From NCBI GenBank assembly GCA_037444305.1, contig JBBIMP010000023.1, positions 2,798-66,797 of the forward strand: a DNA stretch of 64,000 nucleotides, read 5' to 3'. The notes beneath the pieces were generated by a model, which saw nothing but the letters and a program-made list of their open reading frames with translations, did no database searches and was not told where the DNA came from. Made by a program: the position numbers and the translations under genes. Source of the DNA: Acidobacteriota bacterium. GTDB taxonomy: Bacteria; Acidobacteriota; UBA6911. Below are positions 1 through 64,000 of this stretch, one piece after another. Every line of letters starts with the position of its first letter. Within the stretch, counting starts at the first letter, position 1.

Positions 1-545
1 GTATCCACAACCTCTACGTCACGAGCGCCGCGGACAATGCCTGGACGCCTTACATATTCGTTCACGAGTTCGGTCACCACCTGGCAGGACTCGCCGACGA
101 GTACTATTCCTCGGCCGTGGCCTATGAGAGCTCCGCCGAACGCCCCGAACCCTGGGAACCGAACGTCACCGCCGACTCCTCCGGCACCCGCTGGCGGGAC
201 ATGATCGCAGCCGACACGCCCCTGCCCACCCCGTGGCCGAAGGCCGCGTTCGAGTCGCTGCAGAAGGAGATCCAGAAACGACGGCGCGACCTGCGCGCCA
301 ACCGCCGCCCAGAATCGGAGATGGAGGCCCTTTTCCTCGAAGAGCAGAAGCGCAGCACCAGCCTTTTCCAGGCGGCGCCGCACGCCGCCAAGGTGGGCGC
401 ATTCGAGGGGGCCATGTACGAAGCCACCGGCTACTACCGCCCGCAGCAGGACTGCATCATGTTCAGCCGCAATGAGGTGGGTTTCTGTGCCGTCTGCAGG
501 CGCGCCATCGAGCGGGTCATAGACCTGTACACGGCTCCCCGCTGA
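1..545 (+). CDS. Peptidase M64 (IgA-peptidase M64 family) zinc metalloprotease, C-terminal part; 5' end lies outside the window
   Basis: The reading frame is open from position 3. The HEFGHHLAGLADEYY zincin motif is at nt 48-92, and the frame continues into the listed ORF 117..545. Confidence 0.6.
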   Translation, partial: IHNLYVTSAADNAWTPYIFVHEFGHHLAGLADEYYSSAVAYESSAERPEPWEPNVTADSSGTRWRDMIAADTPLPTPWPKAAFESLQKEIQKRRRDLRANRRPESEMEALFLEEQKRSTSLFQAAPHAAKVGAFEGAMYEATGYYRPQQDCIMFSRNEVGFCAVCRRAIERVIDLYTAPR

Positions 546-587
546 GGTGAGGAGGGCGCTTGCGCGGCCGGGAACAATAAAAAACTC

Positions 588-615
588 TTGCTTGTCAGGG
601 TTTCGCTCGTATAAT
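588..615 (+). promoter_or_regulatory. Sigma-70-like promoter: TTGCTT, 16-nt spacer, TATAAT, upstream of the PilZ gene
   Basis: -35 at 588-593, -10 at 610-615, about 45 nt before the ATG at 661. Confidence 0.4.
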
Positions 616-660
616 GCCGCAAATCCTAAAGATTCGGCCGCAAAGGCCGAATCAGATTGC

Positions 661-981
661 ATGGAATCACGCAGAGAGCCGAGGTTCAACGTGAACCAGG
701 CCGTAGAGGTGACGGATCTCGAGCGACGCACGCTCTTTGAGGGCCGCCTGGCCAACCTGTCCGGCGGCGGCGCCCGTCTGCTCGTTGCCCACGAACTCCG
801 CAGGGGCTCCCTGGTAAAGGTCGTCTGGGAAAAGAACCTGCTCCTGGGGGAGGTGATCTACTGCTCGCCCGAGGGCGGGGATTTCGCTGTGGGCATCCAG
901 CTCGAAGACACCCTGTTCGACTACGGCGCCCTATTTTCCGCGCACGAACACGAAAAGGACGCAGAACCGACTGAAGGTTAG
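661..981 (+). CDS. PilZ-domain (c-di-GMP binding) protein
   Basis: RREPRFNVNQAVEVTD ... LANLSGGGARLLVAHELRRGSLVKVV fits the PilZ RxxxR / DxSxGG signature. I take the internal ATG at 661 within ORF 547..981, downstream of the promoter. Confidence 0.6.
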   Translation: MESRREPRFNVNQAVEVTDLERRTLFEGRLANLSGGGARLLVAHELRRGSLVKVVWEKNLLLGEVIYCSPEGGDFAVGIQLEDTLFDYGALFSAHEHEKDAEPTEG

Positions 982-1022
982 GCTCTCGGCAAACTGATTC
1001 GCGTCTCCCTGCAAGCACCCTG

Positions 1023-2555
1023 TCAGTATTGGGACTCCCGCGGCGAGGCCCGCAACGCCCTTTCGAAAGCCCACGAGCGGATGTGATCCACCTGCTCCCT
1101 CATGGTCCGCGACAGTGGTATCACGCCCAGGGCCGCCCTGTGCAGGTCTTCGAACTTGAGCGGCCGGTTCTCCAACCGGACCGCAGTGATCGCGGAAACG
1201 ACGCACTGCTCGATCTCCGCCCCGGTCCAGGCCTGCGTGATGCGCCGCAGCCGGTCGAGCTGCAGGCTTTCCGGATCGAGGCCGCGCTTCTGCAGATGAA
1301 TGCGGAAGATCTCCACCCGTTCCTCTTCCCCGGGCAGGTCGATGAAGAAGACCTCGTCGAAACGGCCTTTGCGGATCATCTCCGCGGGCAGCAGGTCGAT
1401 GCGGTTCGCCGTCGCGGCCACGAACAGCCCCCGTGTCTTCTCCTGCATCCACGTCAGGAAGAACGCGAAAATCCTTCCCATGCTGGTCGCAGCCTCGGCG
1501 GCCTGGCCTGTCAGCCCCATCTCGATCTCGTCGAACCAGACCACGGCCGGGGCGAGAACCTCCACAGCCCGGCAGGCTTCAGCGAAAGCCGCATCCGGGT
1601 TGCCGTGCCGCCCGGAAAACACCTCGATCATGTCGATCCGGTAAAGCGGCAGACCGAAACAGGACGCCACCGCCTTCACCGACAGGCTCTTGCCGCACCC
1701 CGAGACACCCATGACGAGCAGCCCCTTGGGCACGATCTCGGCTGCGAGACTGTCGCGCTCCATGAAGAGCTTCCGCCTCTCGATCAGCCACTTCTTCAGG
1801 GATTCGAGCCCCCCGACGTGGTCGATCGTCGTGCCGTCGGCCACGAACTGGACGAGCCCCGACTTGTTGACGACCAGCTTTTTCTCTTCCTGGAGCATAG
1901 GCACGGAATCGGGTCCGAGCCCCTTGCCGGCCGCAATGACCCGCTGCAGGGCGTGCCGCGCCTCGTCAAGAGTCATCCCCTGGAGAGCCCGCGCGATCTG
2001 AAAGACCGAATCCTCGCTCCGGTCAATCCCCGGATTCTGGCCGGCCAGGCCGCCGAGCTCCGCTGCCAAAAAGGCGCTGAGTTCTCTCAGGTCCGGCCGC
2101 TCAAGTTCGACGAAAGCCATCGGGTGAGCCAGCTCCCCGGGAATCACGCGCCGGGGCGCGCTGATGACGACGAAGCTGCCGCTGTCGGCGCACACCCGGT
2201 AGAGATCCCTCAGCCTGCGCCGCACATCCGCCGAGTCGCCGATGAACTCGTGAAAGTCCCGCAGCTGGAATATCCCCGGCTCGCCGTGATCCCTGATGAA
2301 ATCGAGGACCGCCGCGGGGCTGCGCGTTTCTTCGCTCTCCTTCGCCCTGCCGTCGGGACCCGTCAAGCCGCCGGTTGAAGTCCAGGTCCACACTACCGGC
2401 CCTTCGCCCACGATCCCCTCCGCGGCCTGCTGCAGCAGCCGCTTCACGCGTTCCTCTTCGGGGGAACAGATGTAGATCAGCGGCCGTTTCCCCTCCAGCA
2501 GTGCACGCAGGGTGCCGACCGCCCGGCCGCCGGATGTCTCGCCTGTGTTTGCCAT
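1023..2555 (-). CDS. AAA+ family ATPase with an FtsH/CDC48-type AAA domain and no protease domain
   Basis: Walker A GVSGCGKS, Walker B VVWFDEIE, and a second region of homology (IRKGRFDEVFFIDLP) within a 510-aa ORF. Confidence 0.8.
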   Translation of the reverse strand: MANTGETSGGRAVGTLRALLEGKRPLIYICSPEEERVKRLLQQAAEGIVGEGPVVWTWTSTGGLTGPDGRAKESEETRSPAAVLDFIRDHGEPGIFQLRDFHEFIGDSADVRRRLRDLYRVCADSGSFVVISAPRRVIPGELAHPMAFVELERPDLRELSAFLAAELGGLAGQNPGIDRSEDSVFQIARALQGMTLDEARHALQRVIAAGKGLGPDSVPMLQEEKKLVVNKSGLVQFVADGTTIDHVGGLESLKKWLIERRKLFMERDSLAAEIVPKGLLVMGVSGCGKSLSVKAVASCFGLPLYRIDMIEVFSGRHGNPDAAFAEACRAVEVLAPAVVWFDEIEMGLTGQAAEAATSMGRIFAFFLTWMQEKTRGLFVAATANRIDLLPAEMIRKGRFDEVFFIDLPGEEERVEIFRIHLQKRGLDPESLQLDRLRRITQAWTGAEIEQCVVSAITAVRLENRPLKFEDLHRAALGVIPLSRTMREQVDHIRSWAFERALRASPRESQY

Positions 2556-2728
2556 CGTTTGTTCGCTCCTGTCCAGGGATGAAATCTAACACAAATTCCG
2601 CCGCGCACCGGTATTTGCAGGGCCGTAACCCGAATCACGGCTGGAGATGGGCTTTCACTGTTCAGCAGCGGGATCCCGGCGATGAAAACCCGTTTTGCCT
2701 CCGGGGAACACTCTGGAGCGTACTCGGT

Positions 2729-3592
2729 TTATCGGGCACGGCTGCGGCGAGAGCAGTGGTAGAGGACGATGGCGGCCGCCGCCGCGACGTTGAGGGAATC
2801 GACCTCCCGCTGCATCGGGATTGCAATCCGAGCGTCGCATACGGAAAGCATTTCGGCGCTCAGCCCGCGCGCCTCGTTGCCGAACAGAAGCACTTCCCTG
2901 CCAGCCGGTTTCCACCCGTCGAGTTCCTGCGCGCGCTCATCGGCCACCGTTCCCACCAGTTGCCAGCCGTTCCCTGCTCTCAGCTTTTCGAGATCCCCGG
3001 CGAGGTCGGCGCATTCCCGGATCGGCAGGTGGAGCGCATTGCCCATGGAAACCCGCAAAATTCTGCGCGAAAAGGGATCGGGGCAGCCCGACCCGATCAG
3101 CAACCCGCCCACGCCGAAGGCCGCGCTCAAGCGGATGATGGCCCCGATGTTTTCCGGATCATCCACCCTCTCGCAGGCTGCGAGAAGCCCTCTCGATCTG
3201 CCCGCGCGCGCCATTTCCTCGAGAGACGGCTGCTCCTTCCGGCGCCCGCAGGCCATGATTCCCGCGTGGAATGCGAAACCGGTGAGGGTTGAGACGGATT
3301 GGTGCGGAATCACGTACCAGTCGAGCCCGGGTCGCAGCAGCGATGCGAACCGCGGCTCCTTGCGGTCGCTCACCATCACCGACACAACCTCAAAGTCGCT
3401 CTCCAGGAGCCGGTGCACGACCTTGTCACCCTCCGCGATGAAGAGACCGGCCTTGCGATCCAGCTTCGCCTGCTTGAGATCGCGGTAGGCATCCAGTCTC
3501 GGATCTTCGATCGAATCCAGCTCGATCCTCGCCACGCACCCTCCCCCGACTGCGAATCCGCAAAACCTATCCCGCATGCCGAATATGCGCAA
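2729..3592 (-). CDS. TrmH/SpoU-family RNA 2'-O-methyltransferase
   Basis: SpoU motifs DPENIGAIIRLSAAFGV, GNEARGLS and SLNVAAAAAIVLY. The true start is uncertain (a GTG near 3535 is possible). Confidence 0.7.
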   Translation of the reverse strand: MRIFGMRDRFCGFAVGGGCVARIELDSIEDPRLDAYRDLKQAKLDRKAGLFIAEGDKVVHRLLESDFEVVSVMVSDRKEPRFASLLRPGLDWYVIPHQSVSTLTGFAFHAGIMACGRRKEQPSLEEMARAGRSRGLLAACERVDDPENIGAIIRLSAAFGVGGLLIGSGCPDPFSRRILRVSMGNALHLPIRECADLAGDLEKLRAGNGWQLVGTVADERAQELDGWKPAGREVLLFGNEARGLSAEMLSVCDARIAIPMQREVDSLNVAAAAAIVLYHCSRRSRAR

Positions 3593-3921
3593 GCGGCAAC
3601 GGCGCCACTCTACCGTGTCTGCGAGTTATGACTTCCGGCCGGGCGCCCGCGGAGCCCGGAGCGCCAGCGACGGGTTGTCTGGCTTGAGTGGGCAACCCGA
3701 CCGCTCGCTGCCGCTCGCGGCTCCGTTTCCCCCGTGTCTTCAATACGGCTTTCCTTGGTTGCTGCCGCGGTGCGCTGCCCCCGAATTCATTGCGCTGTTC
3801 AGGGCGATCTTAACCCGGTATAGTGAAAAAGACAGGTCGAAATCCCGGGTGAACGCGAGGCGGACTCGCCGCCATCATGGACGCGCGCGCGATCGACCGC
3901 CGGGTCGCGCTCAATTGGCGT

Positions 3922-3950
3922 TTGACAATCAGCTATGTAAGTGATAAATA
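3922..3950 (+). promoter_or_regulatory. Sigma-70-like promoter: TTGACA, 17-nt spacer, TAAATA (with an upstream TG)
   Basis: -35 at 3922-3927, -10 at 3945-3950, followed by the RBS AAAGGAG and the ATG at 3989. Confidence 0.45.
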
Positions 3951-3988
3951 ACGTATTCACATAGGTTTACTAGACAAAAGGAGACAAT

Positions 3989-4291
3989 ATGGCAGAGGGA
4001 GCTGGAACTGGTGAGAAAGCGTTGTACTTCGTTCTTGGTGCATTTGTCGGTGCCGCCACCGCGCTCCTCCTGGCGCCCCGAAGCGGCGAGGAGACCCGGC
4101 AGTTGATCGTCTCCAAGGCCCGGGAGGGTGCCGACTACGTCTCGAACCGAAGCCGTGAGTTCACGGAGCGAACCTCCGGGATCATCGACCGGGGCAAAGA
4201 GCTGATACAGAGTCAGAGAGATCAGCTGACCGCTGCCCTGGAGGCCGGCAAGCAGGCGTACAAAGAAGAGAAGGACAAAGCAAAGGCATAG
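3989..4291 (+). CDS. YtxH-like protein (DUF948-associated)
   Basis: GAFVGAATALLLAPRSGEETRQ matches the YtxH signature. A strong RBS (AAAGGAGACAATATG) precedes the start. Confidence 0.55.
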   Translation: MAEGAGTGEKALYFVLGAFVGAATALLLAPRSGEETRQLIVSKAREGADYVSNRSREFTERTSGIIDRGKELIQSQRDQLTAALEAGKQAYKEEKDKAKA

Positions 4292-4297
4292 ACCCCC

Positions 4298-4810
4298 GTG
4301 GATACATTATTGACGGTCTTCATTGGAGTCGTAGCCGTAGCGGTTCTTCTTCAGGCTCTGGCCTATGTGGGCATATACCGCAGCCTGCGGAGGATTGCCG
4401 ACCGGAGCGAGAGCGTGAGCCGCGAACTCATGGCTCACGTCAACCTCCTTTCCGACAAGACGGACAGCGTGGTCGCCGTCCTGAAGGGAACTATAGAAGA
4501 GACGCAGGCGATCCGCAGCAACGTGACTGAGATCTGCAGGGTGGTCAGGGACAGGATCGTCCACATAGACGCATTTCTTCAGGAGGCCACCGACTCCGGG
4601 CGGCTTCAGATCGCCAGGATTCAGGACACGGTGGACACGGCCACCCGGAGGGTGGAGGACACGGTTGAAATCCTCCACAGCACGGTTCTCAAACCCGTGA
4701 GCGAAATTAGCGCCCTCGTCAACGGATTCAAGGTTGGGCTGGATGTATTCCTCCGGAGAAAGAAGGGTCCGGCCCGAAGGCCTTTCCAGGACGAGGAAAT
4801 GTTCATCTAG
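4298..4810 (+). CDS. Membrane-anchored coiled-coil protein, DUF948-like
   Basis: An N-terminal TM helix is followed by a long helical region. It starts 6 nt after the ytxH-like stop, probably from a GTG. Confidence 0.45.
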   Translation: MDTLLTVFIGVVAVAVLLQALAYVGIYRSLRRIADRSESVSRELMAHVNLLSDKTDSVVAVLKGTIEETQAIRSNVTEICRVVRDRIVHIDAFLQEATDSGRLQIARIQDTVDTATRRVEDTVEILHSTVLKPVSEISALVNGFKVGLDVFLRRKKGPARRPFQDEEMFI

Positions 4811-5007
4811 GTGCTCCGCCCGCCGCGCACTCCGTCCCCGCCGAGCCCCGGGACCGCGCTTTCAGGCGGTTTCACGAATCTTCCGGGGCTTGCAGGGTAT
4901 AGTCCCATCCTAACCACCTTCGCCGCATTTCCTCCTGCGCATCATCCTCCCCTCCAGCGAAGCCCCGGCTTGTTACCTCGAGCCGCCGCTGGCAGCAGAC
5001 CTGCACG

Positions 5008-6006
5008 ATGATCACCCTCGTTTTCCTGGCTGTCCTCCTGATCCCGGTTGGCGCCGTTGCGGGCATACTGTTCCTGGTTTTCCCCCGCAGGCGCCGGGCG
5101 GTTCTTCGCAGGTCGGCGCTCGCTTATGCATTCCTGGTTCCGGCGCTGCTCTTCGGAGTCGGCCCATGGCTGGCCGCCCGCGCCCTCACTCATGCGGGCA
5201 CGCGCCCGATGGACAGGGTACTGACAGACAGTCCCTCGGCCTACGGCGTGCCCCAGGAAGACATCGAATTCCGCGCCCTGGATGCGGTGCGCCTGAGCGG
5301 GTGGTTCGTCGAACCGTCGGGAAAAAAGCCGGTCCTGGTCTGCACCCACGGGCTGTTCCGCAACCGCGTCGAAGTGCTTGCCCGCATTATGCCGCTCTGC
5401 CGCCAGGGCTATGGCGCCCTCCTCTACGATTCGAGGTCCCACGGTGCCAGCGAGAGAGCGATGGTGTCGCTCGGCTATCACGAAAAAAACGACGTGCTGG
5501 GCGCGGTTCGATATGTTGAGCAGCGGTACCCGGATCCGCTCCTGAGGCCCGGGGTCGTGCTTTTCGGCGTGTCGATGGGAGCGGTGGCTGCGCTCCAGGC
5601 GGCTGCTCAGTCGCACAGTTACGCGGGACTGATCCTCGACAGCCCTTTCTCCAGTCTGGAGCGGACCGTTGCGGACCACTCCTGGCTCTTTCTCAAACTG
5701 CCACGGTTCCCGTTCGTGAATCTCTTCCTGTTCTGGTTCGGGAAGATGGCGACAATCGGCGGAGGCTTCCTCGATTCGGAGGCGGCGATGGCCCGGGTGC
5801 AGCCGGTGCCGCTTCTTCTGATTGCCAGCGAGGGGGACGCGCGGATACCGGCGAGCGTTGCGCAGTCGCTGTACGATGCATCAATCTCGCCGCGGAAGGA
5901 ACTGAAGGTCTTCGGGAAGGACGTCCCGCACGGCGCCGCCTCGCGCCTGCACCCGGAGGAGTACACACGTCTTCTGGAAGACTTCCTCGCTGATTTGGGC
6001 CCATGA
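5008..6006 (+). CDS. Alpha/beta hydrolase with an N-terminal TM segment
   Basis: GVSMG nucleophile elbow (GxSxG), an HG oxyanion region (CTHGLF), and a C-terminal Asp/His region. Confidence 0.75.
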   Translation: MITLVFLAVLLIPVGAVAGILFLVFPRRRRAVLRRSALAYAFLVPALLFGVGPWLAARALTHAGTRPMDRVLTDSPSAYGVPQEDIEFRALDAVRLSGWFVEPSGKKPVLVCTHGLFRNRVEVLARIMPLCRQGYGALLYDSRSHGASERAMVSLGYHEKNDVLGAVRYVEQRYPDPLLRPGVVLFGVSMGAVAALQAAAQSHSYAGLILDSPFSSLERTVADHSWLFLKLPRFPFVNLFLFWFGKMATIGGGFLDSEAAMARVQPVPLLLIASEGDARIPASVAQSLYDASISPRKELKVFGKDVPHGAASRLHPEEYTRLLEDFLADLGP

Positions 6007-6228
6007 CAAATTAAGGATTTACATTGCGCTGTGCCGGCCTTTGACAGGGTTATGCTCGTTGGCGTCAACCCTATAAGCATTTTCCACTGGTGAGCACAAG
6101 GGATATGCGGAGAGGCGGCAAGGGAGACCGGGCGAGCCCTTTGGGTCGGCCGTTCAGCAGCGCACAAGGCTCGCCCAATAATAGCCTGGCCTTGCGGTGA
6201 GAGCCTTTGGAAACGGTAAGGATCGGTA

Positions 6229-7230
6229 TTATGTCCCCTTGTTTATGCTCCACCGCAGGAGGAGGCTGCCGGCGGTAAAGCCGGCGCCGAACGTGGCCAT
6301 GAGGACAAGGTCCCCCGGGGCCAGCTGACGGTTGTCATGCGCCTCCGACAGACCGATGGGAATTGTGGCCGCGGTGGTGTTGGCGTAGCGGTCGATGTTG
6401 CGGACGACCCTGCTCTCCGCCAGGCCCAGGCGCTCCGAGGCTGCATCCACGATCCGCAGGTTGGCCTGGTGCGGGACGTAGAGCGCCAGGTCTCCGGCAG
6501 AAACGCCGTTGCGCTCGAGGATTTCCGCGGATATGTCCGCCATGCCCTGCACGGCGGCCTTGAACACCGCGCGCCCGTCCTGGTGCACGAAGTGCATGCC
6601 CTTATCCACGGTTTCCCTCGTGGCCGGATTCCGGCTCCCCCCGGCCGGCATGTACAGATACTTCCCGCCGGATCCGTCGCAGCGGAGGATGAAGTCGAGT
6701 ATGCCCTCCTCGCCGGGACCGGTCGGCTCCAGCAGGACGGCGCCGGCCCCGTCGCCGAAGAGAACGTACGTGTTCCGGTCCGTCGGGTTCAGGATCGAGG
6801 TCATGACGTCGGCGCCCACCACGAGAACCCTCCTGTGGGCGCCCGAGTGGATGAACTGCGCTCCCGTGGCCAGCGCGTAGACGAATCCCGCGCAGGCGCC
6901 GGACAGGTCGAAGCCCCACGCTTTCCCGGCGCCGATCCGGTCCTGGAGTATGCAGGCGGTGGACGGGAAAAACATGTCGGGGGTGACCGTGGCCACTATG
7001 ATGCAGTCGATGTCCGAGGCGTCGATCCCCCGCCGGGCGAGAAGCCTCTCGGCGGCGACCGCTGCCAGGTCGGACGTGGCGGCGCCATTCTCCACGACGT
7101 AGCGCTGGCTTATCCCCGTGCGCGTCCGGATCCACTCATCCGAGGTGTCAAGAGTCTTCTCCAGGTCGAAATTCGTGACGGTCCTTTCGGGCACGTAATG
7201 GGCGACCGCCGTGATCTTGGCTTTGTACAA
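6229..7230 (-). CDS. fabH: 3-oxoacyl-ACP synthase III (KAS III)
   Basis: AWGFDLSGACAGFVYAL active-site Cys region, plus HQANLRI and GDLVLMATFGAGFTAGS. I place the start at a TTG with GGAGG 7 nt upstream (within ORF 6229..7338). Confidence 0.85.
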   Translation of the reverse strand: MYKAKITAVAHYVPERTVTNFDLEKTLDTSDEWIRTRTGISQRYVVENGAATSDLAAVAAERLLARRGIDASDIDCIIVATVTPDMFFPSTACILQDRIGAGKAWGFDLSGACAGFVYALATGAQFIHSGAHRRVLVVGADVMTSILNPTDRNTYVLFGDGAGAVLLEPTGPGEEGILDFILRCDGSGGKYLYMPAGGSRNPATRETVDKGMHFVHQDGRAVFKAAVQGMADISAEILERNGVSAGDLALYVPHQANLRIVDAASERLGLAESRVVRNIDRYANTTAATIPIGLSEAHDNRQLAPGDLVLMATFGAGFTAGSLLLRWSINKGT

Positions 7231-7369
7231 ACATCTACCTCCGTCATTAGATTTCCTGAAACCCGGCTCAAGGAAAACTTGAAGGTTCCCACCGGCAGGC
7301 GCCCGCGTCAAGGGGCAGAGTGATCCCGGGCGGTCCATCCGGGAGGGGATTGAGAGAGGTTTTCTGCGG

Positions 7370-8890
7370 TCACCCGGCCGTGATCTTCGCGTCGATGCGA
7401 TCGAGCAGTTCGCGGCTCCTGGCGGAAAGTTCGGTCGTCTCGGCCCGGCAGGCAGCGGCGAACCCGCCGTCTGCGAGTCCCGGCAGGTTTATCAGAACAT
7501 TGTACTCGGCCCCTTTCACCGCCGCAAAGGCCATCTGTGCTCCCACGCCGGCATCGCTGCGGGCGTTGGGATTGCCGATCTCCACCAGGATTCCGAGCTG
7601 CTCGAGAGCCGATGCGGCGGTCCTCGCCGTTCGCAATGGCGTCTCCGTGGCCCGTCGCGTAGCCCGCGCCAGCGCCTCTTCGCGCGTTCGCCGTTCCGCG
7701 TCGTTCCCCTTCGGGAGCTTCACAGCGGCCATGACCTCTTCGTATGCCGCCGCGTCTTCCCTGACGAGCTGCCGGAGGGTTTCGCCGAGGGTCGCAAGCC
7801 GCTCGCGGATCTCGACCACGCGCGCCTCCACGGCTTCGAACTTCTTCCTGCCCGCCGTCAGGCCCGCAACCATGCAGCCCAGCGCCGCGGCGAGCGAACC
7901 TGCCAGCGCGGCGACGCTACCGCCGCCGGGCACTGCCTCGGGGGCGGCCACACCGGCAAGGAATTCCTCCACTCCCGGTTCTTTTGGGAGTGCAACCCTC
8001 AGCCTGTTCTCGAGGATCTGGTTTTCACTGAAGTTTTCTACCCTGAGATAGTAGTGGCTGCAGTCGTCGAGCGCCCTCTGCGGCACAAGGCCGATGATTT
8101 CGCTCGAGGTCACCGAAACCCCGTATCGCCGCGCCTCGCGCTCCACCAGGTCGAAGACCCGGTAGACGGGAGTGGCTTCGTAGTTGGTGAGATTCATCGA
8201 CACCTGGGCCTGGTTCCGTTCCCTGATCTCCATCCCCAGGGCCTTCAGATAGCGAAGGCCTCCCCCGGCGCCCCTGACCGCCCGTGCGATGGCCTGGGCT
8301 ATCCGTACGTCGCGGGTGTTCAGGTAGATGTTATAGGCAATGAGCGGTTTTCGGGCGCCGACAGCGACGGCGCCCGCCGACGGGTGAACCTCGCAGGGAC
8401 CGAAATCGGGCTTGCGCTCCGGCAGTGTGCGTATCTCTTCCCGGATGGCTTCAAACTCACCCCGGCGAACGTAAGCCAGGTCCCGGCGCGCCGGCACCCT
8501 GGCCGACTGCTCGTACAGGTAGACGGGAATCCCGAAGCGGTCGGCGATCTCCTCGCCGGCCCTCACGGACAGCTCGATGCACTCCTGCATGGTGACCCCG
8601 GCGACGGGAACGAAGGGGACCACGTCGGTGGCGCCCATGCGCGGGTGCTCCCCGCGGTGGGTGCGCAGGTCGATCAGTTCCGCCGCCCGGCCCGTAGCCT
8701 CGATCATCCCGCGGGCCACCGCCTCGGGCTCGCCGGCCACTGTGATGACGCACCGGTTGTGGTCCGCATCCATCTCGGTGTCCAGGACGGCCACTCCCCG
8801 TACGGAGGTGAACACCGCCGCCAGCGCTTCCACGACTTCCCTGCGCCGGCCTTCGCTGAAATTGGGAACGCATTCGATAATCTTGTTCAC
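7370..8890 (-). CDS. ftcD: Bifunctional glutamate formimidoyltransferase / formiminotetrahydrofolate cyclodeaminase
   Basis: The N-terminus MNKIIECVPNFSEGRR is a FtcD hallmark, and the C-terminal half is cyclodeaminase-like. Its start overlaps the hutI stop by 4 nt. Confidence 0.85.
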   Translation of the reverse strand: MNKIIECVPNFSEGRRREVVEALAAVFTSVRGVAVLDTEMDADHNRCVITVAGEPEAVARGMIEATGRAAELIDLRTHRGEHPRMGATDVVPFVPVAGVTMQECIELSVRAGEEIADRFGIPVYLYEQSARVPARRDLAYVRRGEFEAIREEIRTLPERKPDFGPCEVHPSAGAVAVGARKPLIAYNIYLNTRDVRIAQAIARAVRGAGGGLRYLKALGMEIRERNQAQVSMNLTNYEATPVYRVFDLVEREARRYGVSVTSSEIIGLVPQRALDDCSHYYLRVENFSENQILENRLRVALPKEPGVEEFLAGVAAPEAVPGGGSVAALAGSLAAALGCMVAGLTAGRKKFEAVEARVVEIRERLATLGETLRQLVREDAAAYEEVMAAVKLPKGNDAERRTREEALARATRRATETPLRTARTAASALEQLGILVEIGNPNARSDAGVGAQMAFAAVKGAEYNVLINLPGLADGGFAAACRAETTELSARSRELLDRIDAKITAG

Positions 8891-10152
8891 GTCTGCTCCA
8901 GTCGGTTGAAGACGATGCTGCCTTTCTTGACGGTCATGACACAGTGGTTGGTGCCGTAAAAGTAGGGGATCTCCCTGTAGTCCGCCACGTTCATCAGGGC
9001 GATGTCGGCCTGCTTCCCCTCCTCCAGGCTCCCCAGCCGGTCCGCGAGCCCGAGCGACCAGGCGCCGTTGATCGTCGCCGCGGTGATGGTCTCCGCGGGC
9101 GACATTTTCATATAGCTGCAGGCAATCGAGAGGATGAGCTGCATGTTGAGGTTATACGAGGAGCCGGGGTTGAAGTCGGTGGCGAGGGCGACGGCAACGC
9201 CGGCATCGATCATCCGGCGGGCCGGCGGGTAGCGCGTCAATCCGAGGTTGAAGGCCGTGCCCGGCAGGAGCAGCGCGACCGTGCCCGAGCGGCGGAGCGC
9301 CTCGATGCCGCTGTCTTCGATCCACTCCAGGTGGTCGGCGCTGGCCGCGCCCAGCTCGGCGGCCATCGCAGCGCTGCCCGTGTAGCCGAGTTCCTCGGCA
9401 TGGATCCGGATGCCCAGCCCGGCATCCTTTGCCGCCTGCAGGATGGCACGCCCCTCCTCGAGCGTGAAATAGCCCGAATCGCAGAAGACGTCACAGTACT
9501 GCGCCAGGCCTTCGGCGGCGACGGCGGGGATCATCTCCTCGATGACGAGCCGGACGTACCCGGCCCGGTTGTCCCGGTACTCGTCCGGAACGGCGTGCGC
9601 GCCCAGCAGCGTGGGCACCACCTCGAGCCGGCTGCGGTGTCGGAGCTGCGCCAGCGCACGCAGCAGTTTCAATTCCTCCTCCAGGCTGAGGCCGTACCCG
9701 CTCTTGGCTTCGATGGTCGTGGTGCCGTGCTCCAGGAAGCTCCGGAAACGGACCTCCGCCCGATCGGCAAGCTGTTCCTGTCCGGCGGCCCTCACCTGCC
9801 GGACGCTCGCCCGTATGCCGCCTCCGGCCTCGGCGATCTCCTGGTAGGTTCTGCCCATCGAGCGCATCTCGTATTCCGCCGCGCGCGTGCCGGCAAATAC
9901 GGGATGGGTGTGCGCATCGACGAACCCGGGGAGGGCCACGAGCTCCAAACCCAGCCCGTCGACCGTCTCGATTGCCGCGGCGGCGCCGTTGTTGGGGATT
10001 TCCTTCGTCGGCCCTACCCACTCGATCCGTTCGCCGCGCACCAGGATGGCGCCGTTCTCGATCACGCCCAGTTCCCGCATATCCGCACCCCGCCGCGGTA
10101 TTGTTCCGTTCCGCAGGGTCAGGACCTGGGCGATGTTCTTGATCAGCAGCAT
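8887..10152 (-). CDS. hutI: Imidazolonepropionase
   Basis: An amidohydrolase with FVDAHTHP, DFNPGSS and a KQADIAL C-terminal region. I take the ATG at 10152 inside ORF 8887..10335. Confidence 0.88.
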   Translation of the reverse strand: MLLIKNIAQVLTLRNGTIPRRGADMRELGVIENGAILVRGERIEWVGPTKEIPNNGAAAAIETVDGLGLELVALPGFVDAHTHPVFAGTRAAEYEMRSMGRTYQEIAEAGGGIRASVRQVRAAGQEQLADRAEVRFRSFLEHGTTTIEAKSGYGLSLEEELKLLRALAQLRHRSRLEVVPTLLGAHAVPDEYRDNRAGYVRLVIEEMIPAVAAEGLAQYCDVFCDSGYFTLEEGRAILQAAKDAGLGIRIHAEELGYTGSAAMAAELGAASADHLEWIEDSGIEALRRSGTVALLLPGTAFNLGLTRYPPARRMIDAGVAVALATDFNPGSSYNLNMQLILSIACSYMKMSPAETITAATINGAWSLGLADRLGSLEEGKQADIALMNVADYREIPYFYGTNHCVMTVKKGSIVFNRLEQT

Positions 10153-10162
10153 GGGCCGCCCC

Positions 10163-11311
10163 TCATTCCCGCCTCCGGATCGCCAGCACCGTGATGTCGT
10201 CGTGCAGCTCGGCCTGTCCCGTGAAGCCGGCCACTTCACGGTAGATGCTCTGCACGAAGGTTTCCGCCTTTTCCCCAGCGTGGCGCAGGATCGATTCCCG
10301 CAGCCGCCCAGTCTCGTACATGAGGCCTGCGGCATTCATCGCTTCCGTGACGCCGTCGCTGGTGAGAAGCAGAAGGTCCCCGGGTTCGAGATGAAAATCG
10401 ACCTCCTCGAAATCCGCTTCCTCCAGCAGCCCTAGCGGCATGCCCGGCACGGCTACCTCCAGGAGTTTCCCGTTCCTCACTATGATCGGAAACGGCATGC
10501 CGCCGTTGGCGATCGTGCCTCTGCCCGTCGCCCGGTCCAGCTGCAGCAGCGCCACTGCTATGTGGTTGCTCGCCTCGTAGCGCGCGATCATCCCGGCGTT
10601 GAGGGCGCGCAGCGTTTCCCGGGGAGACCTCATCTGCTCGAAGATCGAGCGCAGGTAGCCGCTGAATACGGCGCCGTACAGCGCGGCCGGAATCGATTTG
10701 CCCGACACGTCGCCGATCACCGCGCGCAGAATCCCGGCCGGCCAGTTCCAGTCGAAATCGTAGAGATCCCCGCCCACCTCGCGCGCGGGGTGGTATTTTA
10801 CGGCCGTCTCGTACCCTTCGGGCTGCAGGCAGGCGGGCGGCAGGATGTAGCGTTGAATCTCCCGCGCAATCTCCAGTTCCCGGGCCATCCGCTCGCGGCG
10901 AATCAGCTCTTTCCGGAAGCGTGCGTTTTCCACCGACAGGCGGTGGGCCTCGAGGCCCCTCTCGACCGTCATGAGGAGATCCGGCGGGTCCCAGGGCTTC
11001 ACCAAGTAGCGGAAAACCCTGCAGCTGTTGATCGCCTCCATGAGGACGTCCGCATCCATGTAGCCCGTGAGAATGATCCTGACGGCGTCCGGCAAGGCCT
11101 CCAGCGTGCGGCGCAGGAATTCGATGCCGCTCATGTCGGGCATCCGCTGGTCCGCAATGATGACGGCGACGTCGCCGGCGTCCCGCAGCAGCTCCAGCGC
11201 TTCGCGCCCGCTGCCGGCGGCAAGAACGGGATAGCGGTTTACGAACGTCCGCTTGAGCTTCTGCAGATTTGCCGCCTCGTCATCCACCACCAGTATCTTT
11301 TCCAGCGGCAT
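10163..11311 (-). CDS. Response-regulator receiver fused to a PP2C-type Ser/Thr phosphatase (RsbU/SpoIIE-like)
   Basis: MPLEKILVVDDE ... DQRMPDMSG is a REC domain, and the C-terminal part is PP2C-like (GDVSGKS ... TSDGVTE ... DDITVLA). I take the internal ATG at 11311. Confidence 0.8.
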   Translation of the reverse strand: MPLEKILVVDDEAANLQKLKRTFVNRYPVLAAGSGREALELLRDAGDVAVIIADQRMPDMSGIEFLRRTLEALPDAVRIILTGYMDADVLMEAINSCRVFRYLVKPWDPPDLLMTVERGLEAHRLSVENARFRKELIRRERMARELEIAREIQRYILPPACLQPEGYETAVKYHPAREVGGDLYDFDWNWPAGILRAVIGDVSGKSIPAALYGAVFSGYLRSIFEQMRSPRETLRALNAGMIARYEASNHIAVALLQLDRATGRGTIANGGMPFPIIVRNGKLLEVAVPGMPLGLLEEADFEEVDFHLEPGDLLLLTSDGVTEAMNAAGLMYETGRLRESILRHAGEKAETFVQSIYREVAGFTGQAELHDDITVLAIRRRE

Positions 11312-11331
11312 GGGGCTTCTCCGGCAGCGAC

Positions 11332-12291
11332 TCAGCTTCCGCTGCGCAGCTCCTGTGCGATTTCGCGGGCGATGAGGCGCGCTTTTTCCAGTTCCTCCGG
11401 GGCAAGCGATATCGCGCCCACGACAGGGTGTCCTCCGCCCCCGTGGCGTTCGCACAAGGCCGCGAGGTTGTGCATGCGCGGCCGCGGCGCCCAGGGATTG
11501 GAGCCTACCGAGATCTTGGCGCGATAAGAGGAAAGGCTCACGCCCACGCAGTAGACCGCCCGGGGAAACAGGTAGTAGGGTATGAACTTGTTGTACCCCT
11601 CCATGTCGTTTCCGCTCACGTCGAAAAAGATGGTGCCGTCGGCGCACTGCGACCGTTCGCGAATGATGTCGATGGACCGGAGGTGGCGTTCGTGCAGCGG
11701 CCGGAAAGCCGCCTGCACCCAGCCGAGCTCGGCGACCTCCCGGAGAGGCCGCCTCTGAAACTCCTCGATGAGCCGGTGAGTTCCCGCCGGCTTGCGCATC
11801 CCCTCGATCACCATCATGAGCCTCATGGCCGGCTCCTTCAGCTCCACGGCCGCCTCCGCGCTCTCGAAGAGCGCGCCGTCGATGATGTCGGCCCAGCGAA
11901 TGAGCTCGTCCATCCTCCCGGGATCGAAATCAAACCTGCCGCGCACCGTGTCCGCGATGAACTTGGTGCAGGAGCCGTAGCCGGCGTCGTGGAATTTTCT
12001 TCCGCTCCTGTCCGCGCGGAAGTGCGCCTCGTCTTCGGCGCTGAGGAAGGCGCTCTGGTGATGGTCGAACCACCAGTGAAGCCGCGGATCGCTGGAGTAC
12101 TTGAAGTCGACAATCGCATTCACGTCGCCTTCGAAGCGTACGTCGAGGAACAGCTCTCCCGCGCGGTGCGCCAGCCCTTCGTAGATCACCTCCGCATTGG
12201 GCTCGAAGCGGTTTTTGAAGAAATCGGTGAAGACGGCCGCAGAAGCCAGCCCGTCGAAGCAATTGTCGTGAAAAAAGACCCTCAGTTTCAT
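11332..12291 (-). CDS. DHH/DHHA1-family phosphoesterase (NrnA/RecJ-core-like)
   Basis: FHDNCFDGLAS (DHH motif I) and GGGGHPVVGA (DHHA1 GGGH). I take the internal ATG at 12291. Confidence 0.55.
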   Translation of the reverse strand: MKLRVFFHDNCFDGLASAAVFTDFFKNRFEPNAEVIYEGLAHRAGELFLDVRFEGDVNAIVDFKYSSDPRLHWWFDHHQSAFLSAEDEAHFRADRSGRKFHDAGYGSCTKFIADTVRGRFDFDPGRMDELIRWADIIDGALFESAEAAVELKEPAMRLMMVIEGMRKPAGTHRLIEEFQRRPLREVAELGWVQAAFRPLHERHLRSIDIIRERSQCADGTIFFDVSGNDMEGYNKFIPYYLFPRAVYCVGVSLSSYRAKISVGSNPWAPRPRMHNLAALCERHGGGGHPVVGAISLAPEELEKARLIAREIAQELRSGS

Positions 12292-12440
12292 CTGATCTTT
12301 CAAAGCACCGTTTGCGTGAATACCTTCCCGAATCCGAATCTCGCTTCTTGCAGTCAGCGTCTGGGGGAGCGGATAAGAATTGGGAATGCTAACACAGGGG
12401 TTTTGGCCGCGCAAGAATGGGGAAGGCAGCGTTCCCTCTG

Positions 12441-13619
12441 CTAGCGGGACAGGATCAGCTTGGCAATCGTCTGCAGCTGCATGTTCGACGTCCCTTCGTA
12501 AATCTTGCCGATCATCGCATCGCGGTAGTATTTCTCCACCGGGTATTCCCTCGTGTAGCCGTACCCGCCGAAGATCTCGATCGCGAGGCCGGTGACGCGC
12601 GCCGCTGCCTGGGAGGAATAGTACTTGGCCATCGCTGCCTCCCGGACGAAGTTCTTCCCGGCCATCTTCATCCTCGCGGCGTTGTAGACCATCAGCCTGG
12701 CCGCCTCCACCTCGGTCGCTGCCTTTGCCAGGTCGAACTGCACCCCCTGGAAGCTCGCGATGGGCTTGCCGAACTGCACGCGTTCATTGGCATAACGCAG
12801 CGCGTGATCCAGGGCGCCCTGGGCCACGCCCACCATCTGCGCGCCAATCCCGATGCGGCCCTCGTTCAGCGTTTCGATCGAAACCTTGTAGCCCTTCCCC
12901 ACCTCCCCCAGCACCCTTTCTGCGGGCAGGAAGCAGTCCTCCAGGATCAGCTCGCAGGTGGAGCTGGCCCGGATCCCCAGCTTGTCCTCCTTCTTTCCCA
13001 CGCTGAATCCCGCGTCCTCCCGCTCGACGATAAACGCGGTGATTCCCCTGTAACCCTTCTCCGGGTCGGCATTGGCAAACACGATGAAGATTCGCGCTTC
13101 GCCCGCGTTCGTGATCCACAGCTTCTGTCCGTTCAGGACGAAGCCTCCGTCCTTTTTCTCGGCCCTGGCGGCGAGCGCAAAGGCGTCGCTGCCCGACCCG
13201 GCCTCGGACAGGGCGTAGGCGCCCACGGTGTCGCTGCACAGGCGCGGCAGATACTCCCGCTTCTGCTCCTCCGTGCCCCAGCAGAGAATGGCGTTGTTCA
13301 CCAGCGTGTTCTGCACATCCACGATGACCGCCGCCGAGGCATCGACCCGGGAGAGCTCCTCCACCGCCTGACACGCCATGAAAAAGCTGCCGCCGGCGCC
13401 GCCGTATTGCTCGGGGATGGCCACGCCCATCAGTCCGAGTTCGAACATCTGACGCAGCAGCCCTGCATCCATCCTGGCCTCCAGGTCCATCCTGGAAACG
13501 TGAGGGCCGATCTGCTCCTCCGCGAATCCCGCAACCGTCGATTTGAACAGCTCCTCCTCCTCGGACAGGAGCGTCAGGGGGAAGCGGGCGCCTGTGAGAT
13601 TTCCGGTTTCCTCGTGCAT
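12441..13619 (-). CDS. Acyl-CoA dehydrogenase
   Basis: Full-length ACAD pattern: YALSEAGSGSDA ... KLWITN ... QIFGGYGY ... YEGTSNMQ. I take the internal ATG at 13619. Confidence 0.9.
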   Translation of the reverse strand: MHEETGNLTGARFPLTLLSEEEELFKSTVAGFAEEQIGPHVSRMDLEARMDAGLLRQMFELGLMGVAIPEQYGGAGGSFFMACQAVEELSRVDASAAVIVDVQNTLVNNAILCWGTEEQKREYLPRLCSDTVGAYALSEAGSGSDAFALAARAEKKDGGFVLNGQKLWITNAGEARIFIVFANADPEKGYRGITAFIVEREDAGFSVGKKEDKLGIRASSTCELILEDCFLPAERVLGEVGKGYKVSIETLNEGRIGIGAQMVGVAQGALDHALRYANERVQFGKPIASFQGVQFDLAKAATEVEAARLMVYNAARMKMAGKNFVREAAMAKYYSSQAAARVTGLAIEIFGGYGYTREYPVEKYYRDAMIGKIYEGTSNMQLQTIAKLILSR

Positions 13620-13795
13620 GAATGTGAACCTCCGATCGTTTGATGTAAGAAGACCCGAACGTTTATAACACCAGCCTGCCGGGAACATCCAGCCCCAGAA
13701 GCGGCAAGACGGCTGCTGCCAGCCCCTCCTGTCCCGGCCCCGGATCCTCCTCCATCCTTTGCCGAATCAGGTAATTGTAAGAATGCGGGTCTCGT

Positions 13796-13824
13796 TTGAC
13801 ACTCCGCCCCGCAGTCCATATAAT
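13796..13824 (+). promoter_or_regulatory. Consensus sigma-70 promoter: TTGACA, 17-nt spacer, TATAAT
   Basis: A perfect -35 (13796-13801) and -10 (13819-13824), about 44 nt upstream of the GWxTD gene ATG. Confidence 0.5.
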
Positions 13825-13867
13825 TTTTTGTTCTGGGGGCGGGAAGCCCTCACACGGGGTGAAAACA

Positions 13868-15487
13868 ATGCGCAACAAGAGCTTTTTTCGTTTCTTCATC
13901 ATGACTTTCGGCCTGACAGCCGTGTTCCTGGCGCCCGCTGCCGGCCTGGCCCAGAGAGGCAGGAACCAGCGCGAAATTGGACGATCGGAGTATTTCAAGA
14001 AGTGGCTGCAGGAGGATGTGGTCTACATCATCTCCGAAGAGGAGAAGAAGGTTTTCAAGGATCTCACCACCGACGAGGAGAGAGAGAAGTTCATCGAGCA
14101 GTTCTGGTTGCGCAGGGACACCGACCCTCGAACCCCCGACAACGAGTTCAAGGAAGAGCACTACCGGCGGATCGCCTATGCCAACGAGCGCTTCGCCTCC
14201 GGCATCCCGGGATGGAAAACCGACCGGGGACGCATTTATATCGCGTTCGGGGAGCCGGCACAGATCGAATCTCACCCCTCGGGCGGGAGCTACAACCGTG
14301 AGTTTCACGAGGGGGGCGGGTTCACCTCCGTGTACCCGTTCGAGCGCTGGCGGTACCGCTGGATCGAAGGCGTGGGCGATGACATCGAGATCGAGTTCGT
14401 CGACCGCTCCATGAGCGGCGAGTACAGGATCGCCCTCAGCCCCGAGGAAAAGGATGCGCTGCTGCACGTTCCTGGCGCGGGTCTCACGCTGCGGGAGGAG
14501 ATGGGCCTCTCCACAAAAGCCGACAGGCCGTACTTCAACCCGTCCGCGGGCGACGACCCCTCGATCGGCGGCTACATGCGCGCCAAGGACATGCCCTTCG
14601 AGCGCATGGAGCGGTATTTCAACCTGCAGCGTCCGCCGCAGATCAAGTTCGATGATCTGAAGGGCTTCGTCACCACACGCGTGACCTACAACCAGCTCCC
14701 CTACAACCTGCGCACCGACTTCATCCGGCTCTCCCCTGACAAGGTCCTGGTGCCCATCACCGTGGAACTGGAGAACAAGAACCTGGAGTTCAAGCGGCAG
14801 CTCGATTTCAACCGCGCCGTGGTGAACGTCTACGGGCTGGTGACCAGCCTGACGGGAAGGATCATGGCGGAATTCGAGCACGAGATAACGGCCGAGTACA
14901 CGGACCAGTTCTTCGAGCAGGGGAAGCAGAACCGCGCCATCTACCAGAAGGTCGTGGCCCTGCCCCCGGGACAGCGCTTCAAGCTGGACCTGGCGCTGAA
15001 GGATGTCAACAGCAACCGGACCGGCCTCCTGAGCCTGGGGATCAACGTTCCCAAGTACGGCCAGGAGAACCTCCAAGCCAGCTCCATCATCCTGGCCAAT
15101 TCGGTGACCGCCGTCCCGACCAACGCCGACCAGCTCGAACAGTTTGTCATCGGCGACCTCAAGGTCCAGCCGAACGTCAAATCCGAGTACGTCAACGGCC
15201 AGTTCCTGATCCCGTACGTGCAGTTTTACAATGCCGCCGTGGACCAGACGACTCTGGAGCCCTCCCTGAGCCTCACCTACTCCATAAAAGCTGGAGGCAA
15301 GGTTCTGGACGAGTACGAGGACAGCGCCGGGCATTCGGTGCAGTTCTTCTCCGGGCAGAGGGTGGTGGCCATTGGCCGGATTCCGCTGAAGGACCTGCCG
15401 GCCGGGGAATACCAGCTCGAGGTGAAGGTCCTGGACCGCATCACGGGCCAGACGCTGGTCTCGGAAGCGGACTTCAAGGTCAGATAG
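13868..15487 (+). CDS. Secreted GWxTD-domain protein
   Basis: A signal peptide (MRNKSFFRFFIMTFGLTAVFLAPAAGLAQ) and the motif GIPGWKTDRGRIYIAFGEP, which is typical of the Acidobacteria GWxTD domain. Confidence 0.7.
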   Translation: MRNKSFFRFFIMTFGLTAVFLAPAAGLAQRGRNQREIGRSEYFKKWLQEDVVYIISEEEKKVFKDLTTDEEREKFIEQFWLRRDTDPRTPDNEFKEEHYRRIAYANERFASGIPGWKTDRGRIYIAFGEPAQIESHPSGGSYNREFHEGGGFTSVYPFERWRYRWIEGVGDDIEIEFVDRSMSGEYRIALSPEEKDALLHVPGAGLTLREEMGLSTKADRPYFNPSAGDDPSIGGYMRAKDMPFERMERYFNLQRPPQIKFDDLKGFVTTRVTYNQLPYNLRTDFIRLSPDKVLVPITVELENKNLEFKRQLDFNRAVVNVYGLVTSLTGRIMAEFEHEITAEYTDQFFEQGKQNRAIYQKVVALPPGQRFKLDLALKDVNSNRTGLLSLGINVPKYGQENLQASSIILANSVTAVPTNADQLEQFVIGDLKVQPNVKSEYVNGQFLIPYVQFYNAAVDQTTLEPSLSLTYSIKAGGKVLDEYEDSAGHSVQFFSGQRVVAIGRIPLKDLPAGEYQLEVKVLDRITGQTLVSEADFKVR

Positions 15488-15586
15488 CCGGCGGCTCTGC
15501 CGCCGCCGTCAGGGGAATCGCACGACCGGACCCCGGTTGAAACAATCAGCAACAGCAGAACCGCGGACAGGCCGAACCGTCCAACC

Positions 15587-16573
15587 ATGGATATTTCCGT
15601 CGTCATACCCACGTGGCGGGGAAAGCACCTCCTGGAGTCCTACCTGCCGTCGGTGATTTCCGCCTGCGCCGCCTACTCCGAGGATTCCGGATTTGAGACG
15701 GAAATCGTAGTGGTCGAAGACTGCGGCGGCGACGGCACCCCGGAATGGCTCCGGGCCCAGGCACACCCGTTAGTCCGACTGCAAGAGCACGAGCGCAATC
15801 TCGGTTTCTGTGCCGCCTGCCAGACCGGCTTCGACTCGGCGCGCCATCCCCTGGTGCTGCTGCTCAACAACGACGTCCGCCTCCGGCAGGACTGCATCGC
15901 GCCGATGATGGAGCATTTCTCCGACCCGCAAACCTTCGCCGTGACCGGAAAGATCTTCAGCCAGGGTGAGGACGTTTTCTGCAACGGCGGCAAGCTGGCG
16001 CGGTTCCGCCGGGGCATGTGGAGCACCTGGGAGAATTACGACCTGCTCCCCGGCGTAAAGCCCGACCTTTCGCTGCTCTCGTTCACCGCCATCGGAGCCT
16101 TCTCGCTGTTCCACCGGAGGCGGTTCCTGGAGATCGGCGGCTTCGACCCGCTGACGGCCATGGTGGAGGACGTGGAAATCTCCTACCGCGGGTGGAAACG
16201 CGGATGGCTGATAAAATACGATCCGCGCGCCGTGGCCTATCACGACGCCAGCCAGACCATGGACCAGAGGTACAGGCGCCGCGCGCTGGACAAGATCTCC
16301 CGCCGCAGCCGGATGCTCATGCACTGGATGCTCCTTCACGACCGCGGAATGTTCGGCCGGCACCTGCTTGCAGTCGCCGGCCGCTTCCTCGCGTGCTGGC
16401 TGTACCTCGACTGGCGCTTCTACTGGGCAATCTTTACCGGGCTGGGCAACCTGCCGGTCATCCTGCGCAAGCGGAGGGAGACGCGCCGCACCATGGAGCG
16501 CACCGACCGCGAATTGCTGGACCTGCTCTCCCGCTTCTACCAAACGGCTCCCATCGCGCCGCGCAAGGCCTGA
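15587..16573 (+). CDS. Family 2 glycosyltransferase
   Basis: VVIPTWR ... EIVVVEDCGGDGT ... LLLNNDVRL is a GT2 (GT-A) fold with a DxD. Confidence 0.8.
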   Translation: MDISVVIPTWRGKHLLESYLPSVISACAAYSEDSGFETEIVVVEDCGGDGTPEWLRAQAHPLVRLQEHERNLGFCAACQTGFDSARHPLVLLLNNDVRLRQDCIAPMMEHFSDPQTFAVTGKIFSQGEDVFCNGGKLARFRRGMWSTWENYDLLPGVKPDLSLLSFTAIGAFSLFHRRRFLEIGGFDPLTAMVEDVEISYRGWKRGWLIKYDPRAVAYHDASQTMDQRYRRRALDKISRRSRMLMHWMLLHDRGMFGRHLLAVAGRFLACWLYLDWRFYWAIFTGLGNLPVILRKRRETRRTMERTDRELLDLLSRFYQTAPIAPRKA

Positions 16574-16575
16574 CC

Positions 16576-17334
16576 ATGGATCCCATATCAGCCACGCTCA
16601 TCACGCTCGACGAGGAAGACAACATCGAAGAGGCGCTGAAATCGGTCTCCTGGGCCGACGAAATCGTCGTCGTCGACGGCGGGAGCCGCGATGCCACCCT
16701 GGATATCTGCCGCCGGTATACGGACAGGATCTATCGCCGCGACTGGACGGGTTTCGTGGATCAGAAAAACCACGCTGTCGAGCGGGCCCGGCACGACTGG
16801 ATCTTCTCGCTGGATGCCGATGAACGCGTTGGTCCGGAGCTCAAGGCTGAGATCGAAGCCCTGCGGGGCCCGGGTCCCAGGTTTGCCGGATACCGCATCC
16901 CCAGGGTGGCGCACTTCATGGGGCGCTGGATCCGCCACGGCGACTGGCACCCGGATCGCCAGCTCCGCCTGTTCGACCGCAGGCGCGGGCGGTGGTGCGG
17001 CGGCCGGGTGCACGAATCCGTGCAGGTCGACGGGGAATGCGGCATCCTGCGCGGCGAAATACTGCACTACACTTATCGCAGCCTCTCGGATTACCTGGAC
17101 AGGCTCGAAACTTACTCCACGCTGGCGGCGCGGGATTACCAGGAAAGAGGAAAGGTGGCGACAGCCTGGAAGGTGGCGGCGAATCCTCCGGTTACCTTCC
17201 TCAAAGCCTACGTCCTCAAGCGCGGCTTCCTGGACGGGCTGCCGGGATTCATGGTGGCGTTCATGGGCTCCGTCTCGGTTTTCTTCAAGTATGCCAAGCT
17301 GCTCGAGTTGCAGCGGTCGCGCCGGGAGCGGTGA
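16576..17334 (+). CDS. Family 2 glycosyltransferase (WaaE/KdtX-like)
   Basis: ISATLITLDEEDNIEEAL ... EIVVVDGGSRDAT ... FSLDADER. It starts 2 nt after the preceding stop (an internal ATG of ORF 16018..17334). Confidence 0.8.
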   Translation: MDPISATLITLDEEDNIEEALKSVSWADEIVVVDGGSRDATLDICRRYTDRIYRRDWTGFVDQKNHAVERARHDWIFSLDADERVGPELKAEIEALRGPGPRFAGYRIPRVAHFMGRWIRHGDWHPDRQLRLFDRRRGRWCGGRVHESVQVDGECGILRGEILHYTYRSLSDYLDRLETYSTLAARDYQERGKVATAWKVAANPPVTFLKAYVLKRGFLDGLPGFMVAFMGSVSVFFKYAKLLELQRSRRER

Positions 17335-17349
17335 GGGCAGGAAAAAGCA

Positions 17350-17461
17350 TTACACGGAGTTCACGGAGAAGCACGGAGGTCCACGGAGAAAACCGCCGAA
17401 TGCGGGGCAGCAAAAGCCCGCTCTCTGTGGTTCTCAGTGCTTCTCCGTGAACTCCGTGTAA
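17350..17461. repeat. Composite repeat element: four phased 10-bp CACGGAG direct repeats flanked by a 25-bp perfect inverted repeat
   Basis: The decamers tACACGGAGt, tCACGGAGaa, gCACGGAGgt and cCACGGAGaa sit at 17351, 17361, 17371 and 17381. The left arm at 17350-17374 is the exact reverse complement of the right arm at 17437-17461. Confidence 0.6.
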
Positions 17462-17554
17462 CCGCCTTTCGTTCCATTACCGCAAGCCTCCTGCCCCGGC
17501 TGTGCTATATTATCCGCTTTAATCCGGACCCCCATTGAACGAAAGGCCGTAATC

Positions 17555-18307
17555 ATGAAAGGAATCGTACTCGCGGGCGGGCTCGGCTCGCGGCTCAACC
17601 CGCTGACCAGGGTCACCAACAAGCACCTTCTCCCCATCTACCACAAGCCCATGATCTACTACCCGATCGAGACGCTGGTGGCGGCGGGGATCCGCGACAT
17701 CCTGATCGTCACCGGGGGCAAGAACGCCGGGCACTTCCTGGAGCTGCTGGGCAACGGCAAGCACTTCGGCCTGCACCACCTTAACTACACCTACCAGGAG
17801 GGGGAAGGCGGCATCGCCGCCGCGCTGTCGCTGGCCGAGTTCTTCGCCGACGAGGAACCGGTCTGCGTGATCCTCGGGGACAACATCATCGAGGGGTCCA
17901 TCGCGAAGTTCGTCCGGAACTTCGAACAGCAGGAAGGCGGCGCCCGCGTGCTGCTGAAGGAAGTCGAGGACCCGCAGCGCTTCGGCGTACCCGAGCTGCG
18001 GGGCGACGAAATCGTCCGCATCGAGGAGAAACCGGCGATCCCGGCATCGAATTACGCCATCACGGGGATCTACCTGTATGATCCCGAAGTGTTCCAGATC
18101 ATTAAGACGCTGAAGCCGTCCGGGCGCGGGGAGCTGGAAATCACGGACGTGAACAACGCCTACATCCGGAAGGGCCGGCTCCGGTACGACATCCTCGAGG
18201 GCTGGTGGACCGATGCCGGAACCTTTGAGTCCCTGCTGCGCGCCTCCACTCTCGTGTCCGATTTGATGCGCAGCCGCGGGGAGCAGGGCGAGTCCGGGAG
18301 CGATTAA
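17555..18307 (+). CDS. rmlA: Sugar-phosphate nucleotidyltransferase, probably glucose-1-phosphate thymidylyltransferase (short form)
   Basis: GGLGSRLNPLT ... HLLPIY ... ILGDNI ... EEKP. Its position immediately 5' of rmlB and rmlD supports the call. Confidence 0.65.
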   Translation: MKGIVLAGGLGSRLNPLTRVTNKHLLPIYHKPMIYYPIETLVAAGIRDILIVTGGKNAGHFLELLGNGKHFGLHHLNYTYQEGEGGIAAALSLAEFFADEEPVCVILGDNIIEGSIAKFVRNFEQQEGGARVLLKEVEDPQRFGVPELRGDEIVRIEEKPAIPASNYAITGIYLYDPEVFQIIKTLKPSGRGELEITDVNNAYIRKGRLRYDILEGWWTDAGTFESLLRASTLVSDLMRSRGEQGESGSD

Positions 18308-18339
18308 AGGCGGAAGCCGTTCGAAGAAAGGGGGCTGAA

Positions 18340-19371
18340 TTGCGCCTGCTGATCACGGGCGGCGCCGGTTTCATCGGCGCCAACTTCACAAGGTTTGTCC
18401 TAAAGCGCCGTCCCGGCTACCGGGCGGTCGTCCTGGACAAGCTCACCTATGCCGGCAACATGGAGAACCTGGCCGGGCTGGAAAAACACGCGGAATTCCG
18501 GTTCGTCCAGGGAGACATCTGCGATGCCGCGCTGGTGGATTCGGTTCTGCAGAGCGGGATCGACGCCGTGGTGCACTTCGCCGCCGAGTCGCACGTGGAT
18601 CGCAGCATCCTCGACCCTTCGGAATTCGCCCGTACGAACGTGATGGGGACGCTCTGCCTGCTGGAAGCGTCGCGGAAAAACAGGGTGGGTCGGTTCATCC
18701 AGGTCTCGACCGACGAGGTCTACGGCAGCCTGGGCGAAACGGGAGCCTTCACGGAATCCTCCCCGCTCGCCCCCAACAGCCCCTATGCCGCCAGCAAGGC
18801 GGGCGCCGACATGATGGTGCGAAGCTATCACCACACCTATGGCTTCCCCGCGCTCACCACCCGCTGCTCCAACAACTACGGGCCCTTCCAGTTTCCCGAG
18901 AAGCTGCTTCCGCTGTTCATCACGAACGCCCTTTCGGGCATGAAGCTGCCGCTGTACGGCGACGGGCTCTACATCCGGGACTGGATCCACGTGCGGGATC
19001 ACTGCTCCGCGCTGGACCGGGTGCTCCACGACGGACGCGACGGCGAAGTATACAACATCGGGGCGCGCCAGGAGATTTCCAACCTCGAGATTGCAAAGCT
19101 TCTGCTCAGCCTGCTGGGCGCGAGCGAGGACCTGATCACCTTCGTGAAGGACCGCCCGGGGCACGACCGGCGCTACGCCATCGATTCGTCCAAGATAGAG
19201 GGGGAACTTGGCTGGCGGCCCGAGATCCCCTTCCAGGAGGGCATCATAGAGACCGTCGACTGGTACCGCAACAACTCCGCCTGGGTGTCCAGGGTCCGAA
19301 GTGGGGAGTACCTCACCTACTACGACCGGATGTACAAGGACCGGCAGCGCACCCTGTCCGAACTCTCATGA
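18340..19371 (+). CDS. rmlB: dTDP-glucose 4,6-dehydratase
   Basis: ITGGAGFIGANF ... VHFAAESHVDRS ... YAASKAG fits an SDR-type RmlB. It begins with TTG after the RBS AAGGGGG. Confidence 0.9.
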   Translation: MRLLITGGAGFIGANFTRFVLKRRPGYRAVVLDKLTYAGNMENLAGLEKHAEFRFVQGDICDAALVDSVLQSGIDAVVHFAAESHVDRSILDPSEFARTNVMGTLCLLEASRKNRVGRFIQVSTDEVYGSLGETGAFTESSPLAPNSPYAASKAGADMMVRSYHHTYGFPALTTRCSNNYGPFQFPEKLLPLFITNALSGMKLPLYGDGLYIRDWIHVRDHCSALDRVLHDGRDGEVYNIGARQEISNLEIAKLLLSLLGASEDLITFVKDRPGHDRRYAIDSSKIEGELGWRPEIPFQEGIIETVDWYRNNSAWVSRVRSGEYLTYYDRMYKDRQRTLSELS

Positions 19372-20204
19372 ACATACTGGTCGTCGGCGCGCGGGGCATG
19401 CTGGGCACCGATCTGGTGCTCGAACTGCAGGCGCGGCACCAGGTCCGCGGCGTGGACCTGCCCGAGTTCGACATGACCGACAGGGAGAAATGCCTCACTC
19501 TGGTCGGGGACCTCAAGCCGGAGGTCGTCATCAACTCGGCCGCCCTGACCGACGTCGACTACTGCGAACTGCACGAGAACGAGGCTTTCCGTGTCAATGC
19601 CGATGGCGCCGGGAATCTTGCCGAGGCCTGCCGTATCGCCGGGGCCTTGCTGGTGCACTACAGCACCGATTACGTCTTTGACGGCCGGCTGGGCCGCCCC
19701 TACCTGGAGGATGACAAGCCGAATCCCCTCAGCAGGTACGGCCGGTCGAAACTGCGCGCCGAAGAGCTCGTGCTGCTCCGCTGTCCCGCCCACCTCATCC
19801 TGCGCACCTCCTGGCTGTTCGGGCAAAACGGCAAAAACTTCATCCGGACGATCATCGGCGCGGCCCGCGAGGGGAAAGCGCTGCGCGTGGTAGACGACCA
19901 GAGGGGGAGCCCCACATACACCCGGGACCTCGCGGCTCACACCGCGATCCTGCTCGAGAGACGGGGCCTGGGCCTCTACCACGTAACCAACGGCGGTTCG
20001 TGCACCTGGCATGAACTGGCTTCGTATGCGGTCGGCCGGGCCGGGCTTGGCGTGCCGGTTGCCCCGGTGACCTCGGCCGAGTTTCCGCGGCCCGCACCCC
20101 GCCCGCGAAACTCTGTCCTGGCCAACGCCCGGCTGCAGCGGGAAGGCTTTCCTGCGATGCGCCACTGGGCGGAAGCCGCCGCCGAGTACGTTGCCTCTGT
20201 CTGA
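19368..20204 (+). CDS. rmlD: dTDP-4-dehydrorhamnose reductase
   Basis: MNILVVGARGMLG ... YSTDYVFDG ... YGRSKL fits RmlD. It overlaps rmlB by 4 nt (ATGA). Confidence 0.85.
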   Translation: MNILVVGARGMLGTDLVLELQARHQVRGVDLPEFDMTDREKCLTLVGDLKPEVVINSAALTDVDYCELHENEAFRVNADGAGNLAEACRIAGALLVHYSTDYVFDGRLGRPYLEDDKPNPLSRYGRSKLRAEELVLLRCPAHLILRTSWLFGQNGKNFIRTIIGAAREGKALRVVDDQRGSPTYTRDLAAHTAILLERRGLGLYHVTNGGSCTWHELASYAVGRAGLGVPVAPVTSAEFPRPAPRPRNSVLANARLQREGFPAMRHWAEAAAEYVASV

Positions 20205-20346
20205 TTCCCCCGGATTGTGCTATTTTCTAGCTTCCGGTCGGGGTTTTGGTTCCCGGCATCAATCCGCTGCAGCTGGAGGCACGGCAAGTGCCGGTTAGGG
20301 CCCGGCCTGAGCGGATACTGTCCCCCTTTGGATCTAGCCCAAGAGT

Positions 20347-20814
20347 ATGAGCAAGCAGGGATCGGGCGAGAAACTCATCGCCTCCAACAAGAAGGCTTTT
20401 CACGACTACTTCATTCTCGAGAAAATCGAGGCCGGGATCTGCCTGCTCGGAACCGAGGTGAAGTCGCTCAGGGAGGGGCGGATCAATCTGAAAGACAGCT
20501 ACGCGGCCATCCGGGACGGGGAGCCCTGGCTGATCAACTGTCACATCAGCCCCTACTCGCACGGCAACCGCGAAAACCACGAGCCCGCACGCACGCGCAA
20601 GCTTCTGCTGCACAGCGGGGAGATCCGAAAGCTGATCGGCAAAACGCAGGAAAAGGGCCTGACCCTGATCCCGTTGCGCGTATACCTCGTGCGTGGAAAG
20701 GTAAAGATCGAGCTGGGCCTTGCCCGCGGCAAGAAGCTCTACGACAAGAGGGAGTCGGAGCGCCGAAAGGAATCCGACAGGGAAGCAAGAATCGCCATGA
20801 AGGCACGGCGCTAA
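20347..20814 (+). CDS. smpB: SsrA-binding protein
   Basis: [12 protein letters not shown] ... [10 protein letters not shown] ... LLLHSGEI ... [19 protein letters not shown]. Confidence 0.9.
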
Positions 20815-20832
20815 GCCGTCCGGGAGAGACAA

Positions 20833-22314
20833 ATGCGCATTGAATACCGGTCCCTGCACTATTTTGACGCCGATTGCGATCTCCTCGCGTACGTCATCTT
20901 CGAGGATGCAAAGCCGAAAGATGCGTCCCTGCAACGACTGAACCGCAAGGCCGGCAATCTGCCCGCCTCGCTGCTCGCCACGGGCGAATTCAAAGCCGAG
21001 CTGCACAAGACTTTTCTGCTCCACAGGCCGGCAGGGATGAAGGCCCGCAACCTGCTCCTGCTGGGGGGCGGTCCGCGGCAGGAGTTCGGCCTCGCCAGGC
21101 TCAGAGAGCTGGCGGGAAACGCCGCGCGCAACGCCCGCAGGGCAGGGTGCCGGCGGGTTGCCTTCCTTCTTCCCCAGGGCCTCCCGCCCGCCGACTGCGC
21201 GCGCGTGGCTGCCGAAGGGGCGTTGTATGGAAACTACGAGCCGGACGCCTACAAGACCAACGACAAAAAGACGCGGGAAGTCGAAGAATACGTTCTTCTG
21301 CTGGAAAAGGGCGGCAAGGCCGAGGAGCTCGCGGCTGCCATCGGGAAGGGCTGCATCGTCGGGAGCGCCACCAACCTCGCCCGCAATCTGGCCAATGACC
21401 CGGCCAATATCCTGACCCCGACGCGCCTGGCGGAGATCGCGGTCGTGGAAGGCAGGCAGGCGGGGCTCAAGGTGGAGGTCCTGGAGCGCGAGGAGATGGA
21501 GAAGCTGGGAATGAACACGCTGCTCGCCGTCAGCCGCGGCAGCGACGAACCGCCCAAGCTGATCGTGCTCGAGATCCCCGGAGAGAAAAAGAGCCAAAAG
21601 ACGCCGCTCGTCGCGCTGCTCGGCAAGGGCGTGACCTTCGACAGCGGCGGAATATCCCTGAAGCCCGGCGAGAAGATGGAGGAAATGAAGGCCGACATGG
21701 CCGGCGGCGCGGCCGTCCTGGGCGCCATGATCGCGCTCGCGCGCCTGGGGACGAAAAAGCCCGTCATCGGCCTGATCCCCGCGGTTGAAAACCTGCCGAG
21801 CGGAAAGGCGACAAAGCCGGGTGACGTGGTGAAGTCCCTCCTCGGCAAGACCGTCGAGATCATCAACACGGATGCGGAAGGCCGGCTGATCCTCGCGGAC
21901 GCGATCGCCTACGCGCGCCGCCGCGGGGCCACGCAGCTCGTCGACGTCGCCACCCTTACGGGAGCAGTAATCATCGCCCTCGGGAAGGTGAACGCCGGGA
22001 TGATGGGCACGGACCAGAAGACCCTCGACAGGCTGCGCACTAACTGCAGCATCACGGGCGAGAAGATGTGGCAACTCCCGCTCGACAAGGAATACCGCAA
22101 GGAACTGGAGAGCGAAGTCGCAGACATCAAAAACGTCGGCCCCCGCTGGGGCGGCGCGATCACAGCCGCGAAGTTCCTGGAGGAATTTGCCGAGGACACG
22201 CCGTGGGTCCACCTGGATATCGCCGGCATGGACCTGGACCACGACGAGCGGCCTTATGCCGCAAAGGGAGCCACGGGCTTTGGTGTGCGAACCCTCGTTC
22301 AGCTCCTGGTTTAA
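20833..22314 (+). CDS. pepA: Leucyl aminopeptidase (M17)
   Basis: NTDAEGRLILADA and GKGVTFDSGGISLKP are M17 signatures. Confidence 0.9.
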   Translation: MRIEYRSLHYFDADCDLLAYVIFEDAKPKDASLQRLNRKAGNLPASLLATGEFKAELHKTFLLHRPAGMKARNLLLLGGGPRQEFGLARLRELAGNAARNARRAGCRRVAFLLPQGLPPADCARVAAEGALYGNYEPDAYKTNDKKTREVEEYVLLLEKGGKAEELAAAIGKGCIVGSATNLARNLANDPANILTPTRLAEIAVVEGRQAGLKVEVLEREEMEKLGMNTLLAVSRGSDEPPKLIVLEIPGEKKSQKTPLVALLGKGVTFDSGGISLKPGEKMEEMKADMAGGAAVLGAMIALARLGTKKPVIGLIPAVENLPSGKATKPGDVVKSLLGKTVEIINTDAEGRLILADAIAYARRRGATQLVDVATLTGAVIIALGKVNAGMMGTDQKTLDRLRTNCSITGEKMWQLPLDKEYRKELESEVADIKNVGPRWGGAITAAKFLEEFAEDTPWVHLDIAGMDLDHDERPYAAKGATGFGVRTLVQLLV

Positions 22315-22337
22315 CCACGCTTCCTGTCTTTGTGACT

Positions 22338-22491
22338 CCGGGAAGGAAAGCCGTATTGAAGGGATACGGCAAACGGAAGCCGCGAACGAAAGTGAGCGGT
22401 CAAGCGGCCCAATCGAGTTATGCGATCCGTCGCTGCCGCTCCGCTCCTGTGGAACTACTTTGCGCCTGCAAAAGATAGTGCGGACAGGCAG
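22338..22491 (+). repeat. Intergenic repeat, copy A (ccgtattgaaggga... family)
   Basis: About 85% identical over its alignable blocks to 43672-43865, and in the same orientation. It contains two hairpins with conserved stems. Confidence 0.5.
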
Positions 22492-22506
22492 TACAAAAGC
22501 CCTGTG

Positions 22507-23103
22507 CTACTCGATGACAACCGGTCCGCTTGCCTGCGCCGGCCGACGATGGAAGCCGACAGTCTCTTCGTAGGCCGCCGCTATCGCGGCCGCTGAAACC
22601 GGGATCGTGATCAGGAGGCCGACGCCCAGGAGCAGCAGCCCGACGAAATTGAGCAGCAGGAGGAGGACCGCGAAGAGCATGTATCCCAGGAGATCCTTGA
22701 GCACCAGCTTTCTGCTCGCCTCCATCGCGTCCCAGAAGGGCAGGTTCCGGTCCTCGAGGAAAATGTAGGAGAAGAGATAGAGGGCGGTGACGATCAGCGC
22801 GGGAAACACGCAAAGGACCAGGCCCGCCAGAGTGAAGGCCGCCACCAGGATATGGACCAGGAAGGCATCCACGAACTTGCCGAATCCGGCAAAAAGGTCC
22901 ATCAGGTCGGTGCGACCCTCAAGCATCCGGCGCCTCACGGCCAGGAACATCCCTGAGGCGAGCGGCCCCGCCACCACGAACGCCCCGACGCTCACGAGCG
23001 CAACGGCCACCAGCGCGATGAGCACGAAGTTGCCGATGTCCGCTTTCACAATCCGCCAGCCCATCCCGATCCACCGTCCCGGCGTCACGGCTGCGTTGAC
23101 CAT
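22507..23103 (-). CDS. Integral membrane protein of unknown function (4-5 TM)
   Basis: Hydrophobic helices throughout. I recognise no catalytic motif. Confidence 0.45.
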   Translation of the reverse strand: MVNAAVTPGRWIGMGWRIVKADIGNFVLIALVAVALVSVGAFVVAGPLASGMFLAVRRRMLEGRTDLMDLFAGFGKFVDAFLVHILVAAFTLAGLVLCVFPALIVTALYLFSYIFLEDRNLPFWDAMEASRKLVLKDLLGYMLFAVLLLLLNFVGLLLLGVGLLITIPVSAAAIAAAYEETVGFHRRPAQASGPVVIE

Positions 23104-23148
23104 CTGATCCTCCTTTGACTCACAATCGTGAATACGAACCGGCGGGAA

Positions 23149-24189
23149 CTAAAGTTCAGAAGCCTTTGCCAGTCGCAGCGCCCAGCGCACGGCCGCGACC
23201 AGGCCGTCCGCGCGCGCCGTGCCCCTGCCGGCGATATCGTAAGCCGTCCCGTGGTCGACCGACGTACGCACGAAAGGCAGCCCGAGCGTCGCATTGACCG
23301 CCGCGCCGAAGCCGAGCAGCTTGACCGGCGCGAGCCCCTGATCGTGATACATGGCCAGGACGACGTCGAACTCCCCCTGCTCTGCACGGTGAAAAACGGT
23401 GTCGCCCGGCAACGGCCCGGTGATCTCCACGCCGGGATGGCCGGAGGAGGTCCTGCGGATGGCCGGCTCTATCTTCCGCTCTTCCTCCAGGCCCATGATG
23501 CCGCCCTCTCCCGCGTGAGGATTCAGCCCCGCGACCGCGATGCGGCGGCAGGGCAGCCCCAGCCGTGGAAACGCCTCGACAATGATCTGCAGTTTCTCGC
23601 AGATCAGGTCTTCCGTAATCCTGTCCGCCACTTCCCGCAGGGGAACATGCGTGGTCGCCAGGACCACCTTCAACCTGTCGGTGAGAAAGGCCATGGCCAC
23701 GCGCTTCGCCCCGGCCAAGTGGGCCAGGAACTCGGTGTGTCCCGGAAAAGGATGGCCGGCCATCTGCAGGAAGCGCTTGTTCAACGGGCCCGTGACCACG
23801 GCCTGCAGCCATCCCCGGGCGCAGGCCGCGACACACTCGATGATGTTGCGCGCCGCGGCTTCTCCCGAGGCCCGCGACCCTTCCCCCGTCCGGATCTGCT
23901 CCCGGGTTGCCGGCACGCGCACGATGCCTCTCTCGGGCAATTCGCGGGCGGCCATGCCCAGGTCCCCGGGCGAGAGTACCTCGAGCAGCCAGGGCAGCTC
24001 GAGGAGGCGGGCCCTGTCCCGCAGAACTTCTTCGTCGCCGAAAAGGAGGAGCTTGCAGACGCCGCGCAGCGCCGGATCGGAGGCGGCTTTCAGCGACACC
24101 TCGGGGCCGATGCCGGCAGGGTCTCCGGTCGTGATACCGATAACGGGCAGGCTATGTGCGGGGAGTGTTGGCAAGTGCGCTCTCGCCAT
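23149..24189 (-). CDS. pdxA: 4-hydroxythreonine-4-phosphate dehydrogenase
   Basis: IGITTGDPAGIGPE ... GHTEFLA ... AGLNPHAGE ... DVVLAMYHDQGL. Confidence 0.85.
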   Translation of the reverse strand: MARAHLPTLPAHSLPVIGITTGDPAGIGPEVSLKAASDPALRGVCKLLLFGDEEVLRDRARLLELPWLLEVLSPGDLGMAARELPERGIVRVPATREQIRTGEGSRASGEAAARNIIECVAACARGWLQAVVTGPLNKRFLQMAGHPFPGHTEFLAHLAGAKRVAMAFLTDRLKVVLATTHVPLREVADRITEDLICEKLQIIVEAFPRLGLPCRRIAVAGLNPHAGEGGIMGLEEERKIEPAIRRTSSGHPGVEITGPLPGDTVFHRAEQGEFDVVLAMYHDQGLAPVKLLGFGAAVNATLGLPFVRTSVDHGTAYDIAGRGTARADGLVAAVRWALRLAKASEL

Positions 24190-24257
24190 TCGACGGATTT
24201 TTTGCTCCGCCGGTGCGTCCGCGGAAATGCCGGCCGATCACCGGCCGGCGCCGGTGC

Positions 24258-24584
24258 TTACTCGAGATCTACCTCATCCGGCTCCTGGTCCTCGTTCTGC
24301 TTGTACATGTACTTGATGCTGTGCTTCAGGATGAGAAGATTGGGTCCGTCCTGACGATGTACCTTGATGCAGTTCCTGTCGTACCACTCGATGGCCCCCC
24401 GGATCTCCTCGCCGTCGATCAGCTTGACGACCATGGGAGTCTTCGCAGCCATCTGCTTGATGTAGTAATAGTTTTCCGCGTTGGTAACCTCAGGGGGAAC
24501 GCGCTTCCTCGGCGTGGCACCGTAGCGCGGCATCTGATCCTTGATTTCCGAAAGGCTGGGGCGGATCAGTTTTCGATTTACCAT
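24258..24584 (-). CDS. Sm-fold RNA chaperone, Hfq-like, with a ~35-aa N-terminal extension
   Basis: [20 protein letters not shown] aligns to the Hfq Sm1 motif ([20 protein letters not shown]), and [10 protein letters not shown] aligns to Sm2 (YKHAIS). An RBS GGAAGGA precedes the ATG. Confidence 0.5.
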
Positions 24585-24733
24585 GTGGGGTTCCTTCCAG
24601 GTTCGCTAATATAAGACCAACTTACCGAAACAACCGCGCGCACTCCATCGAGCATCTCTCGTACTGGGAAAGGGTGTGTCAAGAGCTATGCCGGAAGCCG
24701 ATTTACTGCGCATACTATATTAGGCGTCCTTTT

Positions 24734-24762
24734 TTGACAAGGCATTTTTAATGGGATAAATT
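24734..24762 (+). promoter_or_regulatory. Sigma-70-like promoter: TTGACA, 17-nt spacer, TAAATT, in an AT-rich divergent intergenic region
   Basis: -35 at 24734-24739, -10 at 24757-24762, about 70 nt before the ATG at 24831. Confidence 0.4.
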
Positions 24763-24830
24763 TTACCAAAGATTGATTTTTCGGCGGATCCGGGGCCTGC
24801 CGCAGAGACGGACCCGGAGGGGAGATTGGG

Positions 24831-25289
24831 ATGCCGCGGTTGGCGAGAATCACGAGTCTGGCGGTTTATTTCTCGTTTGTTTTCCTTCTTCCGGGACTGG
24901 CGCAATCGCGTCCCCAGAAGCCCGTCCTGATCAGGGACACGGGCAAGGCGGAGGGAAAGGAGGACGAGGAAGCCGCAAAGGCGAAAGTTTACAATCCGAT
25001 GCTGGCCGAGAAAAACGTCAAGGTCGGCAATTTCTATTTCAAGAAGAAAAACTACACCGCCGCCATCCAGCGCTATCTCGAAGCACTCGAATTCCAGCCC
25101 AACCGCATCGAGGCCTACGAGGCGCTCGGCAAAGCCTACGAGAAGAACAACGAGCCCGAGAAGGCGCTGGCTGTCTACAGGGACTTCATCGAGAAATACC
25201 CGGCCTCGCCCAAGGCGCCCGCTTTCAAATCCCAGGCCGCGAAACTGGAAAAGAAGCTTTCCCAGGCGAAGAAGCCCGGCGCTTCCTGA
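24831..25289 (+). CDS. Secreted tetratricopeptide-repeat (TPR) protein
   Basis: A signal peptide is followed by TPR units (KVGNFYFKKKNYTAAIQRYLEALEFQPN ... AYEALGKAYEK). Confidence 0.6.
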   Translation: MPRLARITSLAVYFSFVFLLPGLAQSRPQKPVLIRDTGKAEGKEDEEAAKAKVYNPMLAEKNVKVGNFYFKKKNYTAAIQRYLEALEFQPNRIEAYEALGKAYEKNNEPEKALAVYRDFIEKYPASPKAPAFKSQAAKLEKKLSQAKKPGAS

Positions 25290-25350
25290 CAATCGGCCCG
25301 CCTCCCCGGATTCTCCCCGCAAAGCTGCTTGCCGCTTTCCGCAAGTCCGG

Positions 25351-26343
25351 TCACGCGCACCGGCCGGTTTCGGAAAGGAAGAGCGCCTCCAGTGCCATCT
25401 GGCGGTTCAGGTTCAGGTGCAGTCCGCCCCGCAGGATCCTGACCGCCTTGATCAGCGACAGCAGCCGCTCCCTGGGAGTCTCCGCCGACAGCCGGAGCAA
25501 AGCCTCCGCGATATCGGGCTGGCGCATCCGTTCGCGCGCGGTCCCGGCATAATAAACGTCCTGCAGCAGCGCTTCCACCAGGTCCAGCCACGCCCCAAAC
25601 GAGTCCTTGTCCTTGGCGACAGCCTCCGCCAGCGGATTGAAATCCACCAGGCCCCGGCGCCGCAGGATCATCGAGACAAACTGGAATGCTTTTTCGCGGA
25701 GCTGCCTGTAGCGTTCGAGATCGAAATTCAAGGCAGCCGCGAGGCTGCCGCCACTGAAAGCAGCCGCAAGGCGCGCTGTCTCTTTGGCCCTCCCTTCGCG
25801 CAGGAGGTGCGCCTCGATCGCCTGCGGCGGGATCCCGCCGAAGCGCAGCAACTGGGATCGGGAGCAAATCGTCCCGAGAAGCATGTAGGGCCGGGTGGTG
25901 ACCAGGATGAGGATGGTCCGGCTCGGGGGCTCCTCGAGGGTCTTCAGCAAGCTGTTGGCGCCTTCCAGCCTCATCCGGTCCGCCTCATCGAAAACCACTA
26001 CCCGCCGTCTCGCTTCGAACGGTTGGAAGGCGATCTCGCCGATCACGGCCCGGACCTGGTCTATTTTTATGTAGGCCCCGTCCGGCTCGACGATGCGCAC
26101 GTCAGGGTGGCTCCCCGCGCCGATTTTCCTGCACGAAGCACAGGCCCCGCAGATTTCTCCCCTGCTGTCCCCAAGACAGTTGAGGCTCTGCGCGAGCAGA
26201 AGCGCGAGGGTCTTCTTCCCCACGCCGTCGGGACCCGCGAAGATCATCGCGTGCGGCAGGCGGTCCTGTTCCAGGGCGCGGCGCAACACTTCTATGCAGT
26301 GCCTGTTGCCGAGAAACGCATCAAAGTTCACGGGGATGGTCAT
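25351..26343 (-). CDS. holB: DNA polymerase III subunit delta'
   Basis: HAMIFAGPDGVGKKTLA ... a C-x-C-x2-C zinc module ... VVVFDEADRM ... SRTILIL. Its ATG overlaps the tmk stop by 1 nt. Confidence 0.8.
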   Translation of the reverse strand: MTIPVNFDAFLGNRHCIEVLRRALEQDRLPHAMIFAGPDGVGKKTLALLLAQSLNCLGDSRGEICGACASCRKIGAGSHPDVRIVEPDGAYIKIDQVRAVIGEIAFQPFEARRRVVVFDEADRMRLEGANSLLKTLEEPPSRTILILVTTRPYMLLGTICSRSQLLRFGGIPPQAIEAHLLREGRAKETARLAAAFSGGSLAAALNFDLERYRQLREKAFQFVSMILRRRGLVDFNPLAEAVAKDKDSFGAWLDLVEALLQDVYYAGTARERMRQPDIAEALLRLSAETPRERLLSLIKAVRILRGGLHLNLNRQMALEALFLSETGRCA

Positions 26344-26984
26344 TACGCCCTGCCGAGGAAGAACCACTCATCGAGCAGCGGCCGGATTCGCGAAAATACC
26401 TCCTCGGGGCTTCCCGCCGCGTCGATCACGTGGATCCGTTGAGGGAATTTCCTTGCCAGACGGAGGTAGGCGCGCCTGACCTCCAGATGAAACGAGAGTT
26501 CCTCCGCCTCGAAGCGCCCTTCGAGGGCGGCAGTTCCTCCCAGGGCGTTGCGCGCCCGCGCCCGCGCCACTCCTTCCGCCGCCTCCAGGTCCAGGAGGAT
26601 GGTCTTGTCGGGTTCCGGAATCCGCAGGATGGCGGCCAGCCGGTCGATGGTTTCCAGCGGCACCCCCCGCGCCGCCCCCTGGTAGGCCCTCGTGGCGTCA
26701 TGGTACCTGTCGGAGAGCACCGTGACGCCGCTCTCCAGCGCGGGCTGGACCACCTGCCGGAGGTGTTCGCACCTGTCGGCCAGGTAGAGCAGAAGCTCGC
26801 TCATGGCATCGCGGGCCGGACCCTCCGATCCCAGCAGAACCCGCCGCACCGCCCGCCCGAACTCGGTTCCACCGGGTTCGCGCGTCAGAAGGCATTCGAT
26901 GCCGCGATCCGCCAGGTGTCTTTCGGCCATTCCGATCTGCAGGCTCTTTCCCGAGCCTTCTATCCCTTCGAAAGTGATGAACAT
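26343..26984 (-). CDS. tmk: Thymidylate kinase
   Basis: FITFEGIEGSGKS ... LLTREPGG ... DRY. Confidence 0.9.
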   Translation of the reverse strand: MFITFEGIEGSGKSLQIGMAERHLADRGIECLLTREPGGTEFGRAVRRVLLGSEGPARDAMSELLLYLADRCEHLRQVVQPALESGVTVLSDRYHDATRAYQGAARGVPLETIDRLAAILRIPEPDKTILLDLEAAEGVARARARNALGGTAALEGRFEAEELSFHLEVRRAYLRLARKFPQRIHVIDAAGSPEEVFSRIRPLLDEWFFLGRA

Positions 26985-27197
26985 TCCGGGTCCCTTGCCT
27001 GGGAGCGCAAAGAAATCTAGAATTCGAAAATTGAACCGGGAATCACGAGGTTAGCACAGAGAGACGGCCCGGTTGCCAACAAAAGCGTTTCATCGAGGCC
27101 GCGGAGAAAATATGAACCGTCCTGCCAGTTCCCCGCGCCTCTCTGTGGTTCCGAGGCGGTTCCTGCTGTCCCCAAACAGCCCAGGCGGCGAGGTCCT

Positions 27198-27890
27198 GTG
27201 ACAGACCCGGCAACCAACTTGCACACCGTTCGAGCCCAGATCGAGGCTGCCGTCTCCGCGTGCGGCCGGAAGCCCGGTTCGGCAACCCTGCTCGCCATCA
27301 CCAAGACCTTTCCCGTGGACGTGATATCGGCGGCCATCGCCGCCGGCCAGCGCCGCTTCGGCGAAAACAGGGTCCAGGAGGCCGAGGACAAGATCCGCCA
27401 TTTCAAGGACACGCCCGGACTGGAATGGCACCTGGTCGGCCACCTCCAGTCCAACAAGGCGCGCCGGGCCGCCGAGCTCTTCGACGTAATCCACTCCGTC
27501 GACAGTCTGAAGCTGGCGCGCAGGCTCAGCGATGCCTGCGTTTCCCTGGAAAAGACCGTCTCCGTTTTCATCCAGGCAGACCTCGCGCACGAAGCGACCA
27601 AGTTCGGCCTGGACGCAGGCCGGGTGCCGGAACTCGTCGACGACCTCCTCGGCCTTCCCGGCCTCCGCCTGGACGGACTGATGACCATCCCGCCTTTTTT
27701 CGAAGATCCGGAAGAGACGCGCCCGTTTTTCGCCAGGCTCCGGGAGCTGAGAGAAACCCTGGAAGCGCGCCGCCCGGGCTGCCTCGGGGCCGGCCACCTC
27801 TCCATGGGAATGACCCACGACTTCGAGGTCGCGATTCAGGAGGGCGCCACGATTCTCCGCATCGGGACGGCCCTCTTCGGGGAGCGCTGA
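27198..27890 (+). CDS. yggS: YggS-family PLP-binding (PLP homeostasis) protein
   Basis: LLAITKTFP ... HLVGHLQSNK ... LSMGMTHDF. Probably a GTG start. Confidence 0.85.
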   Translation: MTDPATNLHTVRAQIEAAVSACGRKPGSATLLAITKTFPVDVISAAIAAGQRRFGENRVQEAEDKIRHFKDTPGLEWHLVGHLQSNKARRAAELFDVIHSVDSLKLARRLSDACVSLEKTVSVFIQADLAHEATKFGLDAGRVPELVDDLLGLPGLRLDGLMTIPPFFEDPEETRPFFARLRELRETLEARRPGCLGAGHLSMGMTHDFEVAIQEGATILRIGTALFGER

Positions 27891-27891
27891 A

Positions 27892-28206
27892 GTGGGCAGC
27901 CGCCGGTTCATCGTGGAGTCGGACAGAGGGCTGGAGATGGTGATTCACGTGCAGCCGCGGGCGCATCGGACGGAATGTGCCGGTCTGCACGGGAGCGCAC
28001 TGAAGCTCCGCATCGCTGCGCCGCCCGTGGCTGATGCGGCAAACCGGGCGCTCCTGGAGTTCATCGCCGAGCGGCTGGGCATCGCCCGCGCCCGCGTCCG
28101 CATACTCGTCGGAGAGAAATCGCGCACGAAGAAGATTGCCCTTAAGGGGATGGGGCTGGCGGAGTTTGTGTCGAAAGTTCCGGGTGCAGACCACTTCAAC
28201 GGATGA
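27892..28206 (+). CDS. DUF167/YggU-family protein
   Basis: A ~100-aa protein immediately after yggS (the conserved yggS-yggU pairing), with a GTG start and a KLRIAAPPVADAANRAL core. Confidence 0.6.
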   Translation: MGSRRFIVESDRGLEMVIHVQPRAHRTECAGLHGSALKLRIAAPPVADAANRALLEFIAERLGIARARVRILVGEKSRTKKIALKGMGLAEFVSKVPGADHFNG

Positions 28207-28229
28207 TCGGAGGTCGGAGTCATTCAACC

Positions 28230-28907
28230 ATGCAGACGGAAAAATATCTCAAAGGCAGCCACCTGGGGGCCGGGCTCAACCCAACGGAGCTCGCCGCGCT
28301 CACGGCGATCGCCCGCACGAAGACCGTGACCAAGGGATCGATCCTCTTCATGGAAGGGGAAAAGGCCGAGGGTCTTTTCGTCCTGTTGAAGGGGATGCTC
28401 CGGATCTACAAGTCGGCTGCGTCGGGCAGGGAATATACGATCCACAGGATTCAGCCCGGGCAGATGTTCGCCGAGGCGGCCGTGTTTCACGTCGGCCGTT
28501 TTCCGGCCAACTGCGCCGCCCTGGAGGATTCCCTCGTCGCCTTTTTCCCCAAGGAGCGGTTCGCCGCGCTCATCGAGAAATCCCCGCAGATCTCGCTGAA
28601 AATCATCGCATCTCTCTCCAGGTTTCTGCGCGACTACAACCAGCAGGTGGAGAACCTCTCGCTGAAGGAAGTTCCCGCCCGCATCGCCTCCTACCTGCTG
28701 CGCGAATCCGAACGGCTCGATTCGCCGAGCATCGACCTGGAGATATCCAAGGCGGAACTGGCCAGGGGGCTGGGCACCATCAGCGAGACTTTTTCCCGCT
28801 CGCTGAAAAAACTCAAGGAGCTGCGGGTGATCAAGGTGGACCGCAACCGGATCACCATCCTGGATGAAGACCGCCTGGCCGACATCGCAGACGGTGAAAA
28901 AAGCTGA
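28230..28907 (+). CDS. Crp/Fnr-family transcriptional regulator
   Basis: A cNMP-binding beta-roll (ILFMEGEKAEGLFVLLKGMLRI) and a C-terminal HTH (ISKAELARGLGTISETFSRSLKKL). Start is either the ATG at 28230 or the one at 28203. Confidence 0.8.
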   Translation: MQTEKYLKGSHLGAGLNPTELAALTAIARTKTVTKGSILFMEGEKAEGLFVLLKGMLRIYKSAASGREYTIHRIQPGQMFAEAAVFHVGRFPANCAALEDSLVAFFPKERFAALIEKSPQISLKIIASLSRFLRDYNQQVENLSLKEVPARIASYLLRESERLDSPSIDLEISKAELARGLGTISETFSRSLKKLKELRVIKVDRNRITILDEDRLADIADGEKS

Positions 28908-28990
28908 CCCTTGACGCAAGTCAAGGAATCCGCATTTGCCGTCCGGTATCGTTGGAGCCGAAAGCTGGACTCAACGAAAAGGAGCGAGGT

Positions 28991-29743
28991 ATGCCGGTAC
29001 GGAACATCATTCACATCGACGAGGAAAAGTGCGACGGCTGCGGATTGTGCGTCCCCTCCTGCGCGGAAGGCGCCATCCAGATCGTCAACGGCAAGGCAAA
29101 ACTCGTGAACGAGGTGTATTGCGACGGCCTGGGCGCCTGCCTCGGCGAGTGCCCGCAGGATGCCATCCGCATGGAGCAGAGGCGGGCGCCGGAGTTCGAT
29201 CCGCACGCGGTCGAGGCGCATCTCGCCGCGCTGTCGGCCAAACAGGCGCCGGCTCCTCCGAAACCGCTGTTTTCATCGCCTCATCCCGCCGGCTGCCCCG
29301 GTTCGATGTCGCAGGTGTTGCAGCCCACGGCAAACCCTTGCGCGGCCCCGGCGGCGACGGCGCAGCCGCCCTCGAGGCTCGGCAACTGGCCGCTGCAGTT
29401 GCACCTGGTGCCGGTGCAGGCCCCGTTCTATGAGAATGCGGATCTGCTCATCGCGGCCGACTGCGCCCCGTTCGCCTACGCGGGTTTCCACGACGAGTTC
29501 ATCAAGGGAAAGACGGTGATGATCGGCTGCCCGAAGCTGGATGACGCCGGCGCCTACGTGGAAAAGCTGACGCAGATTTTCGCCGGCAACAGCATAAGAT
29601 CGGTCGAGATTGCCTTCATGGAAGTGCCCTGCTGTTTCGGGCTGGTCCGGCTGGTGCAGGAGGCAGTCGCCGGTTCGGGGAAGAGCATCCCGGTGAATCT
29701 GGCCAAGCTCGGCATCCGCGGCGGCATCGCGCAGCGCGGGTAG
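28991..29743 (+). CDS. 4Fe-4S dicluster-domain protein with a Cys-containing C-terminal domain of unknown function
   Basis: CDGCGLCVPSC and CDGLGACLGECP cluster motifs. The RBS AAAGGAG precedes the ATG at 28991, inside ORF 28952..29743. Confidence 0.65.
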   Translation: MPVRNIIHIDEEKCDGCGLCVPSCAEGAIQIVNGKAKLVNEVYCDGLGACLGECPQDAIRMEQRRAPEFDPHAVEAHLAALSAKQAPAPPKPLFSSPHPAGCPGSMSQVLQPTANPCAAPAATAQPPSRLGNWPLQLHLVPVQAPFYENADLLIAADCAPFAYAGFHDEFIKGKTVMIGCPKLDDAGAYVEKLTQIFAGNSIRSVEIAFMEVPCCFGLVRLVQEAVAGSGKSIPVNLAKLGIRGGIAQRG

Positions 29744-29854
29744 TCGCTTTTCCTTGCGTCCATTCCGTTCATGCGCACCCGGAATTCTCTGCGGGTGTAT
29801 TGAATGGGCCCAAAGTTTGTCTCGGCACATGCCACGATAACCGCGCGGATGAGA

Positions 29855-31894
29855 TCACTGCCTGCGGGCGAACGAATCCTGCGGCAGGCGGAGGCTCTCG
29901 AGCGTCAGCGTCGCGATATCCACCACCCGGATCCGCTCATCCAGATCGCGCAGTTTGACCGAATCCTCCAGCATCTGCTTGCAGTAGGCACACGAGGTGA
30001 CAATCGTGTCCGCCCCCTGTGCCTGCGCCTGGTCCACCCTGAGGTTGTTGATCCTCTCCCCGGCCTTCAGGTCCATCCAGAAATGTCCGCCGCCGCCGCC
30101 GCAGCACAGGCTCCGGGACCGGGCGTTCTTCATCTCCGCCACGTTCACGCCGGGAATGGCCCGGAGCACCTCCCTCGGGCTGTCGTAGATCTTCTGAAAG
30201 CGCCCCAGGTAGCACGGATCGTGATACACCGCCTTCTGCGCCGGCAGACCGACCGGCCGCAGGTGATCGCTCCAGAGCATCTCGTGCAGGTACTCCGTGT
30301 GGTGCACCACGCGGTAGTTTCCGCCGAATTGCGGGTATTCATGCGCCAGGACGTTGAAACAGTGCGGGCAGGCGGTCAGGAGCACCTGGAAACGGCGGCG
30401 GTTGAGCAGTTCGATCTGGCTCCTGGCCACTTCCTGAAACAGCGACTCGTCCCCCAGCAGCCGCGCAGGATCCCCGCAGCATCGCTCGTCCGCCCCGAGT
30501 ACGCCGAAGCGGATCCCGGTGGCCTGCAGCAGGCGGCAGAGGTCCTGGGCAATCTGCTGCTTCGTGGGATCGAACGTGGTGCAGCAGCCGATCCACAGCA
30601 GCACATCGATCGACTCCCCCTCGCCGATGACCGGGATCCCCATTTTTTCGATCCACGCCATGCGCTCCCCTTGCGGCCCGAAGGGATTGCCGAGCTGGCC
30701 GAGCATCTTCAGCATGCGGGCGGCATCGACCGGAACCGAGCCTCCCATCATGGTCTGGTGCCGGCGCAGGTCGACGACCGTGTCGAGGTGCTCGACCCGC
30801 GCCGGACAGACCTCCTGGCAGGCGCCGCAGGTGCGACAGTACCAGATCAGGTCGCCGTCGATGGCGCCGCCCACGACCTGACGGGGCGCGCCGGCGCCAT
30901 TCCCGTTCCCCCTTCCGGCTTCGCTGCGCACGAAGGCCTTCAGCTCGGAGATCAGCGCGCGCGGCGAGAGCGGCTGCCTCGCCTGCCGCGAAGGGCAGAC
31001 GTCGTCGCAGCGGCCGCACTCGACGCACCCGTCGAAGCCCAGCCTTTCCCGCCAGGTGAAGTCGGCTGCGGTGGCGATGCCGATCTGCAGCGCCGCTTCG
31101 TCGATGTCCTCCGCCGCCATAAGCGCGGCTACATCCGGCCGCGCGAGGCTGCCCCAGGCCTCGGTCTTCTGCAGTGCCACGTTGGCCGGGATCAGCACCA
31201 TGTGCAGCAGCTTGGTGTAGGGGATCAAGGCGATGAAGCCGAGCGCCATGACGCAGTGGGTCCACCAGACAAAGGCGTGAAGCGCGCGCCCGGCGTCTGC
31301 CCCCAAACCTGAAAACAAAAGCGAAAAGGCAGAGCCCACCGGGGACCACGCTGCCCACGGATCGCCAGCCACCCTGATGCGGAGCCCTTCGACCAGGAAT
31401 CCGCTCAGGAGAATCCCCGCGAGCAGCGCCAGCACCAGGTGATCCGCCGCGCGCGTGGGTAGCGTCGCCGGCCGGGCGATCGTGCGGCGGTAGAGGGCGA
31501 TGCCGATCCCCACCAGCGCCAGCAATCCCGCGATATCGGCCGCGAGCGAAAACACCAGGTAAAGGGTGCCCCGGAAGAGCGACGTGCCCAGGTCCATGTC
31601 CAACATCACCAGCAGCGTCGTCAGGAACATCACCGCAAAGGCATAGAAGATGAGACCGTGAAACAGCGCCGGCAGGCGCTCGCGCCCGACTCCCCGCTGC
31701 AGCAGAATCTCCTTGAGCATTGCCATGAGGCGCGCGCCGGGAGCCGACGTGCGATCTACGGGACGGCCGATCTGCCACTGCCTGTATCTCCGCCGGATCC
31801 CGAGGCCGAACACCACCGCGGTCGCGCCCAGCAGCGCGTACATGATCCAGATGAAGCTGACGTTCCAGCCGAGTTCTCGATGGGCTTCCACCAT
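29855..31894 (-). CDS. Fused NarI-like dihaem cytochrome b membrane domain plus HdrD-like Fe-S/CCG-domain oxidoreductase (DsrMK/HdrED-type)
   Basis: An N-terminal ~300 aa with five or more TM helices and conserved His residues. Then CVECGRCDDVCP and CRTCGACQEVCP (two 4Fe-4S sites). Then two CCG modules (WIGCCTTFDP ... CPHCFN and CCGGGGGHFW ... CAYCKQ). I take the ATG at ~31894 inside ORF 29855..31975. Confidence 0.7.
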   Translation of the reverse strand: MVEAHRELGWNVSFIWIMYALLGATAVVFGLGIRRRYRQWQIGRPVDRTSAPGARLMAMLKEILLQRGVGRERLPALFHGLIFYAFAVMFLTTLLVMLDMDLGTSLFRGTLYLVFSLAADIAGLLALVGIGIALYRRTIARPATLPTRAADHLVLALLAGILLSGFLVEGLRIRVAGDPWAAWSPVGSAFSLLFSGLGADAGRALHAFVWWTHCVMALGFIALIPYTKLLHMVLIPANVALQKTEAWGSLARPDVAALMAAEDIDEAALQIGIATAADFTWRERLGFDGCVECGRCDDVCPSRQARQPLSPRALISELKAFVRSEAGRGNGNGAGAPRQVVGGAIDGDLIWYCRTCGACQEVCPARVEHLDTVVDLRRHQTMMGGSVPVDAARMLKMLGQLGNPFGPQGERMAWIEKMGIPVIGEGESIDVLLWIGCCTTFDPTKQQIAQDLCRLLQATGIRFGVLGADERCCGDPARLLGDESLFQEVARSQIELLNRRRFQVLLTACPHCFNVLAHEYPQFGGNYRVVHHTEYLHEMLWSDHLRPVGLPAQKAVYHDPCYLGRFQKIYDSPREVLRAIPGVNVAEMKNARSRSLCCGGGGGHFWMDLKAGERINNLRVDQAQAQGADTIVTSCAYCKQMLEDSVKLRDLDERIRVVDIATLTLESLRLPQDSFARRQ

Positions 31895-31898
31895 GGGA

Positions 31899-32393
31899 TT
31901 ACACTCCTGTCGAATGCCGTGCGGGCAGAGCGGCGGCCGGCAGCACGACCTGGGGCAACGGCTCGGCAAACACACTCACCGGCGCATCGGCCGGCACAGT
32001 CACCTCCCGGCCGTGCCCGACGCCGGAAGGCGTGCGCCGGTAGTGGCTGCGCACCTTCTGCGAGACAACATCCCAGAGTTCCGTCGCCGCCACCAGCTTT
32101 GCTCCGCGCAGGTCCAGAAGCGCCAACAGCGGCCGCAGCGCTGCCATGGACCTCGACAGGCAGCCGCATCGGTCGACCAGGAACGAGCTCCAGGGCCCCT
32201 CGAACCGCAGGGCCGCTCGCAGCCCCGTGCGGTCCATCAACGAACACTCCCGCGCCTCGTCCTCAAACCAGGCGATGATCTCGATTCCCTGCTGCCGGGC
32301 GTATTCCTCGATCCGGCGCCGCTGGTCGGCGCAGCACACCTCGCCGGATCCGGTGCAAGACGATATCGGGCTCACATATGCAATGGCCTTCAT
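31899..32393 (-). CDS. Small Cys-rich protein with a resolvase-N-terminal-like (flavodoxin-like) fold; paralog A1
   Basis: MKAIAYV ... VCCADQ ... LVDRCGCLSRS ... AATELWD. About 35-40% identical to the upstream paralog. Internal ATG at 32393 inside ORF 31899..32408. Confidence 0.5.
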   Translation of the reverse strand: MKAIAYVSPISSCTGSGEVCCADQRRRIEEYARQQGIEIIAWFEDEARECSLMDRTGLRAALRFEGPWSSFLVDRCGCLSRSMAALRPLLALLDLRGAKLVAATELWDVVSQKVRSHYRRTPSGVGHGREVTVPADAPVSVFAEPLPQVVLPAAALPARHSTGV

Positions 32394-32447
32394 GCCTCCT
32401 CCCTCCACGATGGTCAGGGGCGCGTTCCATCCGCGCCCCCGGCGGTT

Positions 32448-32927
32448 TCACAGGCCGGTCGGCTGCCGTACCAGAGCGGCGAAGTTGAGGCGGGCGGGCC
32501 GCTTCATTCCGATCCGATCCCGCACGGGCACGATCTGCGTGATCACGCAGGTCGGCGGCCGCAGCGCACCTTTGTGGAAGTGCCGCACCTGCTGCGAGAG
32601 GCAGTCCCACAGCTCGGTGGCCGACTGCAGCGCGACATTCTTTTCCTGCAACGCCTCCAGCAGCGGCCTCACCTCCGACAGGGACCTGCTGAAGCACCAG
32701 ATACGCTCCACCAGGATGAGGTCGTAGGAATCCGGGTGCGCCAGCATCGCCTTGACACCTGGACGCTCCACCACCGGCCCGTGGCAACCGTCATCTTCAA
32801 ACCGCGCCACGATCTCTATGCCGTGTGTCTTGGCGTACAGCTCAATCTGCTCGCGCTGCTCCTCGCAACAGATTTCGATATCGGTGTTGGGGATTCGAAT
32901 GCAGTTCACATAGGTGATGGCTTTCAT
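32448..32927 (-). CDS. Small Cys-rich protein with a resolvase-N-terminal-like (flavodoxin-like) fold; paralog A2
   Basis: MKAITYV ... ICCEEQ ... LVERIWCFSRS ... SATELWD. RBS AAGGAG 7 nt before the ATG at 32927 (inside ORF 32448..32972). Confidence 0.5.
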   Translation of the reverse strand: MKAITYVNCIRIPNTDIEICCEEQREQIELYAKTHGIEIVARFEDDGCHGPVVERPGVKAMLAHPDSYDLILVERIWCFSRSLSEVRPLLEALQEKNVALQSATELWDCLSQQVRHFHKGALRPPTCVITQIVPVRDRIGMKRPARLNFAALVRQPTGL

Positions 32928-32967
32928 CTTCTGTCTCCTTTTAGGGCTCGGTCCCCTCGCCTGCAAT

Positions 32968-32983
32968 AGCACGCTCCGTGCCA
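32968..32983 (-). promoter_or_regulatory. Candidate sigma-54 (-24/-12) promoter: TGGCACGGAGCGTGCT
   Basis: On the minus strand, the GG and GC elements have exactly the consensus spacing. It lies ~40 nt upstream of the A2 ATG and immediately downstream of a GAFTGA-type bEBP gene. Confidence 0.45.
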
Positions 32984-33312
32984 GGCCCCGGGCCGCAAGC
33001 TATCACTATGTTTTCAAATGGTTTATGACCGATCGATCCGCGGACAGGCCGTTGCGTCCCATGGCGTGAGTGTAAGAAAACCTTGCGGCGAGCCGGACAA
33101 AAGGGCCGAACCGAGGACGCAAATCACTATTAATGAATGGTATGCAGGCAGCAGCGGCCCGCTGTAAGGATTTCTTGCATCGTATTCGGCGCTGCGGGAA
33201 TGGCGCGCCAGAAACAAAAGAAATGCAATGATTTGCAGTCCCGGATAGTCCCGCGCAAATAAAACTATCGCCTCTGCGGGATCCGGCAGCAGGATCCCCG
33301 GCGCCTGCACTA

Positions 33313-34677
33313 TCAGTCGAGGCCGTGTTTTTTCAGCTTGCTGTGCAGGCCGACGCGGGAGCAGCCGAGTATTCTCGCGGCGGCGGTGCGGTTGCCGGAG
33401 GTGTGGTCCAGAACCCGGATAATGTGCTCGCGCTCCAGTTCCGAGAGCGTCTTGAACCCATGGGCGCCGGCGGGAAGACGGGAACCGTTCAGCCCGGCAG
33501 TGACCGCCGGGGGGAGCGACCTCCGGGTGAGCGCACGCTTTTTTTCGAGCACAACGGCGGAGGCGATGATGTTCTCCAGTTCCCGGACGTTTCCCGGATA
33601 GTCGTAACGCTCCAGGATCTCGAGCACGTCGTCTTCTATGTATTCGATCCGCCTGTCGTTCCTCCGGCAGTGCCGGTCGAGGAAGAAATAGGCCAGCAGG
33701 TCCACATCCCCCTTCCGCTCCCTGAGCGGCGGGAGGTGGATGGAACTGATGTTGAGCCGGTAATAAAGGTCGAGGCGAAATCCGCCCGCCTCGATCATCG
33801 CCGGCAGGTCCCGGTTGGTAGTGGCGATGACCCTCACGTCCACGCCCCGCCGCTGCGTCGATCCCACGTGAAAGAACTCCCCCTCCTGCAGAACCCGCAG
33901 GAGCTTTGCTTGGTTGACCGCCTCCAGGTCGCCGATCTCGTCCAAGAAGAGCGTGCCGCCATCCGCTTCCTCGAAGAAGCCGGTTTTCTGCCGGTGGGCG
34001 CCCGTGAACGCGCCCCTCTCGTGGCCGAAGAACTCGGAGGCGAACAGGTCGGCCGCGTGCTCCGCCATATTGACCGCAATGAAGGGCCCGGCAGCGCGAG
34101 GACTGGCGCGGTGGATGGCGTGCGCCACCAGCTCCTTTCCGGTTCCGCTCTCCCCCTGGATGAGAACGTTGTTGCCGCTCCGCGCGATCTGCTCCAGCCT
34201 TCCGAGGATGCGAAGCAGGGCCGGATCGCGCGTGACGATTCCGTGGAAGCCGGCCTCGTGTCTCAGCTTTTCCTGGGCAATCTCCCCCCGCAGCCGGGAG
34301 ACCTGGCCGCGGAGACGGCTGTGCTCCAATGCGCGTTCCATGGAGGTCAGGAGCCGGTTTTTGTCCACGGGCTTGCAGATGTAGTCGTAGGCTCCCAGCT
34401 TCATGGCATCGACCGCGAGCGAAACGTCCTCCACCCCGGTAATCACGATCACCCCCAGGTCATGTTTCTCGCGGACGTACCGGAGAATGTCCCGGCCCGT
34501 GACCGTGGGCATATCCATGTCCAGGAGGATCAGGTCGAAATCACCGCCGTCAATCACACTGAAGGCGCGGCTGCTGTCCTGGAGCGTCTCCACTTCGAAG
34601 CGGCCGTCCTGGGCGAAGAACACGAGGAAGTGGTTCAGGACGGCCTCGTTGTCGTCGATGATGAGGATGCGGTTCAC
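33313..34677 (-). CDS. Sigma-54-dependent response regulator (NtrC/AtoC family): REC, AAA+ and Fis-type HTH domains
   Basis: ILIIDDNE ... LLDMDMP (REC), GESGTGKE, GAFTGA, a C-terminal HTH (AAARILGCSRVGLHSKLKK). GTG start at 34677, overlapping the kinase stop (GTGA). Confidence 0.85.
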   Translation of the reverse strand: MNRILIIDDNEAVLNHFLVFFAQDGRFEVETLQDSSRAFSVIDGGDFDLILLDMDMPTVTGRDILRYVREKHDLGVIVITGVEDVSLAVDAMKLGAYDYICKPVDKNRLLTSMERALEHSRLRGQVSRLRGEIAQEKLRHEAGFHGIVTRDPALLRILGRLEQIARSGNNVLIQGESGTGKELVAHAIHRASPRAAGPFIAVNMAEHAADLFASEFFGHERGAFTGAHRQKTGFFEEADGGTLFLDEIGDLEAVNQAKLLRVLQEGEFFHVGSTQRRGVDVRVIATTNRDLPAMIEAGGFRLDLYYRLNISSIHLPPLRERKGDVDLLAYFFLDRHCRRNDRRIEYIEDDVLEILERYDYPGNVRELENIIASAVVLEKKRALTRRSLPPAVTAGLNGSRLPAGAHGFKTLSELEREHIIRVLDHTSGNRTAAARILGCSRVGLHSKLKKHGLD

Positions 34678-36140
34678 GTAGCCCTCCCGCCGATGGGGAA
34701 TATGTAACGAAAGGTCGCGCCCTTGCCCTGCGAGCTGTCCACCTCGATCCGGCCGCCGTGCTGTTGCACGATGCCGTAGGTGATCGACAGGCCCAGCCCT
34801 GTCCCGCCCGCGCGTTGCCGGGTCGTGAAAAACGGATCGAAAAGCCGGGCCTGAGCCGCTTCGTCGATTCCCGGGCCGTTGTCCTTGATGGCCACCCACA
34901 CCTTGGGCGGAAAGGTGACAGCGCGCGTCGTGATCTCGATGGCCGGGTCGGGGGAGCCGGCGAGCGCGTCCGCGGCATTGATCAGCGTGTTCACGATGAC
35001 CTGGCCGATGCGGTTGGCGCTCCCCTTGAAGGTCGGCAGCCGTGGATCCAGGTCTTCGACGACGCGGAAGTGCTTGATGCGGTTGTGCACTAGGCGCCTC
35101 GACGATTCGATCACAGCGTTGAGGTCGACATCGTCCTCCAGCAACCCTTCGTCCCGCCGGGCGAAGATCCTGAGATCGCGGACGATGTCGCGGATGCGCG
35201 TCACGCCGTCGACCATATCGTCCAGCAGCGCCGGGGCGTGCTTGCGGAAGAAAGGATACTTCAGCCGCGCGACCGTCAGCTCCGGGTTGCGCCCGGCCTC
35301 TTCGTCCAGCAGCGGAAGGATGTCGTCGAAGCTCTCGCGCACTATCTGCATGTTGCCGCCGATGAACTGCACCGGGTTGTTGATCTCGTGCGCTATGCCG
35401 GAGACGAGCTGCCCGAGCGAGGCCAGCTTCTCCGACTGGATGAGCTGGCTCTGCTGGTTGAGCAGCTCGTCGTTGGCGCGGCGCAGCTCGTGGGACTTGG
35501 CATCGAGCAGGTCCCAGGCTTCCACCAGCTCCTGCTCGCGCCTGCGCAGGCTGGTGACGATCGAGGTTGTGATCCAGATGGTGACGAACAAGGTGACGAA
35601 AAAGACCAGGGCCACTGTCCCGATGAAGCGGACGTCCTGGTGCCGGGGAACCGGGTGGAGCGCACGCAGGTTCACGTGCGGGAGCACCTCGTGGTACTCC
35701 AGCAGGACAACCCCCATGAACATGCCGAACGCCACCAGGCCGAAGGCGTAGACCTCGGCCCGCGACAGCAGGATGCTGCTGATGATGGCGTGGAAGAGGT
35801 AGAAGAACAGAAGAGGATTTTCGATCCCCCCGGCGAAGTGGATGAGCAGGCTCAGGGCCAGCGTGTCCAGGTAGGTCTGCAGGATGGCCTCGGTTCGATT
35901 GGTGCCGGAACTCCTCCCTCCGCGGGCCTTCTGCCGCCGGTGCCCGAAGAAGAAAACCGTGTTGTAAAGGCCGATCACCGCGGCCACTGTGAGTGTGCCC
36001 GCGCGGGAGAAACTCACCCCCAGGAGATCGTGAGCGAAGAAGATCGAGGCTGCCAAGCCGGCCAGGAAGACCCAGCGGATGTTGACGAACCACCAGAGGC
36101 GGAATTTGAGTTCTTCTTCTCTGAGCGATCGACTCGACAT
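34674..36140 (-). CDS. Sensor histidine kinase with a multi-TM N-terminal sensor domain
   Basis: HisKA (SGIAHEINNP) and HATPase_c (DNGPGID ... GTGLGLSI). The start is at 36140 or at 36176. Confidence 0.8.
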   Translation of the reverse strand: MSSRSLREEELKFRLWWFVNIRWVFLAGLAASIFFAHDLLGVSFSRAGTLTVAAVIGLYNTVFFFGHRRQKARGGRSSGTNRTEAILQTYLDTLALSLLIHFAGGIENPLLFFYLFHAIISSILLSRAEVYAFGLVAFGMFMGVVLLEYHEVLPHVNLRALHPVPRHQDVRFIGTVALVFFVTLFVTIWITTSIVTSLRRREQELVEAWDLLDAKSHELRRANDELLNQQSQLIQSEKLASLGQLVSGIAHEINNPVQFIGGNMQIVRESFDDILPLLDEEAGRNPELTVARLKYPFFRKHAPALLDDMVDGVTRIRDIVRDLRIFARRDEGLLEDDVDLNAVIESSRRLVHNRIKHFRVVEDLDPRLPTFKGSANRIGQVIVNTLINAADALAGSPDPAIEITTRAVTFPPKVWVAIKDNGPGIDEAAQARLFDPFFTTRQRAGGTGLGLSITYGIVQQHGGRIEVDSSQGKGATFRYIFPIGGRAT

Positions 36141-36362
36141 GCAAGCTCCGGACCGGCAGTCCTGCGCTGAGGGCAATGCGCCGCGAAAGCCTGGGAGCCG
36201 AGTCGCGGAGGGAGCGGAAACCCTCCTCTCGGTGCAACCAAGAGAATAGCACAGCTCGATGAAAAGGGCATTTCGAAAGGCGGGGAGATCAGTCCTTCGA
36301 CGGGCTGGAATTGGGCGGTTTCTGCGTCCCGGGAAGGGGTCGCGGAGGCTTTTTCCCTGCCG

Positions 36363-37043
36363 CTAGGCAAGCATCCGCTCCCGGGCCAACCGGCGGCCGG
36401 TTGCGGTATGGAGCTTCTTTTCAATAAGGCTTTCCCGTGCAGGCCGGTCGAGCAAAGATCTGCGCTGCAGCAACTTGAACAGGTTCACCGCATCCCGGAC
36501 GATCCTTCCATCCGCCTCGGCCGAACCGTTCGACTCGCCGCCGCCCGACAGGATATGGCAGACCCGGTCGATCACTTCCCCCTCGGTTCCCAGCTCCAGC
36601 AAAACGGCGCACGCCTCTTCCTCGGATCCCGGTTCCGCAAGGTTCGCCAGCATCGCCGCGGCAATCACCACCTTGGGCTCGCCGCCCTCCTCCGAGTTGA
36701 TCTCTTCGGCCAGCTCGGCAATCTCCAGGCACTGCTGCAGCCGGTCATTCTCGGGTTTTAACGACCTGCGCACGACCGCCAATAGCCGGTCGCGATACAG
36801 CGCGCTCAGATTCTCTCCTTCGAACATCTCGGGCATGCAGGTTTCGGCGTACTTGCAGTACTCCAGGCAGCCCAGGTTGCGCTTGGGATTCAAAAAGCGG
36901 TGGCCGCACCTGCAGGTGCGCTTGGCGTCATCCTTCCAGAATTCGACCGGCTTGCCGCAACTGGGGCACTTGACGTCGTAGATGTCGTCCGGCTTCCAGA
37001 ACATGGTGTTCTGTCCCGGACAGCGGAGATCGTTCTGGCTCAC
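36363..37043 (-). CDS. Cys-rich (zinc-ribbon-like, 8 Cys) N-terminal domain protein with a degenerate HD-like C-terminal region
   Basis: CPSCGKP ... CRCGH ... GCLEYCKYAETC. It is co-oriented with, and ~190 nt upstream of, the kinase gene. Confidence 0.4.
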   Translation of the reverse strand: MSQNDLRCPGQNTMFWKPDDIYDVKCPSCGKPVEFWKDDAKRTCRCGHRFLNPKRNLGCLEYCKYAETCMPEMFEGENLSALYRDRLLAVVRRSLKPENDRLQQCLEIAELAEEINSEEGGEPKVVIAAAMLANLAEPGSEEEACAVLLELGTEGEVIDRVCHILSGGGESNGSAEADGRIVRDAVNLFKLLQRRSLLDRPARESLIEKKLHTATGRRLARERMLA

Positions 37044-37202
37044 GGCATCACCTGATTGAAATTTCTGAACCCATTGTACTCCTGGAGCCGGGCTGAGGGA
37101 TTTGACTTAGGTCAATCCCCAGGAGGCATACGCAATTGACCTCGAAATCTCGATCTTCTATGGTAGGAGGCTGTAATCTCCTTCCTGAGGAGAGAAAAAA
37201 TC

Positions 37203-39059
37203 ATGCCTCTGATTTGGCCGCTGATTCTTGTCATCCTCCAGCTTCCGCTGACCAGAGCAATCCTGGAGGCCGAAGACGCACGAAGCCGCAATATCGAGGT
37301 TTATGCCGAAGCGCTGCAAAGCGATCAAACCGAAGCCCGGAGACTCGCCATCCGGGCGCTCGGGCGCTTGGAACGTCCCGAGCTGGCGCATCACATCATC
37401 CCCTTCCTGGATGCTGCTGAACCGTCGCTTCGCGCGGAGGCGGTCAACTCGCTGGGCCAGATGCGCGCAGATGTGGAATTGCTCTCCACGTTCAAGACAG
37501 AAACGGCGCCGGCGGTAAGGGCGGTCTACTACCGCACGATGGCAAGGCTGCCCAAGGCGGACGAAGTCCTGCTCATCAAGGGATTGGAAGAGGCGGATCC
37601 GGTTGTACGGGAGGGCGCCGCCAAGGGTGTCGAAACGCTTTATCGCCTGAACGCCCGGAAGGGATTGAAGCCCCCGCTCCATTCGCTTCAGGCAATGCGC
37701 AAAGCGTTCCGGGAAAATTCCGATCCTTTGCTGCGCAGGCTCCTGCTGCTGGCGCTCAACTCTGTGGGCGACGCCGATCCCTCAGTCATCGAGGCGGCCT
37801 TCGGTGATTCCGATCCACAGGTCCGCCGACTGGCGGTCATCGCGACAAAGCGATGGCGTGACGATCCATCCCCCATGGTCCGCTACGAAGCGCTGCGCCT
37901 GGCGCCCTCATGCGATCGAGCCGCTGCCGCTTTGGCAGATCCCAGCCCCCACGTCGCGCTGCTGGCCGTAGACCTGCTCGGCAACGGCTGCCCGGCGGAT
38001 ATTCTCGAAAACATCGTCGACCGGTCCAACGATTGGCGCCGCCAGGCAAGGGCGCTGGTCTCGCTCAGCAGGGTCGGTCCGGATTCTGCTGCAGAGCGGC
38101 TGGAAAGGTTCGCGCGGCATGACCGGTGGCAGGTTCGCGCCTATGCGGCTGCGGCGGCAAAGGTGTTGAAAAACGAACAGATACTCAAGAGCCTCCTCGA
38201 AGACAAACACGCGGGAGTGGCGACCGCTGCGCTTGAAAAACCCGAGGATGCCGTGCGGATGCTGCGCAATCCTGACTACGGCCTCATCATGCGCGCAGCC
38301 GATTGTCTCAAGGGCTGGGCGGAAGGCCGGTCCGCCGTGCCGGAACTGATGGCGGCTCTGGAGCGGATCACAGCCGAAAGGAGCGATACTTCGCGCGATC
38401 CTCGCCGCGCGATTCTCGAGCGCCTGGCGGAATTCGGCGGCCGGGAGATCATCGATGGAATCAAGCCATTGCTGAACGATTTCGACCCGGTCGTTGCGCA
38501 GCTGGCAGCGAAGATCATTTCTGAAAAAGGGGGCGAGCCGGTCTCTGCGCAGCCAACGCATCTGTCCACAAGACCGGTGCCGCCTCAGAGCCTGATCGAC
38601 AGCCTCCGCGGGGCTGCGGTTAGAATTCGCATGGCTGAAGCCGGACCTTTCACCATGGAGCTGCTCATGGATGTGGCGCCGGTGCTGGCCTCGTCCTTCG
38701 TTCAGCTGGCCGAGAGCGGCTATTATACGAACCTGACCTTTCACCGGATCGTCCCCAATTTCGTCATCCAGGGGGGCAGCCCCGGCGCCAACGAGTATGT
38801 CGGCACCGCCGGTTACTTCCGCGACGAACTGGGGCTGGTTTCGCACACACGCGGCACGGTCGGCCTTTCCACGCGCGGTAGAGACACGGGGGACGGGCAG
38901 ATATTCATCAATCTGGTGGACAATTTCAGGCTGGACCACAACTACACGGTCTTCGCCCGCGTCGTGGAAGGGATGGAAAACGTGGATCGCATCCAGGAAG
39001 GGGACACGATCGAAGCCATCGATGTCATCCGCCGCAACAATGCGCCGGGAAAACACTGA
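37203..39059 (+). CDS. Secreted HEAT-repeat (PBS-lyase-like) protein fused to a C-terminal cyclophilin-type peptidyl-prolyl isomerase
   Basis: A signal peptide and repeated DPxVR/A HEAT-like units. The C-terminus has FHRIVPNFVIQGGSP ... the cyclophilin fold. Confidence 0.75.
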   Translation: MPLIWPLILVILQLPLTRAILEAEDARSRNIEVYAEALQSDQTEARRLAIRALGRLERPELAHHIIPFLDAAEPSLRAEAVNSLGQMRADVELLSTFKTETAPAVRAVYYRTMARLPKADEVLLIKGLEEADPVVREGAAKGVETLYRLNARKGLKPPLHSLQAMRKAFRENSDPLLRRLLLLALNSVGDADPSVIEAAFGDSDPQVRRLAVIATKRWRDDPSPMVRYEALRLAPSCDRAAAALADPSPHVALLAVDLLGNGCPADILENIVDRSNDWRRQARALVSLSRVGPDSAAERLERFARHDRWQVRAYAAAAAKVLKNEQILKSLLEDKHAGVATAALEKPEDAVRMLRNPDYGLIMRAADCLKGWAEGRSAVPELMAALERITAERSDTSRDPRRAILERLAEFGGREIIDGIKPLLNDFDPVVAQLAAKIISEKGGEPVSAQPTHLSTRPVPPQSLIDSLRGAAVRIRMAEAGPFTMELLMDVAPVLASSFVQLAESGYYTNLTFHRIVPNFVIQGGSPGANEYVGTAGYFRDELGLVSHTRGTVGLSTRGRDTGDGQIFINLVDNFRLDHNYTVFARVVEGMENVDRIQEGDTIEAIDVIRRNNAPGKH

Positions 39060-39355
39060 TCCAAGCGATCCGAAAAGCAACATCTTCCGCCGGCAAACGC
39101 ACCCATTCCGGCCCTTTTCTTGTTCCGGCCCGCTCCCCGCAGTTTGGATGGCGTTGCTCGGTACTGATACACAGCACCATGCCAATAAACCATGCCGTGC
39201 GCTATCGTCCGTGACAGCGGCTCATTATCGACTCCGGTTGGCAAACAGTGGCGAACTTGCGGGTCGGCTGACGATCTTTGCGTTACAGTTCTTCCCGAAA
39301 GCCAGGTTGCTTCGATCTCCCCTTTCTGGTACATTATGGAAACTAAAATTCCATA

Positions 39356-40507
39356 ATGAGTCCAATAATAGAAATTACTCCCCGGTTTTTTGAGATCCCT
39401 GATCAGAGCTTCTTCCTCTTCGGCCCCAGGGGCACCGGCAAATCGACCTGGCTCCGGCACGAGTTGCCCGATGCCCTTTTTGTTGACCTTCTCCAGCCTG
39501 AAACGTACCGCGAGATGGCTGCGCGTCCTGAAAGGCTGCGAGAATTGGTTCTCGGATCACCGGAGAAACGCACGGTTGTGGTGGACGAAGTTCAACGCAT
39601 CCCGGAACTTCTGCATGTAGTGCACGAAATCCTCGAGTCCGCCCAACGAAGGCGCTTCGTGCTTACGGGATCGAGTGCGCGCAAGCTGCGCCGGGGCGGA
39701 GTGGACCTGCTTGCCGGACGCGCGCTGATGCGAAGTCTCCACCCGTTCATGGCGGCCGAACTGGCCGACTTCCGGCTGGAAGCGGCGCTGCATCGCGGCC
39801 TGGTGCCGCTAATACTCGCGGCGCCCCAAGCTGAAGATGCGCTCCAAGCCTATGCCTCCCTCTATCTCCAACAGGAGGTGCAGAGCGAAGGGTTGACCCG
39901 AAACGTCGGCAATTTTGCTCGTTTTCTGGAGGCGCTAAGCTTCTCGCACGCGAACATTTTGAACATCGCCAACGTCGCCCGCGAATGCCAGATCGAGAGG
40001 AAAACCGTCGCCGGCTACGTGGAGATTCTGGAAGACCTGCTGCTTTCCTTCCGCCTCCCGGTCTTCACCCGCCGTGCACAGCGCGCAACCGTTTCGCACC
40101 CCAAGTTCTACTTCTTTGACGCCGGAGTGTATCGTTCCCTGCGGCCTTGCGGGCCGCTCGACAGAGTCGAAGAAATCGAGGGCGCAGCTCTCGAAGGGCT
40201 CGTGGCCCAGCATCTTCAGGCATGGCGGGCCTATTCCCGAAAAGGGTCGGAGTTGTTTTTCTGGCGCACCCGCTCCGGGGTGGAAGTGGACTTCGTGGTG
40301 TACGGACCCAATGATTTCCGCGCGATCGAGGTCAAAAATTCTGCCCGGGTTCGTCCCGAGGACCTCCGTGCTCTGCGCGCCTTTTCTTCCGACTATCCGG
40401 CCTGTGAGGCGTTGCTTCTCTACCGCGGCGCCGACAGGCTTCGCGTGGATGGGATCTGGTGCCTCCCGGTGGAGGAGTTCCTGCTTCAATTGCGGCCGTC
40501 ACGATGA
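39356..40507 (+). CDS. AAA-superfamily ATPase with a DUF4143-like C-terminus (COG1373-type)
   Basis: FGPRGTGKST Walker A, VVVDEVQRIPEL Walker B, and a C-terminal DUF4143-like region. Confidence 0.75.
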   Translation: MSPIIEITPRFFEIPDQSFFLFGPRGTGKSTWLRHELPDALFVDLLQPETYREMAARPERLRELVLGSPEKRTVVVDEVQRIPELLHVVHEILESAQRRRFVLTGSSARKLRRGGVDLLAGRALMRSLHPFMAAELADFRLEAALHRGLVPLILAAPQAEDALQAYASLYLQQEVQSEGLTRNVGNFARFLEALSFSHANILNIANVARECQIERKTVAGYVEILEDLLLSFRLPVFTRRAQRATVSHPKFYFFDAGVYRSLRPCGPLDRVEEIEGAALEGLVAQHLQAWRAYSRKGSELFFWRTRSGVEVDFVVYGPNDFRAIEVKNSARVRPEDLRALRAFSSDYPACEALLLYRGADRLRVDGIWCLPVEEFLLQLRPSR

Positions 40508-40513
40508 GTCCTG

Positions 40514-40579
40514 CCACGATCGAACGGCGCGATCGTGGAAAGTGGCACTCGTTGCCGCAGGACCGGGATATCCCGGTCC
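40514..40579. other. Two consecutive GC-rich palindromes/hairpins just after the ATPase stop
   Basis: CCACGATCG-aacggcg-CGATCGTGG at 40514-40538. The perfect 20-bp palindrome GGACCGGGATATCCCGGTCC at 40560-40579. Neither is followed by a U-tract. Confidence 0.35.
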
Positions 40580-40744
40580 CAAAGCGTCAATAGGTGCAGA
40601 GCACGCTCGCTCACACCGGTAAACCAAAATCGAGTCAGAGCGTGGCCCTCTGAGATATACTCCTGCTACAAGAGAGACCGGCCGTCCCGAGATCTTCAGC
40701 TAAGTACAAGTCACGATCTGCACTTGTCCAGCCCCCGCGCCACT

Positions 40745-40865
40745 TTATATTTCACCTTTTTATCACCTTTCGCTTGATTTTCTGAAACCAAAGAGTAAAA
40801 TGGTGAACATAAGGTGAATTTCCGCCGATGTCGGGATAATAGGCACTGTGAAATACCTGTGATAT
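40745..40865 (+). promoter_or_regulatory. AT-rich leader of nrdJ carrying three pairs of pentamer repeats with exact 11-bp phasing
   Basis: TCACC at 40752 and 40763. GGTGA at 40802 and 40813. TGTGA at 40847 and 40858. The region is much lower in GC than its flanks. Confidence 0.4.
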
Positions 40866-40988
40866 CTCTTTGGAAAATTCAGTATAAGTCACTTAAATAA
40901 ACACAGATAGAGACATATCCAGGTTCGCTTCAAGCCTGTGAATTTTTCCGTGGCCCGACTTCGGGGAATGGCCAAATGAGGAGACGCC

Positions 40989-42764
40989 ATGACGAAAGCC
41001 GGCAAGGTAGGAGAACGCGGAGATCTCAGGCCGTTTTTTCGCGCTTCCAATGGTTCCAAGGTGCTGGAAACCAGGTATCTGAAAAAGGATCCCCATGGGA
41101 AGGTGATCGAATCCGCGGAAGAAATGTTCAGGCGCGTGGCGGAGGATATCGCCCAAGTGGATCTGCAATATGAGGGCGGAGACATGTGGAAGACCTCAGC
41201 CGACGAATTCTATGCCGTGATGAGCCGTCTGGAATTCCTGCCCAATTCACCCACGCTGATGAACGCCGGCCGGGATCTGCAGCAGCTTTCGGCCTGTTTC
41301 GTCCTGCCGGTGGACGATTCTCTGGATTCCATATTCGAAGCCGTGAAAAACACTGCCCTCATTCACAAGAGCGGCGGGGGCACGGGCTTTTCCTTCTCGC
41401 GGGTACGCCCGCGCGGGGACAGGGTCCGATCAACCCAGGGCGTCGCCAGCGGTCCTGTTTCATTCATGCAGGTCTTCGACGCGGCCACCGATGCCGTGAA
41501 GCAGGGGGGCACCCGCAGGGGCGCCAACATGGGAGTTCTGCGGGTCGATCACCCCGACATCCTGGAGTTCATCGACGCCAAGTCCCACGGAGAAGGCCTG
41601 GCCAATTTCAACATCTCCGTCGCCGTTACCGACGCGTTCATGGAAGACGCCATGACCGGCACGGATTACACGCTTCTGCACCCGCGCACCGGAGCGCCGG
41701 CCGGCCACCTGAATGCCAAGGAGGTATTCCGGCGCCTCTGCCTCAGGGCCTGGGAATGCGGCGAGCCCGGCATGCTTTTCCTGGATGCGATCAACCGGTC
41801 CAATCCCACGCCGGCTCTCGGAAACCTCGAGTGCACAAACCCTTGCGGCGAGCAACCTCTCCTTCCATACGAGTCGTGCAACCTCGGATCCATCAACCTC
41901 TCCAGGATAACCGCGTCCGGCAGGGGAAGAACAGTTGTGGACTATCCGCGTCTCGCGCGCACGGTGAGGACCGCCGTCAGGTTCCTGGACAATGTGATCG
42001 ATGCCAATCACTATCCACTTCCCCAGATCGCGGCGATCACGAAGGCCAACCGGAAAATCGGGCTCGGCGTAATGGGCTGGGCCGACATGCTGATCCAGCT
42101 CGGCATACCATATGACTCCGATATTGCCCTCGCGCTTGCGGGGAAGGTCATGGGCTTTATCCGGCGGGTGGGGCATCAGGCGTCGTGCGAAATCGCAATC
42201 CGGCGCGGGCCTTTTCCCAACTTTGTCCGCTGCCCGGACAGACAAGCTCGCGGCGGGACGCCGCGCCGCAATGCAACGATCACCACGATTGCGCCCGCAG
42301 GCACAATTTCGATCATCGCCGGATGCTCCAGCGGAATCGAACCTCTGTTTGGACTGAGCTATTCCCGCAACCATGTTCTCGGCGGCGTGGAGCTGCCGGA
42401 AATCCATCCTCTGCTTCTGCGGGAGCTGGCTGCGAGGGGACTCGATGCGCCAGAGATACTGGACCACATGACTCGAACAGGTTCGCTTGCGGGCCTTGAT
42501 TTCCTCCCTGAGGACCTCCGCCGGCGATACGTCACCGCGCTGGAAATCGCGCCGGATAGACACGTGCGGATGCAGGCTGCATTTCAGAAACACTCAGACA
42601 ACGCTGTCTCCAAAACCGTCAACCTGCCGCATGAGTCGAAGCCCGAGGATGTGGAGACCGTCTTTCGCCTGGCCGGCGAGCTGGGATGCAAAGGGATCAC
42701 GGTTTATCGCGACCGCTGCCGCGACACTCAGGTCCTGAACCTGGGATGCGCCACCTGTGCCTGA
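40989..42764 (+). CDS. nrdJ: Class II (adenosylcobalamin-dependent) ribonucleotide reductase
   Basis: NSPTLMNAG, CFVLPV, the thiyl-radical loop NPCGEQPL, ESCNLGSINLS, and the C-terminal CATCA. RBS GAGGAG precedes the start. Confidence 0.85.
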   Translation: MTKAGKVGERGDLRPFFRASNGSKVLETRYLKKDPHGKVIESAEEMFRRVAEDIAQVDLQYEGGDMWKTSADEFYAVMSRLEFLPNSPTLMNAGRDLQQLSACFVLPVDDSLDSIFEAVKNTALIHKSGGGTGFSFSRVRPRGDRVRSTQGVASGPVSFMQVFDAATDAVKQGGTRRGANMGVLRVDHPDILEFIDAKSHGEGLANFNISVAVTDAFMEDAMTGTDYTLLHPRTGAPAGHLNAKEVFRRLCLRAWECGEPGMLFLDAINRSNPTPALGNLECTNPCGEQPLLPYESCNLGSINLSRITASGRGRTVVDYPRLARTVRTAVRFLDNVIDANHYPLPQIAAITKANRKIGLGVMGWADMLIQLGIPYDSDIALALAGKVMGFIRRVGHQASCEIAIRRGPFPNFVRCPDRQARGGTPRRNATITTIAPAGTISIIAGCSSGIEPLFGLSYSRNHVLGGVELPEIHPLLLRELAARGLDAPEILDHMTRTGSLAGLDFLPEDLRRRYVTALEIAPDRHVRMQAAFQKHSDNAVSKTVNLPHESKPEDVETVFRLAGELGCKGITVYRDRCRDTQVLNLGCATCA

Positions 42765-43634
42765 TCAGCGGATGGTTTTCGGTTGCCTGTCGCGGCGAAA
42801 TCCCTGAAATTCGTAGGTGATGCCCATCGCGAGTCCGGTATCGGGATCGTAGCGTTTCAGCCCGGCGATGCCGGCGAGGTCCCATCGGAGCCCGCCCGAC
42901 CGGATGCGCACTCCCAGCCGGATCCTCGACTGGTTTTCGTTGCCGACGCGTTCCGCACCCTGCCGCCCGTTGATTTCCCCCACAAGGTCTACCCTGGAAT
43001 GCAGCGGAACGGCCAGGCCAAAGCCATAGGTCAGCAGATCTGCCTGCGTGTTGGCCTGCACGGGCGATCCGAGGATGGCAATTCCGACGTTTCCGAGAAG
43101 TTGCGCCGGGCCAAGATGCTTCGAGGCCAGGATGCTGCCATAGAACGCCATCTCGTCGGTGCCCAGACCGCTCTCGTTGCCTGCGTTCGGGAGCTGCACC
43201 GCGAATTTGAAGGCCAGGGCGGGCTTTCTGCCCGTCTCCCGGGCCAGTCTGAGCTTCGCGGCGAGCAGAAGATCGCCAAAGTCGCTGGTGGCGTTGCCGT
43301 CGAAATCGGGCTTGATGACCGGGATTGTCCTGCGCGTCACCGAAAGAAAATCCCTGACGGTCCCCGATATCTGGAACTCCGCGTACTCCCCGACCCCTAT
43401 GTGGATCCCGCCGACTCCCAGGCGCGTGAGGTCGCCTTCCAGGCCGGACAGCGAGTATCGCTGGTTCTGGAAAAACTCCACGCCCATCTGCAGCCGGATC
43501 CGGCCGACGGGCAGCAGTTCGGCCGCGTCGGTTGCGAGGGGGCGTTCCTGTGAGTGGAGGGGCACAGCCAGGAACAGCAGGAAAACTGCGGCCGGCAAAG
43601 ATTTGTACACCGGTGAGCACCTCGGAACCATCAA
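42765..43634 (-). CDS. Secreted putative outer-membrane beta-barrel protein of unknown function
   Basis: A signal peptide, alternating amphipathic beta-strand patterning, and an aromatic near the C-terminus. Confidence 0.4.
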   Translation of the reverse strand: MMVPRCSPVYKSLPAAVFLLFLAVPLHSQERPLATDAAELLPVGRIRLQMGVEFFQNQRYSLSGLEGDLTRLGVGGIHIGVGEYAEFQISGTVRDFLSVTRRTIPVIKPDFDGNATSDFGDLLLAAKLRLARETGRKPALAFKFAVQLPNAGNESGLGTDEMAFYGSILASKHLGPAQLLGNVGIAILGSPVQANTQADLLTYGFGLAVPLHSRVDLVGEINGRQGAERVGNENQSRIRLGVRIRSGGLRWDLAGIAGLKRYDPDTGLAMGITYEFQGFRRDRQPKTIR

Positions 43635-43671
43635 GCGTTACACGAAGTAACAGAGCGCAGCATGGCCGCAA

Positions 43672-43895
43672 CCGGGCAAGGCCGTATTGAAGGGACGCGG
43701 CAAGCGGAGCCGCGAACGCCAGTGAGCGGTTTGGCAACCAAACCCGTCGCTATTGCTCCGGGCTCCGTTGAATCCCGGCCGGCAATCAGAAACGGCGGAA
43801 GGAGCAACCCTCAACCGTTCCCGCGAAATTTCTCCGCGTACAAAAAAGATGCCTCTGACTGGCAGTTCAGATTAACACGGAGATTCACGGAGAGC
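43672..43895 (+). repeat. Intergenic repeat, copy B (composite): the ccgtattgaaggga module, a caaaaagat...ggcag module, and two CACGGAG decamers
   Basis: It aligns block-wise to 22338-22491, and its 3' end aligns to the 17340-17371 element. Confidence 0.5.
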
Positions 43896-43896
43896 T

Positions 43897-44673
43897 TCAT
43901 TTGTTTCCAGTGCGGCCCGCCGTATCGTTGTCCGCTCTCTTGTCTAGCGCTGCCAATTCGTGTTGCACAATCGCCACCGCCGCCAGCGATGCGGTCTCTG
44001 CGCGGAGAGTGTGCCTGCCCAGGCTGAAGCTCTCAAATCCGGCGTCTGTCGCCGCGTCCTCCTCCGCCGGATCCCAGCCCCCTTCCGGGCCCACGCACAG
44101 GACGACTCTATCCGGCGCACACGGTCCCAGCGACAAGCGCTTCACGGCTTTGGGCGAAAGTAGAAGGCGAATGCCGGCTTTCCTTCCCTCCCCGTCGACG
44201 AAGTCCACGAAGGTGTGCGGCGCGGTCACGGCGGGCGCCTCGTTGCGTCCGCACTGCTTGCAGGCCTCCTGGACGATGCGCCGCCACCTCTGCATCCGGG
44301 ATTCGAGCCGCTTGCCCGGGATGCGGGCGCTTCCGCGCCGGGTAATGAGCGGCACGAACTCATTTATGCCGAGTTCCGTCCCCTTCTGCAGAATCCACTC
44401 GAAGCGGTCCGGCTTTATCAGCGCAGCAGCCAGCACCACGGCAGCCGGCGTGGCATCACCCGACGATACCCGTTGCAGATTTGTCAGGCGCACCGTCTCT
44501 CCCTGTATCTCCACCGTGCCGGCATGGCTTTCGCCGGTTCCGTCGAATATCTCCACCTCCTCACCGGCTCGGATCCGCAAAACGTGGCGCAGGTGGTGGG
44601 ATTGATCCGCGGGCAGTACGGCGTGGTCGCCCCGGAAGAGAACGGCGGGTACAAAAAATCGTCTGCGCGCCAT
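43897..44673 (-). CDS. rsmE: 16S rRNA (uracil1498-N3)-methyltransferase
   Basis: RRFFV ... a PUA-like N-terminus, and SPOUT motifs (LCVGPEGGW, LGRHTLRAETA). Confidence 0.85.
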   Translation of the reverse strand: MARRRFFVPAVLFRGDHAVLPADQSHHLRHVLRIRAGEEVEIFDGTGESHAGTVEIQGETVRLTNLQRVSSGDATPAAVVLAAALIKPDRFEWILQKGTELGINEFVPLITRRGSARIPGKRLESRMQRWRRIVQEACKQCGRNEAPAVTAPHTFVDFVDGEGRKAGIRLLLSPKAVKRLSLGPCAPDRVVLCVGPEGGWDPAEEDAATDAGFESFSLGRHTLRAETASLAAVAIVQHELAALDKRADNDTAGRTGNK

Positions 44674-44681
44674 GGCCCGGA

Positions 44682-45791
44682 TCAGCCGAAGATGTCCTTG
44701 ACCTTATCGAAGATGGTCCGTTCCTGCGAGAGGTTGTCGTCCTTGCTCAGCTGGGCAAGCTTCTCAAAAAGCTGCCGCTGCTCCCGGGTAAGCTTGGTGG
44801 GAATCGCGACGTTCACCGTGACGAACTGGTCGCCGCGGCCGCGTTCGCCGAGGCTGACGATGCCCTTGTTGCGCAGCCGGAAGACCGATCCGCTCTGGGT
44901 GCCCTCCGGTATCCGGATCTTCTCTTCGCCTTCGAGGGTGGGCACGCTGATCTCGCCGCCCAGAACAGCCTGGGCGATCCCGATAGGAATCTGGCAGTAC
45001 AGGTTGTTCCCCTGCCTCTGAAAGAACGGGTGCTCCTCCACGAAAATGATGACGTAGAGGTCGCCCGTGGGCCCGCCGCCACGTCCCCCCTCCCCTTCGC
45101 CCTGTATCCGCAGCCTGGCGCCGTTGTCCACCCCGGCCGGGATCTTGACCTCGAGCGTTTTCTCCTTGCGTACCAGTCCGCGGCCGGAGCAGGTTTGGCA
45201 GGGATCTTTGATGATCCGCCCGGCACCGCCGCACTGCCCGCAGGTCCGGCTGATGGAGAAGAATCCCTGCTGGTACCGGACCTGGCCGGCTCCGTGGCAC
45301 GAAGGGCAGTTGACCGGGCTCTTGCCCTTGGCCGCCCCGATCCCGCCGCAATCTTCGCACCGGTCCTGCCGCGGGATCTTGATCTTGGTCTTGAGTCCGA
45401 ATGCCGCCTCGCGGAAAGAGATCTTCAGATCGTACCGGAGATCGGCCCCCCGTTCCGGTCCGCCCCGCCTCCGGGCGCCGAAGATGTCGCCGAAACCGAA
45501 CAGGTCGCCCAGTATGTCGCCGAAATCGCCGAACGTGGCCGGGTCGAATCCGCTGAAGCCCCCCTGCACGCCGCTGTGCCCGAACCTGTCGTAGCGGGCC
45601 CTCCTGTCGGCATCGCTGAGCACGCTGTAGGCTTCGGCGGCCTCCTTGAAACTTTCTTCGGCCGTCTTGTCGTTGGGGTTTTTGTCCGGGTGGTACTTCA
45701 CCGCCATCTTGCGGTAAGCGCTCTTTATTTCCTGCTCGGAAGCGTCGCGTGACAGCCCGAGCACTTCATAATAATCTCTCTTACGGTTCAA
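44682..45791 (-). CDS. dnaJ: Molecular chaperone DnaJ
   Basis: A J-domain with HPD (YHPDKN), a G/F-rich region, and four CxxCxGxG zinc repeats. TTG start. Confidence 0.9.
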   Translation of the reverse strand: MNRKRDYYEVLGLSRDASEQEIKSAYRKMAVKYHPDKNPNDKTAEESFKEAAEAYSVLSDADRRARYDRFGHSGVQGGFSGFDPATFGDFGDILGDLFGFGDIFGARRRGGPERGADLRYDLKISFREAAFGLKTKIKIPRQDRCEDCGGIGAAKGKSPVNCPSCHGAGQVRYQQGFFSISRTCGQCGGAGRIIKDPCQTCSGRGLVRKEKTLEVKIPAGVDNGARLRIQGEGEGGRGGGPTGDLYVIIFVEEHPFFQRQGNNLYCQIPIGIAQAVLGGEISVPTLEGEEKIRIPEGTQSGSVFRLRNKGIVSLGERGRGDQFVTVNVAIPTKLTREQRQLFEKLAQLSKDDNLSQERTIFDKVKDIFG

Positions 45792-45880
45792 GCGAATACT
45801 CCGAATGCCAGTTAGCTGTTGGCGGCGATGGCCAGGCCCGCTTGAGCGCGGAATCGCCGGTTCCGTCCATGGCTGCCGGC

Positions 45881-47803
45881 CTACTCCGGTTTGGGCGTCT
45901 GGGTGCCTTTGAATGCCGCCCTGAAGAGCCGCTGCATGTCGGCCTCCAGGTTTTCCTCGTTCTCAGCGGATCCCGCGGCATTTCCCGCCTCCCCTTCCGG
46001 GGCGGCGAACATCGTGGCCGCGATTTTCGCGGCCCCGCTCTCCAGCCGGCGCATCAGGTCCCGGAGAAACTCGATGTTGTCCTCCTCGGGCGCCAGCGAG
46101 CGGCCGGCCTGGATGACTTCGCGGATGGCATCCTGGTCTGCCTGCTCGAGCATCCAGCCGAACTCTGCATAGCTCTTGGCCACGTAGGTGGCGTGACTCT
46201 TGATCCGGTTCCGGAGCTCCGTCGTCTCCCGCACCCTGCGGTCGGTCTCCAGGGACTGCTTCGCCTCCAGGATCATCCGGTCGATCTCCTCCCTGCTCAA
46301 CCCCGTGGACGGTGTGATCTTGATGGCTTGTTCCTTGCCCGACACTTTGTCCTTTGCCGAGACGTTCACGATGCCGTTGGCGTCGATGTCGAATGTCACC
46401 TCGATCTGCGGCACGCCCCTCGGCGCGGGAGCTATGCCCACGAGGTCGAACCGGGCCAGGGAGCGGTTGTACCTTGCGAGTTCCCGCTCGCCCTGCAGAA
46501 CATGCACCTCGACCGTGCTTTGGTTGTCTGCCACGGTCGTGAAGACGGTGGTCTTCTTGAGAGGGATGGTCGAGTTGTGCTCGATAATCCGGGCAAACAG
46601 CCCCCCCTGCGTCTCCACGCCGAGGGTCAGAGGCAGGACGTCCAGCAGCACGATCTCCTTGAGCTCACCGTCCAGCACCCCGCCCTGCAGGGCAGCGCCC
46701 ACCGCCACGACCTCGTCGGGATTGACTTCGGAGGAGGGATTTTTCCCGAAAATGCCCTCCACGTGACGCTGCACGGCCGGTGTCCTCGTCTGGCCGCCCA
46801 CGAGGATGATCTTATCGACATCCGCCGCCTTCAACCCGGCATCCTTGAGCGCCTTTTCGCAGTATGCCGTGGTTCGAGCGATCAGGTCCCCGACGAGCTC
46901 CTCGAACTTAGCGCGGGACAGGACCTTGTCAAAGTGCTTCGGGCCCTTTTCATCGCTGGCGATAAACGGCAGGTTGATGTGGGACTCGAGCGAGGCCGAG
47001 AGTTCGCACTTGGCTTTTTCGGCCGTTTCCTTCAAGCGTTGCCGTGCCAGCACATCGCTGGCGAGATGGATCCCGGATTCGGCGCGGAATTCCTCGATCA
47101 TCCAGTCCATGATTCTCTGGTCGAAGTCCTCGCCGCCCAGGAAGCTGTCGCCGCAGGTGGAGAGAACCTCGAAAACACCGTTGTTCAGTTCCAGGATCGA
47201 GATGTCGAACGTGCCTCCGCCCAGGTCGAAGATCGCGACCTTCTCGCGCTCCTTTTTGCCCAGACCGTAGGCCAGCGCGGCTGCCGTCGGCTCGTTGATT
47301 ATCCTGCGGACCTCTAGACCTGCGATGCGGCCCGCATCCTTGGTGGCCTGGCGCTGCGAGTCGTCGAAGTATGCCGGAACGGTGATGATGGCTTCGGTGA
47401 TGGGGCCGTGGGTGAACTCCTCCGCCATCGCCTTCAGGTATTGCAGCAGCATGGCGGACACTTCCGGCGGGCTGTATTCCCTCCCCCGGAGGGTCACCCG
47501 GACATCTCCGTTTTCCGCTCCCGTCAGGCCGTAGCTGACGTAGGCTTTGAGGCGTTGCACCTCCTCTGAGTCGTAGCGCCTTCCCATCAGGCGTTTCACG
47601 GCATACACCGTGTTGGCCGCGTTGGTGACCCCCTGCCGCTTGGCGATCTGCCCGAGGAGCTTCTCCCCTCTTTCGGTGAAGGCGACAATGGAGGGCGTGG
47701 TCCGCCCTCCCAGGTTGTTCGGCACGATCTCCACCGAGGTGCCTTCCAGGATCGCGACGCACGAGTTCGTTGTTCCGAGATCAATTCCGATGATCCTGCC
47801 CAT
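45881..47803 (-). CDS. dnaK: Molecular chaperone DnaK (Hsp70)
   Basis: IGIDLGTTNSCVA, DLGGGTFD, and the full Hsp70 architecture. Confidence 0.95.
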   Translation of the reverse strand: MGRIIGIDLGTTNSCVAILEGTSVEIVPNNLGGRTTPSIVAFTERGEKLLGQIAKRQGVTNAANTVYAVKRLMGRRYDSEEVQRLKAYVSYGLTGAENGDVRVTLRGREYSPPEVSAMLLQYLKAMAEEFTHGPITEAIITVPAYFDDSQRQATKDAGRIAGLEVRRIINEPTAAALAYGLGKKEREKVAIFDLGGGTFDISILELNNGVFEVLSTCGDSFLGGEDFDQRIMDWMIEEFRAESGIHLASDVLARQRLKETAEKAKCELSASLESHINLPFIASDEKGPKHFDKVLSRAKFEELVGDLIARTTAYCEKALKDAGLKAADVDKIILVGGQTRTPAVQRHVEGIFGKNPSSEVNPDEVVAVGAALQGGVLDGELKEIVLLDVLPLTLGVETQGGLFARIIEHNSTIPLKKTTVFTTVADNQSTVEVHVLQGERELARYNRSLARFDLVGIAPAPRGVPQIEVTFDIDANGIVNVSAKDKVSGKEQAIKITPSTGLSREEIDRMILEAKQSLETDRRVRETTELRNRIKSHATYVAKSYAEFGWMLEQADQDAIREVIQAGRSLAPEEDNIEFLRDLMRRLESGAAKIAATMFAAPEGEAGNAAGSAENEENLEADMQRLFRAAFKGTQTPKPE

Positions 47804-47809
47804 AGCTTC

Positions 47810-48421
47810 CTAGTTTTCCGTGTCTTCACCCTGGGGATGGGTGGCGACGATTACCTGGACCGGTCGAAGAAGTCGATCTTTGTAAAGATACCCTCGACGC
47901 AGTTCTCTGATGACGGTGTTTTCCTCGTATTCCGAGTTTTCCTCGCGGATGAGGGCTTCGTGGAGGTGCGGGTCGAATGCCTGGCCGGCGGCCTCGATGC
48001 GCACCACTCCCGCCTGGGCCAGAATGTTGCTCAGCTTCTTGCTCAGCAGCTCGACGCCTTCCCGAAAGGAGTCGAGCCCCGGCGAATCGCCCTGGGCATC
48101 GCCAAAGCTCTCCATGGCGCGCTCGAAGGCATCCACCAGCGGCAGGAATTCACGCAATACCCCGATTTTCGCCTGGACGGCGGATTCGCCCCGCTCCCGC
48201 TCCATGCGCTTGCGGTAATTCTCCATTTCGGCGGCTTTGCGGAGGAATCGGTCTTGCCACTCTTTGGCCTCAGTTTTCACTGCCGCCAGATCCGCCTCCA
48301 GCCGGACGGCCGCGTCCGCCGGGGCGGTTTCCCCGCCGATTTCCGTTTCCGGAGCGGACGCCGACGCTTCCTCCTGGCCCGCAAGATCTTCCGCAGAATT
48401 CTCGTAGGTTTTCTCTGTCAT
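47810..48421 (-). CDS. grpE: Nucleotide exchange factor GrpE
   Basis: A GrpE coiled-coil (RKAAEMENYRKR) followed by the beta domain. Confidence 0.9.
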   Translation of the reverse strand: MTEKTYENSAEDLAGQEEASASAPETEIGGETAPADAAVRLEADLAAVKTEAKEWQDRFLRKAAEMENYRKRMERERGESAVQAKIGVLREFLPLVDAFERAMESFGDAQGDSPGLDSFREGVELLSKKLSNILAQAGVVRIEAAGQAFDPHLHEALIREENSEYEENTVIRELRRGYLYKDRLLRPVQVIVATHPQGEDTEN

Positions 48422-49488
48422 TCCTTCTTTCCCTGGTTTGCCAGGATTCGACTGAAAAGGCCCGCGACGTATTCGACGAGGGAAATTGCCCGGGCATACT
48501 CCATCCGTGTAGGTCCCAGGATTCCCAGAGAGCCGTGCGTAGCCTCATCGACCGAAAACCGCGAGGTGATCAGGGTGCAGTCCTCGATCCCCGGAAGCGC
48601 GTTTTCGGTTCCGATGGTGATTCGTACCTCCTGGGTGTCCTCCTGGATGCACTCTGATATCAACATTGCCAGCTTGCTCTTCTGCTCTATGGTTTCGAAG
48701 AGCGCCCTCATCCTCGTAATATCGGAGAATTCGGGATTCCGGATTAGATTTGACGCTCCCTCCACGTATACCTCGGCCGCGGCGTCATCCGCGGCATCGG
48801 CGAACGTCTGCGTGCTGAGAATGATGACACGCTGCAGAAAGCGGTCGTAAAGGGCCTTTTCCTCCTGGATCATGCGGCAGATCAGCGCCCTGATCTCCAT
48901 GAGAGTACGGTCCTTGAAGTGCTCCGTGATGTACCGGCCGGCCTGCTGGAGGTCGGTTGCGGAAAAATCCGCCGCCGGCCGGATGATCCGGTTCTGCACG
49001 ATCCCGGAGCGGGATACCAGGATGACCAGTATCCTGTTGTCGGTCAACCCGACGAACTGGATGTGCTGCAGCGCCACCCGGCTGAGCGGAGGCGAAACCA
49101 CAATGCCGAGGTTTTTCGACGCCGCGGATAGAACCTGGCTCGCCCGGGCCATCAGGTGTTCGGCACTGTCCTCGCTCGAGAGACTGAGCTCGATCCGATT
49201 CCGCTCGCCCGGCGGGATCTCGTGCCGATGCAGCATCGAGTCCACATAGAGGCGATACCCCTGGTCGGTCGGCACCCGGCCGGCCGAGGGATGGGGCTGC
49301 CTGAGGAATCCCATCTCCTCCAGATCCGCCATGATATTCCTCACCGTGGCCGGGCTCAGATGTTCCCGGCTGCGGCGGGCAATCCTCCTCGATCCGACAG
49401 GCTTGCCGGTCGCCACATAGGCGGAGATCGCGGACTGGAGTATTTCCCGGGCTCGATCGCTCAGTTTGAATCCCATATAGCTTTCCAT
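48418..49488 (-). CDS. hrcA: Heat-inducible transcription repressor HrcA
   Basis: An N-terminal winged HTH (LSDRAREILQSAISAYVATGKPVGSRRIA) and the HrcA C-terminal domain. It overlaps grpE by 4 nt. Confidence 0.85.
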   Translation of the reverse strand: MESYMGFKLSDRAREILQSAISAYVATGKPVGSRRIARRSREHLSPATVRNIMADLEEMGFLRQPHPSAGRVPTDQGYRLYVDSMLHRHEIPPGERNRIELSLSSEDSAEHLMARASQVLSAASKNLGIVVSPPLSRVALQHIQFVGLTDNRILVILVSRSGIVQNRIIRPAADFSATDLQQAGRYITEHFKDRTLMEIRALICRMIQEEKALYDRFLQRVIILSTQTFADAADDAAAEVYVEGASNLIRNPEFSDITRMRALFETIEQKSKLAMLISECIQEDTQEVRITIGTENALPGIEDCTLITSRFSVDEATHGSLGILGPTRMEYARAISLVEYVAGLFSRILANQGKKE

Positions 49489-49508
49489 GCATCCGCCAGT
49501 GGAGAAAA

Positions 49509-49537
49509 ATATTATTAGAAAACTGGCCGCAAGTCAA
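49509..49537 (-). promoter_or_regulatory. Sigma-70-like promoter: TTGACT, 17-nt spacer, TAATAT, for the hrcA operon
   Basis: On the minus strand, -35 is at 49532-49537 and -10 at 49509-49514, ~20 nt upstream of the hrcA ATG. I find no CIRCE inverted repeat. Confidence 0.45.
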
Positions 49538-49579
49538 AGCCGATCAACCTTTTATGGAGATTCCAAAACCCGCGCAGTC

Positions 49580-50569
49580 TCAGAATTGGAACTCGGTCCC
49601 GATTCCCCGCTTTACCGCCTCGTCGAACACCACTCGGGCGGCCGACATGTCCTGGATGGCCAGGCCGACCGACTTGAAGACCGTGATCTCCTCCGGTGAT
49701 GTCCGTCCGGCCACCCGCCCCAGGATGACGTCCCCAAGGCTTCCTGCTACGCGATCCCACGACCATTCCCCGTCGTTTGCGGGGATGATGAGGTCGCCCG
49801 CTTCCACCTTGCAGGCATCCACGTGGTCGCAGACGATACGGCTCCTCTGGACTGTCCTGGTGTCGATTTCCCTCATCGCCGGGGCGTGCGCGCCGATCCC
49901 GTTGATGTGGGCGCCCGGCTTGAGCCAGTCCGCGTCCATGATCGGCTGGGCGGCGCTGGTAGCCAGGATGACGATGTCGGCCTCCCGCGTCGCCGCCGCC
50001 GGGTCTTCGGCCAGTTCGACCGGCAATCCGATCTTCGATCCCACGGTTTCTGCAAAGCGTTTCCTGTCTTCGAGTGCGTCGAGAGAATAGACCATGAGCC
50101 CGGCCAGCGGCCGCGCCTCGTGCACGGCCAGGACCTGGGTGACTGCCTGGACGCCGGTGCCGAACACGACCGCCGTCCGCGCATCCTCCCGGGCCATGAA
50201 CCGGGTGGCCACGCCGCTGACCGCTCCCGTGCGCATGGCGGTCAGGAATCCTCCATCCATCAGCGCCGCCGGGAACCCGGTTTCCTCGTCGAGCAGGATG
50301 ATGGTCCCCAGGACCGCCGGCAAGCCCCGCTCCTTCACGTTGTTTTTGTAAACCGTGACGATCTTCGCGCCGAGCGCGCCCAGTCCGCTGATATAGGCGG
50401 GCATGAAAAGCGCCAGGCCCGATTTGTCCGGAACGGGAATCGGCGTGCGCTGCGGCATCACCGCCTTCCCGGAAGCCAGGTCGGCAAAAGCCTTCTCGGT
50501 CGCCTCCATGCACATCTTCATCGTGAAGAAGCTTTCGATGTCCTTTCGCGAAAGGAGCCTCGTTTTCAT
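49580..50569 (-). CDS. Ornithine cyclodeaminase / mu-crystallin family protein
   Basis: A Rossmann motif (VVFGTGVQA) and OCD family-wide similarity. Confidence 0.8.
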   Translation of the reverse strand: MKTRLLSRKDIESFFTMKMCMEATEKAFADLASGKAVMPQRTPIPVPDKSGLALFMPAYISGLGALGAKIVTVYKNNVKERGLPAVLGTIILLDEETGFPAALMDGGFLTAMRTGAVSGVATRFMAREDARTAVVFGTGVQAVTQVLAVHEARPLAGLMVYSLDALEDRKRFAETVGSKIGLPVELAEDPAAATREADIVILATSAAQPIMDADWLKPGAHINGIGAHAPAMREIDTRTVQRSRIVCDHVDACKVEAGDLIIPANDGEWSWDRVAGSLGDVILGRVAGRTSPEEITVFKSVGLAIQDMSAARVVFDEAVKRGIGTEFQF

Positions 50570-50604
50570 GACAACCTCCGGTATGACAACGGATAATGGG
50601 GGAG

Positions 50605-51807
50605 CTACTTGCCGACCATGGTCCCGGCCCGCTTCAGCATGAAGACCTCCAGCCGGTCGAATGCCTCGTTGAGCACGTCTTCCTGGGGCAGGAAGACCAC
50701 ACGCATGTGCCGCGTCCCTGGCCGTTGGCCGAAGCCGTCCCCGTGCACGACCACCACGCCGGTCTCCCGGATCAGGCCGGTGACGAACTCCCGGTCCGGC
50801 TCTTCGATGTGCAGCCGCGGAAAGGCGTAGAACGCGGCCGTCGGTCGGACGCAGGAAATGCCGGGAATGGAGTTCAACCTTTCGCTGGTGATGTCCCGGC
50901 GGCGGCGGAGCTTTTCCTTGACCTCGGCGAGGTGGGCCTGCGGTCCCTCGAGCGCAGGCTTCACGGCATACTGCAGCGGAGTGACGGCGCAGAGCCGCGC
51001 CCGCAGGAACTTGTTGATCGCGTCGACGTACCCGGAGAGAAGCGCCTTTCTGCCCGTGACGACCGCCCAGCCGATCCTGAAGCCAGGCACCAGGTAGGAC
51101 TTGGAGAGGCCGTTCATGGTGATGATCGGGGCCTCGTCGGACAGCGAGGCGATGGAGAGGCTCTCGTCCCCGTCCAGGACGAGCTTGTCATAAATCTCGT
51201 CCGCAAAGATCAGCAGGTTGTGCTCCAGACTCAGCTTGACGATTTCCTCCAACACCTCGCGCGAGTAGCGGGAGCCCGTAGGGTTGTTTGGGTTGATCAG
51301 CACGAGCGCGCGTGTGTTGGGGGTGATCTTCTGACGGATGTCGCCGACGTCCGGCTCCCAGTTGTTGTCCTCGTCCAGGAAGTAAGGCACGTTTTTCGCC
51401 TGCAGCTTCGAGAGCACTGCCGAGTAAAGGGGGTAACCGGGCGAAGGCGTCAGGACCTCCTTCCCCGGGTCCACCAGCGCGGTAAGGCAGAGCTCGATGC
51501 ATTCCGACACCCCCAGCGTTATGAACAGGTCGTGCCAATCGAAAATGCCCTTGCGCCTTGTCTCCGCGGCGATCGCGGCGCGGGCCTCCTCGATGCCCGA
51601 GGAAGGCGCGTATCCCGTGTGATTGTCCAGCATGGCCTTGTGGCAGGCCTCTATGATGTGTGCGGGCGTCTTGTAGTCGTACACCATTGGATCGCCGATG
51701 TTGAGGTAGAGCAGCTTCTTCCCGGCCGCCTTCGCCTCGTCGGCCACCTTGAGAATGTCGCGGATGGCATACTCGACCTTTTGGGTCCGTTCTGCAGGAT
51801 TGATCAT
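50605..51807 (-). CDS. PLP-dependent aminotransferase, class I (alanine-aminotransferase-like)
   Basis: NPNNPTG ... SKSY (Schiff-base Lys) ... GYAPSSG. Confidence 0.85.
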   Translation of the reverse strand: MINPAERTQKVEYAIRDILKVADEAKAAGKKLLYLNIGDPMVYDYKTPAHIIEACHKAMLDNHTGYAPSSGIEEARAAIAAETRRKGIFDWHDLFITLGVSECIELCLTALVDPGKEVLTPSPGYPLYSAVLSKLQAKNVPYFLDEDNNWEPDVGDIRQKITPNTRALVLINPNNPTGSRYSREVLEEIVKLSLEHNLLIFADEIYDKLVLDGDESLSIASLSDEAPIITMNGLSKSYLVPGFRIGWAVVTGRKALLSGYVDAINKFLRARLCAVTPLQYAVKPALEGPQAHLAEVKEKLRRRRDITSERLNSIPGISCVRPTAAFYAFPRLHIEEPDREFVTGLIRETGVVVVHGDGFGQRPGTRHMRVVFLPQEDVLNEAFDRLEVFMLKRAGTMVGK

Positions 51808-52014
51808 ATGAATCCCCTTTCGCTCGACGGCTTCATTCGCGGCTACGCCGCGGCCTTTGATTACAGGCCTAGAATGTAAGCTTTTACGGCGCCGAATTCA
51901 AACAGGGAAGCAAGGGAAGCGGAGGGAGGGTCGCGGGGAAAAAGGCCGGTCCCCAAGGTCTTCCGTGCGGCAGTTGCTGCCGCACGGAAGACCCTGAGGC
52001 GGACTGGCTACGCG

Positions 52015-53634
<1,620 letters not shown>

Positions 53635-53764
53635 CTCCGAAACTATTCTTGCAATTGTCTTTCATTGTACGTGATGATCCGGGGGTTGTTCCAAAGATAA
53701 TTGGGAACGCCATGAGGGCCCGCATTCTGCAGTATCTCGGGAAGACCGGGAGGCCGGTGCCGAT

Positions 53765-53820
53765 AAAGGGGGACAGGCTACCGTGTCCCTCTGGAGGGAC
53801 ACGGTAGCCTGTCCCCCTTT
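53765..53820. terminator. Perfect 26-bp-stem hairpin with a 4-nt loop, flanked by A-rich 5' and T-rich 3' sequence (a bidirectional intrinsic-terminator-like structure)
   Basis: AAAGGGGGACAGGCTACCGTGTCCCT-ctgg-AGGGACACGGTAGCCTGTCCCCCTTT, then TTTGATT. Confidence 0.6.
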
Positions 53821-53966
53821 TTGATTCTGCTTTACAACCCTCTGCCATTTGATTAACTTGGAGTCATAAACACAGGGGTTTCACCTGGAACCCTCTCGTG
53901 TCATTACCGCTGATGCCCAGGCCATCCCGGTCAGGGCCTCACCTTGCGACCTGAGGAGGAAGCAGC

Positions 53967-54611
53967 ATGACCCTGTCCCGCATTCGCAAAACGCAACTCC
54001 TGGTCGCTTCACTGCTGGCTCTTCTGCTCCCCGCCATCCTTCCTTCGCAGGAAACCGCCCAGGAACAGAAGTTCTTCGAAGTGGAGATCAAGGCGGACGA
54101 GATCTATTCCTACAAGCAACTGAAGTTCACCGGCGACTACACTTCCTTCGAATCCCCCGCCGGTTACCTGGCGCTGGGCCGCACCGAGAAAGGGGTCACG
54201 ATCCTCATCGTACTCGGCGGGGGCACAGTCACCATCACGTCCCCGGATGAGATGCAGGAGAATTTCGCCAAGGTCTTCCCGGCTCATCCGTTCAAAACGG
54301 CCTTCCAAACCCTGTACATGCGCCTCCACCCCCAGGATTTCGAAAACGCCTTCGCGGAGTTTCCCCTGACAAAGGCTCCCAACGAGGAAGCCCTGGCAAA
54401 AGCCAAACTCCTGTTCGAGGAGAGGTTCAGAACGTCCTATCACGCCGGGCACAGGGCGATGTTCCCGCCCGTCAAGACCCGCGTTATGGATTTTCAGACC
54501 GCGGCCATGGGGCTGATCACCACCGAAGAGGGCTACTGGTTGACGCTCCGAAGGCTGTCGCCCTGGGCCAGCGCCTACCCGAAGGGATTCGTCAACCCCA
54601 AGCAGAGATAG
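53967..54611 (+). CDS. Secreted hypothetical protein
   Basis: A signal peptide (LLVASLLALLLPAILPSQE). I recognise no motif. Confidence 0.45.
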   Translation: MTLSRIRKTQLLVASLLALLLPAILPSQETAQEQKFFEVEIKADEIYSYKQLKFTGDYTSFESPAGYLALGRTEKGVTILIVLGGGTVTITSPDEMQENFAKVFPAHPFKTAFQTLYMRLHPQDFENAFAEFPLTKAPNEEALAKAKLLFEERFRTSYHAGHRAMFPPVKTRVMDFQTAAMGLITTEEGYWLTLRRLSPWASAYPKGFVNPKQR

Positions 54612-54650
54612 CTGCCCGTCGCGCCTCCGCGACCGCGCCGCAAACCGGAA

Positions 54651-55370
54651 TCAGAAACCGCGCAGGACCTCGATGCCTCTTTCCGGGACCCCGATCCGCC
54701 TCAGGATCCCTTTATCGTCCACCCAGAGGTCTATCCTGACGGCTCCCGAGTAGAGCTGGAGGTGCTGAGCCTTGTAGCTCCGTGAGCCCTCCTGGATACT
54801 CGCCTTGCCCAGCGATTTCATCTCCAGCCGGCCCGAACTCCTCTCTTGTGGCACGACCACCTCGAAGTAGGCCGGCTTTCCCTTCCCGCCCGCAAGGTAG
54901 AGCCGCACGAGGAAGATGTAATGGTGGAAGAGGTTGGTATCCAGGACCGTGCAACGCTCACCCAGTAGCAGACCGGTCCGGGTGGATTCCTGCTCACCGC
55001 TGTACTCCAGGATTACCTGGTTCGGCGCAAATGCTGCCGAGATCCTCCCGGCCTTTCCGTCGACATCGGTCTGGAGGCTATAACTGCGCGGGTGATAGGA
55101 GCCATCCATTTCCAGCTTGCTTTCGATCCGGACCTTCTGCCCCCGGGCCCCGGGATTATCAAACTCCAGAATCGAGGTGCTGCTTGCCGCGTCCTTGGCG
55201 GAGAGAATGGCGAACTTTTCCAGCCCGATCTGCCGTCCGGCGAAAAAAATCCGGAATTCGCCCTCCTCCGTCGCGCTTCTCCTCTCGCGCGTTGCCGCGG
55301 ATGAAAGCAGAACCAAGGCTGCCAGCAGCAACGTTGCGCCCGCCGCGATTGACCGATATTTCCTCTTCAT
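54651..55370 (-). CDS. Secreted hypothetical protein
   Basis: An internal ATG ([26 protein letters not shown] signal peptide) inside ORF 54651..55598. The 5' extension upstream of it is GC-rich, non-protein-like sequence. Confidence 0.45.
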
Positions 55371-55534
55371 GGCCGCTCCGTGCTGAATCCCGAAAGCATA
55401 GTACAGATGCCCCGGCGGAACCAGCAATGCCGCGCCCGGAGGGGGCAAACCATCCTTGCGCCTGCGCGCCAAGTAAGCGAGAATGGCAACCGGCTGCACC
55501 GGACTCAAAAACCGCACTTCTACGGGAGATTCGC

Positions 55535-56512
55535 ATGGAAAACAAGCTGGGACGGGAGTTTGTGGCGGTGGTGGAGCAGGCTGCCATTGCATGCGCATTG
55601 ACGATGGGCCAGGGGGACCGGCGCCATTCAGACAGGGTGGCCACCGAATCGATGCGCGGGTCCATGCAGTCGATCCCGATGAGGGGAACCATCGTGATCG
55701 GCGAGGGGGAACGAGACGAAGCCCCGATGCTCTACATCGGCGAGGAGCTGGGGTGCGGCACCGAAGAAAACGGCGACCCGGTCGTGGACATCGCCGTGGA
55801 TCCCCTGGAGGGAACGAATCTCTGCGCCACCGGGGCCAACAACGCTATCACGGTACTCGCCGCCTCGGAGAAAGGCGGTCTCCTTCACGCGCCGGACTGC
55901 TACATGCAGAAAATCATCGTCGGCCCTTCGTCCCGCGGCGCCATCGACATCGATGCCCCGGTCAAGGACAACCTGAAGGCGATTGCCAAGCGTCTGCAGC
56001 GGCGCGTGGAAGACCTTGTCGTGATCGTCCTCGACCGGCCGCGCCACGAGCAGCTGATTCGCGAAATCCGGGAAGCGGGGGCCCGGATCCGGCTGATCGG
56101 GGACGGGGACCTCTCCGCGGGCATTTCCGCCGCTGTGGCCGGCACCGGAGTCCACGCGGTGATGGGCATCGGGGGCGCGCCCGAGGGCGTCCTGACCGCC
56201 GCCGCCCTGCGCTGCCTCAACGGGGAAATCCAGGGCCGTCTGATCATCGCGCGTCCCGACCAGGAGAAGCGCATGAAGGACATGGGAGTGAGCGATCTCA
56301 AGAAGATCTATTCCACCGAAGATCTGGCCCCCGGCCAGAAGATGATCTTTGCGGCATGCGGGGTGACGGACGGAACGCTGCTCAAGGGCGTGCGCTTTTT
56401 CGGCGGCGGCTGCCGCACTCACACGCTGCTCATGACGCGCTCCACCCGGAAGATCCGCTTCATCGATGCGGTTCACCTCGAGGACGGGCCCGACATCCGG
56501 GTGCGCTTCTGA
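55535..56512 (+). CDS. glpX: Fructose-1,6-bisphosphatase class II
   Basis: [43 protein letters not shown]. The start is an internal ATG of ORF 54782..56512, preceded by 250 codons of non-coding-looking frame. Confidence 0.85.
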
Positions 56513-56571
56513 GCCTGTGGGGGTCGCAACTCGAAGCAAGGCTCGTCACGAAGGCGACAGCGCGCCGGGAT

Positions 56572-58089
56572 TCAGGGCGGGGCTGCCACCGGGAATGAGG
56601 GGGCGCTTCTCCGCCCGTCAGCCGCGCGCTGCAACAGATACGGCTTCACGCCTCGTTCACGAAAAGCCTGCTGCCAGCTCGCAAAGCTCCCCCCGTTCTT
56701 CCAGGCGTCGAGTGCCGCAAGCCCGGCGTCCTCTCCAGACTGCGAGAGCATGTATTCCACCCACGACCAGCGCGCCGAAGTCGGGCGGATCCCCACCCTG
56801 CCCCTCACCCCCGCGCGCAGCCTTCTGAGCCTCGCTTCCAATACCGCCACGGCCTCGAAGGGAGCGCCGTCCATCGGGGTGTGGCGCTTGGCCACGAACG
56901 GTGAAATCCCGAGGGTTACGGGAACGAGCCTCGCCAGCTCGAGCGAAAACCGCACAAGCTCGTCTATGTCGGCATCGCCTTCCCCGGGCAGCCCGATCAT
57001 CTCGTAGAGCTTCAGCTTTTCGAGGCCGTGCTCCCGCGCCAGTCGCGCGGCCCCAACCAGGTGCTCTTCGCTCGTCTTCCGGTCAATCCGGTCGCGCAGC
57101 CGCTGCGACGCACCGTCGGATGCGGTTGTGAGCGTCCTGTAGCCTCCGCGCGCCAGGAGCCCGACGAACTCCCCGTCGAGACGGTCCGCCCGCAGGCTGG
57201 AGATCCCCACCTCGCGCCCGCTCTCGACGATACGCCGCACAATTTCCTTTATGCGCGGGTGGTCGGTTACAGCTGCACCGACCAGGCCGACGCGGCGGGC
57301 GTTGTCCGGGATGAGCTCAATAATCCTTGCCGGCGGCACCAGCCTCATACCGCCGTTCGTGGTCCGCCGCATGGTGCAATAGGTGCAGCCGCGGGAACAG
57401 CCCCTTTCCGGCTCCACCAGGAACATGGAGCGCAGGACCGCGTGGCGCGTGAGGATCTGCGAGCGGGCGGGAAGCCGGTCGTCGGGCGCCTTTGCGATCG
57501 CGGGATAGGCGCGGCTCCTCCCGGGAGCATAAAAGCCGGGGGCCGAGGCCAACTGCTCCAGGAGTTCATGCCGTTTTTCCGCGGCCGCGGCATCGAGAAA
57601 GCGGCGGATCAGCTCTTCGCCTTCCCCGAGGATCATCAGGTCCGCAAAGGGCGCCAGGGGCGAGGGATTCGAATAGGTCAACGGCCCGCCCACGACGATG
57701 AGGGGGTGATGCTCTTCCCTGTCCGCCCGCAGCGCCGGGATCCCGCTCAGGTCCAGCATGGAGAAGAACCCGGGGATCTCCAGTTCCCAGGCGATGGAGA
57801 AGGCCGCCACAGGAAACTCCCAGAGCGGCGTCTCCGTTTCGTAGGAGAAAACGGGCGATCCCGCGCGCCGGTACTCCTCCACGCGCTCCGGCAGAAATGC
57901 CCTCTCTGCGCTCCACTCCGGATGCCGGTGGATTTCCCTGTAAATGGCCTGGAATCCGAGCGAACTCATCCCGACGTGGTAAGGCGCCGGGTAACAGAGC
58001 GCGACTCTCAGGGGTGCGGCCTTGTAAAGCGTCCCCTCCTCCTCGTCGATCCGGCCGCGGACAGCGGCCCGCAGGTCCCAGGAACTCAC
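56572..58089 (-). CDS. B12-binding-domain radical SAM protein (TIGR03960-like, function unknown)
   Basis: LRVALCYPAPYHVGMSSLGFQAIY (B12-binding-like N-terminus) and CSRGCTYC (CxxxCxxC). A probable GTG start 1 nt after the queE-like stop. Confidence 0.7.
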   Translation of the reverse strand: MSSWDLRAAVRGRIDEEEGTLYKAAPLRVALCYPAPYHVGMSSLGFQAIYREIHRHPEWSAERAFLPERVEEYRRAGSPVFSYETETPLWEFPVAAFSIAWELEIPGFFSMLDLSGIPALRADREEHHPLIVVGGPLTYSNPSPLAPFADLMILGEGEELIRRFLDAAAAEKRHELLEQLASAPGFYAPGRSRAYPAIAKAPDDRLPARSQILTRHAVLRSMFLVEPERGCSRGCTYCTMRRTTNGGMRLVPPARIIELIPDNARRVGLVGAAVTDHPRIKEIVRRIVESGREVGISSLRADRLDGEFVGLLARGGYRTLTTASDGASQRLRDRIDRKTSEEHLVGAARLAREHGLEKLKLYEMIGLPGEGDADIDELVRFSLELARLVPVTLGISPFVAKRHTPMDGAPFEAVAVLEARLRRLRAGVRGRVGIRPTSARWSWVEYMLSQSGEDAGLAALDAWKNGGSFASWQQAFRERGVKPYLLQRAADGRRSAPSFPVAAPP

Positions 58090-58090
58090 G

Positions 58091-58735
58091 TTACGCCCCC
58101 CGGCGGCGGTCGGGCCACAGGATCCTGTGCAACTGCACCTGGAGTCTGGCTCGAATGCCGGATTCCAGCAGCCAGGCGGCCAGTTCGGGGGCGGGAAGAG
58201 CATCGTGAACCGGCGAGAACAGCACCGCTCCCACGCGGGACGGCAGGCCGTAGCGCTTGACCTGGCCGCACGCCCAGTCGAAATCCTCGCGGTTGCCGAT
58301 CACGAACTTCACCTCGTCGCCCGGGGTCAGGCACTCGACATTCCCGTAGAGATTGTGCTGCTGCATGCCGCTTGAGGGGCACTTCAGGTCCATGATCTTG
58401 TGCACGCGGGGATCCACGGCGTTCAATGACACCTGCCCGCCCGTCTCCAGGCAGACCGTGTACCCGCGCCCGAGCAGTTCCCCGAACAGTTCGTGGACCT
58501 CCGGCTGCAGCATCGGCTCACCCCCCGTGACCAGCACCAGTCTTGCCGGGAAGTCCGCGATCGCGTCGATGATCTGCGGGACGGACATCTCCGAGCCTTC
58601 GTAAAAAGCATACCCGGTGTCGCAATAGCTGCACCTCAGGTTGCATCCCGTCAGCCGGATGAACGCGCATGGAAACCCTGCAAAGCTCGACTCACCCTGG
58701 ATGCTGTAGAAAATCTCGTTCACCTTCATTGGCAT
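58091..58735 (-). CDS. queE: 7-carboxy-7-deazaguanine synthase-like radical SAM enzyme
   Basis: VNEIFYSIQGES ... GFPCAFIRLTGCNLRCSYCDT is the QueE signature. I take the ATG at 58735. Confidence 0.8.
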   Translation of the reverse strand: MPMKVNEIFYSIQGESSFAGFPCAFIRLTGCNLRCSYCDTGYAFYEGSEMSVPQIIDAIADFPARLVLVTGGEPMLQPEVHELFGELLGRGYTVCLETGGQVSLNAVDPRVHKIMDLKCPSSGMQQHNLYGNVECLTPGDEVKFVIGNREDFDWACGQVKRYGLPSRVGAVLFSPVHDALPAPELAAWLLESGIRARLQVQLHRILWPDRRRGA

Positions 58736-58873
58736 TTCCGCTCCGCCGCCCGCCACCGGACGAATCCCGGGCTCCGGGACGCTCCTTGGTGAATAGATAC
58801 CGCGTTCCGCCCGTTAAGACAAACGCTGGGCGTATCCCTCGAAGGATCGGTGTCGATGAGGCTGTAGGAGGAT

Positions 58874-59680
58874 TCAATCCGCGTCCGGTAGGAGTTTCAC
58901 CAGCACAACAGTGACGTTGTCGGGCCCGCCCGCTTCGTTCGCAGCGCTGATGAGGCGCTCTCCCGCCCGCTCGATGATGAGTTCGGGATCGCCCAGAATC
59001 ACGCCGATGCTGCTATCGGGCACAACATCGGTCAGCCCATCGGAGCACAGCAGGAAGACGTCCCCCGCGCGCGCTTCGCCCTGCTCGAGATCCGCTTCCA
59101 CGCCGGCATTGGGCCCGATGGAGCGGGTGATCAGATTCTTGCGGGGATGGCTGGAAAGGTCTTCCTTCCGGAGGATTCCCTTCTCCAGGAGGTCCCACAC
59201 GAGGGAGTGATCGCGCGTCAGCTGGGTGAGTTCGCCGTCGCGATAACAGTAGGCTCTCGAGTCGCCGACGTGCGCGATGTGGTACCGGTTGTGGCGGAAC
59301 CACAAGGCGGTCATCGTGCAACCCATCCCCTGGAGTTCGGCATTCGCGAACTGCGCCTGGTGCACTTTCAGGTTCGCCTCGGTGAACGCGGCCCGCAATA
59401 CTTCCTGGACACCGCTCTCCGGGCCGGCCGCCCGGGCAAGCCGCTCCTCGACCGTTTCCGCGGCCATCTCGCTGGCTACTTCCCCGGCCGCGTGCCCGCC
59501 CATTCCGTCGGCTACCAGAAACAGCCCGAGATCGGGATTGGCCTTGCAGGCATCCTCGTTGGATGTCCTCACTCTTCCACTGTCGGTGACAGCCGCGTGG
59601 ACGAAGCGCAAATCGGCACCTATTCCCCATCCCGGCCCAGACACGGGCACACCAAACCCTGATCTTATAACACGTTCCAA
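58874..59680 (-). CDS. PP2C-family Ser/Thr protein phosphatase (Stp-like)
   Basis: TDSGRVRTSNEDA ... ADGMGGHAAGEVAS ... CSDGLTD ... GGPDNVTVVLV. Confidence 0.8.
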   Translation of the reverse strand: MERVIRSGFGVPVSGPGWGIGADLRFVHAAVTDSGRVRTSNEDACKANPDLGLFLVADGMGGHAAGEVASEMAAETVEERLARAAGPESGVQEVLRAAFTEANLKVHQAQFANAELQGMGCTMTALWFRHNRYHIAHVGDSRAYCYRDGELTQLTRDHSLVWDLLEKGILRKEDLSSHPRKNLITRSIGPNAGVEADLEQGEARAGDVFLLCSDGLTDVVPDSSIGVILGDPELIIERAGERLISAANEAGGPDNVTVVLVKLLPDAD

Positions 59681-59829
59681 ACAAGCGCTTCAAGCAGGCG
59701 GCCATTCCGTGCAGATCGCTTCGCGGCGTAATTCAATGCGCCGCCGCCGGTGCTCCCTTTGTGTTATGATTTGCGCGTGTTTGAATGGGATGAAGATAAA
59801 CCAACGGTTCCCCCGCAAAACCAGACCTA

Positions 59830-61610
59830 TGAAATCCGGGTTCCTCGCAAAAAAGCTGTGTTTCATTCTGGCCTTGACCTGCCTGGGGCCTGCCCTCGGG
59901 CTGGCGGGCGTTTCCCGTGCTATCCAGGAGCGCTACCGCCAGGCCTATGAGAACAAGGCCTTTTTCCTCAAGATCCCCATAGTCGCGGACAAGCACTACA
60001 TTTTCATCGGAAGCGGCGGAGCCCGTCCAAGCCAGGCGTTTGTCGCCGGCGCTACACGGTTCAAGGTTGGGGACCAGGTGCGCCTGGTCGGCATGGACTT
60101 CGGCGGGGATGAGATAAAAATCAAGATCAGCGCCATTTCCGGGCCCGGCAACGCGGAACTGATTTTCAAGTTCGACACGAACCTGCTGGATAATTTCCCG
60201 AACAGCGCCGCCTTCGACGCCAGCCTGGAGGACACTTTCACCGAGGGTCTCAGGTATGCCGATCTGGAGGAGTCGAAGCGCGCGTACGCCGAGGAGCAGT
60301 TCGAGCGCGCGGTGCGTGAAATCGCCGCCACTTCCGGAACCACCCGTGAGGCGGTTCTGAAGCACATTGCGCCGAGGCTTCCTGCCTACCAGGATGCCGC
60401 GCGGGATCTGGACAACCAAAGAAAGCGCAGCCAGGAGCTCTCCAGCCAGGTTTCCCAGGCCCAGTCCGAAAACCGGAGGCTCGACGGCGAGCTGCGGGCG
60501 CAGCAGAGCGAGGTGGCCCGCCTGCGCACCGCCAACACTTCGCTGCAGGAGCGGATCGACGGCATGAATTCGCAGCTTGCCCGCGTGCGCGACGACCTGC
60601 GCAACTCCCAGGGAGAAACCCAGGGATACCAGCGCGAGCTCTCGAACCTGCAGCGCTCCTTGAAGCTGCGCGTGGATACAAATCGCGATCTGGGCGAGCA
60701 GATCGCCGAACTCGGGCAGGCCATGCAGAAGCTCCAGCGCGGCAACGTCGAACTGGAAAGCCAGAACAGCGCGCTGAAATCCGGCCTGGAAAAACAGCAG
60801 GCCGTCAATGCCAAGCTCTCCGGGGAGATCGATGACCTCAAGGCCTCGGCCCGGAAGATGAAGGAGACGATCGACACGCTCACATCGAAAGAGGATTCCC
60901 TGGCCCGCCAGTACATCAGGCTCAAACAGACCAAGGAAAACCTGGAAAACATCGTGCTCGCGGTCGATGCTCTCGACATCCGCCAGGTGGAGGACCGATC
61001 CGAGAGGGGCGAGCGCAGAGGGAAAGCGGAGGTCTTTCTCGCCGAGATCCTGATCGGCTCCTTCAACTGGCGTCTGCCGGAGAGACTCGCAGCCAACGAA
61101 GCGCGGAATGCCGAAGCCTCCTTTGCCGCGGAGTCCATCGACTACGTCAAGGTGACGGCTCCCGCAAGGGCCATTCTGCAGTCCCTGGGCGAGCGCCTCA
61201 AAGTGCAATTGAAAATGGTGTCGCGTTCCGCCGACCTGCAGATCGAGCCCGAACAGGCATCTGCCATCCAGGAGATCGGCGAACGCGACACCGCCGTCTG
61301 GCGCTGGCAAGTAGTCAACCGCGGTGCGGGCGCCGACGCCCGTCTCGCGCTTGACGCCGGCTTCTTGAACAAGAACTCCGATCTGATCCCCCTGTTCCGG
61401 CAGGAGACCGCAGTTCAGTCCTCCAACATCGTCCGCCAGGTCCGCGGCTTCCTGCAGCCGATCCCGCTGGCCGTCGGCGTGCTTCTCGGGTTCCTGCTCT
61501 TCGGCGTCGTCGGCATCTTTCGCCGGGGAAAGCAGGCGCGACGGCCCGACCGCCGCGCCCGGCCCGATCACACGGATACGCCCAGCCCCTCGCTCCGAAA
61601 GGGATTGTAG
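59830..61610 (+). CDS. Large coiled-coil protein with an N-terminal signal peptide and a C-terminal TM anchor
   Basis: Signal peptide MKSGFLAKKLCFILALTCLGPALGLAG, ~250 aa of heptad-rich sequence, and a terminal TM helix (IPLAVGVLLGFLLFGVVGIF). An alternative ATG exists at 59791. Confidence 0.5.
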
Positions 61611-61723
61611 GCAGAGCCGGTTCCGCCGGGGGCGCCCCCGGCGAGACAAAACAATAAGCCCGCCGCCGGGACACCAGGATTTGCGGAGGCAGTGCGTCTC
61701 GAGCGACCGCCCAGGGGTGGGAG

Positions 61724-63514
61724 TTACTGCACCTTCATGTGGCGCACGACGAGCCTCCGCACGCGCTCCCCGTCACCGCGATTGAGCAGCCGGAAGTTGT
61801 ACTTCTTGTTGTTCGCCATCCGGATCGCTATTTCCTCCCCGGTCACGGAAAAATTCCGCAGGCCGGCGTAGCTTTCGTAGAAGCTGTGGTCCGTTTCCGT
61901 CGTCCGGAATTCTATTCCCTTGTCGGTGAAATACAGGTTTCCCCGGCAGCTGGAAAACGCGTGCCGGTGTTCCGCCGCAAAGGGCGTCTTTTCGAGGATG
62001 CTCAACTGCATCCTGTCCTGGAGGTCCTGGATCATCGACTGCAGGCGGTCGGGCGTGTAACGCTCCACCCCACCCATATCCTGTGCCTTCTTGAGGTGCT
62101 CGATGGCCTTGGAGAGGTTGCCCCGGTGGCTGTCGTAAAGGATGCCGAGGTTGAGGTGCGCCAGAGCGTTCCCCGAGTGAATCGAAAGGGAGCGCTCGAA
62201 GTTCAGAATCGCGGAGTCGAACTGCTTCTGTTCGAGATAGCCCGCCCCGACATAGAAATAGGCTTCAGCGTTGTTCGGTTCCAGTTTCAGGAACTCGGTC
62301 CAATCCGCGATGGATTTGGCGAAAGCACCCGACCGGTAGGCGCTCACGGCCGACTGGCGGAGCTCATCGATCCGCTGGCGGATCTGCTGCTCCTCCGTGC
62401 TTCGGTCGGCCCGCTGCTGCTCCGCCCTGGCCGCCTCCGCCAGCCGGGATTCGATGAGCTCCAGGCGCGACTTGCTGTAGCTGTCGTCGGGAAAATACTG
62501 GAGAGCGAGCCGGAAATCGGTGCGCGCGCCGGCCAGGTCTCCCCCGTTGATCTTCTTGTCTCCGCGGTTCTGGATCATCTCCCGGAGCTGCAGCATGGCG
62601 GTACGGGCATAGGCATTCCTCCTGTCCAGCCGCTGGATGCTGCGTATGGCGTCGAGCGCGTTGTCCTTCTCCGGCGGGAGAAGCACGCCCGCTTGCATCG
62701 CCGCTTCAGCTTTCGCGGCCCATTCGCCGACCTGCGTTTCCCGGTCCTTGTCGCTCTCGTCTATCTTGGCGGCGATGTCGGAGAGGCGTTCGCCGATCGT
62801 CAGGTCGTTGGGGTAGAGCAGCGCGAGGTTGTTGTACTGCTTCTCCGCTTCGAGCCAGTTTTCGGAGGCATAGGCCGCGTCCGCCTTCTGCTGCAACGTC
62901 TCCGCGAGCTTTCTCCGGGCGTCGGAAGCATAGGCGTTCGCCGGATCGATCGTTAGAATCCTGTCGGCGAGGAAGAGAACATTGAAATCCTCCGGCGGGG
63001 GCAGAAGTATGTTCTCCGCCAGGGCGGTGGCAAGCTTCTTCTTCCACATCTCCACCTCGGCGAGCTGCTCGTTGGTGAGGATGGGGATGAGGGGCTCCAG
63101 GCGGAAGTGCAGGTTTTCCGTCGCGTAGGCCATCACCTGCAGGTTCTGCACAAGGTCCCGGTAACCCTCCTTCACGATCCGGAGCTGGTGTCCGCCGGCC
63201 CTCAGGCTTTCGAGCGTCAGCGGTGTCGCGCCCTGCTGCTTGCCGTCGAGGTAGACAATGGCGTCGACCGGCGTCGTCTTGATCACCAGCCCGCCGTACT
63301 TGGGCTTCAGATAGAGGTAGAAAAATGCCGCGGCGAAGGTGAGGCAGCCGATCAGGATCAGCGAGCCGATGCTCAGCATGAGTGTCCGGACGCTGATCTG
63401 CGCGCCCTTGACGGCGGGCCGCGGTGCGGCCTCCCCTTCGATCGGCGACCCATCGGCCGGACAGAAGCGGAAGCGGTCCGGGTACTCTGTTCCGCAACTC
63501 GGGCACCTGTTCAT
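61724..63514 (-). CDS. Zinc-ribbon, PEGA and TPR-domain membrane protein
   Basis: MNRCPSCGTEYPDRFRFCPADGSP (zinc ribbon), a TM helix, a PEGA-like segment (GATPLTLESLRAGGHQLRIVKEGY), and multiple TPRs. Confidence 0.6.
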   Translation of the reverse strand: MNRCPSCGTEYPDRFRFCPADGSPIEGEAAPRPAVKGAQISVRTLMLSIGSLILIGCLTFAAAFFYLYLKPKYGGLVIKTTPVDAIVYLDGKQQGATPLTLESLRAGGHQLRIVKEGYRDLVQNLQVMAYATENLHFRLEPLIPILTNEQLAEVEMWKKKLATALAENILLPPPEDFNVLFLADRILTIDPANAYASDARRKLAETLQQKADAAYASENWLEAEKQYNNLALLYPNDLTIGERLSDIAAKIDESDKDRETQVGEWAAKAEAAMQAGVLLPPEKDNALDAIRSIQRLDRRNAYARTAMLQLREMIQNRGDKKINGGDLAGARTDFRLALQYFPDDSYSKSRLELIESRLAEAARAEQQRADRSTEEQQIRQRIDELRQSAVSAYRSGAFAKSIADWTEFLKLEPNNAEAYFYVGAGYLEQKQFDSAILNFERSLSIHSGNALAHLNLGILYDSHRGNLSKAIEHLKKAQDMGGVERYTPDRLQSMIQDLQDRMQLSILEKTPFAAEHRHAFSSCRGNLYFTDKGIEFRTTETDHSFYESYAGLRNFSVTGEEIAIRMANNKKYNFRLLNRGDGERVRRLVVRHMKVQ

Positions 63515-63721
63515 GAGCGCTAAAATAACACACCCCCGGCCGGCAGGTGAAGCGCCGGGACCAACAGCCGTTCGCACGGCACTGACCTGCAAAATCCGCA
63601 GCCCCTCCCCCGGGGCCCCCGAATGCTGTTGAATTGGCCCGGGAACCGCCCTATGCTTCGGCGTTCAGGGACCCTTGGGCAAAAGCGGCCGACGCCCGGC
63701 CATCTGGGACTACCGTAGCCT

Positions 63722-64000
63722 ATGAAGCCTAAAATAATCATGGGAATCGCCGGGGGGACCGGCTCGGGAAAAACCACCATCGCCGACGAGCTGATCCGCT
63801 CCCTCGGCCCCGAGAACGCCGTCATCATCCACCAGGATTCCTATTATCGCGACCTGGGAGACGTCCCCCAGGATGAGAAGGGGCAGGTGAACTTCGACCA
63901 TCCCGCTGCCTTCGACTGGGATCTGCTCAAAGCACAGATCCATCTGCTGCGCGACGGCATCGCGATCGAAAAGCCGATCTACGATTTCCGCACGCATTCG
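63722..64000 (+). CDS. udk: Uridine kinase, N-terminal part; 3' end lies outside the window
   Basis: MKPKIIMGIAGGTGSGKTTIA (P-loop) ... HQDSYYRD ... FDHPAAFDWDLL. The frame runs off the end of the window. Confidence 0.8.
   Translation, partial: MKPKIIMGIAGGTGSGKTTIADELIRSLGPENAVIIHQDSYYRDLGDVPQDEKGQVNFDHPAAFDWDLLKAQIHLLRDGIAIEKPIYDFRTHS

What the first reader, a model, noticed from the sequence alone, without database searches (positions are those of the whole stretch)
17350..17461. Four phased CACGGAG decamers inside a 25-bp perfect inverted repeat, between the glycosyltransferase genes and the rml operon
The decamers tACACGGAGt, tCACGGAGaa, gCACGGAGgt and cCACGGAGaa repeat at exact 10-bp periodicity. 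The first two and a half repeats are mirrored perfectly 62 nt downstream (GTGCTTCTCCGTGAACTCCGTGTAA), giving a 112-nt hairpin or MITE-like structure.

The candidates are an iteron or winged-helix-regulator binding array upstream of rmlA, a long-stem terminator or attenuator for the glycosyltransferase genes, or a MITE. A downstream TGcTATATT extended -10 (about 17495) suggests the rml promoter lies beyond it.
Basis: seen in the sequence. Interest (0 to 1): 0.55.

Follow-up and report, generated by a model that had tools for sequence, protein, structure and literature searches.

The report
Gene-less copy of a nuclease-linked hairpin
The hairpin is real, but it is not a switch for the rhamnose genes: it is a gene-less copy of a palindromic insert found across many bacterial phyla, whose full-length versions carry a small uncharacterised nuclease gene (GxxExxY), and I found no paper or RNA family describing it.

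Summary
Four CACGGAG heptamers (spacing 9/10/10 nt, not exactly 10) lie in a 25-bp perfect inverted repeat. With weaker pairing the repeat spans window 17328-17483 and overlaps the stop codon of the upstream GT2 gene. It folds at about -83 kcal/mol (z = -10).

It is not locus-specific. A scan of one genome per species found more than 120 loci in many phyla with the same build: TTnAC, then [CACGGAG nn] x3, a variable loop, [nn CTCCGTG] x3, then GTnAA. Syntenic GT2-rmlA spacers in relatives are only about 80-105 nt, against 220 nt here, and lack the element. They keep a -10-like box upstream of rmlA, so the rmlA promoter lies downstream of the insert.

The variable loop sometimes holds a gene for a GxxExxY protein (TIGR04256/PF13366, PD-(D/E)XK nuclease fold). 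All 14 GxxExxY genes I inspected at DNA level are bracketed by, or directly adjoin, such repeats, and they sit between co-directional host genes.

Between the two arms only the heptamers match; the spacers match no better than chance. That suggests the heptamers are recognition units.

Best reading: an ORF-less miniature of a GxxExxY hairpin cassette. Mobilisation by the nuclease is inferred, not shown. Any local effect is probably a 3'-end RNA stem-loop.

No Rfam family or paper describing it was found.

The parts
17328..17483 (.). Whole element as defined by the extended inverted repeat (156 bp).
   Evidence: Arms 17328-17389 / 17422-17483, 62 nt, 79% complementary. Copies within one other genome likewise share about 25 nt outside the heptamer arrays.
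17350..17389 (+). Left arm: TTA, then four CACGGAG heptamers starting at 17353, 17362, 17372 and 17382 (spacers TT, AAG, GTC).
17390..17421 (.). 32-nt loop with no ORF. In full-length family members this position holds the GxxExxY gene.
   Evidence: There is no GxxExxY similarity anywhere in the window (tblastn).
17422..17461 (-). Right arm: four units read on the minus strand. CACGGAG at 17452-17458 and 17443-17449; degenerate CACTGAG at 17433-17439 and CACAGAG at 17423-17429. The outer 25 bp (17437-17461) complement 17350-17374 perfectly.
17332..17334 (+). Stop codon (TGA) of the 252-aa GT2 gene (16576-17334). It lies inside the left terminal part of the element.
17503..17511 (+). Extended -10-like box TGcTATATT, 20 nt past the element and 43 nt before the rmlA ATG (17555). 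Probable rmlA promoter; it is not part of the element.
   Evidence: Comparable boxes lie upstream of rmlA in all 9 syntenic loci. The sigma-70 two-hexamer scan found nothing here, so there is no -35 match.
43873..43895 (+). Solo arm of the same family, TTAACACGGAGATTCACGGAGAGC. It abuts the stop codon of the minus-strand ORF 43897-44673. No partner arm was found.

Best explanation
The 156-bp element (17328-17483) is an ORF-less, miniature copy of a widely dispersed palindromic cassette.

**Shown: build of the family.**
- Each arm holds 2-4 heptamers, CRCRGAG (here CACGGAG), repeated every 9-10 nt. Outside them is a short TTnAC / GTnAA flank.
- The two arms face each other across a variable loop.
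- In full-length members the loop is a gene of about 125 codons for a GxxExxY protein. This is a minimal PD-(D/E)XK nuclease with its catalytic residues intact.
- Cassettes sit right after stop codons, in spacers between co-directional genes.

**Shown: this copy.**
- It lies at the stop codon of a GT2 glycosyltransferase gene, just upstream of rmlA's own extended -10 box.
- Relatives have no such element at this spot.

**Inferred: how it works.**
- The heptamers are recognition units for a protein. The GxxExxY nuclease is the obvious candidate.
- The nuclease would cut at or near the arrays and so mobilise both full-length and gene-less copies.
- Locally, the element probably does no more than add a very stable stem-loop to the 3' end of the glycosyltransferase transcript. 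That stem-loop could block exonucleases, offer an RNase III site or cause partial termination.
- rmlA keeps its own promoter.
For: **The family exists and is dispersed.**
- The scan of one genome per species for three CACGGAG at 9-10-nt spacing hit its 120-locus limit. Hits came from Acidobacteriota, Verrucomicrobiota, Planctomycetota, Chloroflexota, Bacteroidota, Pseudomonadota, Spirochaetota and Gemmatimonadota.
- 95 of 158 arrays have an inverted partner 11-487 nt away.
- Consensus of the outer flank and arrays: A-rich, TTnAC, then three 9-nt units.
- Copies within one genome share loop and ends.

**It is lineage-specific at this locus.**
- Six syntenic GT2-rmlA loci (GT2 67-73% and RmlA 79-89% amino-acid identity) have spacers of about 80-105 nt with no CACGGAG element; the window's spacer is 220 nt.
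- Without the element, the distance from stop codon to -10 box would be about 15-20 nt, comparable to relatives L126 (14 nt) and L135 (32 nt).

**Link to GxxExxY.**
- Genes lie inside or against CACGGAG arms in L005, L026 and L106. The L106 protein matches TIGR04256 at E = 1e-43 and PF13366 at 2e-41.
- Eleven further GxxExxY genes, including isolates of Bacteroides finegoldii, Bernardetia, Sphingomonas, Treponema and Gemmatirosa, were read at DNA level. Nine are bracketed by heptamer arrays, Treponema by a single-unit inverted repeat, and Gemmatirosa has one upstream heptamer plus an ORF-less hairpin just downstream.
- 31 of the 120 best homologues carry read-through tails with 3-residue periodicity, such as SAxSAxSAV and LRxLRxLR; I read these as translated arrays.

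**The heptamers are the conserved units.** Variable heptamer positions match between arms at 92%. Spacer dinucleotides match at 37.7%, against 37.2 +/- 2.8% for shuffled partners.

**The nuclease looks intact.**
- E27, D67 and E77 are invariant and K79 nearly so.
- AlphaFold2 model pLDDT is 94.6.

**Gene context.**
- In all 10 GxxExxY loci with called or annotated neighbours, the neighbours run the same way as the gene.
- Hairpins lie between co-directional genes 17 times, convergent 5, divergent 1.
Against: - No GxxExxY gene lies in the 64-kb window, and I could not read the rest of this genome.
- The window holds only one full copy and one solo arm.
- I obtained no empty/filled pair of sites at nucleotide resolution. 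The relatives are too diverged to align in the spacer. No target-site duplication was seen. Mobility is therefore inferred from distribution alone.
- 120 viral-contig stretches (1.14 Mb) carry 176 such arrays with no GxxExxY gene nearby. The arrays can therefore persist, or function, without an adjacent nuclease gene.
- GxxExxY could be cargo rather than the mobilising enzyme.
- This copy is atypical. Its spacing is 9/10/10 rather than 9/9, it has four units, and its outer 25 bp are perfectly complementary including the spacers.
- The loci were selected by the exact triple heptamer, and gene calls are crude.
Confidence: 0.68

Rival explanations
1. Operator or iteron array. A regulator (winged-helix, ribbon-helix-helix or similar) binds the phased CACGGAG units cooperatively and controls rmlA or the glycosyltransferase genes.
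For: - Units are spaced at about one helical turn.
- Across the family the heptamers are conserved but the spacers are not, as expected for protein sites.
- The element ends 20 nt from the rmlA -10 box.
Against: - The array is absent from six syntenic spacers that still carry a -10-like box upstream of rmlA.
- The same arrays occur at more than 120 unrelated loci in many phyla and in viral contigs.
- A solo arm sits after an unrelated gene at 43873.
- No regulator gene is adjacent.
Confidence: 0.07
2. Long-stem terminator or attenuator that evolved in place to end glycosyltransferase transcription or tune read-through into rmlA.
For: - It begins at the GT2 stop codon and lies upstream of the rmlA promoter.
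- The stem is very stable, -83 kcal/mol.
- Family members favour spacers between co-directional and convergent genes.
Against: - The scan found no terminator-like site in 16900-17700.
- What follows the stem is CCGCCTTTCGTTCC, not a run of T.
- The stem is about 45 bp with a 32-nt loop, far from terminator dimensions.
- Relatives do without it.
- The dispersed family points to insertion, not local evolution.
- A side effect on 3'-end formation remains likely and is part of the best explanation.
Confidence: 0.1
3. Ordinary MITE or REP/REPIN: a non-autonomous element moved by a DDE transposase or a RAYT (HUH tyrosine) transposase. On this reading GxxExxY is only occasional cargo.
For: - Terminal inverted repeats, small size, many copies and intergenic location.
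- Most copies have no ORF.
Against: - No transposase-like family recurs among 4196 ORFs from the 120 loci.
- No direct repeats flank the window copy or the copies compared.
- There is no GTAG or CGTC tag (definition from PMC3733652).
- Spacers are not complementary between arms, which is unlike copied terminal inverted repeats.
- The one gene repeatedly found inside is GxxExxY.
Confidence: 0.1
4. The element acts at RNA level. Either the repeated GGAG/GGA motifs form a small RNA or protein sponge (CsrA-like), or the Shine-Dalgarno-like GGAGG repeats pair with the CCUCC repeats of the other arm.
For: - The common 9-mer CACGGAGGA contains GGAGG, and the opposite arm contains CCTCC.
- In cassettes the last unit lies 0-19 nt before the GxxExxY ATG.
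- In some viral contigs, solo arrays sit just upstream of ORF starts.
Against: - In the hairpin form the motifs are paired, not exposed.
- Loops are not conserved across genomes.
- No Rfam family matched, either in the window or in 18 cassette loci.
- A crude test showed no enrichment of ORF starts downstream of arrays.
Confidence: 0.05

Closest known systems
REP / BIME / REPIN elements mobilised by RAYT transposases (for example E. coli REP, Pseudomonas REPINs, GTAG/CGTC-tagged repeats; PMC3733652)
   Same: - Short palindromic repeats in many copies, lying outside genes.
- Mostly downstream of genes, between co-directional or convergent genes.
- Linked to one small nuclease-type gene that the repeats flank.
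- Thought to act as RNA stem-loops.
   Different: - REPs are single palindromes of 20-40 nt with a GTAG or CGTC tag, and are species-specific.
- Here each arm is an array of 2-4 heptamers at 9-10-nt spacing.
- The heptamer is shared across phyla.
- The spacers are not complementary between arms.
- The linked gene is a PD-(D/E)XK (GxxExxY) protein, not an HUH tyrosine transposase.
Bacterial MITEs (Correia/NEMIS, ERIC, RUP, Nezha)
   Same: - Non-coding, 100-300 bp, with terminal inverted repeats.
- Fold into strong hairpins when transcribed.
- Related to longer gene-bearing elements.
- Present or absent at the same site in different relatives.
   Different: - MITEs have target-site duplications and a DDE transposase partner. 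Neither was found here.
23S rRNA intervening sequences carrying a small ORF (Leptospira and Coxiella S23p; PMC4990558)
   Same: - A small ORF bracketed by a long inverted repeat.
- Inserted in a transcribed region and described as a selfish element.
- Its stem is cut by RNase III (from my own knowledge, not checked here).
   Different: - Different cargo (a four-helix-bundle protein) and a different target (rRNA helices).
- I did not test whether IVS stems carry heptamer arrays.
Integron gene cassettes with attC sites
   Same: - Promoterless ORFs, co-directional with their neighbours.
- Bounded by imperfect palindromes in which conserved short boxes, not the whole duplex, are recognised.
   Different: - attC follows each ORF as a single site with RYYYAAC / GTTRRRY boxes, is recombined by IntI, and cassettes cluster at attI.
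- Here the arrays flank the ORF on both sides, the elements are scattered in operon spacers, and no integrase was seen.
Foldback transposons of eukaryotes, and transposon ends with several subterminal binding sites (Mu, Tn7, IS21, IS607; from my own knowledge)
   Same: Ends built from tandem short repeats in inverted orientation, which serve as multiple binding sites for the element's enzyme.
   Different: Those elements use other enzyme classes (DDE or serine), different repeat lengths, and show no cross-phylum conservation of the repeat.

Membership tests
GxxExxY-associated heptamer-array hairpins (working family defined in this report) | Each arm holds 2-4 CRCRGAG heptamers at 9-10-nt spacing, with the purine-rich arm 5' on either strand. 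| tested here: met
   Four plus four units, spacing 9/10/10. Family pattern.
GxxExxY-associated heptamer-array hairpins (working family defined in this report) | Short outer flank TTnAC or TTnA before the first heptamer, mirrored as GTnAA or TnAA after the last. | tested here: met
   CATTA|CACGGAG ... CTCCGTG|TAACC. This matches the TTTCA|CACGGAG ... CTCCGTG|TGAA subclass seen in L007, L027, L089 and L118.
GxxExxY-associated heptamer-array hairpins (working family defined in this report) | Sits in a spacer between co-directional genes, at or just after the upstream stop codon. | tested here: met
   GT2 (+) stop at 17332-17334 lies inside the element; rmlA (+) starts at 17555. Family context.
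GxxExxY-associated heptamer-array hairpins (working family defined in this report) | A GxxExxY (TIGR04256/PF13366) gene lies between the arms. | tested here: not met
   The loop is 32 nt, and tblastn finds no GxxExxY similarity in the window. I therefore file it as the ORF-less form. Most copies are of that form, and ORF-less hairpins lie beside ORF-bearing ones in L180 and L302.
MITE | Terminal inverted repeats on a short non-coding element. | tested here: met
MITE | Target-site duplication flanking the inverted repeats. | tested here: inconclusive
   No direct repeat at either candidate boundary: CCGGGA|GCGGTG...ACCGC|AAGCCT, or AAGCA|TTACAC...GTGTAA|CCGCC. None among the UBA2271 copies. The exact ends are uncertain.
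MITE | A parent insertion sequence with a DDE transposase and the same terminal repeats. | tested here: not met
   No recurrent transposase-like family among 4196 ORFs of 120 loci. GxxExxY is the one real gene family found next to the arrays; the other recurring ORFs are translated repeats or neighbouring host genes.
REP / REPIN (RAYT-associated) | GTAG or CGTC tetranucleotide tag at one end of a 20-40-nt palindrome. | tested here: not met
   The ends read TTACACGG / CCGTGTAA. Definition from PMC3733652.
REP / REPIN (RAYT-associated) | A RAYT (IS200/IS605-like Y1) gene flanked by the repeats in the same genome. | not testable with these tools
   Only 64 kb of this genome could be read. No family other than GxxExxY recurs next to arrays in other genomes, but no HMM search for Y1 transposases was run.
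Intrinsic (Rho-independent) terminator | Short G+C-rich stem, small loop, followed directly by a run of T. | tested here: not met
   The scan of 16900-17700 found no site. The tail after the stem is CCGCCTTTCGTTCC.
Operator or iteron array of the rmlA promoter | Conserved together with the promoter in orthologous loci. | tested here: not met
   Absent from L125, L126, L128, L129, L130 and L135, which keep a -10-like box upstream of rmlA.
Any curated RNA family (Rfam 15) | Match at the family's gathering score. | tested here: not met
   No hit in the window or in 18 cassette loci. At permissive E-values only generic microRNA-precursor hairpin models matched.
Integron attC site | RYYYAAC ... GTTRRRY core boxes; the site follows a cassette ORF; an IntI integrase is nearby. 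| tested here: not met
   The window ends do not fit the boxes. No integrase Pfam family appears among the called genes of the 20.7-kb stretch L121 around the element. The elements are scattered, not in cassette arrays.

The most novel reading that the evidence does not exclude
The CRCRGAG heptamer arrays and the GxxExxY PD-(D/E)XK protein together form a class of mobile cassette that has not been described. On this reading:
- it is driven by a minimal nuclease, not by a DDE, HUH, serine or tyrosine recombinase;
- the nuclease recognises the heptamers;
- the cassettes colonise spacers after stop codons inside operons in at least eight bacterial phyla, and arrays also occur in viral contigs;
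- they leave behind many gene-less hairpins such as the one in this window.
Probability: 0.35. Interest if true: 0.8.

Novelty: new variant of a known kind. Interest (0 to 1): 0.6.

Why it matters
**For this locus.** It removes a tempting but unsupported regulatory story. The rml genes keep their own promoter, and the hairpin is an insert.

**More broadly.**
- GxxExxY/PDDEXK_3 is a very large protein family: at least 7985 cluster representatives at E <= 1e-10 in one capped search. The PD-(D/E)XK survey lists its function as unknown (PMC3424549).
- Linking these genes to a defined, conserved DNA motif that brackets them, and to abundant gene-less derivatives, gives a testable function for the family: binding or cutting at the heptamer arrays.
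- It would also explain a common class of intergenic hairpins, and of spurious peptide tails such as SAxSAxSAV and LRxLRxLR on predicted proteins.
- If the nuclease does mobilise the cassette, this would be a new enzymatic route to DNA mobility, and one that tolerates insertion inside operons.

Tried and rejected
- **Rfam.** Gathering thresholds gave nothing on the window or on 18 cassette loci. A permissive search of 17200-17650 hit only generic microRNA-precursor hairpin models.
- **tRNA/tmRNA.** None in the window.
- **Literature.** Searches for CACGGAG, MITE plus phyla, GxxExxY, PDDEXK_3/PF13366/TIGR04256, the 23S IVS and PDDEXK plus inverted repeats found no description of the arrays. The nearest papers were on REPs (PMC3733652) and the PD-(D/E)XK survey (PMC3424549).
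- **Transposase partner.** All-against-all clustering of 4196 ORFs from 120 loci showed none.
- **Cargo other than GxxExxY.** Mostly spurious high-GC ORFs. One inner ORF from a viral contig matched a PHROG of unknown function.
- **GxxExxY genes in 1.14 Mb of viral contigs that carry arrays.** None by tblastn.
- **Arrays as 5' leaders.** The crude test showed no enrichment of sense ORF starts: 0.35 in viral and 0.26 in genome loci, against 0.39-0.42 at random positions.
- **Target-site duplications.** None seen.
- **Empty-site allele.**
  - The window element has no match in PLSDB plasmids.
  - The Sphingomonas fabD-GxxExxY-fabG stretch matched only its own record.
  - Exact look-ups of RmlA and GT2 returned only contigs that carry the element.
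- **Promoter alignment.** MAFFT did not register the -10 boxes because their spacing differs, so I counted distances by eye.
- **Solved structures.** No relative by sequence.
- **Unrelated hits.** The Chthoniobacter, Planotetraspora and Streptosporangium hits, and probably the Streptomyces ones, appear to be coding or tandem repeats and were set aside.

Full report
**1. The observation**

Window 17350-17374 (TTACACGGAGTTCACGGAGAAGCAC) is the exact reverse complement of 17437-17461, with 62 nt between the arms. CACGGAG starts on the + strand at 17353, 17362, 17372 and 17382. The period is therefore 9, 10, 10 nt, not exactly 10.

The right arm also has four units. The outer two are exact. The inner two are degenerate: CACTGAG and CACAGAG on the minus strand. 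Weaker pairing extends the inverted repeat to 17328-17389 / 17422-17483, with 62-nt arms at 79% complementarity.

Either strand folds at about -83 kcal/mol, against -44 +/- 4 for shuffled sequence, z = -10. It is the top-listed inverted repeat in the window. It is also the only place in 64 kb where a 7-mer recurs three times at period 9 or 10. The feature is real and not due to chance.

**2. Local context**

The window matches a metagenome-assembled genome, GCA_964538715.1, contig CAZIEJ010000011.1. The nearest named relatives of its SmpB protein are Acidobacteriota genomes at 78-80% identity.

The gene order is:
- a GWxTD-domain gene;
- a GT2 gene of 328 aa;
- a GT2 gene of 252 aa, 16576-17334;
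- the element;
- rmlA (17555-18307), rmlB and rmlD;
- smpB.

All are on the + strand. The GT2 stop codon (17332-17334) lies inside the left end of the extended repeat. An extended -10-like box, TGcTATATT, lies at 17503-17511. That is 20 nt past the element and 43 nt before the rmlA ATG.

**3. The same spacer in relatives**

A metagenome scan with the 252-aa GT2 protein returned 35 loci. Six are syntenic (GT2 followed by rmlA), with 67-73% GT2 and 79-89% RmlA amino-acid identity. Their spacers are about 80-105 nt with no CACGGAG element, against 220 nt in the window.

All nine syntenic loci, counting the window, have a TAnnnT box 26-62 nt upstream of the rmlA ATG. Six of these have TG one base upstream (read). 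The element itself is not a conserved part of that promoter.

Without the 156-bp element, the stop codon would be about 15-20 nt from the -10 box, comparable to relatives L126 (14 nt) and L135 (32 nt).

Several relatives carry other short tandem repeats at the same spot:
- GTCAATCG x5 in L125;
- a TGAATCA-type palindrome in L129;
- GACGAAT and CACGAAT hairpins in a spacer of about 580 nt in L131-L134 and L148.

This junction has been colonised repeatedly by elements of similar build.

**4. A dispersed family**

I scanned one genome per species for three CACGGAG at 9-10-nt spacing. The scan stopped at its 120-locus limit. Hits came from Acidobacteriota, Verrucomicrobiota, Planctomycetota, Chloroflexota, Bacteroidota, Pseudomonadota, Spirochaetota and Gemmatimonadota.

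Of 158 arrays with at least three exact units, 95 have an inverted partner 11-487 nt away. The common build is: an A-rich stretch, TTnAC, [CACGGAG nn] x3, a variable loop, [nn CTCCGTG] x3, GTnAA, a T-rich stretch.

Loops differ between genomes but are shared within one. Four copies in Rhodocyclaceae UBA2271 share both loop and ends. Loops often hold further nested arrays, such as CACGGGG, CACAGAG and CACGAAT.

The window has one more trace of the family: a solo arm at 43873-43895, abutting the stop codon of a minus-strand ORF.

A few hits appear to be unrelated coding or tandem repeats: Chthoniobacter, Planotetraspora and Streptosporangium, and probably Streptomyces.

**5. What is conserved**

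I compared the two arms in 53 hairpins. The variable positions of the heptamers match at 92%. The dinucleotide spacers match at 37.7%, against 37.2 +/- 2.8% when arms are paired at random. The outer 8-nt flank matches at 62%.

Selection therefore acts on the heptamer units, not on a perfect duplex. This points to sequence-specific recognition, most simply by a protein. The window copy is unusual because its outer 25 bp are perfectly complementary, spacers included.

**6. The linked gene**

I clustered the ORFs near the arrays. One real protein family recurred next to them; the other recurring ORFs were translated repeats or neighbouring host genes. In L005, L026 and L106 that gene lies inside or directly against the CACGGAG arms.

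The gene encodes a GxxExxY protein: TIGR04256 at E = 1e-43, PF13366 PDDEXK_3 at E = 2e-41. The family is very large, with at least 7985 hits at E <= 1e-10 in a capped search.

Of the best 120 homologues, 31 have C-terminal tails with 3-residue periodicity, such as ...DSAxSAxSAV and ...LRxLRxLR. Some have N-terminal TAENAESAEM. I read these as translations of the arrays.

I then read the DNA around eleven more GxxExxY genes:
- **Six from metagenome contigs:** L158, L164, L170, L175, L177 and L180.
- **Five from isolate replicons:**
  - Bacteroides finegoldii;
  - Bernardetia;
  - Sphingomonas parapaucimobilis;
  - Treponema saccharophilum;
  - Gemmatirosa kalamazoonensis.

Nine of the eleven are bracketed by heptamer arrays. 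Treponema has a single-unit inverted repeat. Gemmatirosa has one heptamer upstream and an ORF-less hairpin just downstream. The B. finegoldii cassette reads TTCAC-CACAGAG GA CGCAGAG GA CACGGAG ... ORF ... CTCTGTG AC CTCTGTG TC CTCTGTG-GTGAA. The heptamers vary: CGCGGAG, CGCAGAG, CGCCGAG and CACAGAG; CGCGAAG in Sphingomonas; a single CACGGAT unit in Treponema.

In all 10 loci with called or annotated neighbours, the gene runs the same way as the host genes beside it. Examples are fabD > GxxExxY > fabG and radA > GxxExxY > an FAD-dependent protein gene.

ORF-less hairpins lie next to ORF-bearing ones in L180 and L302. By crude gene calls, CACGGAG hairpins lie between co-directional genes 17 times, convergent 5 times and divergent once.

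**7. The protein**

An alignment of 46 homologues shows E27 (the GxxExxY motif), D67 and E77 invariant, and K79 nearly so. These are the PD-(D/E)xK catalytic residues.

The PD-(D/E)XK survey lists PDDEXK_3 as function unknown, with multiple horizontal transfers (PMC3424549).

**8. Interpretation**

Shown:
- the window element has the architecture of this family;
- it is absent from orthologous spacers;
- family members with an ORF carry a GxxExxY gene precisely between the arrays;
- the heptamers are the conserved units.

Inferred:
- the window copy is a miniature derivative of such a cassette;
- the heptamers are recognition sites for the GxxExxY nuclease, which mobilises both forms;
- cassette genes are expressed by read-through from host operons, with the last GGAG of the 5' array placed to serve as a ribosome-binding site.

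For the host locus, the most likely consequence is passive. The element adds a stable stem-loop at the 3' end of the glycosyltransferase message, while rmlA keeps its own promoter.

**9. Rivals**

- **A dedicated operator array** fails the conservation test.
- **A purpose-built terminator** fails on anatomy.
- **A classical MITE or REPIN** lacks a target duplication, a transposase partner and the tag (PMC3733652).
- **An RNA sponge or Shine-Dalgarno mimic** is not excluded for the solo arrays seen in viral contigs. It has no statistical support, and no Rfam family matches.

**10. Caveats**

- Only 64 kb of this genome could be read, and it holds no GxxExxY gene.
- Mobility rests on distribution, not on an empty/filled pair of sites.
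- 1.14 Mb of array-bearing viral contigs has no GxxExxY gene, so the arrays can exist without an adjacent nuclease gene.
- The loci were chosen by exact motif, and the top GxxExxY hits are all at least 63% identical to the query.
- The literature library is incomplete, so "not described" means not found in six targeted searches.

**11. Verdict**

- The element is an ordinary-looking insert at this locus.
- It belongs to a widespread family for which I found no description, tied to an uncharacterised nuclease family.
- I rate it a new variant of a known kind (palindromic intergenic repeats and mobile cassettes), with interest 0.6.

Noticed in passing
window 53765-53820: Perfect 27-bp palindrome, AAAGGGGGACAGGCTACCGTGTCCCTC / GAGGGACACGGTAGCCTGTCCCCCTTT, with a 2-nt loop. 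It starts with AAA and ends with TTT, so it looks like a two-way terminator.
   Followed up: no
window 51951-51999: 23-nt arms, 91% complementary, 3-nt loop: CCCCAAGGTCTTCCGTGCGGCAG / CTGCCGCACGGAAGACCCTGAGG.
   Followed up: no
window 43873-43895: Solo arm of the same family (TTAACACGGAGATTCACGGAGAGC), directly after the stop codon of the minus-strand ORF 43897-44673. No partner arm was found. It is probably a remnant.
   Followed up: partly
L125:1985-2025; L129:1975-2020; L131:3735-3800 and 4140-4215: Relatives carry different short tandem-repeat arrays at the same GT2-rmlA junction. L125 has GTCAATCG x5 running into the GT2 C-terminus. L129 has a TGAATCA palindrome. L131-L134 and L148 have GACGAAT and CACGAAT hairpins in a spacer of about 580 nt. 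The spot seems to be colonised repeatedly.
   Followed up: partly
L010:6700-7400 (Caldilineaceae chromosome OZ220684.1): A 210-bp tandem satellite. Each unit holds TTGTC-[CACGGAG GGC] x3 and a CCGCGAAGG-type triplet, all on one strand and with no inverted partner.
   Followed up: partly
L190:7589, L191:4706/6474/10558, L249:10076/13210, L256:2170/4630/6854 (IMG/VR contigs): Solo sense-oriented CRCRGAG arrays lie a few to some tens of nt upstream of phage ORF starts. No GxxExxY gene was found in these stretches. A crude enrichment test was negative.
   Followed up: partly
L177:1001-1390 and L180:1001-1408: Two different genomes carry different GxxExxY cassettes (129 and 135 aa) between neighbours with the same Pfam domains: a NuoE/F-like gene upstream and a Fer2_4-domain gene downstream. 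This suggests either an old inherited insertion or a preferred site.
   Followed up: no
P0004-P0117 (GxxExxY homologues): Many predicted GxxExxY proteins carry tails such as SAxSAxSAV or LRxLRxLR, or heads such as TAENAESAEM, that look like translated repeat arrays. These probably come from gene calls that run into the arrays.
   Followed up: yes

What the first reader, a model, noticed from the sequence alone, without database searches (positions are those of the whole stretch)
22338..22491. Structured intergenic repeat (copy A) downstream of pepA, with a second copy at 43672-43865
The segment ccgggaaggaaagCCGTATTGAAGGGATACGGcaaacggaaGCCGCgaacgaaagtgaGCGGT... reappears in the same orientation at 43672 with ~85% identity. 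The flanking blocks also align (ccgtcgctgccgctccg versus ccgtcgctattgctccg, and gcaaaagatagtgcggacaggcag versus acaaaaaagatgcctctgactggcag).

Both hairpin stems (CCGUA/UACGG and GCCGC/GCGGU) are preserved, while the loops and one stem position vary (U-A becomes U-G). This is the signature of a structured RNA or a REP/MITE-like family. The element does not resemble tRNA, tmRNA, RNase P, 6S or SRP RNA.
Basis: seen in the sequence. Interest (0 to 1): 0.6.

Follow-up and report, generated by a model that had tools for sequence, protein, structure and literature searches.

The report
Lineage-specific hairpin-forming intergenic repeat family
The repeat is real and has three copies in this window, not two; it is most likely a small non-coding interspersed repeat private to one poorly sampled Acidobacteriota lineage, an ordinary kind of bacterial feature, and the evidence for a structured RNA is weak.

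Summary
Copy A (22343-22443, +) and copy B (43654-43791, +) share a 54-nt block at 87% identity (E 8e-11).

It matches A at E 2e-16 and B at E 2e-20. nhmmer and a covariance model with filters off find no other copy in the window.

All copies share:
- an invariant 5' box, GCCGTATTGAAG;
- a small hairpin, GCCGC-GA-RC-GNNA-GY-GA-GCGGU;
- a long imperfect palindrome, CGGAGCC...AGYGAGCGG / CCGTCGCT...GCTCCG.

The palindrome is nearly perfect in C (ssDNA fold z = -4.7) and decayed in A and B. Only one base pair shows a double change, which 161 of 500 shuffles also reach.

The copies sit in intergenic DNA in no fixed orientation to their neighbours. Syntenic relatives lack the element. A k=31 assembly of the same sample breaks inside all three copies.

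There are no matches in Rfam, and none in the genome, metagenome, viral, plasmid or phage collections searched. MITE and REP defining features were not met.

Best reading: a new, lineage-private interspersed palindromic repeat, probably selfish or neutral DNA. A small-RNA family is not excluded. Interest is low to moderate.

The parts
22343..22443 (+). Copy A, the shortest copy. It has a 1-nt insertion (CGGAAGCC) and lacks the second GGCTCCG...CCCGGCCGG segment. It lies between the convergent genes pepA (20833-22314, +) and a 198-aa membrane protein (22507-23103, -).
   Evidence: blastn to C: 101 nt at 76%, E 2e-16. blastn to B: 54 nt at 87%, E 8e-11. nhmmer E 6.5e-32. CM 118 bits. Gene context.
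43654..43791 (+). Copy B. It lies between rsmE (43897-44673, -) and a 281-aa outer-membrane-like gene (42765-43610, -), so it is antisense to both neighbours.
   Evidence: blastn to C: 151 nt at 72%, E 2e-20. nhmmer E 1.2e-36. CM 112.5 bits. Gene context.
3626..3776 (-). It is the longest copy and has the best palindrome. It lies in the divergent region between a SpoU/TrmH methyltransferase (2729-3535, -) and ytxH (3989-4291, +), and is sense to SpoU.
   Evidence: nhmmer E 1.7e-40. CM 123.8 bits. Gene context.
22350..22370 (+). 5' box GCCGTATTGAAG, invariant in all three copies, together with hairpin 1 (GCCGTAT/ATACGGC in A). Equivalent positions are B 43681-43701 and C 3749-3729 (-).
   Evidence: Hairpin 1 is 81% paired overall and decays in B and C.
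22379..22400 (+). Hairpin 2: GCCGC-GA-RC-GNNA-GY-GA-GCGGT. It has a 5-bp stem, a possible tandem G.A, 2 bp, and loops GAAA (A), GCCA (B) and GGCA (C). Equivalent positions are B 43709-43730 and C 3721-3700 (-).
   Evidence: 100% of cells are paired, with one A-U to G-C double change in C.
22427..22443 (+). 3' arm CCGTCGCT-nnn-GCTCCG. It is complementary to AGYGA(G)CGG and to CGGAGC of the 5' arm, forming the long imperfect palindrome around a variable apical hairpin. Equivalent positions are B 43744-43767 and C 3673-3650 (-).
   Evidence: Opposite-strand self-matches. 100% of cells are paired in the long-hairpin model. ssDNA fold of C: -30.3 kcal/mol, z -4.7; B z -1.9; A z -1.6.

Best explanation
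This is a non-coding interspersed repeat of about 100-150 bp, private to this Acidobacteriota lineage. Each copy has a strictly conserved non-palindromic 5' box (AAGGAAAGCCGTATTGAAG), followed by a long imperfect palindrome of two ~25-nt arms around a variable apical hairpin.

Most likely mechanism (inferred, not shown): it is or was a non-autonomous mobile DNA element, copied into intergenic spacers by a trans-acting enzyme that recognises the 5' box and the DNA hairpin. Copies then decay by point mutation and deletion. Where a copy happens to be transcribed as part of a neighbour's UTR, its GC-rich hairpin could incidentally impede read-through or exonucleases.

Shown here:
- repetition and copy anatomy;
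- intergenic placement in mixed orientations;
- absence from the same sites in syntenic relatives;
- a gradient of palindrome decay among the copies;
- assembly breaks inside every copy.

Inferred only: mobility, total copy number in the genome, and the identity of any mobilising enzyme.
For: **Three copies and no more**
- Pairwise E-values are 8e-11 to 2e-20.
- nhmmer --max and a covariance model with filters off find no others in the window.
- None was found in a further ~9.5 kb of the same contig.

**No fixed relation to genes**
- A lies between convergent genes.
- B is antisense to both co-directional neighbours.
- C lies in a divergent region and is sense to SpoU.

**Decay rather than compensation**
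- Copy C has a near-perfect 25-bp hairpin (ssDNA z -4.7; 0 of 200 shuffles fold as well).
- Copies B and A are eroded (z -1.9 and -1.6).
- A also carries a 1-nt indel and a deletion.

**Syntenic relatives lack it**
- L045 (dnaK-dnaJ-rsmE-286 aa protein) has a 196-nt spacer without the element.
- L050 (smpB-pepA | 226 aa-pdxA-hfq) has a 102-nt spacer, against 192 nt here, and holds an unrelated hairpin of its own.
- About 140 kb of DNA from relatives gives no nhmmer or CM hit.

**Assembly behaviour**
- The k=31 Logan assembly of SRR11582151 ends contigs inside all three copies: 22373/22347, 43726/43756 and 3719/3699.
- The three copies share no k-mer of 21 nt or longer with each other.
- This fits further near-identical copies elsewhere in the sample, or strain polymorphism at these sites.

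**Not coding**
- The only shared ORF start gives peptides of 41, 12 and 75 aa whose frame is broken by the indel.
Against: - Only three copies could be examined, so a high copy number is inferred indirectly.
- No terminal inverted repeats or target-site duplications were found.
- No transposase lies in the window. The only recombinase-like genes are two small resolvase-domain ORFs about 9 kb away from the nearest copy.
- No empty site was seen in a close relative, because none exists in the databases. The best PepA homologue is 67% identical and the best RsmE homologue 55%.
- The most conserved part is a non-palindromic 12-mer, and hairpin 2 has RNA-like features (a GNNA loop, a possible tandem G.A, and one compensatory pair). 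These would also fit a functional RNA or a protein-binding site.
Confidence: 0.55

Rival explanations
1. It is a family of paralogous small structured RNAs (an sRNA gene family), transcribed from the strand given by the first reader. The RNA would fold into hairpin 1, hairpin 2 (a GNNA loop with tandem G.A) and a third variable hairpin, closed by CGGA/UCCG.
For: - Hairpin 2 is 100% paired in all copies, with one A-U to G-C double change.
- The loops GAAA, GCCA and GGCA all fit GNNA, and the flanking GA/GA could form tandem sheared pairs (read from the sequence).
- The apical hairpin differs in sequence between copies but still pairs in each.
- The structure is 93% paired, against 28-44% when the partners are slid.
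Against: - The one double change is reached by 161 of 500 shuffles. A and B share it, so it is at most one evolutionary event.
- RNA fold z-scores are -0.5 to -1.7 and no better on one strand than on the other.
- No sigma-70-like promoter was found, and no terminator was found on the proposed strand.
- Hairpin 1 decays in B and C.
- There is no Rfam match, even at E up to 10.
- The element is absent from relatives at family-level distance.
Confidence: 0.2
2. It is a host-serving cis element: a hairpin that acts as a terminator or as an mRNA 3'-end stabiliser or insulator between genes, read on the strand opposite to the one the first reader proposed.
For: - On the opposite strand, hairpin 1 is followed by TTTCCTT in A and CTTTCCTT in C, and was picked up by the terminator scan.
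- In that orientation, A follows the membrane-protein/pdxA/hfq genes and B follows dnaK-dnaJ-rsmE.
- Relatives carry unrelated long hairpins at the same pepA-downstream site. This suggests the site tolerates or needs a hairpin.
Against: - Copy B has no T-rich tail, and the scan found nothing there.
- Terminator-like hits are no more frequent than in shuffles: 1 found against 0.4-0.5 expected.
- Copy C lies between divergent genes, where there is nothing upstream to terminate.
- The conserved 5' box is not explained by this reading.
Confidence: 0.15
3. It is a DNA binding site for a regulator or nucleoid-associated protein that recognises the invariant GCCGTATTGAAG box.
For: The 12-mer is the only stretch that is invariant in all three copies, while its supposed pairing partner varies.
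Against: - The neighbouring genes are functionally unrelated: pepA, rsmE, an outer-membrane-like gene, SpoU and ytxH.
- One copy lies between two 3' ends, where a promoter-proximal operator makes no sense.
- About 100 nt of flanking homology is far more than an operator needs.
Confidence: 0.05
4. It encodes a short basic peptide that starts at TTG, 8 nt after an AAGGA Shine-Dalgarno-like sequence.
For: AAGGAAAG-N5-TTG is conserved. The first residues are MK(G/T)(Y/R)GKR in all copies.
Against: - The ORF lengths are 41, 12 and 75 aa.
- A 1-nt indel shifts the frame in A after 7 codons.
- A six-frame peptide query found no protein in 5.8 billion clusters, even at E up to 10.
Confidence: 0.02

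Closest known systems
REPIN / REP doublets (repetitive extragenic palindromes mobilised by RAYT tyrosine transposases)
   Same: - A short non-coding intergenic repeat.
- Two inverted arms around a variable spacer form a hairpin of about 70-100 nt.
- Copies occur in either orientation, often between convergent genes.
- Copies show different degrees of decay.
   Different: - There is no unpaired GTAG or CGTC tag next to a short 8-9 bp stem-loop as described in PMC3733652. CGTC occurs here, but inside the paired arm.
- There is an extra, strongly conserved non-palindromic 5' box of about 20 nt.
- No RAYT or Y1 transposase was seen.
- The copy number is unknown.
MITEs and ERIC-like elements (for example Correia, ERIC, RUP)
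   Same: - Size of 100-200 bp.
- Intergenic, co-transcribed with neighbours in either orientation.
- Imperfect palindromic core.
- Causes assembly breaks.
   Different: - No terminal inverted repeats or target-site duplications were detected.
- The palindrome is internal, not terminal.
- No parent insertion sequence was identified.
IS200/IS605-type palindrome-associated elements (PATEs), whose sub-terminal hairpins are recognised as single-stranded DNA
   Same: - No terminal inverted repeats and no target-site duplication.
- Asymmetric ends with conserved hairpins.
- A strand-specific architecture, which would fit the conserved 5' box plus hairpin.
   Different: - No TnpA or TnpB gene was found in the window.
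- No conserved tetra- or pentanucleotide target was seen at the left flank of the three copies.
- This resemblance is a lead only. It was not tested beyond these two points.
Group II intron domain V (ai5-gamma D5: GAGCCGUAU...GUACGGUUC), recalled from memory
   Same: The 5' box AGCCGUAU...AUACGGC resembles the lower helix of domain V.
   Different: - The hairpin has 7 bp and a 7-nt loop, not the 34-nt bulged domain V.
- The Rfam group II intron model did not match even at E up to 10.
- No reverse-transcriptase ORF is present.
- Rejected as coincidence.

Membership tests
REP / REPIN | A short stem-loop (8-9 bp or similar) with an unpaired GTAG or CGTC tetranucleotide at one end (PMC3733652) | tested here: not met
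   There is no GTAG at any hairpin foot. CGTC is present (CCGTCGCT), but it lies within the paired 3' arm of a ~25-nt arm and not next to an 8-9 bp stem with a 4-5 nt loop.
REP / REPIN | Inverted doublet of repeat units forming a long hairpin | tested here: met
   There are opposite-strand self-matches. The ssDNA hairpin of C has z -4.7.
REP / REPIN | An associated RAYT (Y1 / HUH transposase) gene in the genome, and tens to hundreds of copies | not testable with these tools
   Only one 79-kb contig of the MAG could be reached. The parts of it that were read contain no such gene. Copy number is inferred only from the assembly breaks.
MITE | Terminal inverted repeats | tested here: not met
   The best terminal complementarity is 0.47-0.62, against a shuffle mean of 0.52 and maximum of 0.91. 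The boundaries are approximate.
MITE | Target-site duplication flanking each copy | tested here: inconclusive
   No shared direct repeat is seen at the homology boundaries of A, B and C, but the boundaries are defined by only three copies.
MITE | Presence/absence polymorphism at otherwise conserved sites | tested here: inconclusive
   The element is absent at the syntenic sites of L045 and L050. However, these relatives are distant (PepA 66-67% identity, RsmE 52%), so spacer turnover explains the absence equally well.
Any Rfam RNA family | A covariance-model score at or above the family's gathering threshold | tested here: not met
   There are 0 matches in the whole window. With E up to 10, the three loci give only scattered hits at or below 19 bits, far below threshold.
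Structured non-coding RNA (new family) | Statistically supported covariation in the proposed helices | tested here: inconclusive
   There are only 3 sequences. One pair shows a double change, which 161 of 500 shuffles reach. All other pairs are invariant or change on one side only.
Intrinsic terminator | A GC-rich hairpin followed by a T tract, downstream of a co-directional gene | tested here: inconclusive
   There are weak matches on the opposite strand in A and C and none in B, and they are not enriched over shuffles. Copy C has no upstream co-directional gene.

The most novel reading that the evidence does not exclude
The element is a previously undescribed structured small RNA family, or the RNA/DNA scaffold of a new hairpin-recognising mobile system, restricted to an Acidobacteriota lineage with no sequenced close relatives. 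Under this reading, the conserved 5' box and the GNNA/tandem-GA hairpin would be functional RNA motifs rather than relics.
Probability: 0.15. Interest if true: 0.5.

Novelty: new member of a known kind. Interest (0 to 1): 0.25.

Why it matters
If the best reading is right, this adds one more private family to the many bacterial interspersed intergenic repeats.

- It has practical value for assembly and binning, because it fragments k=31 assemblies.
- It could serve as a strain marker for this lineage.
- It is a small data point on how intergenic "safe sites" in Acidobacteriota fill with lineage-specific hairpin elements. For example, the spacer downstream of pepA holds a different hairpin in each lineage examined.

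It would matter more only if many copies show real covariation or discrete transcripts, or if a dedicated enzyme that recognises the 5' box and hairpin is found.

Tried and rejected
**External copies sought and not found**
- A genome-contig scan with GCCGTATTGAAGNNNNNNGGNAANCGG gave 8 unrelated single hits, none carrying the second half of the element.
- A metagenome-contig scan with GCCGTATTGAAGN{14,16}AGCCGCGA gave 25 loci, all chance matches inside unrelated coding sequence.
- A viral-contig scan gave 2 chance matches.
- blastn in distant mode against plasmids and phages found nothing.
- A concatenated six-frame peptide query, meant to catch spurious ORFs called over other copies, gave 0 hits at E up to 10.

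**Readings rejected**
- Known RNA families: rejected by Rfam.
- tRNA or tmRNA next to smpB: ARAGORN found nothing in the window.
- Group II intron domain V likeness of AGCCGUAU...AUACGGC: rejected, because Rfam gives no match and the geometry is wrong.
- CsrA-type GGA decoy: the loop GGA is not conserved in copy C.
- ECF or sigma-54 promoter motifs: the spacings do not fit (read from the sequence).
- Diversity-generating retroelement template/variable repeats: the differences are not adenine-specific and the copies are not in coding sequence.
- The copies as ends of an island: synteny with L050 runs straight through the copy A site.
- Small ORF: rejected by the frame shift.

**Not resolved**
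- RNAalifold on three sequences gave an unconvincing consensus with a positive covariation term.

Full report

Yes, for the core.
- Copy A (around 22350-22400) and copy B (43681-43730) share 54 nt at 87% identity, E 8e-11.
- A 27-nt degenerate pattern taken from them matches only these two places, against none in 100 dinucleotide-preserving shuffles.
- The block CCGTCGCT-nnn-GCTCCG is also shared.
It is not significant on its own.

A search with the second half of the core found a third copy on the minus strand. This is copy C, about 3626-3776.
- It aligns with A over 101 nt (76%, E 2e-16) and with B over 151 nt (72%, E 2e-20).
- nhmmer with all filters off and a covariance model with filters off find these three and nothing else in 64 kb, apart from their own opposite-strand self-matches.

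**2. Anatomy**

Each copy has, in order:
- AAGGAAAG, then the invariant 12-mer GCCGTATTGAAG, which starts a small hairpin (hairpin 1).
- CGG(A)AGCC.
- Hairpin 2: GCCGC-GA-RC-GNNA-GY-GA-GCGGT.
- A variable apical hairpin: GGTTTGG/CCAAACC in B, GGGTTG/CAACCC in C, and only ATCG/CGAT in A.
- CCGTCGCT-nnn-GCTCCG.
- In B and C only, a further GGCTCCG...CCCGGCCGG.

The stretch from CGGAGCC to GCTCCG is an imperfect palindrome. This is why the profile and the covariance model also hit the opposite strand at B and C.

Folded as single-stranded DNA, the palindrome differs sharply between copies:

| Copy | Fold | z-score | Shuffles folding as well |
|---|---|---|---|
| C | -30.3 kcal/mol | -4.7 | 0 of 200 |
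| B | -16.0 kcal/mol | -1.9 | 7 of 200 |
| A | -15.7 kcal/mol | -1.6 | 10 of 200 |

A also has a 1-nt insertion and lacks the distal segment.

**3. Structure tests**

Two models were counted on the three-copy alignment: local hairpin 2 inside a CGGA/UCCG closing stem, and the long hairpin.
- Both are about 93% paired, against 28-46% when partners are slid. Nearly every pair is invariant.
- The only double change (A-U in A and B, G-C in C) is reached by 161 of 500 shuffles.
- Hairpin 1 loses pairs in B and C.
- RNA folds of either strand are not better than shuffles, z -0.5 to -1.7.
- RNAalifold gave a positive (penalising) covariation term.

Hairpin 2 does look RNA-like. It has a GNNA loop, a possible tandem G.A and a G.U closing pair. 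With three sequences this is only a lead.

**4. Context**

The window is contig CAZIEJ010000011.1 of MAG GCA_964538715.1.
- Copy A fills the 192-nt spacer between the convergent genes pepA and a 198-aa membrane protein.
- Copy B fills the spacer between rsmE and a 281-aa outer-membrane-like gene. Both are on the minus strand, so B is antisense to both.
- Copy C lies between the divergent genes SpoU/TrmH and ytxH. It ends just before the SpoU ribosome-binding site and is sense to SpoU.

No orientation rule fits all three copies.
- No sigma-70-like promoter was found.
- The only terminator-like hits are on the opposite strand at hairpin 1 of A and C, and they are no more frequent than in shuffles.
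- No conserved ORF exists. The only shared start gives peptides of 41, 12 and 75 aa, with the frame broken by the indel in A.
- No transposase lies in the parts of the contig that were read. Two small resolvase-domain ORFs lie about 9 kb from copy A.

**5. Elsewhere**

- Rfam gives nothing at gathering thresholds for the window, and nothing meaningful at E up to 10 for the three loci.
- ARAGORN finds no tRNA or tmRNA.
- Exact-pattern scans of 185,579 species genomes, of JGI metagenomes and of IMG/VR returned only chance matches in unrelated coding sequence.
- Plasmid and phage blastn found nothing.
- A six-frame peptide query found no called protein.

The lineage is isolated. The best RsmE homologue is 55% identical and the best PepA homologue 67%, with Acidobacteriota/Terriglobia source names.

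Syntenic relatives lack the element.
- L045 keeps dnaK-dnaJ-rsmE followed by a 286-aa gene, with a 196-nt spacer of unrelated sequence.
- L050 keeps the whole GWxTD...smpB-pepA | membrane protein-pdxA-hfq block. Its spacer is 102 nt and holds an unrelated hairpin built from AATGACA-type heptamers.
- L053 has yet another long palindrome after pepA.
- About 140 kb of DNA from relatives gave no nhmmer or CM hit.

**6. Assembly behaviour**

The Logan (k=31) assembly of the same sample, SRR11582151, ends contigs inside every copy:
- A: 22373 (left contig end) and 22347 (right contig start).
- B: 43726 and 43756.
- C: 3719 and 3699.

By my rough estimate there are about nine breakpoints in the window, and the three cores cover about 0.6% of it. 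The coincidence is therefore unlikely by chance, on the order of 1e-5.

The three copies share no k-mer of 21 nt or longer with each other. The breaks therefore point to further, closer copies elsewhere in the sample, or to strain polymorphism at these sites. Either fits a repeat family better than three fixed RNA genes.

**7. Interpretation**

The pattern is:
- a private family;
- intergenic only;
- mixed orientations;
- one near-perfect palindromic copy and two eroded ones;
- no compensation;
- absence at syntenic sites;
- assembly breaks.

This is what a young or decaying non-autonomous interspersed repeat looks like. I rate that reading at 0.55.

It is not a demonstrable member of the REP/REPIN or MITE families.
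- Terminal inverted repeats are absent, and no target duplications were found.
- The tag-plus-short-stem geometry of REPs (PMC3733652) is not met.
- No partner enzyme could be looked for outside this contig.

An asymmetric element with a conserved box plus hairpin and no terminal repeats works most like the single-strand hairpin-recognised elements (REPIN, IS200/IS605-type). That is a resemblance, not a tested membership.

The rivals:

| Rival | Confidence |
|---|---|
| sRNA family | 0.2 |
| Co-opted terminator or stabiliser hairpin | 0.15 |
| Protein-binding site | 0.05 |
| Small ORF | 0.02 |

**8. Verdict**

This is a real repeat, larger as a family than reported (three copies). It is uncharacterised and lineage-specific, but of an ordinary kind. 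Interest is 0.25, and novelty is a new member of a known kind. The whole MAG and its reads would settle copy number, boundaries, mobility and covariation quickly.

Noticed in passing
window 17345-17465; 43873-43895; about 27050-27160: There is a second, unrelated intergenic hairpin family built from tandem CACGGAG units. At 17.4 kb, arms at 17328-17389 and 17422-17483 are 79% complementary. A half-unit, CACGGAGATTCACGGAG, sits directly beside copy B. A CACAGAGAG...CTCTCTGTGGTT inverted repeat lies at 27.1 kb, and by my calculation from contig lengths the Logan contigs leave a gap there too (27088-27187)..
   Followed up: partly
window 53765-53820: A perfect 27-bp inverted repeat with a 2-nt spacer (AAAGGGGGACAGGCTACCGTGTCCCTC TG GAGGGACACGGTAGCCTGTCCCCCTTT) is flanked by A and T runs. 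It lies between the divergent htrA-like gene and a 214-aa gene.
   Followed up: no
L050 11489-11590; L053 7175-7516: In relatives, the spacer downstream of pepA holds different long hairpins built from short tandem units: AATGACA/AATGACC heptamers in L050, and GGGATCG/GTATCG-type units in L053. The same site is filled by a different palindromic element in each lineage.
   Followed up: partly
window 31899-32408 and 32448-32972 (minus strand): Two adjacent small ORFs (169 and 174 aa) match only the resolvase N-terminal domain, PF00239. They are not adjacent to any copy of the element.
   Followed up: no
window 20347-22314: smpB lies directly upstream of pepA, yet ARAGORN and Rfam find no tmRNA gene and no tRNA anywhere in the 64-kb window.
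   Followed up: yes
whole window: The organism has no close relative in the protein collection searched. The best PepA homologue is 67% identical and the best RsmE homologue 55%, with a flat distribution of hits named Acidobacteriota/Terriglobia. This limits every comparative test made here.
   Followed up: yes

What the first reader, a model, noticed from the sequence alone, without database searches (positions are those of the whole stretch)
29855..36140. Putative sigma-54 / two-component-controlled redox module: kinase and NtrC-type regulator, a -24/-12 promoter, two Cys-rich recombinase-fold proteins, and a fused DsrMK/HdrED-like membrane oxidoreductase
All six elements are co-oriented on the minus strand in a logical regulatory order.
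- A multi-TM sensor kinase (36140 down to 34674) is followed by a GAFTGA bacterial enhancer-binding protein (34677 down to 33313).
- A 340-bp intergenic region then carries TGGCACGGAGCGTGCT, which has exact -24/-12 spacing.
- Downstream are two paralogous ~160-aa Cys-rich proteins and a ~680-aa protein that fuses a NarI/DsrM-like haem-b membrane domain to an HdrD/DsrK-like domain with two 4Fe-4S sites and two CCG modules.

I do not know of a described system that combines a resolvase-fold Cys-rich duo with a fused DsrMK-like enzyme under a dedicated sigma-54 two-component system. It could be a novel respiratory or thiol-disulfide electron-transfer module.
Basis: partly seen in the sequence, partly recalled or inferred. 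Interest (0 to 1): 0.8.

Follow-up and report, generated by a model that had tools for sequence, protein, structure and literature searches.

The report
Dead-recombinase proteins partner EMO-like oxidoreductase
A sigma-54/two-component-controlled operon encodes a membrane haem/iron-sulfur enzyme of the recently solved EMO/EtfD type, but the genes for its usual electron donor (ETF) are replaced by one or two catalytically dead recombinase-fold proteins. A cysteine in those proteins co-varies with an extra cysteine beside the enzyme's outermost iron-sulfur cluster, which points to an undescribed quinone-linked protein-thiol module.

Summary
All six elements are on the minus strand at essentially the stated coordinates.

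**What the parts are**
- The ~680-aa protein is an EMO/EtfD-type enzyme: E=2.9e-94 to PDB 9OJN, five TM segments, three haem His, two cubane motifs and two CCG motifs. "DsrMK/HdrED-like" is right for architecture only.
- They belong to a rare family of about 70 clusters among 1.84 billion representatives.

**Conservation**
- Kinase, enhancer-binding protein, small protein(s) and EMO-like enzyme recur together in MAGs labelled Myxococcales, Bdellovibrio, Bradymonadales, Acidobacteriota and "Deltaproteobacteria".
- A -24/-12 element precedes the first small gene in nearly all loci.

**Key new result**
- In all 28 loci where the enzyme carries an extra Cys (WIGC-C) beside the distal non-cubane cluster, a small protein with Cys109 (W-D-C) sits upstream.
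- Close relatives without that Cys have etfBA/acyl-CoA dehydrogenase genes instead, or no partner gene.
- Two small-linked enzymes lack both cysteines.

**Reading**
The small protein most likely replaces ETF as a thiol-based cytoplasmic partner. This is inferred, not shown. No description was found in the literature.

The parts
34674..36140 (-). Sensor histidine kinase. It has a multi-TM N-terminal sensor region with no large periplasmic domain, then HisKA and HATPase_c.
   Evidence: - Pfam HisKA 5.6e-08, HATPase_c 2.6e-23, weak 6TM_PilS.
- Weak match of residues 22-202 to the RegB/PrrB/ActS TM region, and AtoS-like core, all below NCBIfam cut-offs.
- Hydropathy segments.
- Full-length homologues (33-37% identity) lie next to the module in L001, L012, L018, L022-L024.
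33313..34677 (-). NtrC/AtoC-type sigma-54 enhancer-binding response regulator (REC, AAA+ with GAFTGA, Fis-type HTH). Its start overlaps the kinase stop by 4 nt.
   Evidence: - Pfam Sigma54_activat 2.3e-64, Response_reg 4e-24, HTH_8 2.9e-12.
- Best NCBIfam model is AtoC at 408.8 bits, below the 714 cut-off.
- GAFTGA is visible in the translation.
- The HTH recognition helix differs from that of regulators in related loci.
32928..33312 (-). Regulatory intergenic region. A candidate activator site, TGCAAATCATTGCA, lies at 33237-33224, about 250 nt upstream of the -24 element.
   Evidence: - The palindrome is unique in the window.
- No Rfam family and no sigma-70-like promoter.
- The family-typical TGTAT-N9-ATACA site is absent here.
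32968..32983 (-). Sigma-54 -24/-12 promoter-like element TGGCACGGAGCGTGCT.
   Evidence: - Single occurrence in 64 kb, with 0.10 expected.
- Equivalent elements at -48 to -126 in 22 of 24 related loci. Sixteen of 24 score >=18, a score reached by 6% of background 400-nt chunks.
32448..32927 (-). Small protein A (159 aa), a catalytically dead serine-recombinase catalytic-domain protein. It carries Cys109 (W-D-C-L-S-Q) and the C-terminal motif K-R-P-A-R-L-N-F-A-A-L.
   Evidence: - Pfam Resolvase 1.3e-12.
- AF2 pLDDT 89.8.
- Family conservation and loss of Ser10, R8, D67 and R68.
- Tail motif.
- Cys109 co-varies with the enzyme's extra Cys.
31899..32393 (-). Small protein B (164 aa), a paralogue of A (42% identity). 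It lacks Cys109 (W-D-V-V-S-Q) and lacks the C-terminal motif.
   Evidence: - Pfam Resolvase 9.9e-07.
- Alignment.
- Motif table.
29855..31894 (-). EMO/EtfD/HdrDE-type membrane oxidoreductase (679 aa).
- NarI-like 5-TM haem-b domain with His79, His213 and His231.
- Two CX2CX2CX3CP cubane motifs, at residues 290 and 353.
- Two complete CCG motifs.
- His511 in C-P-H-C.
- Extra Cys438 after cluster ligand Cys437.
   Evidence: - Pfam CCG 1.3e-32, Nitrate_red_gam 4.9e-08, Fer4 dicluster.
- PDB 9OJN_A E=2.9e-94, with the His residues aligned.
- Motif table.
- Hydropathy and motifs.
- Papers.

Best explanation
**Step 1: regulation (strongly supported by sequence comparison, not shown experimentally).**
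- A membrane-embedded histidine kinase phosphorylates an NtrC/AtoC-type enhancer-binding protein.
- That protein binds upstream sites in the 385-bp intergenic region and activates sigma-54 RNA polymerase at TGGCAC-N5-GTGCT.
- The result is one transcript: small A, small B, membrane enzyme.

**Step 2: the enzyme (well supported).**
- It is a member of the EMO/EtfD/HdrDE architecture.
- A NarI-like five-helix haem-b domain exchanges electrons with the (mena)quinone pool.
- Two cubane and two non-cubane Fe-S clusters wire that domain to the cytoplasmic surface.

**Step 3: the partner (inferred from gene order and co-variation only).**
- In this clade the usual cytoplasmic partner, electron-transferring flavoprotein EtfAB, has been replaced by a domesticated, catalytically dead serine-recombinase domain protein. 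In the window this is A, probably as a heterodimer with B.
- Small A docks at the distal non-cubane cluster (FeS4), the site where ETF delivers electrons in EMO and where the heterodisulfide binds in Hdr.
- Its Cys109 then reacts with the clade-specific extra Cys438 that follows a cluster ligand.
- The enzyme would thereby couple the quinone pool to the thiol/disulfide state of the small protein. In principle this resembles DsrK acting on DsrC, or ferredoxin:thioredoxin reductase acting on thioredoxin.

**Open points.**
- I cannot tell whether the small protein is a redox carrier for a downstream process or a redox-switched regulator feeding back on the sigma-54 system.
- The recurring link of the wider family to acyl-CoA/ETF genes suggests the physiological theme is fatty-acid or acyl-CoA oxidation.
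For: **Regulation**
- The domains are complete and GAFTGA is present.
- The -24/-12 element is unique in the window.
- It is conserved in position in 22 of 24 related loci.
- A conserved activator-type palindrome, TGTAT-N9-ATACA, occurs upstream of the first small gene in 21 of 22 related loci, in 2-3 copies in 18 of them. Background is 5%.
- Kinase and regulator are adjacent in most loci.

**Enzyme**
- E=2.9e-94 to the solved M. smegmatis EtfD.
- The three haem His align with SaEMO H87/H233/H251 in spacing.
- The His of C-P-H-C caps FeS3 as in EMOs.

**Partner replacement**
- The small gene(s) occupy the position directly upstream of the enzyme that etfB-etfA occupy in relatives.
- Extra Cys (GC-C) is present in 27 related loci plus the window. 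All of these have an adjacent small protein, and in all at least one small carries W-D-C.
- Relatives lacking the extra Cys, at 47-53% identity and nested at three or more places inside the same neighbour-joining clade, are either ETF/ACAD-linked (P0195, P0207, L045) or have no partner gene.
- The only two small-linked enzymes without the extra Cys (L027, L047) have small proteins that also lack Cys109.
- The window enzyme keeps all ten Hdr-type Cys ligands, so FeS4 could be a complete Hdr-like cluster. The two solved EMOs each lack one.
- Natural two-copy and three-copy fusions imply that small proteins act as oligomers, with a single C-terminal docking motif per oligomer.
Against: - No physical interaction was tested, and no complex prediction was possible with the tools.
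- Cys109 is not family-wide (54%). It also occurs in members not next to an enzyme: L025, REC-fused forms, and the triple fusion.
- The small family tracks the sigma-54 regulator even where no enzyme is adjacent. In Syntrophales L023/L024 it precedes a CoA-transferase and an acyl-CoA dehydrogenase.
- Some members are fused to receiver domains. That fits a signalling or regulatory role at least as well.
- The small proteins show no known cofactor-binding motif.
- The co-variation counts are not phylogenetically independent, and the tree is a rough NJ tree.
- ETF genes may exist elsewhere in the genome. Only 64 kb was seen, and it contains none.
- The window's regulator has a different recognition helix and lacks the family-typical upstream site. 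Its link to this promoter therefore rests on adjacency and the promoter type alone.
Confidence: 0.45

Rival explanations
1. The small proteins are regulatory components of the sigma-54 circuit, for example a feedback inhibitor or co-factor of the enhancer-binding protein, analogous to PspA acting on PspF, or a phospho-relay output. The membrane enzyme is an ordinary ETF:menaquinone oxidoreductase that uses EtfAB encoded elsewhere. The Cys pair, if meaningful, would let the enzyme report quinone-pool redox state to the regulator.
For: - A small gene is always the first gene behind the sigma-54 promoter and stays next to the kinase/regulator when the enzyme is absent (L023-L024). The triple fusion in L031 also lies next to the regulator.
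- Receiver-domain fusions exist directly after kinase and regulator genes.
- In L027 the same upstream motif, TATGCACC, precedes both the REC-small operon and the small-enzyme operon.
- The family context is acyl-CoA/ETF metabolism, so ETF is available in at least some hosts.
Against: - It does not explain why etfBA and small genes are mutually exclusive directly upstream of closely related enzymes.
- It does not explain why the enzyme's extra Cys beside FeS4 appears exactly when the small protein with Cys109 is present.
- The core domain is acidic to neutral (median pI 6.1) and has no DNA-binding domain.
Confidence: 0.3
2. The small proteins are dedicated maturation or assembly factors, such as cluster or haem insertion chaperones, for this clade's modified distal Fe-S site. 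They are needed only during biogenesis.
For: - Tight operon linkage and Cys co-variation with a residue adjacent to a cluster ligand.
- The clade has an unusual 11-Cys arrangement.
Against: - The EMO paper reports that the non-cubane domain assembles in E. coli without auxiliary genes.
- Small-family members also occur without any enzyme nearby and as receiver fusions.
- A single Cys is a poor cluster carrier.
Confidence: 0.1
3. The small genes are decaying remnants of a resolvase or mobile element that happen to lie upstream of an EMO gene, and the sigma-54 match is chance.
For: - Pfam hits are to the Resolvase N-terminal domain only, and catalytic residues are lost.
Against: - The family is conserved at 30-45% identity across several phyla, with about 20 near-invariant positions.
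- The fold prediction is confident.
- Gene order and promoter are conserved.
- The window is a housekeeping region (pdxA, holB, dnaK operon, rml genes) with no mobile-element genes.
- The promoter pattern is expected 0.10 times per window.
Confidence: 0.02

Closest known systems
EMO / EtfD: ETF:(methyl)menaquinone oxidoreductase. Examples are Syntrophus aciditrophicus SaEMO (bioRxiv 10.64898/2026.08.18.745454) and Mycobacterium EtfD/Rv0338c (PDB 9OJN; PMC13083937, PMC8593149).
   Same: - Single polypeptide with a NarI-like 5-TM haem-b domain, an HdrC-like domain with two cubane clusters, and an HdrB-like non-cubane-cluster domain.
- The three TM His ligands are conserved.
- The His in C-P-H-C/G that caps FeS3 is conserved.
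- 36-53% identity to ETF-linked homologues, and E=2.9e-94 to 9OJN.
   Different: - No etfBA or acyl-CoA dehydrogenase genes lie beside it. Dead-recombinase genes take their place.
- All ten Hdr-type Cys ligands are retained, whereas MsEMO has Cys to Thr and SaEMO has Cys to Gly at the distal cluster.
- There is an additional Cys438.
- It has dedicated sigma-54 two-component control.
DsrMK with DsrC, and HdrDE (membrane heterodisulfide reductases)
   Same: - A quinone/phenazine-linked b-haem subunit plus a CCG-domain catalytic subunit.
- In the Dsr case, a small cytoplasmic protein with a reactive Cys is the substrate. The proposed role of small A is analogous.
   Different: - Here the subunits are fused.
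- NCBIfam DsrK scores only 34.5 bits against a cut-off of 400.
- FeS3 is His-capped as in EMOs.
- The small protein is unrelated to DsrC in fold, and its Cys sits at the start of a helix in the core domain, not on a C-terminal arm.
Small and large serine recombinases (gamma-delta/Tn3 resolvase, TP901-1, Bxb1 integrases)
   Same: - Several scaffold residues are retained: Y6, the R-P-G loop, the R71 equivalent, and the D-x-x-S motif before helix E.
   Different: - Nucleophile Ser10 is replaced by Ile/Val, R8 is lost, D67 becomes Trp, and R68 becomes Ala/Cys/Ser.
- There is no HTH or recombinase/zinc domain.
- The genes are chromosomal, in non-mobile context, and co-transcribed with a redox enzyme.
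- A new C-terminal motif is present: [KR]-P-x-x-[LFM]-x-F.
AtoSC / NtrBC-type sigma-54 two-component systems
   Same: - Kinase plus REC-AAA+-HTH activator with GAFTGA.
- A -24/-12 promoter and upstream palindromic sites.
- AtoC and AtoS are the best or near-best NCBIfam matches, and AtoSC also controls short-chain acyl-CoA metabolism (established knowledge).
   Different: - Scores are below every equivalog cut-off.
- The sensor region is a multi-TM domain of unknown ligand.
- The target operon is different.

Membership tests
EMO/EtfD (ETF:menaquinone oxidoreductase) | NarI-like membrane domain with five TM helices and the three conserved His (SaEMO H87, H233, H251) | tested here: met
   - Five hydrophobic segments.
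- His79, His213 and His231 have the same 18-residue spacing between the last two.
- They align to the MsEMO His residues and are conserved in 117 homologues.
EMO/EtfD (ETF:menaquinone oxidoreductase) | [quoted passage not shown] | tested here: met
   - CVECGRCDDVCP at residue 290 and CRTCGACQEVCP at residue 353.
- DERCCGDP, SLCCGGGG and TACPHCFN.
- Pfam CCG 1.3e-32.
EMO/EtfD (ETF:menaquinone oxidoreductase) | Distal cluster deviates from Hdr by loss of one Cys ligand (Thr in MsEMO, Gly in SaEMO) | tested here: not met
   The window protein keeps Cys at both positions (CCG and CPHC) and has an extra Cys438. This feature may not be general: ETF-linked P0260 also has CCG.
EMO/EtfD (ETF:menaquinone oxidoreductase) | Genomic and functional coupling to EtfAB and acyl-CoA dehydrogenases | tested here: not met
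   - No EtfA or EtfB homologue in the 64-kb window. One ACAD lies about 16 kb away.
- Small genes occupy the upstream position. ETF-linked relatives are shown.
- ETF elsewhere in the genome is not excluded.
EMO/EtfD (ETF:menaquinone oxidoreductase) | ETF-dependent reduction of haems and menaquinone | not testable with these tools
   Needs purified protein.
DsrMK / HdrDE | Passes the curated DsrK (or related TfrB, TmcB, HmcF) family model | tested here: not met
   NCBIfam DsrK 34.5 bits against a cut-off of 400, TfrB 155.8 against 385, TmcB 57.1 against 735.
DsrMK / HdrDE | Both non-cubane sites open for a disulfide substrate, with no His cap | tested here: not met
   The C-P-H-C His is present as in EMOs. 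Solvent access cannot be judged without a structure.
Serine recombinase (resolvase/invertase) | Catalytic-domain fold | tested here: met
   - Pfam PF00239 above cut-off for A (48.5 bits) and B (29.4 bits).
Serine recombinase (resolvase/invertase) | Nucleophilic Ser10 with R8, D67, R68 and R71 | tested here: not met
   Across 61 members, Ser10 is Ile/Val, R8 is variable, D67 is Trp and R68 is Ala/Cys/Ser. Only the R71 equivalent is kept. Residue equivalences were aligned by eye to the gamma-delta sequence recalled from memory.
Serine recombinase (resolvase/invertase) | C-terminal or N-terminal DNA-binding domain and mobile-element context | tested here: not met
   - No further Pfam domain, and a 39-44 aa low-confidence tail.
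- Housekeeping neighbourhood.
NtrC-type sigma-54 two-component system | REC + AAA+ (GAFTGA) + HTH_8 activator with cognate kinase and a -24/-12 promoter | tested here: met
   Activity is not testable here.
AtoSC / NtrBC equivalogs | Passes the NCBIfam equivalog cut-off | tested here: not met
   AtoC 408.8 against 714, NtrC 382.6 against 558.6, AtoS 174.8 against 646.

The most novel reading that the evidence does not exclude
A domesticated, catalytically dead serine-recombinase domain has become a protein-thiol redox partner of a quinone-linked Hdr/EMO-type enzyme, and has repeatedly swapped with ETF during evolution. The enzyme uses a cluster-adjacent cysteine (Cys438) and the distal non-cubane [4Fe-4S] cluster to oxidise or reduce Cys109 of the small protein. 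This would create a membrane-potential/quinone-coupled protein-thiol switch whose output feeds the same sigma-54 two-component circuit that expresses it. It would be a new use of the recombinase fold and a third chemistry for non-cubane clusters, alongside heterodisulfide cleavage and simple electron transfer from ETF.
Probability: 0.3. Interest if true: 0.85.

Novelty: new variant of a known kind. Interest (0 to 1): 0.7.

Why it matters
- EMO/EtfD enzymes have only just been characterised structurally. They matter for syntrophic fatty-acid oxidation and as a tuberculosis drug target. Their non-cubane clusters are thought to have lost catalysis and to serve only ETF-to-quinone electron transfer.
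- This clade keeps a complete Hdr-like distal cluster, adds a neighbouring cysteine, and trades ETF for an unrelated small protein with a matching cysteine. That gives a natural experiment on how partner specificity and cluster chemistry evolve in this superfamily.
- It would also be a clear case of a serine-recombinase catalytic domain recruited to a non-DNA function.
- It defines a widespread, previously unannotated sigma-54 regulon in MAGs labelled Myxococcales, Bdellovibrio, Bradymonadales, Acidobacteriota and "Deltaproteobacteria". Current annotation calls these genes "resolvase" and "(Fe-S)-binding protein" or "nitrate reductase gamma subunit".
- The hypothesis is directly testable with two point mutants and a pull-down.

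Tried and rejected
- **Conserved cysteines as in DsrC.** Rejected as stated. No Cys is family-wide and none lies in the C-terminal tail. Only Cys109 matters, and only in enzyme-linked members.
- **DNA-binding regulator through a retained resolvase 'arm'.** The C-terminal [KR]-P-x-x-L-x-F motif resembles GRPPKL. However, there is no HTH, the core is acidic (pI about 6), and the motif is missing in a whole subtype. This was left as a weak possibility only.
- **Family-typical upstream site in the window.** TGTAT-N9-ATACA is not present even with 2 mismatches. The window's regulator has a different recognition helix. Only a single candidate palindrome was found.
- **Defence system or phage origin.** No PADLOC hits and no mobile genes nearby.
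- **RNA element in the long intergenic region.** No Rfam match at E<=0.1.
- **Literature.** The term sets resolvase + DsrMK, resolvase + heterodisulfide reductase + sigma-54, resolvase + DUF224, and domesticated/inactive serine recombinase gave nothing relevant.
- **Neighbouring genes as module parts.** The Crp/Fnr regulator, the 263-aa ferredoxin-domain protein and the 226-aa Zn-ribbon-like ORF have no homologues in any related locus, so they are not counted as parts.
- **AFDB fold search.** This library was unavailable.
- **Model coordinates.** They are not exposed, so the position of Cys109 on the surface could not be measured.

Full report
**1. What is in the sequence**

The minus strand between 36140 and 29855 carries five co-oriented genes and one long intergenic region.

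- The kinase (36140-34674) has several hydrophobic segments followed by HisKA and HATPase_c.
- The regulator (34677-33313) overlaps the kinase stop. It has REC, a sigma-54 AAA+ domain with GAFTGA, and a Fis-type HTH. No NCBIfam equivalog cut-off is reached. AtoC and AtoS are the best or near-best models.
- After 385 bp come small A (32927-32448, 159 aa) and small B (32393-31899, 164 aa, 42% identical to A).
- Four nucleotides after B's stop comes a 679-aa protein (31894-29855).
- TGGCACGGAGCGTGCT lies at 32983-32968. TGGCAC-N5-KTGCW occurs once in the whole 64 kb on both strands, against 0.10 expected.
- The region has no sigma-70-like promoter match and no Rfam family.
- The window is ordinary chromosome: pdxA, holB, yggS/yggU, rml genes, pepA, hrcA-grpE-dnaK-dnaJ, degP-like, and ribonucleotide reductase. 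There are no mobile-element genes.
- It corresponds to contig CAZIEJ010000011.1 of MAG GCA_964538715.1.

**2. The membrane enzyme**

Pfam finds a NarI-like segment, a dicluster ferredoxin domain and two CCG domains.

- The only strong solved relative is PDB 9OJN chain A (E=2.9e-94). The cited papers identify this entry as Mycobacterium smegmatis EtfD/EMO.
- Those papers, with the Syntrophus EMO preprint, define the architecture:
  - five TM helices with three conserved His;
  - an HdrC-like domain with two cubane clusters;
  - an HdrB-like domain with two non-cubane clusters;
  - a His that caps the proximal cluster;
  - a distal cluster that has lost one Cys ligand in each solved example.
- The window protein has five hydrophobic segments. 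It has His79, His213 and His231 in the aligned positions, two CX2CX2CX3CP motifs, and C-P-H-C with the capping His.
- Unlike the solved EMOs, it keeps both CCG motifs complete.
- It also has a second Cys (Cys438) directly after the first ligand of the distal cluster, in W-I-G-C-C-T-T-F.

The protein is nevertheless far below the DsrK model cut-off and belongs with EMO/EtfD.

**3. The small proteins**

- Both pass the Pfam Resolvase cut-off.
- With a 47-sequence alignment, AlphaFold2 gives pLDDT 89.8. The beta-alpha core spans residues 1-121 and the tail is low-confidence.
- A profile search of 1.84 billion representatives finds only 71 proteins at E<=1e-10, before the hits fade into true recombinases.
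- Near-invariant positions in 61 members are A3, Y6, Q24, E44-D45, R55-P56-G57, E74-R75-x-W77, S80-R81, W107-D108, S111-Q112 and R115.
- The recombinase nucleophile position is Ile/Val. The R8, D67 and R68 equivalents are lost.
- There is no DNA-binding domain. The core is acidic to neutral (median pI 6.1) and the tail is basic.
- About half the family carries a C-terminal motif, [VI]-x-[KR]-P-x-x-[LFM]-x-F-x-x-L. Small A has it and small B does not.
- Variants include fused two-copy and three-copy proteins, with the motif only on the last copy, and N-terminal receiver-domain fusions.
- No cysteine is family-wide.

**4. Conservation of the module**

- Searching genomes with the small-protein alignment gave 23 loci. 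All are MAGs, labelled Myxococcales, Bdellovibrio, Bradymonadales, Acidobacteriota, Syntrophales, Thermodesulfobacteriota and "Deltaproteobacteria".
- In 18 of them one or two small genes sit directly upstream of an EMO-like gene. In most, a kinase and a sigma-54 regulator lie divergently upstream.
- Searching metagenomes with the enzyme gave the reverse test. Of 13 loci at >=47% identity with upstream sequence available, 11 have a small gene upstream. None of about 25 loci at <=39% identity does, and 13 of those are followed by an acyl-CoA dehydrogenase.
- A -24/-12-like element (TGGCAC/T-N5-TTGC/A) lies 48-126 nt upstream of the first small gene in 22 of 24 loci. Sixteen reach a score that only 6% of background segments reach.
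- A palindrome, TGTAT-N9-ATACA, occurs about 110-130 bp apart upstream of that promoter. It is present in 21 of 22 related loci, in two or three copies in 18 of them, against 5% background.
- The window is the exception. Its kinase and regulator are co-oriented, the palindrome is absent, and the regulator's recognition helix differs. One unique palindrome, TGCAAATCATTGCA at 33224-33237, is a candidate site.

**5. The ETF/small-protein switch and the cysteine pair**

- Homologues of the enzyme at 36-38% identity sit in acyl-CoA dehydrogenase-etfB-etfA-EMO operons (Eggerthella, Acidobacteria).
- Tabulating the W-I-G-C-x position against gene context gives a sharp pattern:
  - All 27 related loci plus the window in which x is Cys have an adjacent small gene.
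  - In every one of these, at least one small protein has Cys109 in W-D-C-x-S-Q.
- Enzymes without that Cys behave differently, even when 47-53% identical to the window protein:
  - P0195 (G-C-Y) follows ACAD-etfB-etfA.
  - P0207 (G-C-L) follows etfBA and two ACADs.
  - L045 (G-C-L) follows etfA.
  - P0204, P0209 and L048 have neither partner.
- The only two small-linked enzymes lacking the extra Cys (L027 with G-C-V, L047 with G-C-A) have small proteins that also lack Cys109.
- In a rough neighbour-joining tree the ten non-Cys sequences fall at three or more places inside the 67-leaf clade of Cys-bearing enzymes. That suggests repeated correlated switching, though this needs a proper phylogeny.
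- According to the cited structures, the extra Cys follows a ligand of the distal cluster FeS4. That cluster receives electrons from ETF in EMO, and it is one of the two catalytic, substrate-binding clusters in Hdr.

**6. Wider family context**

- Where small-family genes are not next to an enzyme they still sit by a sigma-54 regulator and by acyl-CoA genes.
  - In Syntrophales the order is small, CoA-transferase, acyl-CoA dehydrogenase.
  - Receiver-fused members follow kinase and regulator. They precede a 585-aa unknown protein and, on one contig, etfB-etfA.
- In L027 the same upstream motif precedes both the REC-small operon and a small-enzyme operon.
- The physiological theme therefore appears to be acyl-CoA oxidation and its electron disposal.

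**7. Interpretation**

- **Well supported.** This is a sigma-54/two-component-regulated operon encoding an EMO/EtfD-type quinone-linked Fe-S/haem enzyme together with dead-recombinase proteins. The combination is conserved and apparently undescribed.
- **Inferred.** The small protein has replaced ETF as the cytoplasmic partner and interacts through Cys109 with Cys438 at the distal cluster. The chemistry would resemble DsrK/DsrC or ferredoxin:thioredoxin reductase. These two parallels rest on my own knowledge and were not tested here.
- **Main rival.** The small proteins may be regulatory parts of the sigma-54 circuit, with the enzyme using ETF from elsewhere. The receiver fusions and enzyme-free loci favour this reading. 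The mutual exclusion with etfBA and the cysteine co-variation argue against it as the whole story.
- The two readings can be combined: the enzyme could set the redox state of a regulatory small protein.
- Assembly-factor and pseudogene explanations are unlikely.

**8. Verdict**

I classify it as a new variant of a known kind: an EMO/Hdr-type enzyme with a new partner and dedicated regulation.

Interest is 0.7. A specialist in Hdr/EMO enzymology or in recombinase evolution would find the partner swap and the cysteine pair surprising. The hypothesis can be tested with simple mutants.

Noticed in passing
Related loci L001-L024, 100-480 nt upstream of the first small gene (e.g. L015 -455/-344/-238; L023 -316/-194): A palindrome, TGTAT-N9-ATACA, is conserved across MAGs from several phylum-level groups, in 2-3 copies about 110-130 bp apart. 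It is presumably the binding site of regulators sharing the recognition helix G-M-Q-R-[PT]-N-F-H-A-L-M-R-K. It is absent from the window, whose regulator has a different helix.
   Followed up: yes
L027 10001-12707 (also L028-L030, and the contigs of P0054 and P0032): Receiver-domain fusions of the dead-recombinase domain (about 260-312 aa) lie directly after a kinase and sigma-54 regulator. They are always followed by a 584/585-aa soluble protein with no Pfam match. On one contig etfB-etfA follow.
   Followed up: partly
L031 10001-11440 (P0005, 479 aa); P0006 (320 aa): Natural fusions of three and two tandem dead-recombinase domains, with only the last copy carrying the C-terminal K-P-E-R-F-H-F motif. 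The triple fusion sits divergent from a sigma-54 regulator, 3 kb from a separate small-plus-enzyme pair.
   Followed up: partly
L027 13514-20051 (minus strand): An extended operon: a 350-aa unknown protein, a 683-aa Fer4+CCG protein without a NarI-domain hit, a 154-aa small protein, then a 716-aa EMO-like enzyme. It is flanked by an enoyl-CoA hydratase and an ADP-forming acyl-CoA synthetase. The repeated motif ATATTTTTATGCACC is shared with the REC-small promoter region.
   Followed up: partly
L024 2215-2679 and 8763-9227: Two nearly identical copies of a small-family gene (W-D-Y, no Cys109) flank the kinase/regulator pair in a Syntrophales genome. The first copy is followed by a CoA-transferase and an acyl-CoA dehydrogenase instead of an EMO-like gene. 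In L023 an IS-type transposase sits after the small gene.
   Followed up: partly
L047; P0204, P0205, P0209: A subgroup of the enzyme clade has C-P-H-G instead of C-P-H-C, the same Cys-to-Gly change that gives the [4Fe-5S] cluster in Syntrophus EMO. It also has G-C-A or G-C-V at the extra-Cys position.
   Followed up: no
window 36363-37043 (-): A 226-aa ORF directly upstream of the kinase on the same strand. It has an N-terminal Cys-rich zinc-ribbon-like segment (CPG...CPSCGK...CRCGH) and no Pfam family. It has no homologue in any related locus, so it is probably unrelated to the module.
   Followed up: partly
window 28203-29743 (+): A Crp/Fnr-family regulator followed by a 263-aa protein with an N-terminal 2x[4Fe-4S] ferredoxin domain and an uncharacterised C-terminal half. 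Both converge on the end of the EMO-like gene and are not conserved next to the module elsewhere.
   Followed up: partly
window 10163-11647 (-) and 12441-13688 (-): A receiver-domain-SpoIIE/PP2C phosphatase response regulator, and the only acyl-CoA dehydrogenase in the window. A formiminotransferase-cyclodeaminase (7370-8890) and an amidohydrolase (8887-10335) lie nearby.
   Followed up: no
window 59277-61610 (+), 54651-55598 (-), 53967-54611 (+), 42765-43634 (-), 22507-23103 (-): Sizeable ORFs with coding-like composition and no Pfam match at E<=1e-6, including one of 777 aa.
   Followed up: no
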